From NCBI RefSeq assembly GCF_000169175.1, contig NZ_AAWS01000006.1, positions 135,192 through 199,191 of the forward strand: a stretch of DNA of 64,000 nt, read 5' to 3'. This document shows positions 1 through 64,000 of this stretch, piece after piece. Both the position numbers and the translations under genes were made by a program. A model generated the notes under the pieces. The model searched no databases. It was given only the letters and a program-made list of their open reading frames with translations, and was not told the DNA's origin. Every line of letters starts with the position of its first letter. Position 1 is the stretch's first letter. The DNA is from Microscilla marina ATCC 23134 (GTDB taxonomy: Bacteria > Bacteroidota > Bacteroidia > Cytophagales > Microscillaceae).

Positions 1-2010
1 TGTTTCCATACAAGGTTACTGAGTCAAACGCAGTAGATAAACGTTTGGCAGGAAGCCCCTTTGATACATAATGGAAGCGTCGGTTGGTACGCTCTGGTCC
101 ACCCTCTCCAGCAAACATACGGGTAGGGTCTTCGCCCTGACGCTTGAGAGGAAATACTCCTGCCGAATAAGGGAAAAAACCGGGAGCATTTTCGGTAAGA
201 ATCCAACGCAAAATATCGCCCCAATCTTGGTAGCGTGGCAACGATACCTTAGGCACACGAGTACCTGACAAGCTAGTGTGATATAAATCTTGTTCAATGA
301 CTCTATCACGTACCTGAAACTGGTATTTGTCAGCTTTATAACGTTTAATGGTGTCTGCCCAGCCTTTGAGCGATGCCTTGCACTCATTGTCTAAGCGAGA
401 CTCCAAGTCATTGTACATATCAATGAGGTCTTTCAAATAATCAGGCTCCCCTTGTACATGTTCAATGGCGTGTACAACCTCTTCACTCTCTTCGACAAAC
501 TCGATGGTTTTTTTACCAATATTGGCGCGCAATTGATCAATTGTACCTTTGAGCTGGTACATACGGCGAGCAATGTTCGCCTGCTCATCTACAAAACTAT
601 CGTACTTGGCAGAGTCTTCACAAATTTCGGCAAGGTAACGAACACGGTCTGGAGGAATGATAAAGATTTTTTCAGACATTGCTTCACTGATAGAGAAGCC
701 TGACTTAAGGTGTTCAGCTCCAGTACGCTCAACAATCTTGTCCATTAATCGGCGGTACAAAGTGTTGGTACCTGGGTCGTTGAACTGAGAAGCAATAGAA
801 CCAAAGATGGGTAATTCTTCGTCAGGTGTGTCAAACTCCAGTTTGTTGCGTTTGTATTGCTTACGTACATCACGCAAGGCATCTAACGAACCTCGTTTGT
901 CGAATTTGTTGATAGCAATCATATCAGCAAAGTCTAACATATCTATTTTCTCCAACTGGGTGGCAGCTCCATACTCAGCCGTCATTACATAGAGCGATGC
1001 ATCAGAGTGGTCTACAATCTCTGTATCAGATTGCCCAATACCCGAAGTTTCCACAATCACTAGGTCAAAGCCTGACGCTTTACAAATATCAATGGCATCT
1101 TGTACATGGCGACTCAAGGCAAGGTTAGACTGACGAGTGGCCAAAGAACGCATGTATACCCTGCCATTGCTGATAGAGTTCATTCGGATGCGATCGCCCA
1201 ATAATGCCCCTCCAGTTTTTCTTTTAGAAGGGTCTACTGATATAACCGCAATGGTTTTATCTTCAAAATCAAGTAAATAACGACGAACCAACTCATCTAC
1301 CAACGAAGATTTACCAGCACCACCCGTTCCGGTAATACCCAGTACTGGCGCTTGCGAGTTGGCTACTTTTTTACTTAAATCTTTACGAATTGTCTCAAAT
1401 TCTTCCGGGTAGTTTTCGGCTACTGAAATCAAACGGGCAAGCTCAAGCGGGTTACGTTTGGGCAGGCTGTCAACGAGTTCGTTCAATGAGTGGGTAGGCA
1501 CCTCTTCTGCCAAAGCCTCTTGTCCATTAATATCTCCAGCAGTTTGCAGCTTTTTCTGGCGGGTTTTATATGTCGAAAAATCTGACGTTTCCAACAAGTG
1601 GTTAATCATCCCCTGCAACCCTAGGTCACGCCCGTCGTCAGGCGAGTATATTTTATCAATGCCATACTGGTGAAGTTCTTCTGCCTCAGAGGGCAAAATA
1701 GTACCACCACCACCGCCAAATATTTTAATGTTTGCCCCACGCTCTTTGAGCAAGTCATACATATACTTCAAATACTCTACATGTCCTCCCTGGTACGAGG
1801 TCATGGCTATAGCCTGGGCATCTTCCTGAATGGCACAGTCTACCACTTCGGCTACGCTACGGTTATGACCAAGGTGAATTACCTCAGCACCAGAAGCCTG
1901 AATAATACGTCGCATAATGTTGATAGCAGCATCGTGCCCATCAAACAGAGAAGCGGCTGTTACCACCCGGATGTGGTTTTTGGGTTTATAGGGTTTTATC
2001 TTGTCGGTCA
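1..2010 (-). CDS. icmF: Fused isobutyryl-CoA mutase IcmF (B12-binding domain + MeaB-like GTPase + start of mutase domain). Partial: the start codon is at 2010 and the 3' end runs off the window start.
   Basis: Own reverse-complement translation from the ATG at 2010 reads without stops to position 1 (670 codons): [52 protein letters not shown]...IFGGGGGTI. The B12-binding DxHxxG motif (DGHDAA) is followed by a P-loop GTPase ([12 protein letters not shown]), then mutase-like sequence. Near-colinear with known IcmF N-termini. Not in the ORF track because no stop falls inside the window. Confidence 0.8.
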
Positions 2011-2902
2011 TAATATCTTCTTTTCTAACTTTTAAGCTACAGGTGTCGAGCAACAAGTCTCAAGTAGTTTATGGATAAGCCTTTTGTAGCTCGCAACTTG
2101 ATGCTATTACAAATCTACATAATTTTTAAGGTTATTGGAAACACACCATTTTGTCTGCAAATAGTCCGATTTGGTATTTTTTAAAATATGCCAATAAATA
2201 TTAGGTAGGTACTTAGAGGCAAAAAAGGATACCACGAGTAAAAAGCATAAATAGTGTGTGAAATTTTATTTTGATTGAAACTAAAATTAACCTTAATAAG
2301 CAAATAAAAACATAAAAATAACGAATTCAACAAAAATATATAATGTGTGCAATTATTTTTTGCTTCAAAAACATTCACTTTTTATGGTACTCAATTTTCA
2401 CTGTTTCACTTGTGATGCCCCACGATTTGCAAAGAAAATTTTAGGCAAAAAATAAGTAATCACTTATTTTTTGAGAAGCAAAGTATTCACCTCCTGGTTT
2501 TTATAACTGAAGCAGGTCAAACTTGACCTAAGAGCAATTTTATAATCCAAAAGAAAAGCCTGGGCAGGTTCTCTTATCCGCAAAACCAAAGTAAGCACTT
2601 CAAGTGTTGGATTAACACCAAATGAACTGTTTTTTATAAGAGTGCCTCTTGTATAAGTCAAAGTAGCTTTGAGCAATACAACTACACAAATTTTCGCTAA
2701 TTTTAGTCATTTGTTTCCTTCTTTTACCCAGGTTAACAGTCCTGTTTTTATACAATTGGTTTTGTGCCATTTGTGGCATATATTTGATATGTTTGTAAAA
2801 ACTCCTCCGAGCGCTTCTTTAAAATTAGCCAAAGGCAGAGCAGTTGTTTTATTTTAAGAAACCAATAGGTACTTGTTTACCTACATAATAAAAATTCAAA
2901 CT

Positions 2903-4300
2903 ATGACTTACGACGTTACAGTAATAGGGTCAGGTCCGGGTGGCTATGTTGCAGCCATCAGAGCTTCTCAATTAGGTTTTAAAACAGCCATTATCGAAAA
3001 ATCTGCTACCTTAGGGGGCACCTGCCTCAATGTAGGTTGTATTCCCTCAAAAGCATTGCTTGATTCTTCTGAGCATTATTACAACGCTAAAAAATCATTT
3101 AAAACCCATGGTATCAAACTCAAAGACCTTGAGGTAGACATGCCACAAATGATTAAAAGAAAAGGTGATGTAGTAGACCAAAATACCAGTGGCATTCGGT
3201 TTTTGATGAAGAAAAACAATATTGATGAGTTTCATGGTTGGGGGTCTTTTGTTGATAAAAACACCATTAAAGTAACCAATGACAAGGGTGAAACTCAAGA
3301 AGTGAAAACCAAAAAGGTAATTATTGCCACTGGTTCAGAGCCTACTTCTTTGCCTAATATTGACTTTGATGGTGAACGCATCATCTCTTCTACTGAAGCA
3401 CTTGAAATTACCAAAGTTCCTGAAACAATGGTCATCATAGGGGCTGGGGTAATTGCTACCGAGTTGGGGTCGGTGTATGCGCGCTTGGGCACTAAAGTAA
3501 CTATGATAGAGTACCTGGATGCGGCTATTCCAAGTATGGATCGCACAATGAGCAAGGAGCTGACCAAGTCGCTTAAAAAAATAGGCATTAAGTTCTTTTT
3601 TAGCCACAGAGTAACCAATATTGTAAACAAAGGGGGACACACAGAAGTTACTGCAGTGAACAAAAAAGAAGAAGAAGTAAAGTTTACTGGAGAATACTGC
3701 CTGGTGGCAATAGGACGACGCCCTTACACTGAGAAACTAGGGCTTGAAAACATTGGTGTTCAAACCGAGCGGGGACGTATTCCGGTAAACGAACACCTCG
3801 AAACCAGCGTGCCAGGGATATACGCCATAGGCGACGTAGTACGTGGGGCTATGTTGGCTCATAAAGCCGAAGAGGAAGGTGTTTTTGTAGCCGAGGCAAT
3901 GGCAGGACAAAAACCTCACATGAATTATTTGCTTATACCAGGCGTAGTGTATACCTGGCCAGAAGTAGCCAGTGTAGGCTATACCGAAGAGCAACTCAAA
4001 GACAACAAACATGAATATAAAGTAGGTACATTTCCTTACCGTGCACTGGGACGCTCGCGGGCTAGTATGGACATAGAGGGTTTGGTAAAGATATTGGCCG
4101 ATAAAACAACCGATGAAATATTAGGGGTACACATCATAGGGGCACGTGCTGCCGATATGATTATGGAAGGGGTAGTAGCAATGGAGTTTAAAGCATCTGC
4201 TGAAGACATTGCCCGCATATCTCACCCACACCCTACTTATACTGAAGCTTTTAAAGAAGCTTGCCTTGCCGCAACAGAAAATCGCCCTATACACATGTAA
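2903..4300 (+). CDS. lpdA: Dihydrolipoyl dehydrogenase (E3 component of 2-oxoacid dehydrogenase complexes)
   Basis: MTYDVTVIGSGPGGYVAAIRASQLGFKTAIIEK...GGTCLNVGCIPSK (FAD fold plus redox-active disulfide). The C-terminal HPHPTYTEAF dimerisation motif is present. Start moved to the internal ATG at 2903 (MTYDV). Confidence 0.93.
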   Translation: MTYDVTVIGSGPGGYVAAIRASQLGFKTAIIEKSATLGGTCLNVGCIPSKALLDSSEHYYNAKKSFKTHGIKLKDLEVDMPQMIKRKGDVVDQNTSGIRFLMKKNNIDEFHGWGSFVDKNTIKVTNDKGETQEVKTKKVIIATGSEPTSLPNIDFDGERIISSTEALEITKVPETMVIIGAGVIATELGSVYARLGTKVTMIEYLDAAIPSMDRTMSKELTKSLKKIGIKFFFSHRVTNIVNKGGHTEVTAVNKKEEEVKFTGEYCLVAIGRRPYTEKLGLENIGVQTERGRIPVNEHLETSVPGIYAIGDVVRGAMLAHKAEEEGVFVAEAMAGQKPHMNYLLIPGVVYTWPEVASVGYTEEQLKDNKHEYKVGTFPYRALGRSRASMDIEGLVKILADKTTDEILGVHIIGARAADMIMEGVVAMEFKASAEDIARISHPHPTYTEAFKEACLAATENRPIHM

Positions 4301-4324
4301 GGGGTATTTTTGTGGTAAATCTCA

Positions 4325-4360
4325 AAAAGTAGAGGGGTTCTATACCTCTTCTACTTTTTG
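4325..4360 (+). terminator. Imperfect hairpin plus T-run downstream of lpdA (candidate rho-independent terminator)
   Basis: aaaagtagaggggttctatacctcttctactttttg. Confidence 0.35.
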
Positions 4361-4510
4361 AAATTAAATAAAAGCTATTTTTTTGCAAATTTAATATTAT
4401 TTATTACATTGGTCTAGTTTTGAAGCTTTTGCTTTTTTTTTAACAGACCACCAAAAAAGGCATGACATTAACAAAACATTTTTTCTTTCAAAAAACGAAA
4501 AATATCAGGG

Positions 4511-5965
4511 ATGGCTAAGCTAAAAAATATTATTAAGCAACTCTCTAATGATGATTACGAACAGATATACAAATCATTAGCAGATAGTAATGCTGAGAAA
4601 TCTGCTGACCTGCTAAGATACATGCACCAGGAGCAGTTATCTGATGCGAAGGTAATGGAAAAGCTTAAAGTAAACACCAATGCCTATTATACTTTACGCT
4701 CCAGGCTCAATCAAAAAATTGAGGAACATCTCCTTGCCCAAATAGAAAGCCCACGTACCGATCTCTTACGAAAAGTTGCTAATATCAATGAAATTGTGTT
4801 TACCAAAAAACGCACGATTGCTATTACAACTCTCAAAACTCTGGAAAAACAATTATTGGATTACGACTTATCCAACGAATTAATGATTGTTTATAAAACA
4901 CTCAAAAAATTACACGCTACTTCTCCAGAGCACTTTACCTATTCTCAGCTGTACAACAAGCACGTTGCTTATACACTGGCGGTAGATGAGGTAGAAAGTT
5001 TATTGTCTGACTACTTTAAAAAATATGGCATATACAGCTTCTCAGACGATGATACTGACAAAATGAAGCTTTCGCTATTGATGAAAGAGGTACATAATAA
5101 GTGTAAAATGCACGCTTCCGATCACTCACATCGCTTGTATATTTACCAAAGTTGTGTAAATATTTTTCATCGCCTGTTTGTAGAGCCCGATGACGAAACT
5201 TTTGAGGAGGACAATTTAGAACCTATTGAAGATATTTTCAATAAGGTAGATAGTATCTTCTCAGACTATGAAAAAGATACCATTTATTTTCACCTCAATA
5301 TTGTATTTCAACTGTTGCGTCTGGAGTATTATAATCACTATAAACTTTATCGTAAGGCTGAGAAATACTTTGAGGATGTAAACGATTCTATTGGCAGTTT
5401 ACTTTCTTGCTACAACCTATACACCTTCCCTTCACGCTTTTTATTTACCAAGCTTGAGCGCCACAACCGTTTGGGTACTCAACACGACATGTACGAAGAA
5501 AACAAGGGGTTGTTTCTGGAGTTTGAACCTGACCGTCAAAACATTCCACAATATGTTACTTATGTAGCTTACCGGGCTTTGTGTTGTTTTTACGCAGAAA
5601 AATACGAGGAAGCAGTGCGCTGGATCAACAATTTGCTCAACGATATTAGCCTTAAAAAATACCCGTACGTACACCTTGAAATTAAGCTTTTGCTGGCAAT
5701 ACAATACTGTATACTCAAAGATAGCGACTTATTCTCGCAGCTTATGAACAGTATACAGCGTCAGATTCGTTTATTGGGTAAAGAGACCTGTATTCACGTG
5801 GTATTATTTTCTAAGATTCTGAAAACTGCCAACCAAACCAATCGTGCTGATCGGGAGACCAAAATCAGAGGGTTTATGGATAAGCTCAAAAAGACTTACT
5901 GGACTGGCTTTTGTCTGACCAAGTATATAAAGTTAGATGATGACTTTATCAAAAGAGTACTTTAA
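4511..5965 (+). CDS. Hypothetical protein, 484 aa, no recognisable motif
   Basis: Long clean ORF with ordinary codon usage for this window. Convergent with the response regulator gene and shares a bidirectional terminator with it. Confidence 0.6.
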   Translation: MAKLKNIIKQLSNDDYEQIYKSLADSNAEKSADLLRYMHQEQLSDAKVMEKLKVNTNAYYTLRSRLNQKIEEHLLAQIESPRTDLLRKVANINEIVFTKKRTIAITTLKTLEKQLLDYDLSNELMIVYKTLKKLHATSPEHFTYSQLYNKHVAYTLAVDEVESLLSDYFKKYGIYSFSDDDTDKMKLSLLMKEVHNKCKMHASDHSHRLYIYQSCVNIFHRLFVEPDDETFEEDNLEPIEDIFNKVDSIFSDYEKDTIYFHLNIVFQLLRLEYYNHYKLYRKAEKYFEDVNDSIGSLLSCYNLYTFPSRFLFTKLERHNRLGTQHDMYEENKGLFLEFEPDRQNIPQYVTYVAYRALCCFYAEKYEEAVRWINNLLNDISLKKYPYVHLEIKLLLAIQYCILKDSDLFSQLMNSIQRQIRLLGKETCIHVVLFSKILKTANQTNRADRETKIRGFMDKLKKTYWTGFCLTKYIKLDDDFIKRVL

Positions 5966-6006
5966 TACCTAATATCACCTTGTAAACAACTTTTATTTAA
6001 ACAACA

Positions 6007-6040
6007 AAACGCATAAGATCCTTGATCTTATGCGTTTTTT
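6007..6040. terminator. Perfect hairpin (14-bp stem) flanked by A-run and T-run. Bidirectional terminator between convergent genes.
   Basis: aaaacgcataagatc ctt gatcttatgcgtttttt. Confidence 0.6.
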
Positions 6041-6074
6041 ATGTCTTAGTCTTAGTGTGTATCAAAAAGCCTTA

Positions 6075-6497
6075 TTACAGTTTCATTGCATTTAGGTTGT
6101 CTTTGGTCAACGGCTTGTTTACATACGCCTTTACGTACTCGTATCTTTTAGAACGTTTGATGTCTTTTGAGTTGATAGAAGAGGTAAGCATTACAATTTT
6201 ACAATGTTGTTTGATACGATCGGGCAAACGTTCAAACTCGTCCAAAAATTGAAAACCATCCATTAATGGCATATCTATATCCAAGAAGATAACATCAGGC
6301 AAAAAGCTGTTATTGCCCATTTTAGAGGCTATTTTTTCTGCATTTCTTAAAAACTCTATGGCACTTTTTCCACCAGTATGAGTATAAATGTTGTCAGTAA
6401 TACTGGAAGATTCGATAATTTTCTGATTAATAAGATTATCGATCTCATTATCATCTATTAACATTACCGCATTATATGTAACTTGTGAGTTTGTCAT
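6075..6497 (-). CDS. Single-domain response regulator (CheY-like receiver only)
   Basis: MTNSQVTYNAVMLIDDNEIDN...DVIFLDIDMPLMDGF...KIVMLTS...VKAYVNKP: receiver-domain DD pocket, phospho-acceptor D in FLDIDMP, conserved T/K. Start taken at the internal ATG (MTNSQ) rather than the ORF-track start. Confidence 0.8.
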   Translation of the reverse strand: MTNSQVTYNAVMLIDDNEIDNLINQKIIESSSITDNIYTHTGGKSAIEFLRNAEKIASKMGNNSFLPDVIFLDIDMPLMDGFQFLDEFERLPDRIKQHCKIVMLTSSINSKDIKRSKRYEYVKAYVNKPLTKDNLNAMKL

Positions 6498-6909
6498 AGT
6501 TTTTGATTTTCTACCAAGTGATTTGATTGATGATACAACATGACCATTTGTAAGTATAGTTCTTATCAATTATTAAATAGACCTCTAAGTAGTTATTTTT
6601 TCATCTACACTTAATAAATGTTAATCATAGTATTTGAACTAAAAATAAAAAACATTTTATAATTAATCAATAATCCGCGAAAATGATCGGTTTATAAAAG
6701 GTAGTTTTTAAGTTAACTTTTCCAAAATACAAATTCTAGTAACTATTTCTTATGTTTTCAGTAATATTTAATTGTTTTCAGAAAAATAAGTTTGAGGCAA
6801 GTGGTGTTTTGTATAAAGCAAAAAAAACAAGGTGAGAATTTTATGATAAATTCCCACCTTGTTAAAACGAATATCTATGAGTTGAAGTTGACTAATTTAA
6901 ACGATTATT

Positions 6910-8475
6910 TCAGTCAACATCAAACTTAATTCCTTGTGCCAAAGGTAGTTCCTGACTATAATTAATAGTATTGGTCTGACGACGCATGTATACTTTCCAA
7001 GAATCAGAACCAGACTCACGTCCACCCCCGGTTTCTTTTTCTCCGCCAAAAGCTCCGCCGATTTCAGCACCTGAAGTACCTATATTTACGTTGGCAATAC
7101 CACAATCAGAGCCACGGAAAGAAAGGAATGTCTCGGTTTCCTGTACATTGTCAGAGAAGATAGCCGAAGATAACCCTTGTTTTACATCATTCTGAATATC
7201 AATGGCGTTCATTACATCACCACTGTATTTGATCAAATACAAGATAGGGGCAAAGGTTTCTTCCTGTACCATCTGGTAGCTGTTTTCAGCTTCTACAATG
7301 GCAGGTTGTACATAGTTGCCACCCTCTAAGCCATTCAAGCTTAACACGTCGCCACCAGTAAGCAGTTTACCACCTTCTTTTTGTACACTTTCCAATGCAT
7401 TGGTAAAACCTTGTACAGCCTCTTGATCAATCAATGGTCCAACCAATGTGTCAGCCTTCAATGGATTACCAATAGATAACCCTCCATAAGCTTTCACCAA
7501 ACGGTCTTTTACATTGTCATAAATAGAGTCATGAATGATCAAACGACGGGTAGTGGTACAACGTTGTCCACAAGTACCTACTGCGCCAAACAAGGTAGCT
7601 CTCATAGCCATTTCGATATTGGCGTTTGCGGTCATAATGATGGCATTGTTTCCGCCTAACTCCAGCAAACTTTTACCCAAACGACCAGCCACCGTTTGTG
7701 CTACGCTTTTACCCATGCGAGTAGAACCAGTAGCCGATACCAAAGGAACACGCTTATCTTCTGCCATCCACTTGCCTAGCTCAGCGTCTCCATTGATAAA
7801 ACTAAAAATACCTTCAGGCAAGTTGTTTTCTTTCAATACCTGTGCAGCAATGTGTTGACAAGCAATGGCACACAAAGGCGTTTTTTCAGAAGGCTTCCAC
7901 ACACAAACATCGCCACAAATAGCCGCCAACATTGCGTTCCAAGACCATACTGCTACCGGGAAGTTAAAAGCCGATATGATTCCAATGATACCTAAGGGTT
8001 GGTATTTTTCAAGCATTTGGTGCTCAGGGCGCTCAGAAACAATGGTTTTTCCGTACAGTTGACGAGACTGACCTACGGCAAAATCGCAGATGTCAATCAT
8101 TTCTTGTACTTCGCCCAAACCTTCTTGGTAAATTTTACCCATTTCGAGGGTAACTAATTTGCCTAAAGGCTCTTTATATTCTCTTAATTTATTTCCAATC
8201 TGACGAACAATTTCACCACGTTTTGGGGCAGGCACTTGTCGCCATTCTACAAAAGCTTTTTGAGCGGCACCAATTACCTTGTCATACTCTTCACGAGTAG
8301 CATATTGCACTGTTGCCAAGTATTGCCCATCTATAGGCGAGTGAATAGCTTTTTGAGTACCACCTTGTACCGAACCATATTCTTGTCCCGTTCCATAAGA
8401 AGGGTTCATGTCCTTGATTCCAAGTGTACTTAATATTTGTTGAATTTCTTCAGTGGTTTTTGTTGTAGCTTCCAT
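6910..8475 (-). CDS. ALDH7-family aldehyde dehydrogenase (alpha-aminoadipic semialdehyde / piperideine-6-carboxylate dehydrogenase-like)
   Basis: EVQEMIDICDFAVGQSRQLYG (antiquitin-like region), ELGGNNAIIM, catalytic Cys in GQRCTT. 521 aa. Confidence 0.85.
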   Translation of the reverse strand: MEATTKTTEEIQQILSTLGIKDMNPSYGTGQEYGSVQGGTQKAIHSPIDGQYLATVQYATREEYDKVIGAAQKAFVEWRQVPAPKRGEIVRQIGNKLREYKEPLGKLVTLEMGKIYQEGLGEVQEMIDICDFAVGQSRQLYGKTIVSERPEHQMLEKYQPLGIIGIISAFNFPVAVWSWNAMLAAICGDVCVWKPSEKTPLCAIACQHIAAQVLKENNLPEGIFSFINGDAELGKWMAEDKRVPLVSATGSTRMGKSVAQTVAGRLGKSLLELGGNNAIIMTANANIEMAMRATLFGAVGTCGQRCTTTRRLIIHDSIYDNVKDRLVKAYGGLSIGNPLKADTLVGPLIDQEAVQGFTNALESVQKEGGKLLTGGDVLSLNGLEGGNYVQPAIVEAENSYQMVQEETFAPILYLIKYSGDVMNAIDIQNDVKQGLSSAIFSDNVQETETFLSFRGSDCGIANVNIGTSGAEIGGAFGGEKETGGGRESGSDSWKVYMRRQTNTINYSQELPLAQGIKFDVD

Positions 8476-8536
8476 ATATCAACCTAGTGATTAATGATAA
8501 ATTTGAGCAAAGTTACGCCAATTTTAAGGCAATAAA

Positions 8537-8578
8537 AAAGGGTATTTATAGATTTTACCCAAAATACCCTTTTTATTG
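8537..8578 (-). terminator. Hairpin plus T-run on the minus strand downstream of htrA
   Basis: aaaaagggtattt...aataccctttttatt (9-bp perfect stem). Confidence 0.4.
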
Positions 8579-8762
8579 TTCAAAAAATTTATTGGTATGT
8601 TTAGTGATCTTTTATAAATAATTTGAGCCATTAAAGTGTATCTATTGCCCTCATTCTTCTCAAAAAAAAAGCCTCATAGCTTTGGCTATGCACCGTTTTT
8701 TTTGAATCGTCTGAGAACAATATATTTTCTTAAATTGGCACATCTTATTTTTTCCAGATCAC

Positions 8763-10244
8763 TTACCAGCCTATAGCATAGTAAGCTTTTTCGCCATTGG
8801 GGTACATTCCTTCTATCGCTATTACCCTTTTACGTTTTTTAATCAAACGCTCAATATCTTTGGGAGAATTGACTGACTCTTCACCAAAGTAAGTGATAAT
8901 GAATCCTTTACGAATGCCTGACTCTTTCAGTTTCCCCTTACCAGCATCAATTACCTTTACTCCATGATCAATCTTGAGTTTGGTTTTTTCACTGAGACTT
9001 ATTCCTTCAAACACCGCACCCAGTATTTTTTCAGTAGCTATTTTGCGTGGAGTACGCATAATTTTAAAGTTTCCCTGGCGGTTACGTAGTGTAGCCATTG
9101 TGCTTAATACCCGCTCGCCACGTGCATAAGTCACCTTTACCTGATCGCCAGGACGTCGAGTAGCAATCAGCGACTGAAGGTCAGCCATATTGCGTACTTG
9201 CTGGTCATCTATTTTAATAATGACATCTCCTATTTTTAGCCCGGCGCTGCGCGCAGCACCTGACTTAGTCAAGGTGGCAATGTACACCCCACTTACTACA
9301 CTCAAATCTTTATTGCTGGCAAAGTTAGCATCTACATTTTGGATAGAAACCCCCAATAACGCCCGTTGGGTTTGTCCATACTTCATGAGGTCATCCAGCA
9401 CCTTTTTCACAATATTTACCGGTATAGCGAATGAATAGCCTGAATAAGAGCCTGTGCGAGTCGCAATGGCAGTATTAATGCCTACCAACTCACCCTTGAG
9501 GTTTACCAGCGCACCACCGCTGTTTCCAGGGTTTACAGCTGCATCGGTTTGAATAAACGACTCTATGGCATACTGTCCACTTAGTATGTTGATGTTTCTG
9601 CCTTTGGCACTTACAATACCCGCAGTTACAGTAGAGGTCAAGTCAAAAGGGTTACCTACTGCCAATACCCATTCACCAATATGGGTTTTATCAGAGTTGC
9701 CATACTTTACAAAAGGCAAATTCTTTTCTTGTATCTTAAGCAAGGCGAGGTCGGTGGTGGGGTCTTTGCCAACAAGTTTGGCTTTATAGCTTCGCTTATC
9801 ATTTAAAACTACATCTATTTGCCCAGCATTTTCTATTACATGATAATTAGTGGCAACATAGCCATTGTCAGTAATAATGACACCAGAGCCAGAAGACTGA
9901 CGGGGGCGACGTTGACGACGGCGATAATTGTCTTCTCCGTGGAACTGCCTGAACATATCTTCTAAAGGGTCTGAAGAAGAAGAGGAGTATTTACCCTTGC
10001 CAGCATAGGTAGTTTTAATATGCACTACGGCAGACTTTACAGCGTTGGCCGCAATTACAAAATTCAAACCTTTGGGTACTTTAATGGTAGAGTCTTTAAG
10101 AAAATTAGCCAGTTGGATATTCTGACGATCCTGAATTGAACGAATGGTTTGCTTGGGTTGTAAGTATTGGTTGAGTTTTACAGCTACAAAGCCCCCTAGT
10201 ATTGATGCCAACAACAGGCTTATTAAATAACTTTTTTTGTTCAT
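8763..10244 (-). CDS. htrA: HtrA/DegP/DegQ-family periplasmic serine protease with PDZ domains
   Basis: Signal/TM N-terminus, catalytic triad contexts NYHVIENA (His), DLALLKI (Asp), GNSGGALVN (Ser), and two PDZ-like segments. Confidence 0.9.
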   Translation of the reverse strand: MNKKSYLISLLLASILGGFVAVKLNQYLQPKQTIRSIQDRQNIQLANFLKDSTIKVPKGLNFVIAANAVKSAVVHIKTTYAGKGKYSSSSSDPLEDMFRQFHGEDNYRRRQRRPRQSSGSGVIITDNGYVATNYHVIENAGQIDVVLNDKRSYKAKLVGKDPTTDLALLKIQEKNLPFVKYGNSDKTHIGEWVLAVGNPFDLTSTVTAGIVSAKGRNINILSGQYAIESFIQTDAAVNPGNSGGALVNLKGELVGINTAIATRTGSYSGYSFAIPVNIVKKVLDDLMKYGQTQRALLGVSIQNVDANFASNKDLSVVSGVYIATLTKSGAARSAGLKIGDVIIKIDDQQVRNMADLQSLIATRRPGDQVKVTYARGERVLSTMATLRNRQGNFKIMRTPRKIATEKILGAVFEGISLSEKTKLKIDHGVKVIDAGKGKLKESGIRKGFIITYFGEESVNSPKDIERLIKKRKRVIAIEGMYPNGEKAYYAIGW

Positions 10245-10662
10245 AGTGTATCAAGTGTTAAACTGTATATCAGTAAGCATCAACAAGGCATTAGACGTAA
10301 TGTATGACTCACTAACGTACTAAAAATAATAAATAATTTTAACTAATTGGTCATTCTTCTCATAAAAAACCTCCATCAGGCTTGTTTTTACATCATTCAT
10401 TGCTCTGCAATTCCAGGCTCTTGTCAAGCAAAGCTTTTAGAGGCAAGCAACCTTTTGTGCCTTTACTTTGTTCACTTTAAAAAAATATTCAATTTTTTTT
10501 CCTACGTTAAACACCCCAAAAACCTTCATTAAATACCTGAGGACACCTTTTTATCAAAAGGATAAAAGTCAGACAGAATATTTTTTTATTTTTTTTCTCT
10601 AAAAACTTGCTTAATTATTCAAATCGTCCTTATCTTTGCAACGCATTTTTACTGAATGACAC

Positions 10663-10736
10663 TCCTCCTTAGCTCAGTTGGTTAGAGCATCTGACTGTTA
10701 ATCAGAGGGTCGTTGGTTCGAGTCCAACAGGAGGAG
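10663..10736 (+). tRNA. tRNA-Asn (anticodon GTT)
   Basis: Cloverleaf read by hand: acceptor TCCTCCT/AGGAGGA, D-arm GCTC AGTTGGTTA GAGC, anticodon loop CTGTTAA, T-arm GTTGG TTCGAGT CCAAC, discriminator G. No encoded CCA. Confidence 0.9.
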
Positions 10737-10837
10737 CGATATTTAGTGTTCATAGTGTTAAAGAATATTGTTGGTTAAAGGTAAAACTAAATTAGTTTTA
10801 CCTTTTTTTATTCAATGTAGCATTTTATCAATAATAC

Positions 10838-10911
10838 TCCTCCTTAGCTCAGTTGGTTAGAGCATCTGACTGTTAATCAGAGGGTCGTTGGTTCGAGTCC
10901 AACAGGAGGAG
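10838..10911 (+). tRNA. tRNA-Asn (anticodon GTT), second identical copy
   Basis: 74-nt sequence identical to the first copy, 175 bp downstream. Confidence 0.9.
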
Positions 10912-11555
10912 CAATACTTTCTTATCAAATTGCCTAAATAACCTTTAGTCAAAAATACCTAACTTTACTTTTTATTGTGATACCCTCCCATCTGAAAAGG
11001 TGTTTTAACTCAATAATTTTATACTTATAAAATTCTCACCCACTTTCCGCACGTGTATTTTAAAAATCAATAATTAACAAGTGCTTGAAGATCAGTAACT
11101 TATCAGTGTATTTTGCTTTAGGGAAAATACCTTATATCATTTAAAATCTCTTTTTGTTGCTAAGTGTAAAAACCCCTTAGAATATAATTCTTATTTTAAT
11201 GTTTTTATGAATTTTTATATTGAGAAATACCTGTTTAAGTCTTGAAAATTCTGAAGTATACGTGCGAAAAGTCGGTTCTCAGTTAAACCTAGTACCTTAA
11301 ACACTAAATACCTAACCCATTAAATTCGAACATACCCGAATCAAGTTCGGGATTTAGAAACTCGGCACAGTAGAACTGTAGCCTCGGTTCTTTGGCGACT
11401 TTTGCCCCCTGACTTTACTTTAAAAAACTTGCGTAGCTAAGGTTCCGATATGCATCGAAATTCAGAAAGCGAACTCTGCGCGATTTTTAAAGTTCGTCAG
11501 AAAACAAAACTCATCCCAAATAGTAGTGCATTTACTTAATGCTTAACGCCCTGGA

Positions 11556-12194
11556 TTACTTCATTTTAGGACGTACCGTTTTTTTCTTGGCAGCCTTTTC
11601 TTCTTCACTCAAAGGCGACTCTTCTTTTTTAATTCTTTTGTAAACAAATAATTGCCACTTTTCCTCTTCCACCATGTTTTTATCCATTTCGGCGCGAGCC
11701 AATGTAAAAAACAGGTCAGATAAACGATTGATATAAGCAGGAATGGCTTCGTGTACTTCATCTTCTTTCATAAGGCTTACTAGGTGTCGCTCACCACGAC
11801 GCATCTGCGTGCGTACCACATGGCACAAAGCAGACACTTCATTGCCTCCTGGCAACAAAAAATAATCAGAGGCAGTCCTTAAATTATTTTCTAACTGATC
11901 AATCCATTGCTCACAAAAATCTGCCCCATCGGTAGGCATGGGGTTTGTATTTACTTTTTTAACATCAGAGGGACGCGCCAAATGCGACATCATATCCATC
12001 ATATCTTTCTGAATTTTTCGCAAGTTGGTTTGCCACTCATGGCTAATATCTAATTTAGCCCTTAACAAACCAATGGTAGAGTTTACTTCATCAAGTGTAC
12101 CATAACATTCTACTCGAATATCATCTTTGAATACTCGCTTGCCACCGTATAAACCCGTTTTTCCGGCATCTCCTTTCTTAGTATATATTTTCAT
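11556..12194 (-). CDS. PduO-type ATP:cob(I)alamin adenosyltransferase
   Basis: MKIYTKKGDAGKTGLYGGKRV...ECYGTLDEVNSTIG: characteristic PduO-type N-terminus. Fits a B12-dependent IcmF elsewhere in the window. Confidence 0.85.
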   Translation of the reverse strand: MKIYTKKGDAGKTGLYGGKRVFKDDIRVECYGTLDEVNSTIGLLRAKLDISHEWQTNLRKIQKDMMDMMSHLARPSDVKKVNTNPMPTDGADFCEQWIDQLENNLRTASDYFLLPGGNEVSALCHVVRTQMRRGERHLVSLMKEDEVHEAIPAYINRLSDLFFTLARAEMDKNMVEEEKWQLFVYKRIKKEESPLSEEEKAAKKKTVRPKMK

Positions 12195-12796
12195 TGTTTT
12201 TTGTTTGAGGGCGGATAAGAGCTAAGCCTAAAGCAACCAGCACAATACAACATCTAGTAAGTGTTTGGGTCTCCTTTTGAATGGAGCGTACTATTCAGAT
12301 GATGGACTTGTAGAATTGACCTGTTAGTCTTGATCCAGCCCTGGTTCGCGAAAGCTTTATCAAATTGACAAATAAAGTAAAGTATCCTGGCTTGTGGAGT
12401 TTTTCCAGTTACAGTTGCGCGTCAGCTCATGATTTTCACACGATTCCTTATTACTTTATTTGCATAGCGTAAGAGTTTGGTTTTAAACCAAGCCCCCATC
12501 TTGACTTTTAATAATAGATGATAAACACCTTGCTTCCTGCAGAATAGCCTGAGAACTCATCTTTACTTTTAATAATGAAATGTAAACCATTCAAAAAATC
12601 AGGGTGAGTTCTAGCAAAAAGCAAGGTTATTATTTTCGTTTGTATCAAAAACCAAAATGAGTTTACACTCTAAACTATGGCAATAAAGATAACGCAAGAA
12701 GGGATGTTTTCAAAGCAAATATTTACAATGAGGCATAGCTTAGTAAACTACCCAAATAATCTCCTTCATAAAAAAACACCTCTCTTTTAAAAAACG

Positions 12797-14668
12797 CTAC
12801 AAACTTTCCAGTTCTTGCTGGAAACCACCAGATAAAATAGGAAAGCGAAACCAACTACGAGGGTCTATGCTGTAATCGTCTAAGTGAAAAGAAGGAGCAA
12901 ACCGTTCTCGTTTCCATTGGTTACGACTCCATAAGCGAAAAAACTTACGAATATGTTCTTTCAAGAGTTCTATATCTGCTACTTCTGATTGCAGTTGTTC
13001 AAATATTTGCTTGGGTGAAAGGCGCTCATATAATGTAAGGCGCTCTATAGCCTGCAATACTTCGTAAGGCATCAGGTCTTTCTCATCAGTTTGTTGTTGA
13101 GTACTGTCATCGTCTTTGGGGCGAAGCTCAGCAGTAGGCTGCAAAGCATTGACATGCCTTAGTTCTTTTTGTCCCAGTGAGGTTTCTGCCCATTTGAGCC
13201 ATTCACGGATAAAGTGTTTATCTACTCCTGCAATAGGTGATATACCGCCCGATGTATCGCCATCCATAGTAGTGTAGCCTACACTGCCCTCGCTACGATT
13301 AGAAGTAGCAATCAACAAAGCTCCTTTGATGTTAGCAAGCATCCAAATAATAGGAGAACGAGCTCTTGCCTGAATATTTTGTAAAGCAATATCGTGTTTA
13401 TGCCAGCTCAGCGATTGGTTAATAATATATTCTATTTTTTTAGAGTAACTGGTCACATCCTCTTTGATGCTCCAGTGATGAAAGGTAGCACCCAAATCTT
13501 GAGCAAGCAATTTGGCAGAGTTGAGGGTTTGATAGCTCGAATTGTCAGAAGATTGATATACACATGTAAGCAAGTGTTTGACGATGTGCCTAAGAGGTGG
13601 GTCTTCTTCACGCAAAGCATCTTTCATTTGTTCTTCGTCAAAGGCAACTCCTGATTTTTCAAGAAATGCCTCCCAGCCCAATTCTGCTACTCCTCGCTTT
13701 ACCATTTCGGCAACCATTACAGCGCAAGTAGATGAATCGGCTCCACCTGATAATGAGAGAATATAACCTTTGCTGCGGCTTTTGCGCATATAGTCAAACA
13801 AAGCAAGTGAAAGTACCTGTACAAACTCCTGATTTTTGTTAAACTGAGCAGCTTCCAGGGTAGCATCAGAGTTCTCAGGGTTTTTAAAATCTACCTGGGT
13901 GGTTAATAGGTCAACGTTTTTAAAAGAAAACAACTGATTACGCCCAATTACCTGATTGCCCTGAGTAACAAATACTTGCCCATCGTAGATCATCTTACCA
14001 GCTTCATTACCTAACAAGTTGCAATACAAATACGCAGGAGCATTGGCTTCCAACATCAGCTTTTCACGATTTTTGGCTTTGGCAAAAGCAAAATGACTGG
14101 CACTGGGGTTGAGTATCAGATTTACTTTACGTTTATTGAGTTGGTGCGCTGGACGCTTTTGGCCGCTCCAGGCATCTTCACATATTTCAAGACCAATTTT
14201 AATATTTTTGGCAATGTAAATAATATCTCCAAAAGGGTACTTTTTCGTTCCTACCTTTAGCATCTCCAGCCTGCCTGCTTTCCAGGCTTTAAACCAGCGT
14301 GGTTCATAATGTACCCCATCATTGGCAAGGTTTTGCTTGGCTGAGAAACCCAGAATTTCTTGGTTATGCATTAGACATACACAGTCGTACAAGTCATTAT
14401 CAAACTTTACTGGCAAGCCTACTGCTACTACAATATTGGTGCACCACTGGGCGATTTCATTCAGTTGCCCAAGTGCCTTGTCTGCCACCCAATCGCTCAA
14501 AAACATATCTTCACATCCATACCCTGTAATGCACAGTTCAGGCAAACACAATACATCTACTGATGCATCCTTAGCCTGTTCTATAGCATTTTGTATATTT
14601 TTTAGGTTGTTTTCCCAATCCAACGGAGTTTGATTGAGTGCTGCACCGCCAATTTTAAGCCTTGTCAT
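12797..14668 (-). CDS. nadE: Glutamine-dependent NAD+ synthetase (N-terminal CN-hydrolase/nitrilase domain + NAD synthetase domain)
   Basis: N-terminal carbon-nitrogen hydrolase (LCLPELCITGYGCED, catalytic E/K/C contexts), then PP-loop SLSGGADSS. 623 aa. Confidence 0.9.
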   Translation of the reverse strand: MTRLKIGGAALNQTPLDWENNLKNIQNAIEQAKDASVDVLCLPELCITGYGCEDMFLSDWVADKALGQLNEIAQWCTNIVVAVGLPVKFDNDLYDCVCLMHNQEILGFSAKQNLANDGVHYEPRWFKAWKAGRLEMLKVGTKKYPFGDIIYIAKNIKIGLEICEDAWSGQKRPAHQLNKRKVNLILNPSASHFAFAKAKNREKLMLEANAPAYLYCNLLGNEAGKMIYDGQVFVTQGNQVIGRNQLFSFKNVDLLTTQVDFKNPENSDATLEAAQFNKNQEFVQVLSLALFDYMRKSRSKGYILSLSGGADSSTCAVMVAEMVKRGVAELGWEAFLEKSGVAFDEEQMKDALREEDPPLRHIVKHLLTCVYQSSDNSSYQTLNSAKLLAQDLGATFHHWSIKEDVTSYSKKIEYIINQSLSWHKHDIALQNIQARARSPIIWMLANIKGALLIATSNRSEGSVGYTTMDGDTSGGISPIAGVDKHFIREWLKWAETSLGQKELRHVNALQPTAELRPKDDDSTQQQTDEKDLMPYEVLQAIERLTLYERLSPKQIFEQLQSEVADIELLKEHIRKFFRLWSRNQWKRERFAPSFHLDDYSIDPRSWFRFPILSGGFQQELESL

Positions 14669-14807
14669 AATTGTTGTTTGTTTGAATACCTAAATTAGAA
14701 GGTTTCAAAAAACTTTCCAATTTTTGATTGCTTGGTTCTATAGATAAAAAACCGTTCGGAAAATCAACTTCCAAACGGTTATATTTTGCTTCAAAAGTAC
14801 CTGCTCA

Positions 14808-15458
14808 CTAATTGGCCGTAGTACCTGTAGAAGGTGTTGTGGTATCTTTATTGGTTTCGTTGTCTTGCTTTTTATCTTCAGCATCTTTAAAAAACCTACG
14901 CTGCATGACCAAAATAACTGCTACCCCCAGAAAGATAGCTGAATCGGCAATGTTGAAAATAGGCCAAAGCGCATAATATTGTCCTCCCAACCATTGAGGC
15001 AAATGCCCTTCCCAAATGTCAAGGTAGATCATGTCTATCACTTGCCCATGAAACCAAGGAGTAGGAGAACCGGCAGGAGCATTATTTAAAAACACTCCAT
15101 AAAAAGTACTATCTACCACATTGCCCACCGCTCCGGCAAGTATAAGTGCTACACACCATACAAGCCCAGTATGCGCTTTGCGTTTGACAAGCAACGACAT
15201 GTAGTAAGCAATGCCTACTGTAGCAAGCAAGCGAAACAGGGTAAGGATGAGCTTGCCATATACAGAACCTAGTTTAAGGCCAAACGCCATTCCAGGGTTG
15301 AGTACATAGTGAATTTTGAGCCAGCTTCCCAATACCTTAATTTCCCCAGCCAATCCTGGATCCATATTATAATGTACCAACAATTTTACTGCTTGATCGA
15401 GCAAGATTACGACAAAACTTAATAGAAAGTATTTATATAATTTATGTGTCTTTTTCAT
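14808..15458 (-). CDS. lspA: Lipoprotein signal peptidase (signal peptidase II)
   Basis: Four TM segments, NPGMAFG and FNIADSAIF motifs typical of LspA. Confidence 0.85.
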   Translation of the reverse strand: MKKTHKLYKYFLLSFVVILLDQAVKLLVHYNMDPGLAGEIKVLGSWLKIHYVLNPGMAFGLKLGSVYGKLILTLFRLLATVGIAYYMSLLVKRKAHTGLVWCVALILAGAVGNVVDSTFYGVFLNNAPAGSPTPWFHGQVIDMIYLDIWEGHLPQWLGGQYYALWPIFNIADSAIFLGVAVILVMQRRFFKDAEDKKQDNETNKDTTTPSTGTTAN

Positions 15459-15495
15459 TCGCTTCAGAGATTCTTAAATGACATGGTAGTTGCCT

Positions 15496-16098
15496 TTACG
15501 CAATTGTCTTATATTTTTTTCGGCGTTTTTTGGCAAAAAATTGTTTTTGGCGCACAATAATAACAATAACTCCGATAAAAATTGCGGCATCAGCTATATT
15601 AAAAACTGTAGCAGGGACATATTTTCCACCAACAAAAGGAATCCAATGGGGTAAATACCCACCAAGCAAATCGATGTAAATCATATCTATTACCTGTCCA
15701 TGAAACCAAGCAAAAGGGACATCAGCAGGGGCGTTGTTCAACAAAACCCCATAAAAAACACTGTCGATAAGGTTGCCTATAGCTCCGCCCAAAATGAGCG
15801 CAATGCAATAGATCAAACCTGAATGCGCATGACGATGGAGTAGCCTTCTAAGGTAAAACAAGATGCCAATGGTAGCCAATAACCTAAAAATAGTGAGTGC
15901 CAATTTGCCATAAGTACGCCCCCATTCTACTCCAAATGCCATTCCTGAGTTGAGCTCATACTGCACCTTAAGCCAGTTGCCCAGCAGATTAATTTGTCCC
16001 AAAAAACCTTGACCCATATTAAAGTGTATCCATAGTTTTACTGTATGATCAAGCAAAATCACCCCTAATACAAATACATACACTTTGTAATATTTCAT
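15496..16098 (-). CDS. lspA: Lipoprotein signal peptidase paralog
   Basis: NSGMAFG, FNIADAAIF. About 55% identical to the adjacent lspA. Confidence 0.85.
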   Translation of the reverse strand: MKYYKVYVFVLGVILLDHTVKLWIHFNMGQGFLGQINLLGNWLKVQYELNSGMAFGVEWGRTYGKLALTIFRLLATIGILFYLRRLLHRHAHSGLIYCIALILGGAIGNLIDSVFYGVLLNNAPADVPFAWFHGQVIDMIYIDLLGGYLPHWIPFVGGKYVPATVFNIADAAIFIGVIVIIVRQKQFFAKKRRKKYKTIA

Positions 16099-16353
16099 AA
16101 CTATCAGACTAAACTATTCTACCACCAGTGTGGTTAGCGTTAAAAAATGTAGTAATAGCAAAAATACAAAATGTTTGATAAAGAACCTTAAGGGTTTACA
16201 GCCTCTACCTACTTTATCTTTATAAACTTGCCCTTGTTTTATTAAAAGTTTTCCCTGCAAAAACACCAATCCTGAAAAAATGTAGTATCTTTGCGCACCA
16301 AAACCAATAGACAGACGGGTTCTGTCATTTATGGTCATTTACTTTAAGATAAT

Positions 16354-16908
16354 ATGGTAAGAATTAGATTAGCAAGAAGAGGGCGCAAAAAAAAGCCCTT
16401 GTACGATGTTGTCATAGCTGACAGAAAAGCACCACGTGATGGTCGATTCATCGAAAAAATTGGAACGTATAACCCACATACAGTTCCGGCTACTATTGTT
16501 TTAGACGATGAGCGCGCTTTGAAATGGGTATTGGATGGTGCACAACCAACAGATACCGTAAAAGCAATGCTTTCTTACAGAGGCGTATTGATTCGTAAAC
16601 ACCTAGAAATAGGGGTACGAAAAGGTGCGATCACTGAAGAGCAAGCAGCTCAAAAGTTTGAAGAATGGAAAGCTAAGAAAGATGCTAAGATTACTGCACG
16701 TATTGAAAAACTTTCTACCGAAGGCGAAGCAGCTAAAAAGGCTCGTTTGGCAGCAGAGGCAGAAGTAAGCGCAAAACGTGCTGAAGCTCTTAAGAAAAAA
16801 CAAGAAGAAGCTGCGAAAGCTGCTGAAAGCGAAAATGCTGAAGGTGGTGAAGCTGGCGATGCAGAAGCTACTGCTGAAACCAACGAGGCAGAAAACACTG
16901 AATCATAA
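16354..16908 (+). CDS. rpsP: 30S ribosomal protein S16 with long Ala/Glu/Lys-rich C-terminal extension
   Basis: MVRIRLARRGRKKKPLYDVVIADRKAPRDGRFIEKIGTYNP. The 100-aa low-complexity AEK tail is common in Bacteroidota S16. Confidence 0.9.
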   Translation: MVRIRLARRGRKKKPLYDVVIADRKAPRDGRFIEKIGTYNPHTVPATIVLDDERALKWVLDGAQPTDTVKAMLSYRGVLIRKHLEIGVRKGAITEEQAAQKFEEWKAKKDAKITARIEKLSTEGEAAKKARLAAEAEVSAKRAEALKKKQEEAAKAAESENAEGGEAGDAEATAETNEAENTES

Positions 16909-16954
16909 ACAAGAGATTCCGAATATTCAGAAAAATCACTTGTTCATTCTTGAC

Positions 16955-16990
16955 AAACCTTTGCTTTTCTTGAGAAGCAAAGGTTTTTTT
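16955..16990 (+). terminator. Hairpin plus T-run between rpsP and rimM (terminator or attenuator)
   Basis: aaacctttgcttttcttgagaagcaaaggttttttt (11-bp stem). Confidence 0.45.
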
Positions 16991-17043
16991 ATGCTTTCTA
17001 TCGGGCAACACGTTGCTCAGAGCTAGTCACTAAATATATAACA

Positions 17044-17577
17044 ATGAATTTTGAAGATTGCTACGAAGTAGGCTACATAGCCAAAACGTATGGAGTAAAA
17101 GGTGAAATCCATGCAGTGTTTGATGTGGATAACTCGGAAGAGTATCGTGAAATAGAATCAATTTTTGTGGTAAAAGATCGTCACATGGTCCCCTACTTTA
17201 TCGAGCAGGTAAGGTTTGTACAAGGCTATGTACGTCTTAAGTTTGAAGAAATAGACGATGTAGACCAAGCAAAAATGCTGGTGGGGAGCAAGTTGATGTT
17301 ACCTATTGATGTACTCCCCGAAACTGAAGAGGAAGAGTACTACTTCCACGATATTTTGGGGTATATGGTAGTAGATGCCGACAAGGGTGAAATAGGTAAA
17401 GTAACCCAACTCTATGATTCTACCAACCAAGATTTGATTGGGGTAACTCACCAAGGTAAAGAAGTATTAATACCTTATATCAAAGACCAGATCATTCAAA
17501 AGCTTGACCATGAACAAAAAGTTATTGTGGTAACTTTGCCAGGAGGTTTGCTGGATGTGTACTTGGAGGATGAATAA
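17044..17577 (+). CDS. rimM: 16S rRNA processing protein RimM
   Basis: MNFEDCYEVGYIAKTYGVKGEIHAVF... RimM N-terminal barrel plus PRC barrel. Conserved position after rpsP. Confidence 0.85.
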   Translation: MNFEDCYEVGYIAKTYGVKGEIHAVFDVDNSEEYREIESIFVVKDRHMVPYFIEQVRFVQGYVRLKFEEIDDVDQAKMLVGSKLMLPIDVLPETEEEEYYFHDILGYMVVDADKGEIGKVTQLYDSTNQDLIGVTHQGKEVLIPYIKDQIIQKLDHEQKVIVVTLPGGLLDVYLEDE

Positions 17578-17595
17578 AATAATCAGTTAAAGATA

Positions 17596-17634
17596 AAGCC
17601 CCATTATTGGTCATATAATGGGGCTTATTTTTTA
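17596..17634 (+). terminator. Rho-independent terminator after rimM
   Basis: aagccccattattggtcatataatggggcttatttttt (perfect 12-bp stem plus T-run). Confidence 0.55.
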
Positions 17635-17901
17635 TGAATGAACAATCACTATGACCAAGTATTTGATGCCTTATATCCCACTTGTTTCAAGTTTTGAGTG
17701 TAACTATTGCCTGAAAATCCCTCTTACCTGACGCTATGCTTTAGTGTACTGCTTCCTTTACTATTCCAATAAATCTTATCCCCAATTCAATATTTGACTA
17801 AACACCAGGTTAGTTTTTTTACAAAAGTCTCTCCACTGACTTTACCACCTAAAGTATTAAAAGTCAATTCAAATATTAATAGTCACAAAACCAATAAAAC
17901 C

Positions 17902-18288
17902 ATGTTAAAAAAACTTTTATGCTTGCTAACACTTATGATGGTTATGATTCCACTAGTTCAGGCACAAACCAACGTCCATTGGAAACTTACCAACGCTCAA
18001 GGTAAAGCTTTGTCTATCAACAAGCCATTGTCTATCAAAGCTACCCCTGACATAGTAGTAGTAGCCAATAACCAACAGGCTAAAATAAAACTTATGGAAA
18101 TAACTGTTTTCAGAGGCGGAGGGTCAATTGCTACCAAGTTGTACAATTCGAACACTTTTTCGTTGGAAAAAGATTTCCAGCTTGAAAAGGGAGATGGCGT
18201 ATTGATAAAAGTCAAAAAAGCCATAGATAGCAAGACCCAAAAAGTCAAAGAAGTGGATGGACAGATAGCTTTTACAACAACCAAGTAA
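17902..18288 (+). CDS. Small secreted hypothetical protein (signal peptide)
   Basis: MLKKLLCLLTLMMVMIPLVQAQ signal peptide. Start moved to the internal ATG at 17902. Confidence 0.5.
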   Translation: MLKKLLCLLTLMMVMIPLVQAQTNVHWKLTNAQGKALSINKPLSIKATPDIVVVANNQQAKIKLMEITVFRGGGSIATKLYNSNTFSLEKDFQLEKGDGVLIKVKKAIDSKTQKVKEVDGQIAFTTTK

Positions 18289-18381
18289 GTAAGCCTTTCA
18301 CTTTTTCCTTTACTAAAAAAGAGCATTGATACTAGTCATAGCTCTTTTTTAGTTTTGTGTTTTATCAATATCTATTGATGA

Positions 18382-18933
18382 TTATTTTCGACAAATATAA
18401 ACAAATGCAGGGGGGATATTTAAAGGGGTAAAATCACGAGTCACTGAGGGAAACTGTTTTTTGAGCATACCAAAACTTGCCAATGAATATTGAAACTGGG
18501 TATAAACTCCTTCGTCACTCAAAGTGTTTTTGATGGCTTCCATTATATTGGTGTTCAAATCTTTAGGAAAAATAGCCAAGGGCAATCCAGATACAACTGC
18601 ATTGGTATGTATTAGGTTATGTTGCGCCAAATATTCAGGAATTTTCTCAGCAGAATCGGCAATTACGTGTAAACGCTTATCATTAATTCCTTCAAGCAAA
18701 TCTATAAACTTTGGGTTTACCTCAAAACTCAGCAATTGAGCATCAGGTAGCATTTTATCAAGAATAGCTTTTGTAATGCACCCATTACCTGCACCCAGTT
18801 CTACAATAACTTTAGCCTTTGAAAAATCAATAGGCAATAGCATTTTACGAATCAAAAAACGAGAGCTTTGAGCAATGGTACCCGCTTGCCTGATATTTTT
18901 AGTAGCTTCAAAAAAAAATTGTAGACGGTTCAA
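18382..18933 (-). CDS. Class I SAM-dependent methyltransferase (small, RrnaAD/PEMT-like)
   Basis: VIVELGAGNGCITKAIL (motif I GxGxG), followed by LSFEVN (motif II-like). Confidence 0.7.
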   Translation of the reverse strand: MNRLQFFFEATKNIRQAGTIAQSSRFLIRKMLLPIDFSKAKVIVELGAGNGCITKAILDKMLPDAQLLSFEVNPKFIDLLEGINDKRLHVIADSAEKIPEYLAQHNLIHTNAVVSGLPLAIFPKDLNTNIMEAIKNTLSDEGVYTQFQYSLASFGMLKKQFPSVTRDFTPLNIPPAFVYICRK

Positions 18934-19278
18934 ATCTGAGAGAGTTTAAATGTAATTGCTGATAATAAAGCTTTGCAAAGCTACAAGGCTGGGGGCACAA
19001 ATCAAAAGATACACCCACTAGTCCGCCATAAAATACACTCTGTAGCTCCCCAAAACATTTATCCAAGCCCAGGAAAACGCATACAAAAAAAACAGAAAAT
19101 ACACTCTTGTTATCCTACAAGAATATATTTTCTATGTTGAAACTTGCCTGTATAATGCGCTTATGCTCTCTATGCAGTGATGCTTTTCATTGATTTTAGG
19201 GATATTTTCCAGTTCATAATCCTTTCATTCTACTCACACAAACCACAGAGATAAGTTATTACAATGAAGGATACATTT

Positions 19279-19692
19279 TTAAGACTTACTCACTTTTGTT
19301 TCTTTACCAAGCAACCACTCCCTAGCTTCTGGCTCATTGTCAAAGTATTTCAATGCGGTCTCCATGTTTTGCACTGTCTGCTCAATACTCAGTTGTGATA
19401 TAAACTCTGCTGCTACTACCATTGCTGATTTAGGGGGCAGATAATCATTAAACTGTTGCGTTACCCAGTCTTGCAGCTCAGGATCAACTATAAAGTTAAA
19501 ATCTTGAGTCAACGACAAACTACCAACAAAAGGGTGATGATCACGAAAAACTTTCGCCAGTGCCAGTATTTCAGGTCTATATTGATCAACCGTAAGGTGC
19601 TGGGTACTGGAAGTCCACTTACTTATTATCCAAGAGTTTTCCGAATCATAAGAAACTTCCAGAAAGTCACTTTTATACTCTAATTCTACCAT
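19279..19692 (-). CDS. Paralog 1 of 9: small conserved protein, tentatively SpoIIAA-like/STAS-SEC14-like (PF11964-like) fold. Function unknown.
   Basis: MVELEYKSDFLEVSYDSENSWIISKWT...LSLTQDFNFIVDP...KSAMVVAAEFISQLSIEQTVQ...YFDNEPEAREWLLGK. Family consensus is shared across the nine copies. Confidence 0.8.
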   Translation of the reverse strand: MVELEYKSDFLEVSYDSENSWIISKWTSSTQHLTVDQYRPEILALAKVFRDHHPFVGSLSLTQDFNFIVDPELQDWVTQQFNDYLPPKSAMVVAAEFISQLSIEQTVQNMETALKYFDNEPEAREWLLGKETKVSKS

Positions 19693-20115
19693 TGCCTGAT
19701 AATTTATTGGTTTACTATATAAAAATAGAGAGTAAAATAAGGCATACTTTACCCTGCTATAAATTATTACTTATTAAATAATATGTTATAAATGCCTGTT
19801 AGCTTTCTTTCAACCTCGCTTTAAACATAGAACTCATCTCGTCTTTTAATAATGAGTTGCAAATCGTTCAAAAAAGTCAGACGAGCTCATATCCAATACT
19901 GCTATAAAAATCAATGATTTGTGTAGTTTTGGACTGTTACTTCATCAAATACAAGCACAAGGTGCTGGATTCTATTCAAGTAAAAAGTAACCAAAAATAA
20001 TTGTTGTGAAAGGTCAGTGAGCTTGTATATTAAAGCTACTGTATTTATTCTCTTTTCTGGTTCGTAATCCTTCCACACAAACCTCAAAAGCAAGCTACAG
20101 GTAACCGTACGGTTG

Positions 20116-20526
20116 TTAATTCTCACTCACTTTTGTTTGGTTCATGAGCCATTCTCTAGCTTCTTGCTCGTTTGAGAAATAATTAACTATTATATCCATG
20201 CTTTGCACTGTTTGCTCAATACTCAGTTGTGACACAAACTCTTGTGCTACTACCACTGCAGATTTAGAAGGCTGGTATCCTTCAAATTGCTGAGTTAACC
20301 ATTCCTGCGTTTCAGGATCAAGTATAAAGTAAAAATCTTGAGTCAATGCCAAACTACCAAAAACGGGCTTATGGTCAATAAAAGCCTGACATACCACCAA
20401 CACTTCCTGTTTGTATTGATCAATGGTAAGATAGCGGGTATTAGGTGTCCATTTACTTATCACCCAAGAATTTTCTGAATCATAAGAAACTTCGAGAAAT
20501 TCGCTTTTATACTCTAATTCTATCAT
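20116..20526 (-). CDS. Paralog 2 of 9 (same family)
   Basis: MIELEYKSEFLEVSYDSENSWVISKWTPNTRYLTIDQYKQE...YFSNEQEAREWLM. Confidence 0.8.
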   Translation of the reverse strand: MIELEYKSEFLEVSYDSENSWVISKWTPNTRYLTIDQYKQEVLVVCQAFIDHKPVFGSLALTQDFYFILDPETQEWLTQQFEGYQPSKSAVVVAQEFVSQLSIEQTVQSMDIIVNYFSNEQEAREWLMNQTKVSEN

Positions 20527-20768
20527 TGCCTGATAATTTATTGGTTTATTATATAAAAATAGAGAGCAAAATAAGACATACCCTACACTCTATAAGTTAT
20601 TATTTATCAAATAATACGTTATAAACACCTGTCAGTTTCCTTTGAATCTAAATTTCCAATGGCTTAAAACTCCCCTTCTGATGATATAGAAAGTGCTTAT
20701 AGGCTCCTGTTTTCCTTTTCCCCACAAAAACCACCAAGGTGAGTGCTACTACAGTTCAATCTTTGAGT

Positions 20769-21173
20769 TTAGCTCATTTTTGTTTTATCAAGCAACCATT
20801 CCTTAGCTTCTGACTCATTGTCAAAATAACGAACTATTACATCCAGATCTTGCACAGTTTGCTCAATGCTCAATTGTGATACAAACTCTGATCCTACTAC
20901 TATTGCTGATTTAGAGGGAAGGTACCCTTCAAAAATTTTTGTTATCCATTCCTGCATTTCAGGATCAACCACAAAATGAAAGTCTTGGGTTAATGACAAA
21001 ATGCCTGCAAGAGGTTGGTGATCCACAAAAACCTTAAGTAATGCCAATGTTTCCTGTTTGTATTGGTCAATAGTAAGGTAACGAGTGTTGTCTGTCCACT
21101 TGTTCACCACCCAAGAGTTTGCCGAATCATAAGAAACTTCTAGAAAATCACTTTTGTACTCTAATTCTATCAT
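20769..21173 (-). CDS. Paralog 3 of 9 (same family)
   Basis: MIELEYKSDFLEVSYDSANSWVVNKWTDNTRYLTIDQYKQE...YFDNESEAKEWLL. Confidence 0.8.
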   Translation of the reverse strand: MIELEYKSDFLEVSYDSANSWVVNKWTDNTRYLTIDQYKQETLALLKVFVDHQPLAGILSLTQDFHFVVDPEMQEWITKIFEGYLPSKSAIVVGSEFVSQLSIEQTVQDLDVIVRYFDNESEAKEWLLDKTKMS

Positions 21174-21317
21174 TGCCTGATAATTTATTTGTTTAATTAT
21201 ATAAAATAGAGAGCAAAATAAATCACACTTTACCCTCTACAAGTTATTACTTATCAAATAATACGTTATAAGCGTATGTAAGTGCCCTTTCAATCTAATT
21301 TTCCAATGACTTAAAGT

Positions 21318-21716
21318 TTATTTTACTTTACCAATCAACCAATCCCTGGCTTCTGGTTCATTGTCAAAGTAGCGAACCATCACATCCATATTTTGTAATG
21401 TTTGCTCAATACTCAGTTGTGATACAAACTCGGCTGCTACTACCATTGCAGATTTAGGGGGCAAATAATCATTAAACTGTTGTGCTGTCCATTCCTGCGT
21501 TGCAGGATCAATCACAAAGTGAAAATCTTGAGTCAGGGACAAATTACAAGCAAAAGGATAATGGTTCATAAAAACCTCACGTGCCGCCAATATTTCCTGT
21601 TTGTATTGGTCAATTGTAAGATGACGGGTATTGGGTGTCCACCTAGTTACCACCAAAGAGTTTTCCGAGTCATAAGAAATCTCAATAAATTCACTTTTGT
21701 ACTCTAATTCTATCAT
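21318..21716 (-). CDS. Paralog 4 of 9 (same family)
   Basis: MIELEYKSEFIEISYDSENSLVVTRWTPNTRHLTIDQYKQE...YFDNEPEARDWLIGK. Confidence 0.8.
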   Translation of the reverse strand: MIELEYKSEFIEISYDSENSLVVTRWTPNTRHLTIDQYKQEILAAREVFMNHYPFACNLSLTQDFHFVIDPATQEWTAQQFNDYLPPKSAMVVAAEFVSQLSIEQTLQNMDVMVRYFDNEPEARDWLIGKVK

Positions 21717-21962
21717 TGCCTGATGATTTATTGATTATATAAAAATAGAGCGTAAAACAAGTCACACTTTACCCTCTACAAGTTGTTAATTATCAAATAA
21801 TACGTTGTAAACGTATGGAAGTACCCTTTCAATCTAATTTTCTAATGACTTAAAATTCCCTTCTGATGACACGAAAAAGAGTACCAGTTCACTATCCTTT
21901 TACCCTACCCACAAAACCACTGGGGTAAGCAGTTACCACAATTTAATGTGCAGTCTTCAAGT

Positions 21963-22361
21963 TTAGCTTGCTTTGCCAAGCAACCAATCCTCGGCTTCAG
22001 ATTGACTGGCAAAGTATTTCACTGCGGTGTCCAAATCTTGCACTGTTTGCTCAATACTCAGTTGTGATACAAACTCTGCTGCTACTACCACTGCAGATTT
22101 AGGGGGCATATAATCAGTAAACTGTTGTACCACCCACTGCTGCAGGATGGGATCAATCACAAAGTGAAAATCCTGGGTTAATGACAAACTACCAGCAAAG
22201 GAATGATGGTCAACAAAAATCTGACGTAATGCCACTACTTCTGGCTTGTATCGGTCAATTGTAAGGTGACGGGTATTGGGTGTCCACCTACTTATCACCC
22301 AAGAATTTTCTGAATCATAAGAAACTTCGAGAAATTCACTTTTGTACTCTAATTCTACCAT
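21963..22361 (-). CDS. Paralog 5 of 9 (same family)
   Basis: MVELEYKSEFLEVSYDSENSWVISRWTPNTRHLTIDRYKPE...YFASQSEAEDWLLGK. Confidence 0.8.
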   Translation of the reverse strand: MVELEYKSEFLEVSYDSENSWVISRWTPNTRHLTIDRYKPEVVALRQIFVDHHSFAGSLSLTQDFHFVIDPILQQWVVQQFTDYMPPKSAVVVAAEFVSQLSIEQTVQDLDTAVKYFASQSEAEDWLLGKAS

Positions 22362-22594
22362 TGCCTGATTATTTATTGGTTAATTATATAAAAATAAAGA
22401 ATAAAATAGGGTATATTTCATTCTTTATCAAATAATACGTTATAAGTAGCAGCCAGTTTCTTTTCCATTGGCTTAAAATTCCCCTTGCGAGGATATAGAA
22501 AATGTTTATAGATTTCTAATTCATACATCTTTCATTTTCCCTACATAAACCATTAGGATAAGTACTACCACAGTTTAATGTATAGCCTTTAAGT

Positions 22595-23002
22595 TTAGCT
22601 CACTTTTTTTGCTTTACCAAGCAACCAATCCTTGGCTTCAGATTGACTGGCAAAGTATTTCACTGCGGCCTCCAGATCTTGCGCTGTTTGCTCAATACTC
22701 AGTTGCGATACAAACTCTGCTGCTACTACCACTGCGGATTTCGGGGGCATGTAACCAGTAAACTGTTGTACCACCCACTGCTGTGTTGCAGGATCAATTA
22801 CAAAGTAAAAATCTTGAGCCAACAATAAACTACCAGCAAAGGGATGATGGTCAACAAAAGCCTGACGAAACGCCATTACTTCCTGTTTGTATTGGTCAAT
22901 TGTAAGGTGAAGGGTATTGGGTGTCCACCTGGTTATCACCCAAGAATTTTCCGAATCATAAGAAATCTCTAGAAATTCACTTTTGTACTCTAATTCTACC
23001 AT
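22595..23002 (-). CDS. Paralog 6 of 9 (same family)
   Basis: MVELEYKSEFLEISYDSENSWVITRWTPNTLHLTIDQYKQE...YFASQSEAKDWLLGK. Confidence 0.8.
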   Translation of the reverse strand: MVELEYKSEFLEISYDSENSWVITRWTPNTLHLTIDQYKQEVMAFRQAFVDHHPFAGSLLLAQDFYFVIDPATQQWVVQQFTGYMPPKSAVVVAAEFVSQLSIEQTAQDLEAAVKYFASQSEAKDWLLGKAKKVS

Positions 23003-23239
23003 TGCCTGATAATTTATTTGTTGATTATATAAAAATAGAGAATAAAATAAGGCGTATTTTATCCTCTATCAAATAATACGTTATAAGCACCAGCCAGTTT
23101 CTTTTCCAATGGCTTAAAATTCCCCTTGCGATGATATAGAAAAATGCTTACAAGTTTCTAATTCATACATCTTTCATTTTCCCTACACAAACCACTAGCG
23201 TAAGCACTGCCACAGTTTAATGTGTAGCCTTTAAGTTAT

Positions 23240-23644
23240 TTAGCTTACTTTTTCTTTACCAATCAACCACTCCCTGGCTTCAGGTTCATTGTCAAAGTAT
23301 TTCACTGCGGTCTCCATATCTTGTACTGTTTGTTCAATACTCAGTTGTGCTACAAACTCGGCTGCTACTACCACTGCCGATTTAGGGGGCAGATAATCAT
23401 TAAGTTGTTGTGCCGTCCATTCCTGCGTTGCAGGATCAATCACAAAGTAAAAATCTTGATTCAGCGACAAATTGCAAGCAAAAGGATAATGATTAATAAA
23501 AACCTGACGTACCGCCAATATTTCCTCTTTGTATTGGTCAATTGTAAGGTGAAGGGTATTGGGTGTCCACTTACTGATCACCCAAGAGTTTTCCGAATCA
23601 TAAGAAACTTCGAGAAATTCACTTTTGCACTCTAATTCTATCAT
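23240..23644 (-). CDS. Paralog 7 of 9 (same family). Near-identical to paralog 8.
   Basis: MIELECKSEFLEVSYDSENSWVISKWTPNTLHLTIDQYKEEILAVRQVFINHYPFACNLSLNQDFYF... Confidence 0.8.
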   Translation of the reverse strand: MIELECKSEFLEVSYDSENSWVISKWTPNTLHLTIDQYKEEILAVRQVFINHYPFACNLSLNQDFYFVIDPATQEWTAQQLNDYLPPKSAVVVAAEFVAQLSIEQTVQDMETAVKYFDNEPEAREWLIGKEKVS

Positions 23645-23878
23645 TACCTGATAATTTATTTGTTGATTATATAAAAATAGAGAATAAAATAAGGCGTATT
23701 CTATCCGCTATCAAATAATACGTTATAAGCACATGCCAATTTCTTTTCCAATGGCTTAAAATCCCCTTTCCAAATCATATAGAAAAATGCTTATAGGTTT
23801 CTAATTCATACATCTTTCACTTTCCCTGTACCAACCATCGCAGTAAGCACTGCCATAATCTAATGTATGCCTTTAAAT

Positions 23879-24283
23879 TTAGCTTGCTTTTTCTTTACCA
23901 AGCAACCATTCCCTAGCCTCTGGTTCATTGTCAAAGTATTTCACTGCGGTCTCCATATCTTGTACTGTTTGTTCAATACTCAGTTGTGCTACAAACTCGG
24001 CTGCTACTACCACTGCCGATTTAGGGGGCAGATAATCATTAAGTTGTTGTGCCATCCATTCCTGCGTTGCAGGATCAATCACAAAGTGAAAATCTTGATT
24101 CAGCGACAAATTGCAAGCAAAAGGATAATGATTAATAAAAACCTGACGTACCGCCAATATTTCCTCTTTGTATTGGTCAATTGTAAGGTGAAGGGTATTG
24201 GGTTTCCATCTACTGATTACCCAAGAGTTTTCCGAATCATAAGAAACTTCGAGAAATTCACTTTTGTACTCTAATTCTACCAT
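23879..24283 (-). CDS. Paralog 8 of 9 (same family). Near-identical to paralog 7.
   Basis: MVELEYKSEFLEVSYDSENSWVISRWKPNTLHLTIDQYKEEILAVRQVFINHYPFACNLSLNQDFHF... Confidence 0.8.
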   Translation of the reverse strand: MVELEYKSEFLEVSYDSENSWVISRWKPNTLHLTIDQYKEEILAVRQVFINHYPFACNLSLNQDFHFVIDPATQEWMAQQLNDYLPPKSAVVVAAEFVAQLSIEQTVQDMETAVKYFDNEPEAREWLLGKEKAS

Positions 24284-24520
24284 TGCCTAGTAATTTATTT
24301 GTTGATTACATAAAAACATAGAATAAAATAAGGTATATTTTATCCTCTATCAAATAATACGTTATAAACACATGCCAGTTTCTTTTCAATCTAAACTTCC
24401 AATCCCCCTTCCAAATCATATAGAAAAATGCTTATAGATTTCTAATTCATACATCTTTCACTTTCCCTGTACCAACCATCGCAGTAAGCACTGCCATAAT
24501 CTAATGTATAGCCTTTAAAT

Positions 24521-24925
24521 TTAGCTTGCTTTTTCTTTACCAAGCAACCATTCCCTAGCCTCTGGTTCATTGTCAAAATAACAAACTGCTCCATCTAAGC
24601 TCTGAAGTGTTTGTTCAATACTCAACTGCGACACAAACTCTGCCGCTACTATTGTTGCCGATTTGGCAGGAAAATAACCTTCAAACTGTAGCATTACCCA
24701 ATCTTGCAGTTCAGGGGCAACTATAAAGTTAAAATCCTGAGCCAATGACAAGTTGCCAGTAAGAGGTTGGTGATTAGCGAAAGCCTTCACCAGTGCATGT
24801 ATTTCGCGTTTGTATTGGTCGACAGTGAGGTAACTGGTATTGGCTGTCCACTTACTTATTACCCAAGAATTTTCCGAATCATAAGAAATTTCCAAAAAAT
24901 CGCTTTTGTACTCTAATTCTATCAT
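24521..24925 (-). CDS. Paralog 9 of 9 (same family)
   Basis: MIELEYKSDFLEISYDSENSWVISKWTANTSYLTVDQYKRE...YFDNEPEAREWLLGK. Confidence 0.8.
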   Translation of the reverse strand: MIELEYKSDFLEISYDSENSWVISKWTANTSYLTVDQYKREIHALVKAFANHQPLTGNLSLAQDFNFIVAPELQDWVMLQFEGYFPAKSATIVAAEFVSQLSIEQTLQSLDGAVCYFDNEPEAREWLLGKEKAS

Positions 24926-25054
24926 TAACTGATAATTTATTGGTTTACTATATTAAAAATAGAGGGCAAAATAAATCACACTTTACCCTTTTGTTACTAT
25001 TTACTATCTATCTAAAAAATACGTTATAAACACCTGCGAGTTTCTCCGTTTAAT

Positions 25055-26950
25055 CTAATTTTCCAATGACTTAAAATCCCCTCTGATAATACGAAATCGC
25101 TTACGGGCTTCTACCACATAAATACTCCCAGGAAATTTCGTTAAGTGGTTTCGGTAATATTCCTTGGCTTTCTCAGGGTTTTTAAGGTATTCTTCGTAGA
25201 TTTTTCCTATGGTAAAATGGGCATCATCAGCCAATATATCTTGCCCATGCTGTTTTACAATTTGTTCAAGCACTTCGATGGTTTCTTGAAATTTAGCCAT
25301 TTTAAGCAGTAACTTAGATTTGCTCCATAAAATTTCATCTTTCAAACTGTGGTCTTTGTACTTTTTTTCCATCTCAACCAGCTTATCCAAAGCTTCTTTA
25401 TCTTTATGCTGAAACATCAACAGCTCTACTCCAGCGTAGGCTTTCATTGCCGAGTTGGTAGTGTCCATATCCAATGCAGTGTTATCCCTGATCAATAAAC
25501 TCAAATTCATTGCGTCGTTGGCAATTTCACGGGTAGTGGCTTCTTTCAAAATATCTAAATGCCCCTGTGCCAACTCAAAATCGCCCTTAAAATAAGAAAG
25601 TTTCCCATTGCGTAGCTTTGCCTCATACCCTAAAGGCCTTCTCTTTCGCGTTTTCTCCACCTGTGAGTAAAGCAAAGTAGCTTCCCAGGGTTCTCCCTTC
25701 AAAATATAAATATCGCCCAGGTCGAGGCGGCATTGGGCTATAAAGCGTTGATTGTACCCGCTCAGTTTGATAGCATCTTTTAAAGTAACCACTGCAGTGT
25801 CTTTCTTATCAAGATAAAAAGCCTGTAATAACGCAATGCTTCTCATGGCGTTCAACGTACGAAAGTTGCGCCCCAGGTCTTTCAATAGCTGGCTATAGTC
25901 ACCAATTAATGACTCAATATCAGTTCTAGCTACGGGGTAAGTGTTCTTTACTACTGCTTCTTTGGCTTTGATTAAGTAATGGCGAGCCACTGAATAATTG
26001 CTACCTTTCGGATACTTCTTGACCACATAGGCAAACATTCGCTTGGCATTTTTGTAGTCCTCATTGCGCATAGCAATCATTCCAATGTTCAACAATTCGC
26101 TCCCTTCCTGTCGATAACGTCGGTCAAGTGCTTTGGCTTGAATAAAGGCTCTGTAAAACAACTTTTGTTGTAAATAGATCCAGAGTAGAAACTCGTTATA
26201 GATAATCTCACCAGGCTGCTTCTGTAGCTTTGTAAGCAATATTTTTTCAAACTTCTCTAAGTCTTTTTGAGTTGTCAGGCGATCTTGCAAGGCTCCTTTG
26301 ACAGATTCCAGGTTTTTGCGATCGTCCAATGCGACATTGATATATTCATCAATCATTGGTTCAAACTTGCCCAAAGTAGCATACACATTGGCCAGTTCTT
26401 GAGCAAACAGGTACTTGTTGGCAATGCCTCGGCGGGCATTCAAATATATCTTCTCTGCCCAGGTAGCTTTATCAAGCAATACAAAGTGCTCAGCGGCCGC
26501 TGACACCACGTGATCAGGTTTCTTACGTACATCATTCACCACCCGCTCGAACTGCTTGTCAGCCCGCCCTATCTTGCCTTGTCGTTCGAGTACAAAGCCA
26601 TAGTCAATAGGCAAAGTAGGATTTTCAGGCTCAATTCGCATGCGTCGCTTAATCAATTTTTCGGCATCTTTAAATTGTTTTTGAGCCAGCAACGACGCCA
26701 GGTAGTTAGTATAGACTTGTTGTAGGTAGGTGGTACGCAGTGAAAGTTTTTCATATAAACTATTGGCTTTTTCATACTCCTTCTTCTGAAAGTACTCATC
26801 TGCCAATTGTAGGTTTTTATTTTGTGCCACTGCTTGCGGTGGCATAATCAAATTTGCAAATATTATGATCCCTAACATCAAAAAAAATCGGGTAATGGTC
26901 TGATTCATTTTTTTATCTTTTTTTATTTCATGGCTAATATTCATGTTCAT
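25055..26950 (-). CDS. Tetratricopeptide-repeat protein with N-terminal signal peptide/TM
   Basis: MNQTITRFFLMLGIIIFANLIMPPQAVAQ, then repeated TPR-like A/Y/L-spaced helices (YEKANSLYEK, FKDAEKLIKRR, EYKNAKRMFAYVVKKYP). The true start may be the internal ATG at 26908. Confidence 0.75.
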   Translation of the reverse strand: MNMNISHEIKKDKKMNQTITRFFLMLGIIIFANLIMPPQAVAQNKNLQLADEYFQKKEYEKANSLYEKLSLRTTYLQQVYTNYLASLLAQKQFKDAEKLIKRRMRIEPENPTLPIDYGFVLERQGKIGRADKQFERVVNDVRKKPDHVVSAAAEHFVLLDKATWAEKIYLNARRGIANKYLFAQELANVYATLGKFEPMIDEYINVALDDRKNLESVKGALQDRLTTQKDLEKFEKILLTKLQKQPGEIIYNEFLLWIYLQQKLFYRAFIQAKALDRRYRQEGSELLNIGMIAMRNEDYKNAKRMFAYVVKKYPKGSNYSVARHYLIKAKEAVVKNTYPVARTDIESLIGDYSQLLKDLGRNFRTLNAMRSIALLQAFYLDKKDTAVVTLKDAIKLSGYNQRFIAQCRLDLGDIYILKGEPWEATLLYSQVEKTRKRRPLGYEAKLRNGKLSYFKGDFELAQGHLDILKEATTREIANDAMNLSLLIRDNTALDMDTTNSAMKAYAGVELLMFQHKDKEALDKLVEMEKKYKDHSLKDEILWSKSKLLLKMAKFQETIEVLEQIVKQHGQDILADDAHFTIGKIYEEYLKNPEKAKEYYRNHLTKFPGSIYVVEARKRFRIIRGDFKSLEN

Positions 26951-27060
26951 ACATTAAAATATACTACAATAAAAATAACATCTTTCGAAAACACATTTCG
27001 AAAGTAACAGTATTAACGGCAATTCCTATCGATAAGATTTTTTTATCTTTTAAAAAATTC

Positions 27061-27800
27061 TGCTTTCAAGCGAAAAGCTTCTAACCTCTTTTAAATAAAG
27101 AACAATAAATTATTTAATTACTTAAGTATTATTATTATTATCATGCTGTGGATAACTTTTGTTTTTCACTTGAGAATATTTTCCTGCCAATATTGCTAAA
27201 TATACATTGTCGAGGTTCACTTTTATTTCGAGGAGTTATACCCACCTTATTCGATTTGTCCACATACTTATCCACATTGTTTCAATTTGTTTTGCTAAAA
27301 TCATGATCGAGAATCGATGTTGATAACCCCTATTTTTTGGTGGATAAACATGTGGATAAATTGTGGATAAACAAAGGGTTTTACACACCCCTATAGTTTT
27401 TCAACATTGGAGTTAAAGTTATCCACCTAAATATGTGGACAAATCAGGCACTTATCCACACAATTTTTAGGGTTATCCACAGGTTTTGTGGATAATGTGG
27501 ATAAGTAGTGGGGGGATCTATGACTTGAAACTAGAGTTATCTACGTTGATTTTTAACATTTGTGGATAAATTAATGGTTTATCCACAAAGTTATCCACAT
27601 TTATAGTCGAGTCTGTTGACATAAATAGCATTACATTCGATAATATCGCTTGGTTTTCGATAAGTATTTGCTGTCAATTGGTGTAGAAAGCCATTTAATT
27701 ATTTAGGTGTAGCAATATGTTTAATCTATTAAATGGCTAATGAGGAGTTGTTTTCGAAGAAAAGTAAGTAGCAGAGGTTATCCACAAATCAATATAAAAT
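27061..27800. other. Putative chromosomal replication origin (oriC): DnaA-box cluster plus adjacent AT-rich candidate unwinding element (27061-27140)
   Basis: Perfect TTATCCACA/TGTGGATAA 9-mers at 27147, 27268, 27351, 27362, 27452, 27473, 27488, 27497, 27561, 27579, 27591 and 27779. One-mismatch boxes at 27256, 27339, 27419 and 27434. 600 bp with no ORF. The preceding stretch ttaaataaagaacaataaattatttaattacttaagtattattattattatc is more than 85% AT. Confidence 0.6.
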
Positions 27801-27898
27801 TTGGGCAAAATCATTTTTTAGCGCTCACCATGACGTTCGATAAACTTGTTTTATCAAGTGATAAAGCTCACTTGTAAGTGGTTTATATAGCTTTAAGT

Positions 27899-29557
27899 TT
27901 AGAATTTAAGGATAATATTTTGTTCCCAGTTGGCTCTTAGTTGAATAGAACTAGGGTAAAATGTAATGTTTTCGGCAGGCTTGTTTTCCTTATAGTTTGA
28001 GAAATCCCACTTACCATTATTGTTTTCATCAATGATAATTCTGATGCTGTAACTGCCTGGAGCCAGGTTATCAAATTTAAAACTATTGCCTGTCACTTCG
28101 CCACTTTTACGTTCTTTGATTATCTGAAACTCTTGGTTGAGTAGTTGTATGATAAAATGGGGGCTTTGGGTTTCTATAGCAATATTTACTAGGCCTATTT
28201 TGGTAGGGTCTAGTCGGTTGAGCGTAGTTTTGATCATTTGGCTTGAGTCGTTTACTGCACTTACAAATGCAGCACTGTCAGCTACTAGTTTTATAACGTT
28301 TTTAAAAGAAACCGGGCGGGTGATGTTTAATTGGGTTTTAAACTGGTTCCATTCAAACTTGGCACTACTGTCTATCAATGGCTTTAGGTTTACCGTATCG
28401 GCATCTACCAGGTACTTGAGCTTTTCGGCTGCAAACTGTACTATAGGTTTGCTAAATTTAACAGTAAGGTCTAGTTTGTTTCCTACAATGCCTAGTGTAT
28501 TTTTAGGTTGAATGTCTATTTTAAAGGTCGCTTTGTCTTTTTCTTTGACAGGCTTATTGTTGAAACGAAGATTTACCTCTTCACTCAATCTATTTTGGGC
28601 AGAGTCTTGAGCTATGATACGAAGCCGCAAGGAGTCTAAGCCTTGCATATTGTAGAAGGTCAACTTCTTGCCACGATCAGTCAGGTTATACAATACTTTT
28701 TGGCGCAGGTTGGTTTGTCCCGAATCTACTTTGAGTGTTTGAACTCCTTCGTTAAATTTTATTTCAAAATAGTGTTTTTGACGCAATTTGCCAATCATAC
28801 GAGGGGCATCATAATCTTCTTGTACCAGGTTTAAGTTAAGTGAATCTTGACTTCCTTGAGTGAGGTCAACTATTTCGGGGGCAAACCCAATCAATTCATT
28901 TTTATTATAATACTTGTTATTGTTGGCATCCTGAATAGCATATAATCTATAGCGATTGGCTTTTATATTTTTGAAGTGGTAAATGCCAGCATCATTGGTT
29001 TGGGTAAGGTAGTATGGTTCATCTTTGTCTACTTTAAGCGTATCATCTACTTTATATAATGCTACAATGGTTTTTTTAGCTGCTTTATTTGTTAACGGAA
29101 TCATTACTTTTCCTTTTATTTCCATTGTGTCCAATTGACTACCAGTACTAAAAGCCAGCCTTACTGGTGTAGGGTTGCCTTCGGTAATGTCTTGAATACT
29201 TTCCCGGAAATCAAGGTTGTAGGTAGTATTGCTGTCCAAGGGTTGTAAAAAGGTAATGCGTAGCCTTTTCTTGCTTATTTTAAATGTATAATCTTTGACT
29301 CTTGGGGTAATGATTAATTCTTGCTTTAGCTTGGGTGCTTTGATCCACTCATTAAAATATAATTCTATTTTGTCGTCCTTATAATTGAGTTGTTCAAGCT
29401 TAGGGTACGAACGAGCCGTATCCATGGTAGGAGGCAAGCTATCTTTGGCACCACCAGTGGGTGCCATAATATTGGCACAACCACTCACACTAAGGAGCAT
29501 CCAAACCACCATACCAAGGTATACTATATATAGGTATATAACACGAGTCATCATCAA
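27899..29557 (-). CDS. Hypothetical lipoprotein, 552 aa, beta-rich
   Basis: Lipoprotein-type signal (MLLSVSGCAN). No catalytic motifs recognised. Confidence 0.6.
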   Translation of the reverse strand: MMMTRVIYLYIVYLGMVVWMLLSVSGCANIMAPTGGAKDSLPPTMDTARSYPKLEQLNYKDDKIELYFNEWIKAPKLKQELIITPRVKDYTFKISKKRLRITFLQPLDSNTTYNLDFRESIQDITEGNPTPVRLAFSTGSQLDTMEIKGKVMIPLTNKAAKKTIVALYKVDDTLKVDKDEPYYLTQTNDAGIYHFKNIKANRYRLYAIQDANNNKYYNKNELIGFAPEIVDLTQGSQDSLNLNLVQEDYDAPRMIGKLRQKHYFEIKFNEGVQTLKVDSGQTNLRQKVLYNLTDRGKKLTFYNMQGLDSLRLRIIAQDSAQNRLSEEVNLRFNNKPVKEKDKATFKIDIQPKNTLGIVGNKLDLTVKFSKPIVQFAAEKLKYLVDADTVNLKPLIDSSAKFEWNQFKTQLNITRPVSFKNVIKLVADSAAFVSAVNDSSQMIKTTLNRLDPTKIGLVNIAIETQSPHFIIQLLNQEFQIIKERKSGEVTGNSFKFDNLAPGSYSIRIIIDENNNGKWDFSNYKENKPAENITFYPSSIQLRANWEQNIILKF

Positions 29558-29635
29558 CAGGAAAATTTATCAACTAATAGACTTAGCGGTGCAAACTTAT
29601 TGATAATTCGTGTTTTGTGTCGAAATCGCTACTAC

Positions 29636-30325
29636 TTATTTTTGAATTTGTCTGAAAATAAGCTGATCTAGGTAGTGAATAATTTCAGAAGTTTCTGAGT
29701 CAGCGCATTTAAGTTCAGTAAGAGAAGGTAAATGTTGCGAAAAAAAGATTTGTTGATGAGCCGATTCCAGCATTGTACTGGTAAGTGCATGGGCATAAGG
29801 GTAGTCGCTGTTATACGCTTTGATCATATTGGCTACTTTTTTACAAAGCGATTTGTAACTATGAAAAAAACCAAACTTATTTTCGTCGTCTACACTTTTG
29901 GTATAATAAGTTTTAGATGATTCAGACACTACTATGCGGTGCAAAGCAGCCTCATTGATATGAGGAAAGTGAGACTCACTGTGCGAGCTTAATGATTCAG
30001 CTATGATTCTAATGGCTATTTTAAGTTGCTTTTCTGTATCTTCTATATTGTTGGTTTGGTAGTCTATCTGGTACTCTAGCCAGCTCCAGTACCATACCAG
30101 TAAATACACCAGCAAGTTATGTTTGTTTTCAAAATAGCGGTAAATAGAAGCTTCAGTAGAACTGATTTGGTTGGCTAATTTCTTGAATGTAAAGTCCTCG
30201 AAGCCAAGTTCATCGATTAGGTCGATGCTTTTGCTTATGATTTTTTTTCCTAACTGAGTTTGTTCTGGGTCTCTCAGGTAGATATTATCATTGACATTTA
30301 TTTTAATGGTCGCTCTAACACCCAT
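29636..30325 (-). CDS. TetR/AcrR-family transcriptional regulator
   Basis: N-terminal HTH (TFKKLANQISSTEASIYRYFENKHNLL), about 229 aa. Confidence 0.8.
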   Translation of the reverse strand: MGVRATIKINVNDNIYLRDPEQTQLGKKIISKSIDLIDELGFEDFTFKKLANQISSTEASIYRYFENKHNLLVYLLVWYWSWLEYQIDYQTNNIEDTEKQLKIAIRIIAESLSSHSESHFPHINEAALHRIVVSESSKTYYTKSVDDENKFGFFHSYKSLCKKVANMIKAYNSDYPYAHALTSTMLESAHQQIFFSQHLPSLTELKCADSETSEIIHYLDQLIFRQIQK

Positions 30326-30728
30326 TATTTAATTATGGTTTGATGTGAAACTACTATCAAAGTTCAAAGTAAAGGTTTTTATTTTAATAGTAAAACTATT
30401 ATTCTAACTGATACACATAAAAGAAAGTTTTATGCAAGGTGAATTATTTAGCCTGTTTCTTTATAAGTGAGGAGAAAGGGTGAAAAAAACAAAAAAATCA
30501 ATGACTCCCAAAGTCATTGATTTTTTTGTTTGGTAGTAGTTGGTCTAGTGCTTTGGGGATTAAATAAGTTGCCTATTAATTTGGATGAATTAACTACGTT
30601 GAGCTCGCGAAAAGCTCGGTTTTGTTTTCTGACGAGTCGTTAAAATGGCGGATAGCCATAGCTATCTAACTTTTTTACGAGGAAGTCAGAGGGCAAAAGT
30701 CGCTAAATAATATGTAAATAACTATGCA

Positions 30729-40709: not shown

Positions 40710-40928
40710 ATGCCTGAATTTAAAACCCTCCACGACGCCTTTGAATGGTTTCTTGAAAACGTGTATCCTCAACTTTCTTCTGAACAAAAAAGGCGATTAA
40801 AAGACGTAAGGTACGATTTCTATGCAGAAGGTAGGAAAGTATCAGTTAACCGTATGAATAGGTTTTTGCATGAATTTAGTGATTTTGAAAATATTTTCCG
40901 TGTGAATAACAAAAAACAAAAGTCGTAG
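40710..40928 (+). CDS. Small hypothetical protein (72 aa from the internal ATG)
   Basis: MPEFKTLHDAFEWFLENVYPQ... Low confidence. Confidence 0.3.
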   Translation: MPEFKTLHDAFEWFLENVYPQLSSEQKRRLKDVRYDFYAEGRKVSVNRMNRFLHEFSDFENIFRVNNKKQKS

Positions 40929-41049
40929 ATTTTTAAAATAAACGATTTTTCACTATCTTTGATCGTCTTTGAAAAACAAAGATGCCCCTGAGGTGTTAGA
41001 TTTGACCGTCTTACCCCAGAGGCTTTGCTAAATATAAAAACTTAACAGT

Positions 41050-41310
41050 ATGCAAGGTACTAATTTCTTTGAGGTTGCCCAAAGCCCTTATTCGCTTGAT
41101 TGGTTTGAGCAAGGCATTCGTGCTCGTTTAGAGCATCTCTCATTATCGGCAGACACACCATTAGAACATTATAGCCAAACTGGGCAAAGCTTAAGCCCTG
41201 ATAATATCGAAAAAATGATTAGTCATTTGGAGTTGCGTATGTTAGAAATGAGCTATTTGATAAACGAATTAAAATTGTTGCAAAAGCTTAAGACTGATGT
41301 GTTGCCTTAG
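41050..41310 (+). CDS. Small hypothetical protein, 86 aa
   Basis: ORF only. Confidence 0.3.
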   Translation: MQGTNFFEVAQSPYSLDWFEQGIRARLEHLSLSADTPLEHYSQTGQSLSPDNIEKMISHLELRMLEMSYLINELKLLQKLKTDVLP

Positions 41311-41547
41311 TTTTATAAAAATACTTACTTCATTGCCTTACCTCAGCGTTTTGGGTAGGGCAATTTAGCCTACTTTTGTGCCCCAATATTGCCTCTGAAG
41401 TCAACACTTTTAAAAAAAATAAACCCTCTCCTGCTTTTTAATTTAAAAAGTGTAAATTAGTATTGAGTTTTAATTAGGTAAGGTATAGTTAACAAGATTA
41501 CCTATACTCAGTCAGATTGATTATTAATATTGAATTGAACACACAAA

Positions 41548-44304
41548 ATGGATAAATTTTCTTATATCGGAAACGCTGATGTGGCTTATGTAGAAGAGCT
41601 GTACCAGCAATATAAAAACGACCCCGAATCGGTTGACAGTACCTGGCAATATTTCTTTAAAGGATTTGACTTTTCGGTAGAGCAATATGGAGAACCAGGT
41701 GAAAACACCAACGGACAAAACGGGGCTGCTTCTACAACCAAAGGTAAAGCTTCTAAAACCGATATAGAGAAAGAAATCAGCGTTCGTGAGTTGATCTCGG
41801 CTTACCGTTCGCGTGCCCATCTTTTGTCTACAACCAACCCAGTAAGACCACGCCGCGACCGTCGGGCTCGGCTCGAACTCAAAGATTTTGGTTTGACCGA
41901 TGCCGACCTTAATACTACCTTTGAGGCAGGACGTACTATTTTTGATCGCCCAGCTACTTTGAAAGAAATCACTGACGCCCTTAAGCATATTTATGAGCGC
42001 ACCATTGGTTTTGAGTATGCCTATATTCGTGAGCCAGAAGTACTGGAGTGGTTCAAACAAAAAATTGAGAGCGAGTCGCTCAACTTCAATCCTTCGTCTG
42101 ACTACAAAAAAAGAATTTTATCTAAACTCAATGAGGCAGTAGCCTTTGAGAATTTTTTACATACCAAATACATTGGACAAAAACGCTTCTCAATAGAAGG
42201 AGGCGAAAGCACTATTCCAGCCTTAGACGCGGTGATTAACCGTAGTGCAGAGCTAGGAGTAAAAGAAGTAGTAATAGGTATGGCACACCGGGGGCGTCTC
42301 AACGTGTTGGTAAACATTATGGGTAAAACCTATGAAGATGTTTTCAACGAGTTTGAAGGCGAAATGCCCGAAGAAGCAATGGGAGATGGTGATGTAAAAT
42401 ATCACTTGGGTTTTGCTACCGAAATAGACACTCCTGAAGGGCACAGGGTAAATTTACAATTAGCTCCTAACCCTTCACACCTTGAGGCGGTAGATCCCTT
42501 GGTAGAAGGATACGTACGTGCCAAGTGTGACCGTATGTATGATGGTAATGTAGATCGAATATTGCCTGTTTTGATTCACGGAGATGCGGCGATTGCCGGA
42601 CAGGGTTTGGTATATGAAATTACCCAAATGTCGAAACTGGAAGGCTACCATACCGGAGGAACTATTCATTTTGTAATCAACAACCAAGTAGGTTTTACTA
42701 CCAATTTTGAAGATGCCCGTTCTAGTATTTACTGTACCGACGTGGCAAAAATGACTGACTCACCTGTATTGCACGTAAACGGTGATGATCCTGAGGCAGT
42801 AGTATTTTGCTGTAGGTTGGCAGCTGAGTTTCGTGAGAAATTTAACCGCGATATTTTCATCGACTTGGTGTGTTACCGTAAACATGGGCACAACGAAAGT
42901 GATGAACCTAAATTTACCCAGCCTGCGTTGTACAAGCTGATCTCTAAGCACCCCAATCCACGTGAACTATACTTGAGTCGTCTCAAAGAAAGTGGTGACT
43001 TGGACGCAAGTATTGCCAAAGAAATGGAGCAGGAGTTTAAGCAAATGTTACAGGACAGGCTCAATATGGTTAAGCAAAAAGCCGTTGCATATAAATTACA
43101 ACCTGTAGAGAAAGAATGGGAAGAGTTGCGTTGGTCTACTCCTACCGACTTTGATAGGGTATACGATACCAAAATCACGGCTGATATGGTGGATAAAATA
43201 GGGAAGGCATTGACCTTTTTGCCAAAAGGTTTCAAACCTATTCGCCAGATAGAAAAATTGCTCGAAAAACGCAAAGACATGTTCTTTGGCAGTAAAATAC
43301 TTGATTGGGCTTCTGCCGAATTGCTGGCGTATGGGTCTATACTTGCTGAAGGTAAGATTGTACGCTTTAGTGGACAAGACGTAAAACGAGGTACTTTTTC
43401 GCACCGCCACGCTGTATTGCATGATGCCAATACCAGTGAACCTTTCTATAGCCTTGATTATATTCAAGAAGGGCAAGAGAAAATGCGCATCTACAACTCA
43501 CTATTGTCTGAATATGGCGTACTAGGTTTTGAGTTTGGCTATGCGATGGCAAACCCTCACGCTCTTACCATTTGGGAAGCCCAATTTGGAGATTTTGCCA
43601 ATGGTGCACAAATTATCATAGATCAGTTCATTACTGCTGTGGAGTCTAAATGGCAAAAAATGAATGGCTTGGTTATGTTGTTGCCGCACGGTTATGAAGG
43701 GCAAGGACCTGAACACTCAAGTGCCCGACTAGAGCGTTTTTTGCAAATGTCAGCAGAGTACAACATTATTGTGGCTAACTTGACTACCCCTGCCAACCTT
43801 TTCCATATTTTACGACGTCAGTTGGCTTGGGAATTCCGCAAGCCGTTGGTGATTATGTCACCTAAGTCGTTATTGCGTGACAAGAAAGTAGTGTCCTCTG
43901 TAGCTGAGTTTACCGATGGGCAGTTTCATGAAGTCATAGGTGATGACTATGTAGAGGCTAAAAAGGTGAAAAAAGTATTGTTGTGTACTGGTAAAATCTA
44001 TTACGACTTGCTTAAAAAGCAACAAGACGATAAGCGCAAAGATGTAGCAATTATTCGTGTAGAACAATTGCACCCATTCCCTACTAAGTCTATCCACTTA
44101 AAATTGGGTAAATATGTCAATGCCAAAACGTATTGGGTGCAGGAAGAACCAGTAAATATGGGTGCCTGGAGTTACATTCAGCGAGTATATCGTTATGACC
44201 AAATAGAGGTCATCGCTCGTAAGTCAAGTGCTTCACCTGCCACTGGTTATCACACAGTACATAGCCAAGAGCAAGCGACTATTATAGAGGCTGCTTTTAA
44301 GTAA
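41548..44304 (+). CDS. sucA: 2-oxoglutarate dehydrogenase E1 component
   Basis: MDKFSYIGNADVAYVEELYQQYKNDPESVDSTW N-terminus. ThDP-dependent E1o architecture, 918 aa. Confidence 0.92.
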   Translation: MDKFSYIGNADVAYVEELYQQYKNDPESVDSTWQYFFKGFDFSVEQYGEPGENTNGQNGAASTTKGKASKTDIEKEISVRELISAYRSRAHLLSTTNPVRPRRDRRARLELKDFGLTDADLNTTFEAGRTIFDRPATLKEITDALKHIYERTIGFEYAYIREPEVLEWFKQKIESESLNFNPSSDYKKRILSKLNEAVAFENFLHTKYIGQKRFSIEGGESTIPALDAVINRSAELGVKEVVIGMAHRGRLNVLVNIMGKTYEDVFNEFEGEMPEEAMGDGDVKYHLGFATEIDTPEGHRVNLQLAPNPSHLEAVDPLVEGYVRAKCDRMYDGNVDRILPVLIHGDAAIAGQGLVYEITQMSKLEGYHTGGTIHFVINNQVGFTTNFEDARSSIYCTDVAKMTDSPVLHVNGDDPEAVVFCCRLAAEFREKFNRDIFIDLVCYRKHGHNESDEPKFTQPALYKLISKHPNPRELYLSRLKESGDLDASIAKEMEQEFKQMLQDRLNMVKQKAVAYKLQPVEKEWEELRWSTPTDFDRVYDTKITADMVDKIGKALTFLPKGFKPIRQIEKLLEKRKDMFFGSKILDWASAELLAYGSILAEGKIVRFSGQDVKRGTFSHRHAVLHDANTSEPFYSLDYIQEGQEKMRIYNSLLSEYGVLGFEFGYAMANPHALTIWEAQFGDFANGAQIIIDQFITAVESKWQKMNGLVMLLPHGYEGQGPEHSSARLERFLQMSAEYNIIVANLTTPANLFHILRRQLAWEFRKPLVIMSPKSLLRDKKVVSSVAEFTDGQFHEVIGDDYVEAKKVKKVLLCTGKIYYDLLKKQQDDKRKDVAIIRVEQLHPFPTKSIHLKLGKYVNAKTYWVQEEPVNMGAWSYIQRVYRYDQIEVIARKSSASPATGYHTVHSQEQATIIEAAFK

Positions 44305-44331
44305 GAAAAGATAGTATTTATAAAATAAACA

Positions 44332-44366
44332 AAACCCCATTTGATTGTATATTGAGTGGGGTTTTA
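44332..44366. terminator. Hairpin between convergent sucA and the sensor phosphatase gene
   Basis: aaaaccccatttgattgtatattgagtggggtttt. Confidence 0.5.
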
Positions 44367-47300
44367 TAATTTTATCCCTACCACCAAAATGTCATCTCTT
44401 TGACTTGTTTGGTGCATATATTCATCCAGGTTTTCTTCTAGCACTCGTTGTTGTTCGGACATTGGTTTCAAAGCCTGCGAAGCCAGGAGTTTTTTGAGTT
44501 TTTGTGAGCCAAAACTTTTTCTGGCTACATTGTTCTGATCACTATACCCGTCAGTGGTCAAAAATATTAAATCATTTTTGTGTAAGGTAAGTGTGTGCTC
44601 TTCAAAAACCTGATGGTTTCTGGGAACTATGCCAATAGAAATTCTACTACCTTTGACTTCACCAAACTCTTGACTATCACTTTTAATGTAATACATAGGG
44701 CGTTTGGCACCACCAAAAACAACCTTTACAGTGCCATCAGGCAAGTATTGAATATTGCACAGCGCCATGTCCATTCCTGATTGATTACCCGTTTTTTCTC
44801 GTTGTAGGGCGTGCTTTAACTCAGATTTTAGTGTTTCTAATATTTGGGCAGGTTGAATAATATTTTTTTGGTGTACAATCTCATTCAGCAAAGTATAACT
44901 CATCATACTCATAAAAGCTCCTGGCACCCCGTGTCCGGTACAATCTATAGCGGCTACTAGCCTTATATCCTTGCCATCTTTAGTTTTATCTGCCCAATAA
45001 AAATCTCCCGATACGATGTCACGTGGACGAAAAAGCACAAAATAGTTTTTAAATATTCCTTGCATTCTGTCATTAAAAGGCAAAATAGCATCTTGAATAA
45101 GCTTGGCTGCCTCTATACTCTTTTTTACCTGAAGGTTTTTCTGATAAAGCTGTTGGTTTTTTTTTTCAATAAAGTCACGTTGAGCGGTAATTTCTTCGTG
45201 TTGTTGCTGGAGCTCTTCGTGTTGTACCATAATCTCTTCTTGTTTATGCTGAAGCTCAACAGTACGTTGTTGCACCTTTTTTTCAAGGCTGGCTTTTTGT
45301 TTAAGCAACCGACTTGCATTGATGCGTAAAACGATTAATACAAATAATATTGCACATACCACATACAAGGTATAAGCCCACCAAGTGCGGTGCCAGGGAG
45401 GGTAAACCTTGAACTCGAAACGTGCCAACTTGCTTAGGTCACCATGCGCATTTTTAGCCCTTACTTCAAAAACATAATTACCTTCGGGCAAATTGGTATA
45501 ATTAGTATTGCGTTCTATGCTCCATTTAGACCATTTTTCTTGAAAACCTTTTAACCTGAACTGATACTGGTTTTGGTTGCTATGTTCATAAAACAAAGAA
45601 GCGTAATCAAACCTAAGCGTGTTGAACTGATAATCAAGAGAGACAGAATGTAGGCTGTTTTCAGTAAAAAGAAGAGAATCATTATTAATGAATACTTTCC
45701 TGATAATGGTTTGATAAGTGTTGGGAGGACTCTTTTTCCATTGGTCATCATATAATATCATAGTTTGGTCTTTGGCTATTGCCACCCGTCCGTCTGTTAA
45801 CTCTATGATAGCTTCACTATCAAGTGAAGTTTGTATAGCTCTGAAAGGTTTTTCTACGAGTGTATATCCGTTGTTAGAGGTTGCTTTTAGCATGGCCAAC
45901 TCGACTTTATCAGGTTTTTTTATCTGGATAAATAAATTCCCCTTTCTTGTTTCATATATGTAATATACTTGTTTGCCTTTGGTGTAAGCATGTAAAATAG
46001 GGTGAGGATGAAAACGTTTTTTTGCCCGGTCAAATGCATATATGCCATCTGTTGTACCAAAAATTAGCTGACCGTTTTTTAAGCGAAACACTATATTGGC
46101 TGCAGTAGAAGGTAAGCCATCCTTGGCTGTATATACTACTTGCTTTACCACACTATCTTTTGCGGCATTGAGCCATACCCTAAAAATACCTAACTGGAAA
46201 TCGTGAATCCATAAACTTTCATCTTTATCTTCTATAATAGAGTATATTTTTGCCGTTACTTTTTCGCCTTTTACTTTTTTCTTTATCCATTTCCCTTTTT
46301 TCTGAGCCATCAAAAATAATCCCTGGTTATAAGTACCTATCATCAGTTTAGAAGGGGCGTTTTTTAGTGCTACAAGTGTTTGTGTATAAGCTTGATCTAC
46401 AATCCTTTCAGGCTTTCCATTTTTCATTTCATAAATAGTACCGGTATGTGCCACATAAAACCTGCCTTGGTGTTCCAAAAAGTCCCATACTCCATCTTTG
46501 ATTCCTTTTACTTCTTCAAAACGACCTTGTTTGTTCAAGAATGAAAGCCCATTCATAGTACCCACATAGAGCCTTTGGTTATGATAGGTCATCCTTAGAA
46601 TTTGCCCGGAAAAGCCGTGCCTTTTGTCCCAATAGGTAAAAGAGCTATTATTATGGATTTGCCCAATTCCTTTTTCACCCAAGGTCCATATATTACCTTC
46701 TTTATCAAAATCAAAATTGTAGATTAAAAGGGTGGGAGTATCTCGATTAGAAGCAATAAAACGTTGAATTTTACCATCTTTGCCTAATACATACAATCCT
46801 TTGTTTTTGATGGTAAGCGCAATAGAGCCATTGTTCAGCACCTTGAAATAATAAATAACAAAAGTCGTGTTTAATTTGGCAAAAACATTGTCGAGTTCAG
46901 TTGTAAAAGCTTCTTCTCTCTGAAATTTGCCGTTTTTTAGGTATAACCAACGCATTTGATGAGTTTTGGCATCAAACGCAAGCAAAGTGTCTTGGCTATA
47001 GTTTATTATACGCCATATATCAGGCAGGTTTTTTACTCCTTGAAGGAGGTTAGTTTTTACTAGTTTTTTTCCATTCCAAGCAAATAAATCACTTCCAGCT
47101 TGTGCATATATATTATTGTTAAAATGAAAGACTTGTTTGCCTTTTTTAGCAATGGGGGCAAATTGTCCCTTATTATAAATTGTTGAATCATCAGGATCTA
47201 CATAAGTAAACTTGCCATTTTGATAAATCAATGCTTTTTTAAACCAATCTATAAAAGCAACGCCTTTGTCCAGAGGTAAAATAGTTCGAATCGTTTTAAA

Positions 47301-47669
47301 TTTTCTCTGTTCTTTAGGAATAGATGGAATCAAGGATACATATTTGCGGTTTTGTCCGGTAGAGTCGTACCCCAAATAGCCTAATTCATTGTTGGAGCCC
47401 ACAAATAGGGTGTCTTGGTAATAACCAATAGCAAAGACAAAACCTTTATTCTTTATTGGGAATTTACGCCATTCTTTACCATCATATTGTAGAATTCCAA
47501 AGTTATCGCCCACATACACCATGCCTGTTTTATCTTGCGTCAACGCCCAACTCTGGTATCCTCCTTTATAGTCTTTAGGTAGGTGTTTGGTCACGTAGGG
47601 AGTTTGCGCCTGAGAGACAGTAGCGGCATAAACAAGTAAAACATTGATAATTAAGAACAGTTTCATCAT
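44364..47669 (-). CDS. Sensor protein: signal peptide, two-component-regulator propeller (Reg_prop) beta-propellers, Y_Y_Y domain, TM helix, coiled coil, C-terminal SpoIIE/PP2C-family Ser/Thr phosphatase
   Basis: Y_Y_Y region FRLKGFQEKWSKW...YVFEVRAKNAHG; TM WWAYTLYVVCAILFVLIVL; phosphatase GDFYWADK...AAIDCTGHGVPGAFMSMM...TTDGYSDQ...QRDDILVVGIKL. Confidence 0.8.
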   Translation of the reverse strand: MMKLFLIINVLLVYAATVSQAQTPYVTKHLPKDYKGGYQSWALTQDKTGMVYVGDNFGILQYDGKEWRKFPIKNKGFVFAIGYYQDTLFVGSNNELGYLGYDSTGQNRKYVSLIPSIPKEQRKFKTIRTILPLDKGVAFIDWFKKALIYQNGKFTYVDPDDSTIYNKGQFAPIAKKGKQVFHFNNNIYAQAGSDLFAWNGKKLVKTNLLQGVKNLPDIWRIINYSQDTLLAFDAKTHQMRWLYLKNGKFQREEAFTTELDNVFAKLNTTFVIYYFKVLNNGSIALTIKNKGLYVLGKDGKIQRFIASNRDTPTLLIYNFDFDKEGNIWTLGEKGIGQIHNNSSFTYWDKRHGFSGQILRMTYHNQRLYVGTMNGLSFLNKQGRFEEVKGIKDGVWDFLEHQGRFYVAHTGTIYEMKNGKPERIVDQAYTQTLVALKNAPSKLMIGTYNQGLFLMAQKKGKWIKKKVKGEKVTAKIYSIIEDKDESLWIHDFQLGIFRVWLNAAKDSVVKQVVYTAKDGLPSTAANIVFRLKNGQLIFGTTDGIYAFDRAKKRFHPHPILHAYTKGKQVYYIYETRKGNLFIQIKKPDKVELAMLKATSNNGYTLVEKPFRAIQTSLDSEAIIELTDGRVAIAKDQTMILYDDQWKKSPPNTYQTIIRKVFINNDSLLFTENSLHSVSLDYQFNTLRFDYASLFYEHSNQNQYQFRLKGFQEKWSKWSIERNTNYTNLPEGNYVFEVRAKNAHGDLSKLARFEFKVYPPWHRTWWAYTLYVVCAILFVLIVLRINASRLLKQKASLEKKVQQRTVELQHKQEEIMVQHEELQQQHEEITAQRDFIEKKNQQLYQKNLQVKKSIEAAKLIQDAILPFNDRMQGIFKNYFVLFRPRDIVSGDFYWADKTKDGKDIRLVAAIDCTGHGVPGAFMSMMSYTLLNEIVHQKNIIQPAQILETLKSELKHALQREKTGNQSGMDMALCNIQYLPDGTVKVVFGGAKRPMYYIKSDSQEFGEVKGSRISIGIVPRNHQVFEEHTLTLHKNDLIFLTTDGYSDQNNVARKSFGSQKLKKLLASQALKPMSEQQRVLEENLDEYMHQTSQRDDILVVGIKL

Positions 47670-47776
47670 AGTGCATATAGTATAGTCGTGTAAGCCAAAG
47701 AGAGCCCTTGGCGTGAGTTATAGTTAATTTTATAACAAAGCAGCTGCCTTGCAAAGTACACAACAGGTAAGGAGTG

Positions 47777-50700
47777 CTATAGCTGAATGCCCAATATTAC
47801 AATATCATCGCGTTGGTCTGCCTCTTCTTGGTATTCAGTTTTGGCTTTCAACAACCGCGTACGTTGTACATTTAATGGTTCATGCATGATTTCTTCTAAC
47901 AACGTAATGAATTGCTTGGTTCCAAAAGATTTACGGTTGTTATTAGGTGTATCTACAAATCCATCACTACTCAAATAAAGTATATCAGTGCGTTTGAGTT
48001 GAACCGTGTGATTCTCTAACTCTTGGGCTATTTGCTTAGGTATCCAACCACCAATAAAAAAACGATTTCTTTGGATTTGATGCAACTTTTTTTGATGTGT
48101 ATAATACAACGGACGTTTGGCGTTACTGTATATTAGCTCTACCTTGTCCGAATCATCTATATATTGCACCCTACACAAGCATATATCCATGCCATCATTA
48201 TTATCTGATTCTTTCTGATGCAAACCCTTACGAATGCCCTCTTGTATTTTAGATATGATCTTTTTGGGATCAAAAACCTTCTTTTCATTGACTATTTCGC
48301 TCAATAATCTACTGCCTATCATGCTCATAAAAGCCCCTGGTACTCCGTGTCCGGTGCAGTCTACAGCTGCCACAAAACTATATACTTCAAAAGAAGGGAT
48401 ATCATCAATTATGACACGTTTCTTTACATGGCTCATCCAATAAAAGTCGCCAGAAACAATGTCTTTGGGTTCGTAGATGATAAAATGATCAGTAAAAACT
48501 TTTTCAAAGCTTTTGCTGCTGGGCAAAATGGCTGCTTGGATTTTTTGTGCATAACGGATACTGGCTGTAATTTCTTGGTTTTGGGTTTCTATTTTAAACT
48601 TTTGTAACTCTATTTTAGTATAACTATCCGTATTTTGTAATGCTATGGTAATATATACTGCAAGGTTACGTAACAAGTTGAGGTGATAATTTGTATATAC
48701 GTTACTTTGCAAACTTTGTACACTTACCAAGCCAATTACTTCTTGTTCGACAATAAGTGGTATACAAATGAAAGCATTTAACAGTTCATCTTGTCGATAA
48801 CTGTCCAACGACTCCACATAATTGTGATACTCTTTGTACACGTCATTCACTATAATTTCTTTTTGGCGAAGTACACACAGCACTCCAAACCTGTTTTCAT
48901 CGGTAGCAGGTACTGTCAGTTGGGGCATTTTCTCGCCTAAATGTATATAGTCGTTAAAAGTAATCGTGTGTGCTTTTGGATCATATAAGCCTATCCCAAA
49001 CTCTGCAACATCCATCAAGTTATTTACATTATTATACACAGTCTCTACTATCTGGCTTAACGATAGTTTTGAAGTGATTTCTTGCCCTATTTCACTCAAT
49101 AGTTTTACATTCTGATAAGCTTGCTCTATTTCATCACTTTTACTTACCAATTCATTGTTGACTGTTTTCAGGATTTCAGCTTGTATCTGTATTTCTTCTT
49201 TTTGTTGTTCCAGTGCCGAATTTTTATGTTCAATAGCAGTATTGGCTTCTTTGAGGTTTTCAGCTTGTATCTGTATCTCTTCTTTTTGTTGCTCAAGTTC
49301 TGAGTTTTTTAGCAAGATTTCATCGTTCTTATGGCGAATCTCTGCAGTACGGGCTTCCACTGTTTTTTCCAGTTTATCTTTTTGTTGCTCCAACCTTCGA
49401 GTATATAGTTTGATGGTAACACCTATCAATATGATGCTCACGAATGTATACCCTGTATAAGCCCAAATGGTACGGTGCCAGGGAGGGAGTATTTGGAAAC
49501 TGTAGGTAAACACTGGGCTTTTTTCTTGGTATAGGTTACGGGTTTGAATGTGCAATATATAACTCCCTTCTCTTAAGTTGGTATATTCTTTATAAGTCTC
49601 CTTAGTCCATGGCGACCACTCTTTGTCTAGTCCTGCCAGGCGGTAACGAAACTCGTTTTTGTGGTTATCAGCATAAAAGGTACTGCTTACATTAAACCTA
49701 AAACTATTATAAGTGTATTTAAATATGGGGTACTGATACTCCTGTTTGGGCAGGCTTGTCATTTGCCCCTGTGCATTGGCGAAGGTACCTCCAAATATTA
49801 TAGAATCTTTTGCACCAGTAAGAGATATTTCGCGTAACAATACTTTGAAAGGTTGTTTTATACGGGGTTTTTGAGGGGCATAATGAATCACCCCTTCCTT
49901 GGTGGCAAACAATACATTTTTGTCATCTATTGGGTTCAAATGGGGGGCAAGTTTTTCTATAAACGAGCCACGCAATTTTCTGAAAGGATTGGTTATTTTT
50001 TTGTAGCTACCATTGGCTTGTTTTTGTAGCAAACCCACTTCCAGGTATTTGTCTTTTGCCTCTTTATGCGCCACATACCAAATTCCTTGTTGGGCGTCGT
50101 TGCGTAGATAAACCAACATTTTGTGATCACCAATTAACTTGTTTAACTTGGTTTCTCTCACCATTTTGTCTTGGGTTTCATCATATAAGTATACCCCATT
50201 TTCGGTAGCAAACATGTTTTCACCATTTACTTTAAACAAACGGTTATAGGTATTGGCAGGGAGTCCCTTGGTTTTGTCATAAAACTTAATATTTACTATA
50301 CTATCAAGTGGTGTATTAAGCGTGAGTTTATAGATACCGTGTTGGTCACTACTTACCCAGACAGTACCTGCTTTTCCTTCTTGTATATAACGCGAGTTTT
50401 TTGAAAATCCCTTGATCACGTTTTTTACCTGCCATTGTTTGTCTTTCCACTCCAGTAAAATCAACCCCCTTTTACCGCCAGCCATCAACAAGTTAGGCTG
50501 CTTGTTCAAAGAGATTATAGTCCACATATTACCATTCGTCTTTTTCAAGGCTTGAACTTTGACGGGTTTTTGGAGAGTATTAAACTTTAAAATACCTGGA
50601 TTGAAGGCGGCCAAGAGTTGGTTTTTGAAAGTTTTAAATTGCCACGTTTGATTCACCAAATTCGGAATGGTTTTAAAGCGAATCGAGTCTTTCAAAGGGT

Positions 50701-51787
50701 TTTCATAATGAAGCCAGTTTTTATAAAAAAATCCTTGGGAAGTACCTGTCAATAGCTTGTTTTGATGCACATAAGTGTAATAGGTAGAGCCTTCCAATCC
50801 TGACGAAGCGTCTAATACACTAAACGGTGAATTGAGTTCGATAAAAGCAATTCCTTTAGCAAGCCCTGCCCACAAATTATGGTGATGATCTATATATAAA
50901 TTATACACTGAGTTGCTTTGTAGTCCATTGCCTTTATGAATATGTTGTACTACCTGCCCAGCCTTATTTAAAATAACAATGCCTGCACTTGAAGTGCCAA
51001 AAGCATAATGGTTATCATCTATTTGAGTGGAACAGTACAGCTCTTTGTCCAATAAGAATTGTTTGATATGAGGAGCAAAAGGGGTAAGGGTATCCCCATT
51101 GTAAATATATAATTGTGTGAATATGTTGAGCAAACTTTTGTTTTTACCAAACGGAAATCCTTCCATTGGTATTTTTTTGTTAAACTGAGGCACTTTCACT
51201 AGCTTACCCTGCACCAGTTTGAATGTACCTACTTTAAAGTCTCTAAAGTGTGCTTGGTTGTTGATCAGGCAAAGTGTAGTAAATCTCTTTTTAGGGCGAA
51301 TTGCTTTTAATTTTTTATCTTTCAAAACAAACAATGCTGAACGGCTACGGCATATTACTCCTTCGTTAGTTACCACCATATCCCAAATGTCTTTAAATCC
51401 GGCAACATCTTTAGGAACTTGGTTCATAAGCGAAGCTACATAGGTTTTGCCAGTAGAATCTGTGTCTACATAACCAATAAAATTTTGTGCACCTACATAC
51501 ATTATCCCATCTTGCCCCATCTTCACGCTTCTTGTGGTTGATTTATTAGGTATTTCCAGCAAACGCCACTTTACCCCATCAAACTCTAGCAAGCCTGAAG
51601 AGTTGCCTACATAAATAATTCCTCGTTTATCTTGACCGATATACCAGTTCTGGTCGTGGGCGTGGTAATCATCTGTAGTATAATTTTTAATAAAAGGTAG
51701 TCCTTTGTTTTTGACCTGTGCCCAACAATAAGAAGATTGAATGGTTGATAGTAAACAAGCAAATAAAAAAAGGTAACGTGTAATCAT
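47777..51787 (-). CDS. Paralogous sensor protein: Reg_prop propellers, Y_Y_Y, TM, coiled coil, GAF domain, C-terminal SpoIIE/PP2C-family phosphatase
   Basis: Same architecture as the neighbouring gene plus a GAF-like segment (LSQIVETVYNNVNNLMDVAEFGIGLYDP...). Phosphatase GDFYWMSH...AAVDCTGHGVPGAFMSMI...SSDGFVDT...QRDDIVILGIQL. Confidence 0.8.
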   Translation of the reverse strand: MITRYLFLFACLLSTIQSSYCWAQVKNKGLPFIKNYTTDDYHAHDQNWYIGQDKRGIIYVGNSSGLLEFDGVKWRLLEIPNKSTTRSVKMGQDGIMYVGAQNFIGYVDTDSTGKTYVASLMNQVPKDVAGFKDIWDMVVTNEGVICRSRSALFVLKDKKLKAIRPKKRFTTLCLINNQAHFRDFKVGTFKLVQGKLVKVPQFNKKIPMEGFPFGKNKSLLNIFTQLYIYNGDTLTPFAPHIKQFLLDKELYCSTQIDDNHYAFGTSSAGIVILNKAGQVVQHIHKGNGLQSNSVYNLYIDHHHNLWAGLAKGIAFIELNSPFSVLDASSGLEGSTYYTYVHQNKLLTGTSQGFFYKNWLHYENPLKDSIRFKTIPNLVNQTWQFKTFKNQLLAAFNPGILKFNTLQKPVKVQALKKTNGNMWTIISLNKQPNLLMAGGKRGLILLEWKDKQWQVKNVIKGFSKNSRYIQEGKAGTVWVSSDQHGIYKLTLNTPLDSIVNIKFYDKTKGLPANTYNRLFKVNGENMFATENGVYLYDETQDKMVRETKLNKLIGDHKMLVYLRNDAQQGIWYVAHKEAKDKYLEVGLLQKQANGSYKKITNPFRKLRGSFIEKLAPHLNPIDDKNVLFATKEGVIHYAPQKPRIKQPFKVLLREISLTGAKDSIIFGGTFANAQGQMTSLPKQEYQYPIFKYTYNSFRFNVSSTFYADNHKNEFRYRLAGLDKEWSPWTKETYKEYTNLREGSYILHIQTRNLYQEKSPVFTYSFQILPPWHRTIWAYTGYTFVSIILIGVTIKLYTRRLEQQKDKLEKTVEARTAEIRHKNDEILLKNSELEQQKEEIQIQAENLKEANTAIEHKNSALEQQKEEIQIQAEILKTVNNELVSKSDEIEQAYQNVKLLSEIGQEITSKLSLSQIVETVYNNVNNLMDVAEFGIGLYDPKAHTITFNDYIHLGEKMPQLTVPATDENRFGVLCVLRQKEIIVNDVYKEYHNYVESLDSYRQDELLNAFICIPLIVEQEVIGLVSVQSLQSNVYTNYHLNLLRNLAVYITIALQNTDSYTKIELQKFKIETQNQEITASIRYAQKIQAAILPSSKSFEKVFTDHFIIYEPKDIVSGDFYWMSHVKKRVIIDDIPSFEVYSFVAAVDCTGHGVPGAFMSMIGSRLLSEIVNEKKVFDPKKIISKIQEGIRKGLHQKESDNNDGMDICLCRVQYIDDSDKVELIYSNAKRPLYYTHQKKLHQIQRNRFFIGGWIPKQIAQELENHTVQLKRTDILYLSSDGFVDTPNNNRKSFGTKQFITLLEEIMHEPLNVQRTRLLKAKTEYQEEADQRDDIVILGIQL

Positions 51788-52446
51788 AATCGAATAAATG
51801 TACTTGTTGTTTTTGGGCTATAATTTATCAATTGACTGGGTGAGGATTTGCTTTGTATAACAAATGACTGTATGTAGGTCAGGGTTTTGTGTAATTGTAA
51901 TACAGTCTGTCTGGCGAATAGAATATGCCCAAATAATTCCCTGAATGCTGGTAATTTTAAAGTAGCATATAATTTAGGTTAGCAAACTTGTTTTTACACA
52001 AAAAACAAGCTAAAAAGAGCCAGTTTTTGATAAAAAATGCAAAGTACTTGTTAGTTATGTATTGAAAAATACAAGATATAATATAGGTACCCAAAAAAAC
52101 ATAAATAAGTTGTGTCAAATGTTACAGCAAATAACTAAGGTAAAGTTCCAAAAAGAAATAAGATATACTACTTTTGTGAGCAAACCAGCTACTCAAAAAT
52201 ACAGATATTTGGTAGTTGTGGAATAACCAAAAAAAATGTTTAAATTAGCCAACATAATATAGATATTTGGAACATTAACAACACCAAATCTTTATTCTTT
52301 TACTACATATGAAATGTGCTAAAATAAAGTCATCAGGTTTAGTTATATCATTATAATTAAAATGTAGAAATTATTATGGCAACATTATTTACTCAAAATA
52401 CAGAATCGATCCTATAATTTAAAAATAAATTGAAAGGAAAAATATT

Positions 52447-54003
52447 ATGGCCGTAGAAATGAAAATTCCTGATTTGGCGGAATCTATCACAGAAGTTGTT
52501 ATTTCGCAATGGTTGAAACAGGATGGAGACTACGTAGAACTTGATGAAATGATTTGTGAGGTAGAGACTGACAAAGCTGCTCAGGAACTTGCCGCCGAAT
52601 CAGCAGGAATTCTTCGTATTATGGTTCCTGAAGGCGAAACAGTGAATGTGGGTGATGTTATATGTCGTATCGAAGCAAGCGAAAATGGTTCTTCGGCTGG
52701 TTCTTCAAAAACTGCGGCTAATGCGTCTGACAATACTGCTACTAAAATTGCTACTACTACCGATGCACCCACTACCACTGGCAAAGAGGTAGAAATGCGT
52801 GTACCTGAACTGGCAGAGTCTATTACTGAGGTAATGATTGGAGCTTGGTTGAAAGAAGATGGAGATTTTGTTACTTTGGATGAGCCTATATGTGAGGTAG
52901 AAACCGACAAGGCAGCTCAAGAATTGCCCGCTGAGGCTACTGGTATATTACAAATGGTGGCAAAAGAAGGCGAAACCTTGAATGTGGGTGATTTAATTTG
53001 TACTATCAAAGTAACCGAAGCACCCGTAAGCAATGGTACTGCATCAAAACCTTCGTCAGATGCTGGTGCAAATAACATTGAAACTTCGTCGGCAGCTGGG
53101 CATCCATCACCTGCAGCAAGCAAAATACTTGCTGAAAAAGGCATTGATCCTGCTGATGTAAAAGGTACTGGTGTAGGAGGACGCATCACGAAAGAAGATG
53201 CCATGAATGCTCAAAAGAAGAAGCCTAAAGCTGAGGCTCCTGCCCAAAACAAAAAAGAAACTGCAGCACCCAAAGCTACTGTGTCCGCACCTGCACCAGG
53301 TAGCCGCAACCAAAACCGTAAGCGTATGTCACCGCTTCGTAAAACAGTTGCTCGCCGTTTGGTGTCTGTAAAGAATGAAACCGCCATGCTTACTACTTTC
53401 AATGAGGTAAACATGCAACCTATCAAAGACTTACGAGCTAAGTACAAAGAGCAGTTCAAAGAAAAGTACGGTGTAGGTTTAGGGTTTATGGGCTTTTTTG
53501 TAAAGGCTTGTTGTGCTGCATTGACAGAGATTCCAGGAGTAAATGCGATGATAGACGGCAACGAAATCGTTTATAACGAATTTTGTGATATTTCGGTGGC
53601 TGTATCAGCACCCAAGGGCTTGGTAGTACCTGTGTTACGCAACGCTGAGAGCTTGAGTTTTCAAGGCATAGAGCAAGGCATTAAAGACTTGGCACTCAAG
53701 GCTCGTGATAATAAGTTGTCTATCGAAGAGATGCAAGGAGGGACGTTTACCATTACCAATGGAGGGGTATTTGGTTCTATGTTGTCTACGCCTATTATCA
53801 ACGCACCGCAATCGGCCATCTTAGGAATGCACAATATTGTAGACCGACCAATGGCTGTAAATGGTGAAGTGAAAATATTACCGATTATGTACCTTGCCTT
53901 GTCTTACGACCACCGAATTATAGACGGACGCGAGGCCGTAACCTTTTTGGTAAGATTAAAACAATTGCTCGAAGAGCCCGAAAGATTAATGTTTGGCGTA
54001 TAA
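52447..54003 (+). CDS. sucB: Dihydrolipoyllysine-residue succinyltransferase (E2o) with two lipoyl domains
   Basis: Two lipoyl domains ([12 protein letters not shown] twice), a peripheral subunit-binding domain, catalytic [10 protein letters not shown]. Confidence 0.92.
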
Positions 54004-54025
54004 AGCACGTTTTTTAAGATATACA

Positions 54026-54066
54026 AAAGCCTGTTCAACATTTGCTGAGCAGGCTTTTGTTTTTTC
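54026..54066 (+). terminator. Hairpin plus T-run after sucB
   Basis: aaaagcctgttcaacatttgctgagcaggcttttgtttttt. Confidence 0.45.
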
Positions 54067-54170
54067 ACAACAATAAGTTGTTTATTAACGATTTTTTTGT
54101 AAAACGTAACCTTTTTGACTCTAAAAATCGTTATATTTATCAAAACATTCATAAACCAAAACCTAATATT

Positions 54171-54485
54171 ATGAGTAGCGAATCGCATAAGAATGCCCGC
54201 AAAATGATGAGTTTCAACACTTTGGCATTCATTGTTTCATCTGTTTTCTTTGTGTACTTTGTAGGTATGTTATTTTATAGCTTACTTACTGCAGGTACCA
54301 TTCTAACAGGTCCAGGTATTTTTAGTAGTGTGGCTCTTGTTGGATATGTACTTATTAGCTTGCGTCATGTACGACGTTCGTGGAAATCTTTCAGTGATCT
54401 AAACTACAAAACATCAATAACCAGTGGCATTATTGCCTGGGTTTACCCATTAGGAATGATTTTGTTAGCCTGGTTGCTTAGATAA
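54171..54485 (+). CDS. Small membrane protein (3 TM), hypothetical
   Basis: MSSESHKNARKMMSFNTLAFIVSSVFFVYFVGMLFY... Start moved to the internal ATG. Confidence 0.45.
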   Translation: MSSESHKNARKMMSFNTLAFIVSSVFFVYFVGMLFYSLLTAGTILTGPGIFSSVALVGYVLISLRHVRRSWKSFSDLNYKTSITSGIIAWVYPLGMILLAWLLR

Positions 54486-54521
54486 GCTCCGGTACTCCAA
54501 ATATAAATAAAGAGTTTAATG

Positions 54522-54555
54522 AGCCTGTAAGAACCTTTCTTACAGGCTTTTTTTA
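54522..54555. terminator. Bidirectional hairpin terminator
   Basis: agcctgtaagaacctttcttacaggcttttttt (perfect 11-bp stem). Confidence 0.55.
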
Positions 54556-54560
54556 CATAG

Positions 54561-55109
54561 CTAAGACCGGGTAAATTGGGTAATTACTTGTGTGTGTTGT
54601 GGGTATAGTTTGATAAGTTCCTCTCTCTTGGCAAGTTCAAAGTCTTCAAACTCAAATCCTGGGGCTACTGTACAGCCTATCAAGGCAAAACTATCAGGCG
54701 CAATTACTCTGATAGCAAACCACGATCCAGTAGGAATCACCGTTTGTAACAACTCACCATTGGCTATATCACTGCCAATGTGTTGGGTAGTCAGGTTGCC
54801 GTCAGCATCTATCATGTGTAGTTCTAGGGCGGTACCTGTATGAAAGTGCCATAGCTCGGTGGTGCGTAAACGGTGAAACGTTGAAAACTCTTTAGTTTCT
54901 AACAAAAAATAAATGCTGGTGACATGACAGCGCTTGCTTGGGTACCTTTCGGGAAGTGCTTCTTGTGAAAAAATTTCTTCAGAACGATAAGTTTCTTTGT
55001 AATAACCTCCTTCTGGGTGAGGAGTCATACCTAACTGGTCGATAAAGTATTGTGCGTTGTGAGGCATTGCTAATAGATTTAAGTCTATAAATACCCCAAA
55101 GTTGCTCAT
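54561..55109 (-). CDS. Cupin-fold protein (DUF985-like)
   Basis: HPEGGYYKETYRS motif typical of DUF985 cupins. Confidence 0.6.
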   Translation of the reverse strand: MSNFGVFIDLNLLAMPHNAQYFIDQLGMTPHPEGGYYKETYRSEEIFSQEALPERYPSKRCHVTSIYFLLETKEFSTFHRLRTTELWHFHTGTALELHMIDADGNLTTQHIGSDIANGELLQTVIPTGSWFAIRVIAPDSFALIGCTVAPGFEFEDFELAKREELIKLYPQHTQVITQFTRS

Positions 55110-55335
55110 CTTATGTTTGCTTTCCCAAATTTTCTGTCATAAAATTAAATGTGTGTTTCAAAGTTGGTATTTAGAATTAAAAATGATGATTTTTTTGCTT
55201 GGCGAAGTCAACCAGGCACTGCTTTATCCTTAAAAATATAAGTCTTAAGTCCTCCTCCTTTTCAGTGCACAAGCGTCAAAACCATTTGCAACTCCTTCAA
55301 TAAAAACTGGTCTTTTTCTAAAAAAAATACATACT

Positions 55336-56025
55336 ATGAAAAGGATCATTCTTTACTTTGCTGTTTTGTTATTATTGGTTGCTGGAATCTGGTTAATATA
55401 TAAAAATTATATTTTTGTTACTCCACTCATCATTCCTAAGGTAGCGATTCAACCGTTTTTGGGCATTGATGATGCTTCAGTTAAAGAAGTAAAAAAAGGC
55501 ATTGAGCGTTACTATGGTATTCAAGTAACTGTCTTGCCTTTGATAACATTACCACCACATGCCAAAAACACCCATATTCTTAAAAAGTACCACTTAAGAC
55601 TCCCTGTTCGCTATCGAGCTGATAGCCTGATTGCATACTTGAGGCGTACCAAATCCAATGATTTTGATTATATAATAGGACTTACTAATCAAGATATTTC
55701 AGTTACTAAAGACAAAAAGCCTAAGTGGTTGTATACCGATTGGGGGATTTTTGGTTTGGGCTATCTTCCTGGTTCTAGCTGTATTGTATCTACCTTTAGG
55801 TTGCATCGTTATGCTAACCTACAATTGATGCGTACTCGTTTGCGAAAAGTAGCCATTCATGAGTTAGGGCATAACTTTGGTCTTGACCATTGTCCCAGTC
55901 GTCAGTGTGTAATGCAAAGTGCTCGTGAAACAATGGTGACTATAGATACCGAACCAGAAAGCCTTTGCCATAATTGTAAAAATATAATGAAAGCTAAGTT
56001 TTTGCTGGGTTTTCCTGGTGAGTAA
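55336..56025 (+). CDS. Archaemetzincin-like zinc metalloprotease
   Basis: HELGHNFGLDHCPSRQCVMQSA...CHNCKN matches the archaemetzincin HExxHxxGxxHC...C...CxxC signature. N-terminal TM. Confidence 0.75.
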   Translation: MKRIILYFAVLLLLVAGIWLIYKNYIFVTPLIIPKVAIQPFLGIDDASVKEVKKGIERYYGIQVTVLPLITLPPHAKNTHILKKYHLRLPVRYRADSLIAYLRRTKSNDFDYIIGLTNQDISVTKDKKPKWLYTDWGIFGLGYLPGSSCIVSTFRLHRYANLQLMRTRLRKVAIHELGHNFGLDHCPSRQCVMQSARETMVTIDTEPESLCHNCKNIMKAKFLLGFPGE

Positions 56026-56130
56026 TTAGTAAGAAAGTAATGGAATGATGGATTTATAGGGGTATATCTTTGAAAGCATCCAACGAAAAGGTATTTTTAG
56101 TAACTGTTTTTCATCCAACCTTTTTTCCTT

Positions 56131-57111
56131 ATGATAGTAAAACGTGTAGCCTTACTCACTTTAGTATGCTTATGCACCACATTGGTTGATGCATATGCCC
56201 AGTTTGTTCGGGAAGACATCTTGTATATCAAACCCAATGCGCAAGATTATTTGTTGTATACTACTACCCGCTCTAACTTTGGTGCTTTTTCCAAAATATT
56301 GCCTAAGTCTACCAACATTGCAAAAAAATACCTTTACATCAACCCTGAAAAATACAGTATTGGTGAAACCTCTCGCTATAAGAAGATTATGTTTCCTACC
56401 GGAAACTTTGCCTTAATGAGCGAAGAACGTTTCACTGACAAAGAGTTGAAGGTAAATAAAGAAGGTATTTTTACCTTTAGGTTTGATTCTATACCAAGGC
56501 TAGGAGGGAGACATTATGGCTTATCTACTACTGTTAGATATTACAAACAGCTTACTTATGTGTGGGTACTACCCGAAGATTATGAGTTTGTTGATTATAG
56601 CTGCAACAAACCAGGGCAATGGGTAAAAAAAGGGAATACCTTGGCTTATTTTGGCTACAAAGTAAATGATGTATTACCTAAAATCAGGTTTCGCCCTGTG
56701 TTACAAGTTACCCTCGAAAACGTGAAATCACTCCTTTATGAAGTTAACTCTAAAGGAATGGCGGTAACCAGTAACAGCAAAGGAGTGCAAATTAATTGTC
56801 GTAGGGGAGTATTATTTACCAAGGGCACAACTGCGATTTCATCGCTAGGGCAAAATATTTTGGTAAGGTTGGCAAAAACCCTCAAAAGCTCTGTCAAAGT
56901 TCGCCTGGCAATTGCTGTTCCGGTCAGAAATGGAATAGATGCAGGGCGTTGGATGTTGGCGTCGGCAAGGGGGCGCACTATGGTAGAACAACTCATCAAC
57001 CGAGGCATTGATCCGGCACGCATTGAGGTAAATACATTTGGTGTAAAAACTAGCCAGGCAAAAAAAGGCATTGAAATTCAACTAATTAATGCTCCCAAAC
57101 GCAAGCAGTAA
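56131..57111 (+). CDS. Secreted protein with C-terminal OmpA-like peptidoglycan-binding domain
   Basis: Signal peptide. C-terminal FTKGTTAISSLGQNILVRLAKTL...ARGRTMVEQLINRGIDPARIEV resembles the OmpA/MotB domain. Confidence 0.6.
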   Translation: MIVKRVALLTLVCLCTTLVDAYAQFVREDILYIKPNAQDYLLYTTTRSNFGAFSKILPKSTNIAKKYLYINPEKYSIGETSRYKKIMFPTGNFALMSEERFTDKELKVNKEGIFTFRFDSIPRLGGRHYGLSTTVRYYKQLTYVWVLPEDYEFVDYSCNKPGQWVKKGNTLAYFGYKVNDVLPKIRFRPVLQVTLENVKSLLYEVNSKGMAVTSNSKGVQINCRRGVLFTKGTTAISSLGQNILVRLAKTLKSSVKVRLAIAVPVRNGIDAGRWMLASARGRTMVEQLINRGIDPARIEVNTFGVKTSQAKKGIEIQLINAPKRKQ

Positions 57112-57144
57112 TATAATTTGACTGTCTAAAGTACCTATAAGGCT

Positions 57145-57630
57145 TTAATGTGTTACTTTTTTTACCTCAAGTTTATCAGGGCATTGTGCCAACAATTGGG
57201 TTTGGGTAAGTTGTAATACTGGATGTACCAGCAAAGGAGCTATTTCTACCAAAGGTGTTAAAGTAAATCTGCGGAGAGCAATTTGGCTGTGTGGTACATT
57301 CAAATCCTCGCTCTCTAGCATCATTTGATCATAGTATAAAATATCAATATCAATTAGTCGTTCACCCCATTTCCTGTATTTTTGCCGCCCCATGGCTGCC
57401 TCTATGCTTTGGGTTACCCTTAGCAACTCCCTTACTTCCAGAGAAGTATTGATTGCCAATACCTGATTATAAAACACGGGTTGATCTGCTATGCCCCAAG
57501 GCATTGTTTCATAAATAGCCGAGTGTTTTTGTACCCTGCCTGCTTGGCTTGTCAGCATTTGTATGGCTGTATGTAGGTTTTGGGTTTTGTCTCCTAGGTT
57601 GGTTCCCAGCAATAAATAAGTAATAGACAT
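57145..57630 (-). CDS. folK: 2-amino-4-hydroxy-6-hydroxymethyldihydropteridine pyrophosphokinase (HPPK)
   Basis: YLLLGTNLGD...YETMPWG...WGERLIDIDILYY. Confidence 0.88.
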   Translation of the reverse strand: MSITYLLLGTNLGDKTQNLHTAIQMLTSQAGRVQKHSAIYETMPWGIADQPVFYNQVLAINTSLEVRELLRVTQSIEAAMGRQKYRKWGERLIDIDILYYDQMMLESEDLNVPHSQIALRRFTLTPLVEIAPLLVHPVLQLTQTQLLAQCPDKLEVKKVTH

Positions 57631-57712
57631 AAAACAATTAATTGTAATTTATTGGGCAAAGTTAATATTGCTATTGCTATCTTAAATTAACTCTGTTTGT
57701 TTTTTTCTATTT

Positions 57713-59524
57713 TTGTTTACAACCATTGATAGTCATCCAAATTTAAAGATTATGATTCGTAGATTTTTAGGTAATGTCTTAGCTACATTCGTTGGTATTA
57801 GTTTGTTTACCGGGCTGGTCATTTTTTTCATATTTACCCTTGTAAGTAGTAGCAGTACTATCACTACTGACCAAAAGAGTGTATTGTTGCTTAAGTTAAA
57901 TGGTAATATTACCGAACTAGACATAGATAACCCTGTACCTAGCCTTGACAATCCTTTGAATCCGGTGGTTGATGGCACAGGTTTGATGGGAATTTTGCAT
58001 AACATAGAAAAAGCTAAAAATGATCCTAACATTGCTGGCATAGTGCTGCATTTGCAAAGTATAGGGGCTGGTTTTGCTTCATTAAAAGAGTTAAGAGAGG
58101 CTTTGAATGATTTTAAGCAGAGCAAAAAGTTTGTTTGGGCTTATGGCGAATACCTCAGCGAAGGCGCTTATTACTTGACCTCTGTTGCCAATAAAATTTA
58201 CCTGAACCCTACGGGATCGCTTGAGTTCAATGGGTTGAGTGCACAACGTACATTTTACAAAGGAGCTTTTGATAAATTAGACATAAAACCAGAGATTTTC
58301 AGGGTAGGTACTTATAAAAGTGCTGTGGAGCCCTATATGACTGATAAAATGAGTGAAGCAAGCCGAAGACAAACCGAGTCTTACCTCAATAGTATTTATG
58401 ATTTATACTTAAAAGATATTGCCACTTCCCGTAAAGTATCTCTTGCTCGGCTTACTCAGGCATCAGACAGTGGCTTGGTACAAAGTCCAGCAGACGCACT
58501 TAAGTATCAATTGATTACTAAAATAGGTTATTATGACGAGCTGGAGGCAGAGGTGAAGCAGCGGCTTGACTTAAACGAAAATCAAAAAATAAAATGGGTG
58601 AGGCTGAGCAAGTACCGTGAAGTAGAAACCGAATGGGAAAAGCAGCAAAAAAAATCTAACCACCGCATTGCTGTAATTGTTGCCGATGGAGAGATTCGTT
58701 CGGGCAATGGGAGGGATGGCATTGTAGGTGCTGCCAAAATAGTAAAAGCTTTGCGGAGAGCACGAAAAAGCAAAAGTGTAAAGGCCATTGTTTTGAGAGT
58801 AAATTCACCTGGTGGTAGTGCCTTGGCTTCTGATATAATGTGGCGTGAAATTCATCTTACCCGAAAGGTAAAACCTGTAATTGCTTCTATGTCTGATGTA
58901 GCAGCTTCGGGAGGGTATTATATAGCAATGGCGTGTGACACTATAGTGGCTCAGCCTAATACTATTACGGGGTCTATTGGCATTTTTAGTATTTACTTTA
59001 ACCTTGCGGCGTTTCAAAAAAATAAGTTGGGCATTACCAATGACTATGTAAATACTGGCAAGTTTTCGGCTTTGGGTGACCCTTCTTACCCGTTTACTGA
59101 AGCCGACCGCCAGATTTTGCAACGTAGCATAGAAAGAGGTTATGAATCTTTTACTTCCAAGGCTGCCAAGGACCGTGGTATGTCGTTAGCTGAACTCAAA
59201 AGTGTTGCATCAGGTAGGGTGTGGGCAGGCAACGAAGCCAAACAAAATGGTTTAGTAGATGTTTTGGGTAGTTTTAACGATGCGTTGGCAATTGCAGCAA
59301 AAAAAGCAAAACTTAGCAAAAAAGACTATAGATTATGGTTTTTGCCTGTAGAAAAGCCTCTCATAGATAAAATTAAGGATAACTTAGGAGTATCGGTAAA
59401 AGCCCGGCAACGGATGTTAAAACAAGAGTTGGGAGAGTTATACCCTTACCTTGAAATACTCAAAAAAATCAAAGAAACCCCACAAGTTCAGGCACGTTTG
59501 CCTTATGATATTGTGATAAAATAA
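57713..59524 (+). CDS. sppA: Signal peptide peptidase SppA (protease IV, 67K type, duplicated ClpP-like domains)
   Basis: SPGGSALASD and ASGGYYIAMACD catalytic Ser/Lys contexts. N-terminal TM. The start could alternatively be the ATG at 57743. Confidence 0.88.
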   Translation: MFTTIDSHPNLKIMIRRFLGNVLATFVGISLFTGLVIFFIFTLVSSSSTITTDQKSVLLLKLNGNITELDIDNPVPSLDNPLNPVVDGTGLMGILHNIEKAKNDPNIAGIVLHLQSIGAGFASLKELREALNDFKQSKKFVWAYGEYLSEGAYYLTSVANKIYLNPTGSLEFNGLSAQRTFYKGAFDKLDIKPEIFRVGTYKSAVEPYMTDKMSEASRRQTESYLNSIYDLYLKDIATSRKVSLARLTQASDSGLVQSPADALKYQLITKIGYYDELEAEVKQRLDLNENQKIKWVRLSKYREVETEWEKQQKKSNHRIAVIVADGEIRSGNGRDGIVGAAKIVKALRRARKSKSVKAIVLRVNSPGGSALASDIMWREIHLTRKVKPVIASMSDVAASGGYYIAMACDTIVAQPNTITGSIGIFSIYFNLAAFQKNKLGITNDYVNTGKFSALGDPSYPFTEADRQILQRSIERGYESFTSKAAKDRGMSLAELKSVASGRVWAGNEAKQNGLVDVLGSFNDALAIAAKKAKLSKKDYRLWFLPVEKPLIDKIKDNLGVSVKARQRMLKQELGELYPYLEILKKIKETPQVQARLPYDIVIK

Positions 59525-59792
59525 GCAAGCAACAAGCCACCAGGTGTTTTTTGCTTGTGGCTTGTTACTTTTCTTTTAGGAATTTAGTCAGAGCTACTAA
59601 AAAATAAAGTAATTCAAAAGAAGACTGTATCTGTTTGTTCCGCTTTGCAGAACCTTTGATTGAACGATGAAAAAAAACTTTGCGTAGCCTTAGCCATGGA
59701 AGTCCCTTACAGGGTAAATTTTTGAAGAAGCACAACGCTCAGAGATGAAGTTCAATGAATTAGGTTATTTTTGTAGTTTTACTAAGCACCGT

Positions 59793-64000: not shown

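Follow-up and report, generated by a model that had tools for sequence, protein, structure and literature searches.

Nine open reading frames of 132-137 aa, all on the minus strand, occupy positions 19279-24925 of the window, the 64,000-nt stretch of Microscilla marina DNA that was analysed. They were named M9 to M1 in coordinate order, with M1 adjoining the gene of a conserved TPR protein (Table 1), and 9/9 were intact. The ORF list and the alignment bore out a first-pass annotation of this DNA, which had described nine same-strand genes of this size with a strict consensus, bounded by a TPR protein. The nine proteins aligned without internal gaps, giving 54 invariant columns. Their pairwise identity was 64-95% (median 68%), so that of the 55-95% claimed earlier the upper bound held and the lower did not. 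At the DNA level the copies differed by 3-29%; M2 and M3 shared 97% of their nucleotides (dS 0.08). The genes lay in a tandem DNA repeat unit of ~640 bp, which also held conserved non-coding blocks, with unit spacings of 834, 647, 543, 645, 641, 642, 639, and 642 bp. Ten flanking genes were scanned, and the neighbours were the conserved TPR protein, a Big_5 lipoprotein, TetR, a methyltransferase, RimM, and S16. The methyltransferase gene, beyond the terminator-like hairpin, had its own canonical Bacteroidota promoter motif (18976-19006). The proposed oriC was confirmed ~2.2 kb from the array by 17 DnaA boxes at 27147-27786, at the GC-skew minimum.

Table 1. Positions of the array genes, their control cassettes and the bounding features in the window.
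Feature	Position	Strand	Remarks
TPR gene, last codons and stop	25055..25081	-	GGGGATTTTAAGTCATTGGAAAATTAG; source of the relics in every unit; repeat family D7 includes 25046-25082
M1 cassette	24926..25054	-	Box A 25013-25029; GAAAC-N16-CGTA 25020-25044; hairpin 24957-25002 (core 24963-24989); AT-rich to ATG
M1	24521..24925	-	134 aa; closest to TPR gene; orthologue U1 (91% aa)
M2 cassette	24284..24408	-	TPR-tail relic from 24408; GAAAC-N16-CGTA 24358-24382; Box A 24351-24367; hairpin 24315-24351
M2	23879..24283	-	134 aa; used for structure model; recent duplicate with M3
M3 cassette	23645..23766	-	TPR-tail relic from 23766; Box A 23712-23728; hairpin 23676-23712
M3	23240..23644	-	134 aa
M4 cassette	23003..23125	-	TPR-tail relic from 23125; GAAAC-N16-CGTA 23077-23101; Box A 23070-23086; hairpin 23034-23070
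M4	22595..23002	-	135 aa; orthologue U3 (92% aa)
M5 cassette	22362..22484	-	TPR-tail relic from 22484; GAAAC-N16-CGTA 22436-22460; Box A 22429-22445; hairpin 22393-22429
M5	21963..22361	-	132 aa; orthologue U2 (88% aa)
M6 cassette	21717..21860	-	full relic including TAG (GGGAATTTTAAGTCATTAGAAAATTAG) from 21860; Box A 21794-21810; hairpin 21745-21779
M6	21318..21716	-	132 aa; 3' flank deleted
M7 cassette	21174..21317	-	whole spacer; relic abuts M6 stop codon; Box A 21255-21271; hairpin 21206-21240
M7	20769..21173	-	134 aa; orthologue U6 (93% aa, dS 0.16)
M8 cassette	20527..20675	-	TPR-tail relic from 20675; GAAAC-N16-CGTA 20615-20639; Box A 20608-20624; hairpin 20559-20593
M8	20116..20526	-	136 aa; nearest counterpart U4 (74% aa)
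M9 cassette	19693..19835	-	degenerate relic; Box A variant 19775-19791 (2 mismatches); hairpin 19725-19760
M9	19279..19692	-	137 aa; last copy; positional counterpart U7 (downstream flanks match)
Terminator-like hairpin	19092..19135	-	strong; 19 pairs + T8; closes array ~145 nt past M9 stop codon

A conserved 5' flank preceded 9/9 copies, as had been claimed, although its length was ~120-145 nt rather than about 50 bp. It was composed of a relic of the TPR 3' end, a motif we call Box A (TTATAACGTATTATTTG), a hairpin followed by a T-run, and 30 AT-rich nucleotides before the ATG. Box A, located upstream of the cassette hairpin, which is itself terminator-like, was almost invariant across the nine cassettes. 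It was matched 10 times versus 0.6 expected; nine matches were the array units and the tenth, with 3 mismatches, was at 53571. The hairpin (ΔG -9 to -17 kcal/mol) was kept in 16/16 units of the two Microscilla arrays described below, with a G-C/A-U swap (8 versus 6 copies), and the canonical Bacteroidota promoter motif was absent in 9/9 spacers. The conserved 3' motif of the earlier description was recovered as ~75 alignable nucleotides after most copies, but not after M6, where its deletion makes the next unit begin directly after the stop codon, nor intact after M8, where an insertion interrupts it. An insertion of ~190 nt lay upstream of the M9 cassette (~19836-20115). At first, conserved flanks are simply what the duplication of a 640-bp unit would leave. 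However, the mean pairwise identity of Box A was 0.87 versus 0.66 at 4-fold and third-codon positions (neutral sites), and this excess shows that the flanks are functional. Since the cassettes are near-identical and conserved above neutrality, the nine genes are most likely separate transcription units answering one shared signal, judging from the cassette sequences.

The array is real and old, a lineage-specific tandem expansion of one gene in the genus Microscilla. The last TPR codons persisted as a relic in each unit's spacer, which indicates growth by repeated unequal crossing-over of a segment comprising TPR tail, control region, gene, and 3' flank. The ancestral gene sat just downstream of the TPR-protein gene, 2 kb from oriC, and each exchange copied a ~640-bp unit that started within the last TPR codons and ran through the control region between the genes and the ORF into ~110 nt of 3' flank. 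Later recombination, to which the disagreement between promoter-type and coding-type groupings points, shuffled, added, and removed units to leave nine copies versus seven. The seven-copy array was found in syntenic position in an uncultured Microscilla (independent assembly, L001), with the orthologue pairs M1-U1, M4-U3, M5-U2, and M7-U6 88-93% identical. Given this synteny and these clear pairs, most duplications predate the split of M. marina and the uncultured Microscilla. The dS within the M. marina array had a median of 0.68 and reached 1.5; that of the flanking genes between the two species was 0.14-0.33. All array copies were under purifying selection, with dN/dS of 0.15-0.43 among them (sliding-window maximum ≤ 0.52) and 0.07-0.19 for paralogues kept as orthologues in both species.

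The array proteins are stand-alone cytoplasmic proteins of ~134 aa with a SpoIIAA-like (STAS) α/β fold. Within PF11964 ("STAS/SEC14") they belong to a large branch found mainly in Cytophagales. The resemblance to PF11964 noted earlier was supported by Pfam matches of all nine copies at 17-22 bits, under the cut-off of 25, and PF01740 STAS was not matched by array copies at E ≤ 1. The AlphaFold model of M2 (pLDDT 88.5, pTM 0.83) was uncertain at residues 101-112, after α3. The invariant core (W26, T30, Q74, W76, the α3 motif SQLSIEQ, F117, and W126) mapped to the α1/α2/α3 "switch" region. An array-specific N-terminal β-hairpin, α3, and β1-β2 were invariant across copies, and variability among paralogues fell mainly on helices α1 and α2. 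The switch position at the start of α2 was Asp in 8/9 copies and Ala in M1; in 64% of the wider family, Ser or Thr occupies it.

The nearest known system is the PF11964/DUF3478 'SpoIIAA-like' proteins (2q3l, 2ook; Kumar et al. 2010, PMC2954212). The array proteins share with them the packing cluster described there (Ala on β4, Phe on β5, Ala..Trp-Leu on α4), a conserved Trp in the α2 switch helix, and a usually acidic residue at the phospho-serine position. The array branch differs in its own invariant SQLSIEQ at the α3 end together with Q74 and W26, in three extra predicted N-terminal β-strands, and in its mainly Cytophagales distribution; the His/Asp/Tyr switch residues reported from the Shewanella proteins were not evident. 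The earlier claim that the family in this arrangement is undescribed is plausible for the array: no nine-copy tandem array is known to have been described for PF11964, and literature searches found nothing about this one. The proteins themselves already have the name "STAS/SEC14 domain-containing protein" in NCBI and UniRef.

The wider family comprised 3,777 clusters at 50% identity, essentially confined to Cytophagales among the named records examined. Relatives were mostly single-copy and in ordinary chromosomal contexts, with 1-4 copies elsewhere and four as the tandem maximum found. A histidine kinase or SpoIIE phosphatase stood beside about one fifth of the family loci elsewhere: SpoIIE phosphatases directly adjoined relatives in L022, L042, L045, L049, and L067, and HisKA/HATPase kinases in L014, L015, L021, L046 (twice), L076, and L077. 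Compared with the within-locus background, this adjacency did not reach significance (Fisher p = 0.09 and 0.15); as a hint of function it is suggestive. SDR dehydrogenases were neighbours in at least seven loci (immediately downstream in L044 and L072), Microscillaceae clusters of 2-3 copies came after plsX-fabH-accB-accC, and natural two-domain fusions occurred among relatives.

We consider the array as a whole somewhat better explained than not as an old Microscilla-specific tandem expansion whose products are co-regulated isoforms of a binding or adaptor protein, alike in their core and variable on one surface. The paralogues would be co-expressed isoforms of one protein, the invariant core of each binding the same ligand or a common partner and a second, variable surface (α1/α2) giving each its specificity. 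They would act by binding rather than by a classical phospho-serine switch, given Asp at the switch position in 8/9 copies. Their likely targets would be signalling enzymes, since relatives repeatedly adjoin histidine kinases and SpoIIE phosphatases. This is the weakest step. None of the ten flanking genes scanned encodes a kinase or phosphatase, and the SDR and fatty-acid synthesis contexts of other relatives make a small-molecule role fit at least as well. The "diversified ligand-binding modules" suggested in the first-pass annotation are a possible reading. Like the stressosome (RsbR paralogues plus RsbS), the array provides several diverged STAS-fold paralogues per genome, and its invariant N-terminal hairpin and α3, with the two-domain fusions of relatives, parallel the conserved stressosome assembly surface. 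RsbR paralogues, however, have sensor domains at their N termini and are either dispersed or grouped with RsbT in a single operon, whereas the array copies have separate control cassettes and neither an extra domain nor an RsbT-like kinase. Stressosome-like co-assembly of the copies would be pure speculation by analogy.

A rival that we judge unlikely, yet the most serious, makes the proteins Sec14-like carriers, each with a non-polar ligand inside a cavity that α2 and α3 close off, with isoforms tuned to related ligands and no signalling partner. The conserved aromatic and polar core of the switch region (PMC2954212), model uncertainty falling exactly after α3, and the SDR and plsX-fabH-accB-accC contexts speak for it. 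Yet the ligand-carrier role of PF11964 proteins is itself a proposal, and the Tyr-Asp pair that PMC2954212 locates in the cavity is not evident in the array branch. The SDR and fatty-acid contexts are a minority of loci, some mutually orthologous, and thus amount to few independent observations. Canonical partner-switching, in which an anti-sigma kinase would phosphorylate the α2-start serine of SpoIIAA/RsbV-type antagonists and a PP2C phosphatase would remove the phosphate, appears improbable. SpoIIAA, RsbV, and RsbS (PF01740) are likewise small single-domain cytoplasmic proteins, relatives of the array proteins often have SpoIIE-type PP2C phosphatases and HATPase kinases beside them, and the Ser/Thr preference of the wider family and the five SpoIIE loci fit. 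But the array copies lack both the PF01740 match and the phosphorylatable serine, S/T/D-Pro-Glu is also a generic helix cap, the adjacency is not significant, and the ten flanking genes scanned in the window include no anti-sigma kinase, sigma factor, or PP2C gene. To our knowledge, antagonists of this type have never been reported as nine tandem paralogues.

Equally little probability attaches to dosage amplification, whereby all copies would be functionally equivalent and the array, aided by oriC proximity, would only raise expression. The dense DnaA-box cluster, the (near-)identical cassettes, the very recent M2/M3 duplicate, and the differing copy number agree with it. Interchangeable dosage copies, however, tend to be homogenised or lost, whereas most copies here are old and just 64-75% identical, and individual paralogues remain recognisable as constrained orthologues in two species, the pattern of distinct retained functions. 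The first-pass suggestion of immunity proteins or a contingency (phase-variable) locus, which the overall appearance of the diversified tandem array would fit, was rejected as very improbable. M1 matched Imm22 (PF14112) marginally (E 0.0099, 17 bits versus a cut-off of 27), but no defence or immunity profile exceeded its cut-off and PADLOC gave no match. Toxin, effector, Rhs, CDI, and secretion-system genes were absent from the flanking genes scanned, and no inverted repeats, recombinase, simple-sequence tracts, or mobile-element features were found at the array. The family had no phage or mobilizable-plasmid matches, its six plasmid matches being on non-mobilizable replicons; its members elsewhere are mostly single-copy, and the array is one intact family under purifying selection with orthologues conserved between species. 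An assembly artefact, raised earlier as a caveat and favoured by nothing, can be practically dismissed in view of the divergence of the copies, the unit-specific insertions and deletions in the spacers, and the syntenic array in an independent assembly of another Microscilla. As in generic expansions by unequal crossing-over, a neighbour-gene relic marks the unit boundaries, close relatives differ in copy number, a single recent duplicate stands among old copies, and promoter and coding groupings disagree. Unlike in such expansions, all array copies are intact under purifying selection, and the non-coding cassette shows above-neutral conservation in all 16 units of two species.

The array consisted of nine minus-strand ORFs of 132-137 aa each, numbered M1 to M9 starting from the copy that adjoins the TPR gene. 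All nine aligned without internal gaps and with 54 invariant columns, and the consensus quoted in the first-pass annotation proved correct. The copies were also diverged as it had described, over a slightly narrower range than its 55-95%: pairwise identity was 64-95% (median 68%, 129 shared codons). At the DNA level the locus was a tandem repeat of about 640 bp, with spacings of 834, 647, 543, 645, 641, 642, 639, and 642 bp. An assembly artefact was ruled out by nucleotide differences of 3-29% between copies, by spacer indels unique to single units, and by a syntenic array in a second, independent assembly. The locus is a real, old, well-preserved, and lineage-specific tandem expansion of one family. 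As a paralogue expansion it is an ordinary type of genome feature and opens no new class of system.

The birth of the array could be read from its spacers, which held copies of GGGGAATTTTAAG(Y)CATTGGAAAATTAGATTGAAAGG. The copy heading the array is the genuine 3' end of the TPR gene (...GDFKSLEN plus stop), and the relics in the M6 and M7 units retained the TAG. The duplicated unit therefore began within the last codons of the TPR gene and extended across the intergenic control region and the ORF to take in about 110 nt of 3' flank. Flank conservation, as annotated for each gene, is primarily a by-product of duplicating the whole unit. With such a fossil of the TPR end in every unit, the array provides a textbook record of tandem-array birth, with an unusually clear origin and an unusually conserved cassette. 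Later changes included a deletion of the M6 3' flank, leaving a spacer of 147 nt, and an insertion of about 190 nt between M8 and M9. The TPR protein was 37% identical end to end to a protein in a distant metagenomic contig and is a conserved resident gene. An ancient linkage between the family and the TPR gene was rejected: one distant locus (L009) carried both within 5 kb, in a different gene order, and this was treated as coincidence.

A second array was located in an uncultured Microscilla sp., on a contig of 11 kb (L001), where TetR, Big_5 lipoprotein, and a 631-aa TPR protein were ordered as in M. marina and preceded seven copies (U1-U7). Since the sequence 3' of U7 matched that 3' of M9, this array is complete at seven. 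Two of its spacers were interrupted, by insertions of about 260 nt upstream of U3 and about 330 nt upstream of U5. Orthologue pairs between the arrays were M1-U1 (91% amino acid identity, dS 0.58), M4-U3 (92%, 0.50), M5-U2 (88%, 0.53), and M7-U6 (93%, 0.16), with dN/dS of 0.07-0.19. The dS of flanking genes between the two genomes was 0.33 for TPR, 0.31 for Big_5, and 0.14 for TetR, and paralogue dS inside M. marina had a median of 0.68 and a maximum of 1.5. Most duplications are therefore older than the divergence of the two lineages, M2/M3 being the one recent pair (97% nucleotide identity, dS 0.08). The orthologues were not colinear between the arrays, and the "short" and "long" cassette forms disagreed with the coding-sequence groups, M6 coding like M2/M3 yet having a long cassette, which points to continuing unequal exchange. 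All array copies were intact, with pairwise dN/dS of 0.15-0.43. No 15-codon window had pN/pS >0.52 as a sign of positive selection, and the few single sites with pN >= pS each rested on too few changes for any claim. Intact copies at such dN/dS are the mark of retained, distinct functions.

Coordinates of features in the M. marina window and in two comparison loci
Feature	Sequence	Position	Strand	Remark
Nine-gene array	window	19279-24925	-	M1 to M9
M1	window	24521-24925	-	copy adjoining the TPR gene
M9	window	19279-19692	-	last copy
TPR gene 3' end	window	25055-25081		head of the array
Terminator	window	19092-19135		just past the array; found by terminator scan
Methyltransferase gene	window	18382-18933	-
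Promoter motif TTTG-N-TAnnTTTG	window	18976-19006	-	just upstream of the methyltransferase gene
Box A match outside the array	window	53571		three mismatches
oriC candidate	window	27147-27786		DnaA-box cluster
Smaller DnaA-box group	window	39939-39983		perfect or near-perfect boxes
Smaller DnaA-box group	window	61322-61501		perfect or near-perfect boxes
lspA paralogue	window	14808-15458	-	Peptidase_A8, E 2e-33
lspA paralogue	window	15496-16098	-	Peptidase_A8, E 3e-29
MVP-like gene	window	30729-33272	-	847 aa
Cobalamin riboswitch	window	12360-12512	-	Rfam RF00174, 46.7 bits
tRNA gene	window	10663-10736
tRNA gene	window	10838-10911		score identical to the other tRNA gene
Interrupted spacer upstream of U3	L001	~6626-7118
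Interrupted spacer upstream of U5	L001	~8167-8835
Four tandem family members	Chondrinema litorale plasmid unnamed13 (L076)	2599-5113		one very divergent

Profile searches placed the proteins near PF11964 (SpoIIAA-like), the sole Pfam family matched. Seven of the nine copies matched at 16.9-21.8 bits (E 3e-4 to 1e-2), all below the gathering score of 25 bits, over profile positions 9-105 of 106; the other two gave no match to it. Among 105 aligned family members, 58 matched PF11964 at E <= 0.01 (best 8e-7), and every other family was matched by at most three. Some relatives carried a precomputed PF11964 assignment, and a Chondrinema relative scored 25.9 bits. A profile search matched the nine proteins to M. 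marina ATCC 23134 entries labelled hypothetical, and in UniRef they are named "STAS/SEC14 domain-containing protein". Scanning the copies against NCBIfam gave only noise (TIGR02220, 16-17 bits vs a cut-off of 67), and a profile search of PDB sequences gave no meaningful match. PF01740 (STAS) matched no copy even at E <= 1 and none of the 105 relatives at E <= 0.01, so the array proteins are not canonical PF01740 STAS proteins. From these sequence relationships we filed the array as a putative divergent branch of PF11964 (DUF3478, STAS/SEC14), linked to it via intermediates.

The AlphaFold model of M2, built on the family alignment, had a pLDDT of 88.5 and a pTM of 0.83, with low confidence at 101-112 only. 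It ran through three N-terminal β-strands, α1 (35-52), β, α2 (71-84), β, α3 (95-104), β, and α4 (120-127), a SpoIIAA-like α/β fold nearest to the solved PF11964 members. In PF11964 structures, α4 is packed on the sheet by a cluster of Ala88 and Gly91 (β4), Phe114 (β5), and Ala120, Trp123, and Leu124 (α4) (PMC2954212, section 3.4). None of the nine copies deviated at A90, F117, A123, W126, or L127, and the spacing of 6, 3, and 1 was that of the cluster; the Gly91 equivalent was V93/A94, the glycine not being kept. Across 92 relatives F117 and W126 were invariant, A90 and A123 nearly so, and L127 less conserved. The F..EA..WL motif, which the first-pass annotation had likened to PF11964 proteins, is therefore a PF11964 hallmark. 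The first-pass assignment of family and fold was supported. A second PF11964 cluster forms the switch region (His6, Gly7, Thr30, His31, Tyr34, Trp71 in the α2 "switch" helix, Asp72, and Asp73), where α2 and α3 enclose a hydrophobic cavity (PMC2954212). By sequence comparison, W76 (α2) and T30 (start of α1) of the array look equivalent to Trp71 and Thr30, and the His and Tyr-Asp switch residues had no clear counterpart in the array proteins. What set the branch apart was W26, Q74, S102, E104, and Q105, invariant in the array and in 92 of 92 non-array relatives; the last three lie in the SQLSIEQ motif at the end of α3.

The distribution of variation was examined over the 16 proteins of the two arrays. 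Residues 1-20 (β1-β2) and α3 with SQLSIEQ were almost invariant, and changes were concentrated at three places: residues 40-53, the latter half of α1; residues 72-83 of α2; and a loop spanning 107-115. Invariance of the N-terminal hairpin is specific to the array, since few parts of the protein vary as much in the wider family. Compared to a pS of about 0.5 elsewhere, that of the hairpin was only mildly reduced (0.36), and the constraint therefore acts mainly on the protein; gene conversion or a nucleotide-level effect was rejected as the main cause on the same comparison. Dimer contacts of PF11964 proteins run through β1 (PMC2954212). Two relatives, P0123 (306 aa) and P0124 (273 aa), were natural fusions of two family domains, the second domain of P0123 being without the SQLSIEQ core, and these fusions suggest that family domains may work as pairs. 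Taken with the β1 contacts, they make a common oligomerisation surface of the array proteins a reasonable, though putative, proposal.

When 1.84 billion cluster representatives were scanned, 3,777 clusters matched at E <= 1e-3, and at E <= 1e-30 there were 284; nearly all were stand-alone proteins of about 133 aa. The named sources were mostly Cytophagales (Microscillaceae, Bernardetiaceae, Thermonemataceae, Thermoflexibacter, Rhodoflexus, Eisenibacter, and Chondrinema), and a few MAG labels indicated other taxa. In the fetched loci, all of which were scanned with an HMM, the gene was mostly single-copy, with pairs and triplets also occurring, and seven or nine tandem copies in Microscilla only. 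The largest array apart from Microscilla was the set of four on a Chondrinema litorale megaplasmid, which had a signalling context: a HisKA-HATPase kinase lay adjacent, and the flanks also carried a PAS protein and two response regulators. Searches of the literature covering PF11964/DUF3478, Microscilla together with STAS, and partner switching in Bacteroidetes gave no mention of the array or its branch.

Each unit carried the same control cassette 5' to its gene, in the order of the TPR-tail relic ending AAAGGAAACT, Box A, a hairpin with a T-run, and a leader of about 30 AT-rich nt (TATATAAT.AAACCAATAAATTATCAGGCA) preceding the ATG. Box A, TTATAACGTATTATTTG, was exact in six copies and had one or two mismatches in three. 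It was matched 10 times in the window vs 0.6 expected, nine of the matches being the array units, and among the other fetched loci it was found in the second Microscilla array only. Its mean pairwise identity was 0.87 vs 0.66 at 4-fold and third-codon sites; Box A is therefore under selection. The hairpin (11-16 bp, ΔG -9 to -17 kcal/mol, 3' end 28-34 nt upstream of the ATG) was kept in all 16 units of the two arrays, with a swap at one pair (G-C in 8 units vs A-U in 6) and many G-U/A-U changes. Of the nine cassette hairpins, two were picked up by a terminator scan, which also detected a much stronger terminator just past the array. The spacers gave no Rfam match at either gathering or permissive thresholds. 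The cassette of U5 is split by the insertion between its hairpin and AT-rich leader, and U5 may be regulated differently from the other copies.

Promoter scans of sigma-70 type gave no excess (23 vs 22.2 in shuffles), and the canonical Bacteroidota motif TTTG...TAnnTTTG was absent from all nine spacers. Its occurrence upstream of the methyltransferase gene shows that the Bacteroidota consensus is used in the M. marina genome, though missing from the array units. A different arrangement, GAAAC-N16-CGTA, was exact upstream of M1, M2, M4, M5, and M8 and of U1, U2, U6, and U7, had one mismatch at M3, and was degenerate for M6, M7, and M9; these counts are not independent, the units being related by descent. 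The CGTA belongs to Box A, and the spacing was fixed with 8 variable nt in between. ECF-sigma promoters have a -35 element with AAC and a -10 element with CGT, about 16-17 nt apart. The arrangement resembles such a promoter, which we take as a lead only. Two architectures are possible, one in which a candidate ECF-type promoter is followed by the leader hairpin, and one in which the hairpin terminates the preceding unit and a putative promoter overlaps it. Under either, the identity of the cassettes implies a single common signal for all nine genes, and a cassette so compact and sharply conserved could reveal which regulator acts on it and which condition induces the genes.

The first-pass annotation had regarded immunity-protein arrays and contingency loci as typical settings for such diversified tandem copies, and neither reading held for this locus. 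Ten flanking genes were scanned (LspA twice, S16, RimM, a small secreted protein, the methyltransferase, TPR, the Big_5 lipoprotein, TetR, and an MVP-like protein), and none of them indicated a partner for the array proteins. No toxin-like neighbour was among them; a single marginal Imm22 match (E 0.0099) was recorded. The nine copies were intact members of one family at low dN/dS rather than mixed or degenerate cassettes, a pattern that also fits poorly with arms-race diversification. PADLOC matched no array copy to a defence system. Its weak generic matches to the methyltransferase (mad2), probably reflecting only a generic methyltransferase domain, and to a 164-aa ORF (AbiEii, E 4e-4) were judged uninformative. 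Phage searches with the family gave no matches, and plasmid matches were only on non-mobilizable Cytophagales megaplasmids. As for a contingency locus, there were no inverted repeats >=30 nt in 18900-25300 and no recombinase among the neighbours, and the cassettes all had the same orientation and were intact in every unit. With no defence or phage match, only non-mobilizable plasmids, and neither inverted repeats nor recombinase, both readings were therefore rejected. Interchangeable dosage copies were likewise a misfit with a selection pattern of retained distinct functions.

PP2C phosphatases are classical partners of STAS proteins, and for this reason the neighbours of the wider family are suggestive of a signalling association: SpoIIE or HisKA/HATPase genes were immediate neighbours in about 12 of some 63 non-redundant loci, an enrichment that fell short of significance when compared with the within-locus background (p = 0.09 and 0.15). 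A SpoIIE-type PP2C phosphatase was directly adjacent in L022, L042, L045, L049, and L067 and near in L043 and L026, and a PAS/HisKA/HATPase histidine kinase was adjacent in L014, L015, L021, L046 (twice), L076, and L077. A canonical antagonist of SpoIIAA/RsbV type is improbable for the array itself, which had no PF01740 match, no conserved phosphorylatable Ser/Thr at the α2 N-terminus, and no cognate kinase/anti-sigma or PP2C gene among the ten flanking genes. The SpoIIAA phospho-serine equivalent, which directly precedes the invariant P71 that opens α2 and was mapped topologically by secondary-structure position rather than by residue-level structural alignment, was Asp (D70) in eight copies, with M1 having Ala. 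It was Ser/Thr in 59 of 92 relatives (64%), and S/T/D-Pro-Glu is a generic helix cap as well. The best reading is that the array proteins would be co-regulated isoforms of one binding or adaptor protein, sharing an invariant core site, differing on a second surface, and acting without a canonical phospho-switch. Its main rival is a Sec14-like carrier of small ligands. A more elaborate scheme, which we consider improbable, would have the isoforms co-assemble through the N-terminal β-hairpin and α3 into mixed oligomers, a stressosome-like or partner-switch hub made from minimal STAS-fold subunits only. One alternative (ECF-type) sigma factor would turn on the whole block via the common cassette, and the variable α1/α2 faces would connect the hub with distinct histidine kinases or SpoIIE phosphatases of this signalling-rich gliding bacterium. 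PF11964 and its Cytophagales branch, comprising thousands of sequence clusters, have no established function so far. Nine diverged, co-regulated copies and a seven-copy counterpart in a sister lineage form a natural experiment, which shows the fixed parts (the SQLSIEQ helix, Q74/W76, and the N-terminal hairpin) and the parts free to specialise (helices α1 and α2).

Metabolic neighbours were also recorded in the wider family. SDR dehydrogenases were neighbours in at least seven loci, and a plsX-fabH-accBC block adjoined the two- to three-copy clusters of Microscillaceae. The conserved Microscillaceae locus (L006/L037, L032, L073) contained rpmF-plsX-fabH-accB-accC, a P450 in some cases, a ThiF-like gene, two to three family copies, a gene of about 165 aa, an SDR in some loci, and MacB-type transporters. 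This link to a fatty-acid synthesis block recurs in several Microscillaceae.

The array had been placed about 2 kb from a putative replication origin, and this was upheld: a DnaA-box cluster lay 2.2 kb away at the cumulative GC-skew minimum. It contained 17 DnaA-box matches, 12 of them perfect TTATCCACA, within a 950-nt stretch without ORFs that separates the TPR gene from the Big_5 gene, and by these sequence features is a strong oriC candidate. Over the whole window 45 boxes were matched vs 20.3 ± 4.1 in shuffles, and two smaller groups were seen elsewhere. No dnaA gene was among the ten scanned genes. The array genes were co-directional with the leftward replication fork. On the opposite side from the array, about 3 kb beyond the oriC candidate, the MVP-like gene encoded a protein with MVP_shoulder (E 3e-29), Vault_3, and Band_7 matches. 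Most bacteria have a single lspA; here two paralogues stood in tandem, and the window also held a cobalamin riboswitch and two tRNA genes.

Follow-up and report, generated by a model that had tools for sequence, protein, structure and literature searches.

The 948-bp intergenic region between a TPR gene and a Big_5 gene, at positions 26951-27898 (ORF list) of the analysed 64-kb stretch of DNA (hereafter the window), is very probably the chromosomal origin of replication (oriC) of Microscilla marina, and an ordinary DnaA-dependent one. This assignment is based on three independent lines of evidence: i) the compositional bias of the two strands switches inside a dense cluster of DnaA boxes; ii) an ordered set of sequence elements at the edge of this cluster has the appearance of an unwinding module; and iii) the region occupies the position of the oriC of Cytophaga hutchinsonii. 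The initial annotation of this DNA had proposed an oriC here, an interpretation which gains support from the strand switch within the cluster, from the succession of box, spacer, trios and AT-rich DNA and from the orthology with C. hutchinsonii.

DnaA boxes in the intergenic region

Perfect TTATCCACA/TGTGGATAA boxes occur 12 times in both orientations within 640 bp (27147-27786), in accordance with the earlier count of at least 12. The whole window holds 17 such boxes, compared to 0.63 expected by chance, with 12 of the 17 located in the gap, and shuffling the window never yielded the observed number. Compared with the rest of the window, the gap is about 160 times as dense in perfect boxes and about 40 times as dense when one mismatch is allowed. 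Boxes with one mismatch, announced as about four, are indeed present, although there are five of them (starts at 27256, 27318, 27339, 27419 and 27434). Both tandem pairs that had been described also exist, one at 27351/27362 with a gap of 2 bp and the other, formerly placed at 27488/27497 and hence off by one, at 27487/27496, where the boxes abut (0-bp gap). The main array at 27256-27599 would represent the region in which DnaA oligomerises (Table 1).

This significant cluster is located in non-coding DNA. Only two ORFs, of 50-52 aa, extend over the box array, and alignment with relatives revealed that sequence conservation across them tracks the boxes and not the codons, which upholds the earlier description of this DNA as free of ORFs. 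Rfam and tRNA scans gave no match inside the gap, while a scan with a sigma-70 promoter model, which is not applicable to Bacteroidota promoters, returned fewer matches than shuffled controls. A hairpin at 26982-27004, kept in the closest relatives according to the alignment, may act as a leader or attenuator of the TPR gene, and any link between it and the origin would be hypothetical.

Table 1. Coordinates of the putative origin of M. marina and of its component and flanking features
Feature	Position	Strand	Description or basis
Intergenic region, whole (very probable oriC)	26951..27898		ORF list, boxes, cumulative G-C minimum, box clusters at the same gap across Cytophagales
TPR gene (631 aa), flanking marker	25055..26950	-	Pfam; reads away from origin
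Hairpin, 9-bp stem followed by T-rich tail	26982..27004	-	In TPR leader, between AT-rich tract and TPR start codon
AT-rich tract, candidate DNA unwinding element	27089..27145		57 bp, 89% AT
Seven in-phase central-A trinucleotides, DnaA-trio-like	27124..27144	+	AAG TAT TAT TAT TAT TAT CAT; strand reading 5'-TGTGGATAA-3' at the adjacent box
2-bp GC spacer, trios to box	27145..27146		Sequence
Outermost perfect box, beside unwinding element	27147..27155	-	TGTGGATAA on plus strand; within extended motif AAAAGTTATCCACA
Main DnaA-box array	27256..27599		Ten perfect and five one-mismatch boxes, both orientations
Perfect boxes of main array (starts)	27268, 27351, 27362, 27452, 27473, 27487, 27496, 27561, 27579, 27591
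Lone distal perfect box, Big_5 side	27778..27786	+	Kept in three sequences aligning there; gap shorter in two relatives
Big_5/DUF2141 gene (552 aa), flanking marker	27899..29557	-	Pfam; 3' end faces origin

The surroundings of the gap vary between species. Around ten tandem ORFs of 132-137 aa form a paralog array at 19279-24925, without a Pfam match for the one ORF tested, and in a relative (L087) the TPR gene is directly followed by a 183-aa gene, rimM and rpsP, with no such array. Because of this gene order in L087, the array looks like an insertion or expansion beside the origin in M. marina. On the other side of the gap, positions 30729-33272 (minus strand) encode an MVP-like protein of 847 aa with a major-vault-protein shoulder, Vault_3 repeats and a weak SPFH/Band 7 match, and this gene also adjoins TetR and Big_5 genes in another relative (L086). 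The Big_5 neighbour itself recurs in relatives belonging to Rhodocytophaga, Fulvivirga, Cytophaga and Microscilla.

The fact that the neighbouring paralog array is missing at this place in relatives, and hence marks a local insertion or expansion, could be taken as a sign that the boxes belong to the origin of an integrated plasmid or other mobile element. The likelihood of this is close to nil: there is no similarity to any of 72,556 plasmids, the site is surrounded by housekeeping genes of the chromosome, the flanks contain no genes for replication initiators, integrases or transfer, and the gap with both of its flanking genes is conserved across the whole order. A plasmid origin was dropped on the basis of the missing plasmid match and the order-wide synteny, which effectively refutes it.

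Strand asymmetry across the box cluster

In this 64-kb window of a draft genome the cumulative G-C minimum was found at 27275, inside the box array. The minus strand carries 76% of the coding sequence to the left of the site and 53% to its right, which confirms the left-hand bias and right-hand mix of orientations reported previously and corrects the former figure of 78% for the left. Since the genes on the left are thus mostly on the minus strand, third-codon positions were taken by gene strand (GC3) in order to part replication skew from coding skew. With the plus strand as reference, genes on that strand have a GC3 skew of -0.059 to the left of the site and +0.053 to its right, and the corresponding values for minus-strand genes are -0.110 and +0.086. 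The sign therefore changes on both gene strands, which makes the switch independent of the direction of transcription. Leading strands are G-rich, and the polarity observed within these 64 kb (C-rich left, G-rich right) is that of an origin and not of a terminus; the latter reading was rejected for this reason.

Comparable data from relatives are mixed. In the 6-kb flanks of related loci (55 in total), raw GC skew had the expected direction for 27 of the 40 that carry boxes and for 6 of the 15 that lack them, a weak difference in a measure that is confounded by conserved gene orientation. When split by strand, GC3 skew is clean in Fulvivirga lutea (-0.093 left, +0.093 right), where all genes are on one strand, and ambiguous in Rhodocytophaga rosea and C. 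hutchinsonii.

Dense boxes without dnaA nearby would also be expected of a DnaA-titrating or recycling locus like datA/DARS of Escherichia coli, at which many DnaA molecules are bound to regulate initiation without firing, and the smaller box groups at 39.9 kb and 61.3-61.5 kb demonstrate that M. marina has boxes outside the origin. However, datA and DARS contain few boxes only and are not known to be situated at skew switches. The M. marina site is not of this kind, namely a small cluster off the skew switch and devoid of an unwinding element: it coincides with the switch of origin polarity, an AT-rich tract and trio module adjoin it, and its ortholog in C. hutchinsonii is the oriC listed in DoriC, which the authors of that database report as experimentally confirmed (PMC3531139). 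A titration or recycling locus is consequently a highly improbable explanation, and oriC is the reading retained.

The AT-rich tract and the putative unwinding module

At the level of sequence, the box array is flanked by an AT-rich element that qualifies as a putative DNA unwinding element. Its AT content peaks over the 40 bp from 27105 (92.5% AT), a value reached at no more than 8 positions of the 64 kb. The initial annotation had drawn a tract of more than 85% AT at 27061-27140; the tract is real, but that interval is 80% AT and the core is shorter, comprising the 57 bp (89% AT) of 27089-27145. Read on the plus strand, the TPR-side edge of the cluster presents the AT-rich tract, seven trios, the GC spacer and the perfect box 27147-27155, and this order of box, spacer, trios and AT tract is, judged from its elements, the layout of known origins.

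The search rule that has been published for the basal unwinding system (BUS) demands at least three 3'-NAN-5' trios within 16 bp of a DnaA box, in which up to two mismatches are allowed, on the strand complementary to 5'-TTATCCACA-3' (PMC8287927), and the strand rule was checked against the notation of the BUS table, 3'-AATAGGTGT..GAT-5' (PMC8287927). The M. marina sequence conforms to this rule with seven trios, a 2-bp spacer and a perfect box, all invariant in four close relatives. Such a rule is permissive in AT-rich DNA, which makes the trio criterion a weak one. At least three in-phase trios are present in only 29 of 59 relatives, and reading the opposite strand gives longer runs. The canonical trio strand was not favoured among these 59 relatives: in-phase runs in this reading, which have a central T on the box strand, exceeded those in the opposite reading in 12 loci and fell short of them in 37. 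Moreover, the repeat unit is ATA/AAT, which renders the trio register ambiguous.

The general arrangement is nevertheless kept in relatives, in which a box or tandem boxes are followed by a short GC-rich spacer, often by CTAATAATA, and then by AT-rich DNA near the TPR start. Spacers at the equivalent place are short and GC-rich (gc, gcc, gccc, gac, ggc); in many relatives the GC spacer precedes CTA ATA ATA, in which the proximal trio is 3'-GAT-5'. In almost every related locus, AT content amounts to 75-90% over the 60 bp past the last box.

Conservation of the locus across Cytophagales

Conservation was assessed at close range by aligning the region with four Microscilla-clade sequences (81-98% identity of the TPR proteins). 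No variation was observed among these relatives in the boxes or in the box-spacer-trio module, whereas the spacers between the boxes diverge and contain indels; the boxes are, as far as this alignment indicates, under strong purifying selection. The TPR protein encoded beside the gap is 100% identical to the NCBI protein of M. marina ATCC 23134 and, at a greater distance, has single clear orthologs across Cytophagales (45-57% identity). Gene order in R. rosea and F. lutea is ybeY, mnmG (gidA), a methyltransferase gene, the Big_5 gene, the gap and the TPR gene, and the gap contains 13 of the 15 boxes with at most one mismatch found in the 21.8-kb locus of R. rosea, and 6 of 9 in that of F. lutea. 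An order-wide survey covered 80 Cytophagales loci, with one genome per species, and in most of them the 500-bp window richest in boxes starts 375-850 bp upstream of the TPR match. Of 53 gaps, 50 contain TATCCAC, compared to 6.6 expected, and the only 7-mers enriched in gaps across the order are those derived from the DnaA box. Among individual loci, 24 perfect DnaA boxes precede the TPR gene in one from Cytophagales UBA2561 (L053), and another (L013) carries, besides its upstream cluster, a second dense box cluster about 2.3 kb downstream of the TPR start.

The link to a functional origin comes from C. hutchinsonii ATCC 33406, for which the BUS supplementary table lists a 42-nt string under DoriC ORI30030113 (NC_008255, 4057938-4057980; PMC8287927). 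This string matches at 42 of 42 positions in locus L084 (7805-7846), inside the Big_5/TPR gap (7550-8000). According to the DoriC 5.0 paper, oriC plasmids able to replicate have provided experimental confirmation of the C. hutchinsonii origin (Xu et al. 2012, PMID 21935590, cited in PMC3531139), in agreement with the DoriC prediction (PMC3531139). The M. marina cluster is therefore orthologous in position to an origin reported to be functional.

Not all families of the order follow this pattern. Hymenobacteraceae (Adhaeribacter, Pontibacter and Botryobacter; L041, L049, L052, L055, L061, L068 and L076) possess the TPR ortholog without upstream boxes, and in Pontibacter sp. MBLB2868 the region upstream of this ortholog is occupied by a 703-aa gene with a terminator 130 bp away. 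Gene and origin are therefore separable, and in this family the origin must lie elsewhere than by the TPR gene.

The existence of a TPR ortholog without boxes in Hymenobacteraceae, the position of the cluster in the 5' region of the TPR gene and the conserved hairpin and blocks between the AT-rich tract and the TPR start codon would all be compatible with a different role of the M. marina site, either as a DnaA-regulated promoter of the TPR gene, or as a member of a pair of origins or the remnant of a former one, in which case the active origin would be elsewhere (for example by dnaA). There is very little probability in any of these, given that 17 strong boxes over 640 bp far exceed the needs of a promoter operator, that the skew switches at the site, that the boxes are under strong purifying selection and that DoriC lists the equivalent site of C. 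hutchinsonii, reportedly in agreement with the experimental origin (PMC3531139).

Additional motifs, satellite boxes and other features of the window

Besides the boxes, the gap includes four same-strand TTATCGAW motifs (27028, 27636, 27656 and 27836) and two copies of TTGCTAAA(T)AT.CAT..TCGA about 100 bp apart (27193-27213 and about 27291-27311), all invariant in the Microscilla clade. TTATCGAW and TTAGCAA-type blocks are not enriched in the gaps of other Cytophagales and, in view of this lack of order-wide enrichment, were left out of the mechanism as sites for a second factor.

Two smaller groups of boxes are found elsewhere in the window. Three DnaA boxes (TTATCCACC, TTATCCACA and inverted TTATCCACA) are located within 50 bp at 39935-39987, in the interval on which an EAD11-domain gene and a 188-aa ORF converge with their 3' ends. 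The second group belongs to a 72-nt direct repeat (61294-61365 and 61465-61536; 88% identical, 171-bp spacing), each copy of which contains a perfect TGTGGATAA box and a degenerate inverted box. A GWxTD-domain gene (59793-61280, minus strand) and coaX (61626-62408, plus strand) diverge from this repeat pair, which lies in their promoter region and could serve either as a promoter under DnaA control or as a satellite site for DnaA binding. The window contains 7 copies of the extended motif AAAGTTATCCAC, compared to 0.03 by chance, of which 3 are in oriC, 2 at 39935-39987 and 2 at 61.3-61.5 kb. It is conceivable, though rather unlikely, that the invariant non-box blocks are sites for an origin-binding regulator and that the satellites within 35 kb (39935-39987 and 61294-61536) are DnaA regulators resembling datA/DARS. 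To our knowledge, from a limited literature search, neither lineage-specific origin control blocks nor datA/DARS-like satellites have been described in Bacteroidota.

Other elements of the window include two identical tRNA-Asn(GTT) genes (10663-10737 and 10838-10912, both on the plus strand) and a cobalamin riboswitch (12360-12512, minus strand) upstream of a 212-aa ORF (11556-12194). The region 41548-54003 comprises sucA, encoding 2-oxoglutarate dehydrogenase E1 (41548-44304), the E2 gene (52447-54003) and, between them, two very large minus-strand sensor genes of 1101 and 1336 aa with Y_Y_Y/Reg_prop and SpoIIE phosphatase domains.

Proposed initiation pathway and implications

Based on established knowledge of oriC, initiation at this site would proceed as follows. 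DnaA would bind the approximately 17 strong boxes at 27147-27786 and form an oligomer, from which an ATP-DnaA filament would extend from the box 27147-27155 across the 2-bp GC spacer and onto the trios at 27124-27144, on one strand. This filament would melt the 57-bp, 89% AT tract at 27089-27145, helicase would be loaded at the melted tract and forks would then depart in both directions. DnaA binding, the site of melting, helicase loading and firing are all predicted here by analogy with origins in general.

Placing the origin on the draft genome aids contig orientation, the interpretation of strand bias and growth-rate estimates from read depth, as well as the building of oriC shuttle plasmids like those available for C. 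hutchinsonii. In addition, the Big_5/TPR gap is a reliable landmark for oriC across most Cytophagales, with the exception of Hymenobacteraceae. The current understanding of replication initiation is left unchanged by the M. marina oriC.

Distance from dnaA and comparison with known origins

Adjacency to dnaA/dnaN is typical of oriC in many phyla and is not a defining property. No such adjacency exists in the window: a Pfam scan of each ORF of at least 300 aa detected no DnaA or DnaN domains, consistent with the earlier statement that neither gene is present, and in three further species neither of them was seen in the 8-10 kb around the orthologous gap. The initial annotation had regarded the origin as uncoupled from dnaA, as in some Bacteroidota, and this is in line with the published record, since a large distance between oriC and dnaA is common in Bacteroidetes, as judged from DoriC (PMC4755523). 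The distance between oriC and dnaA in M. marina is in this respect ordinary for the phylum. For example, the DoriC oriC of Prevotella intermedia OMA14 (PMC4755523) is likewise a multi-box cluster at a GC-skew transition and not near dnaA, although this species belongs to another order and its origin has other flanking genes.

Like the BUS of Bacillus subtilis and other bacteria (PMC8287927, PMC6669920), the putative M. marina module has a box near central-A trios on the TGTGGATAA strand, followed by AT-rich DNA. The trios of M. marina are mostly 3'-TAT-5', in contrast to the BUS consensus 3'-GAT-5', and a single box is adjacent to them where many relatives have a tandem pair. The register and strand of the A/T repeat are not clearly constrained across relatives.

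The oriC of E. coli contains a few high-affinity sites plus low-affinity sites. It resembles the M. marina region in having a box array beside an AT-rich unwinding element (gidA / oriC / mioC) far from dnaA; M. marina, on the other hand, has 12 perfect boxes, and thus many more consensus boxes, and no GATC/SeqA system is evident in it. As in E. coli, mnmG (gidA) is a near neighbour of the origin in most Cytophagales, where it is transcribed towards the origin, although it is not in the M. marina window.

In C. hutchinsonii, mnmG is two genes off, while the corresponding side in M. marina is rearranged and carries TetR, MVP-like and TMEM260-like genes. The boxes of C. hutchinsonii are also fewer and more degenerate than those of M. 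marina, and its gap is 450 bp long versus 948 bp. Nevertheless, the two species belong to the same order, Cytophagales, and both have a box cluster in the same Big_5/DUF2141-TPR gap, with a box, a GC spacer, an (A/T)TAATAATA element and an AT-rich tract by the TPR start, and with no dnaA within 8 kb in C. hutchinsonii.
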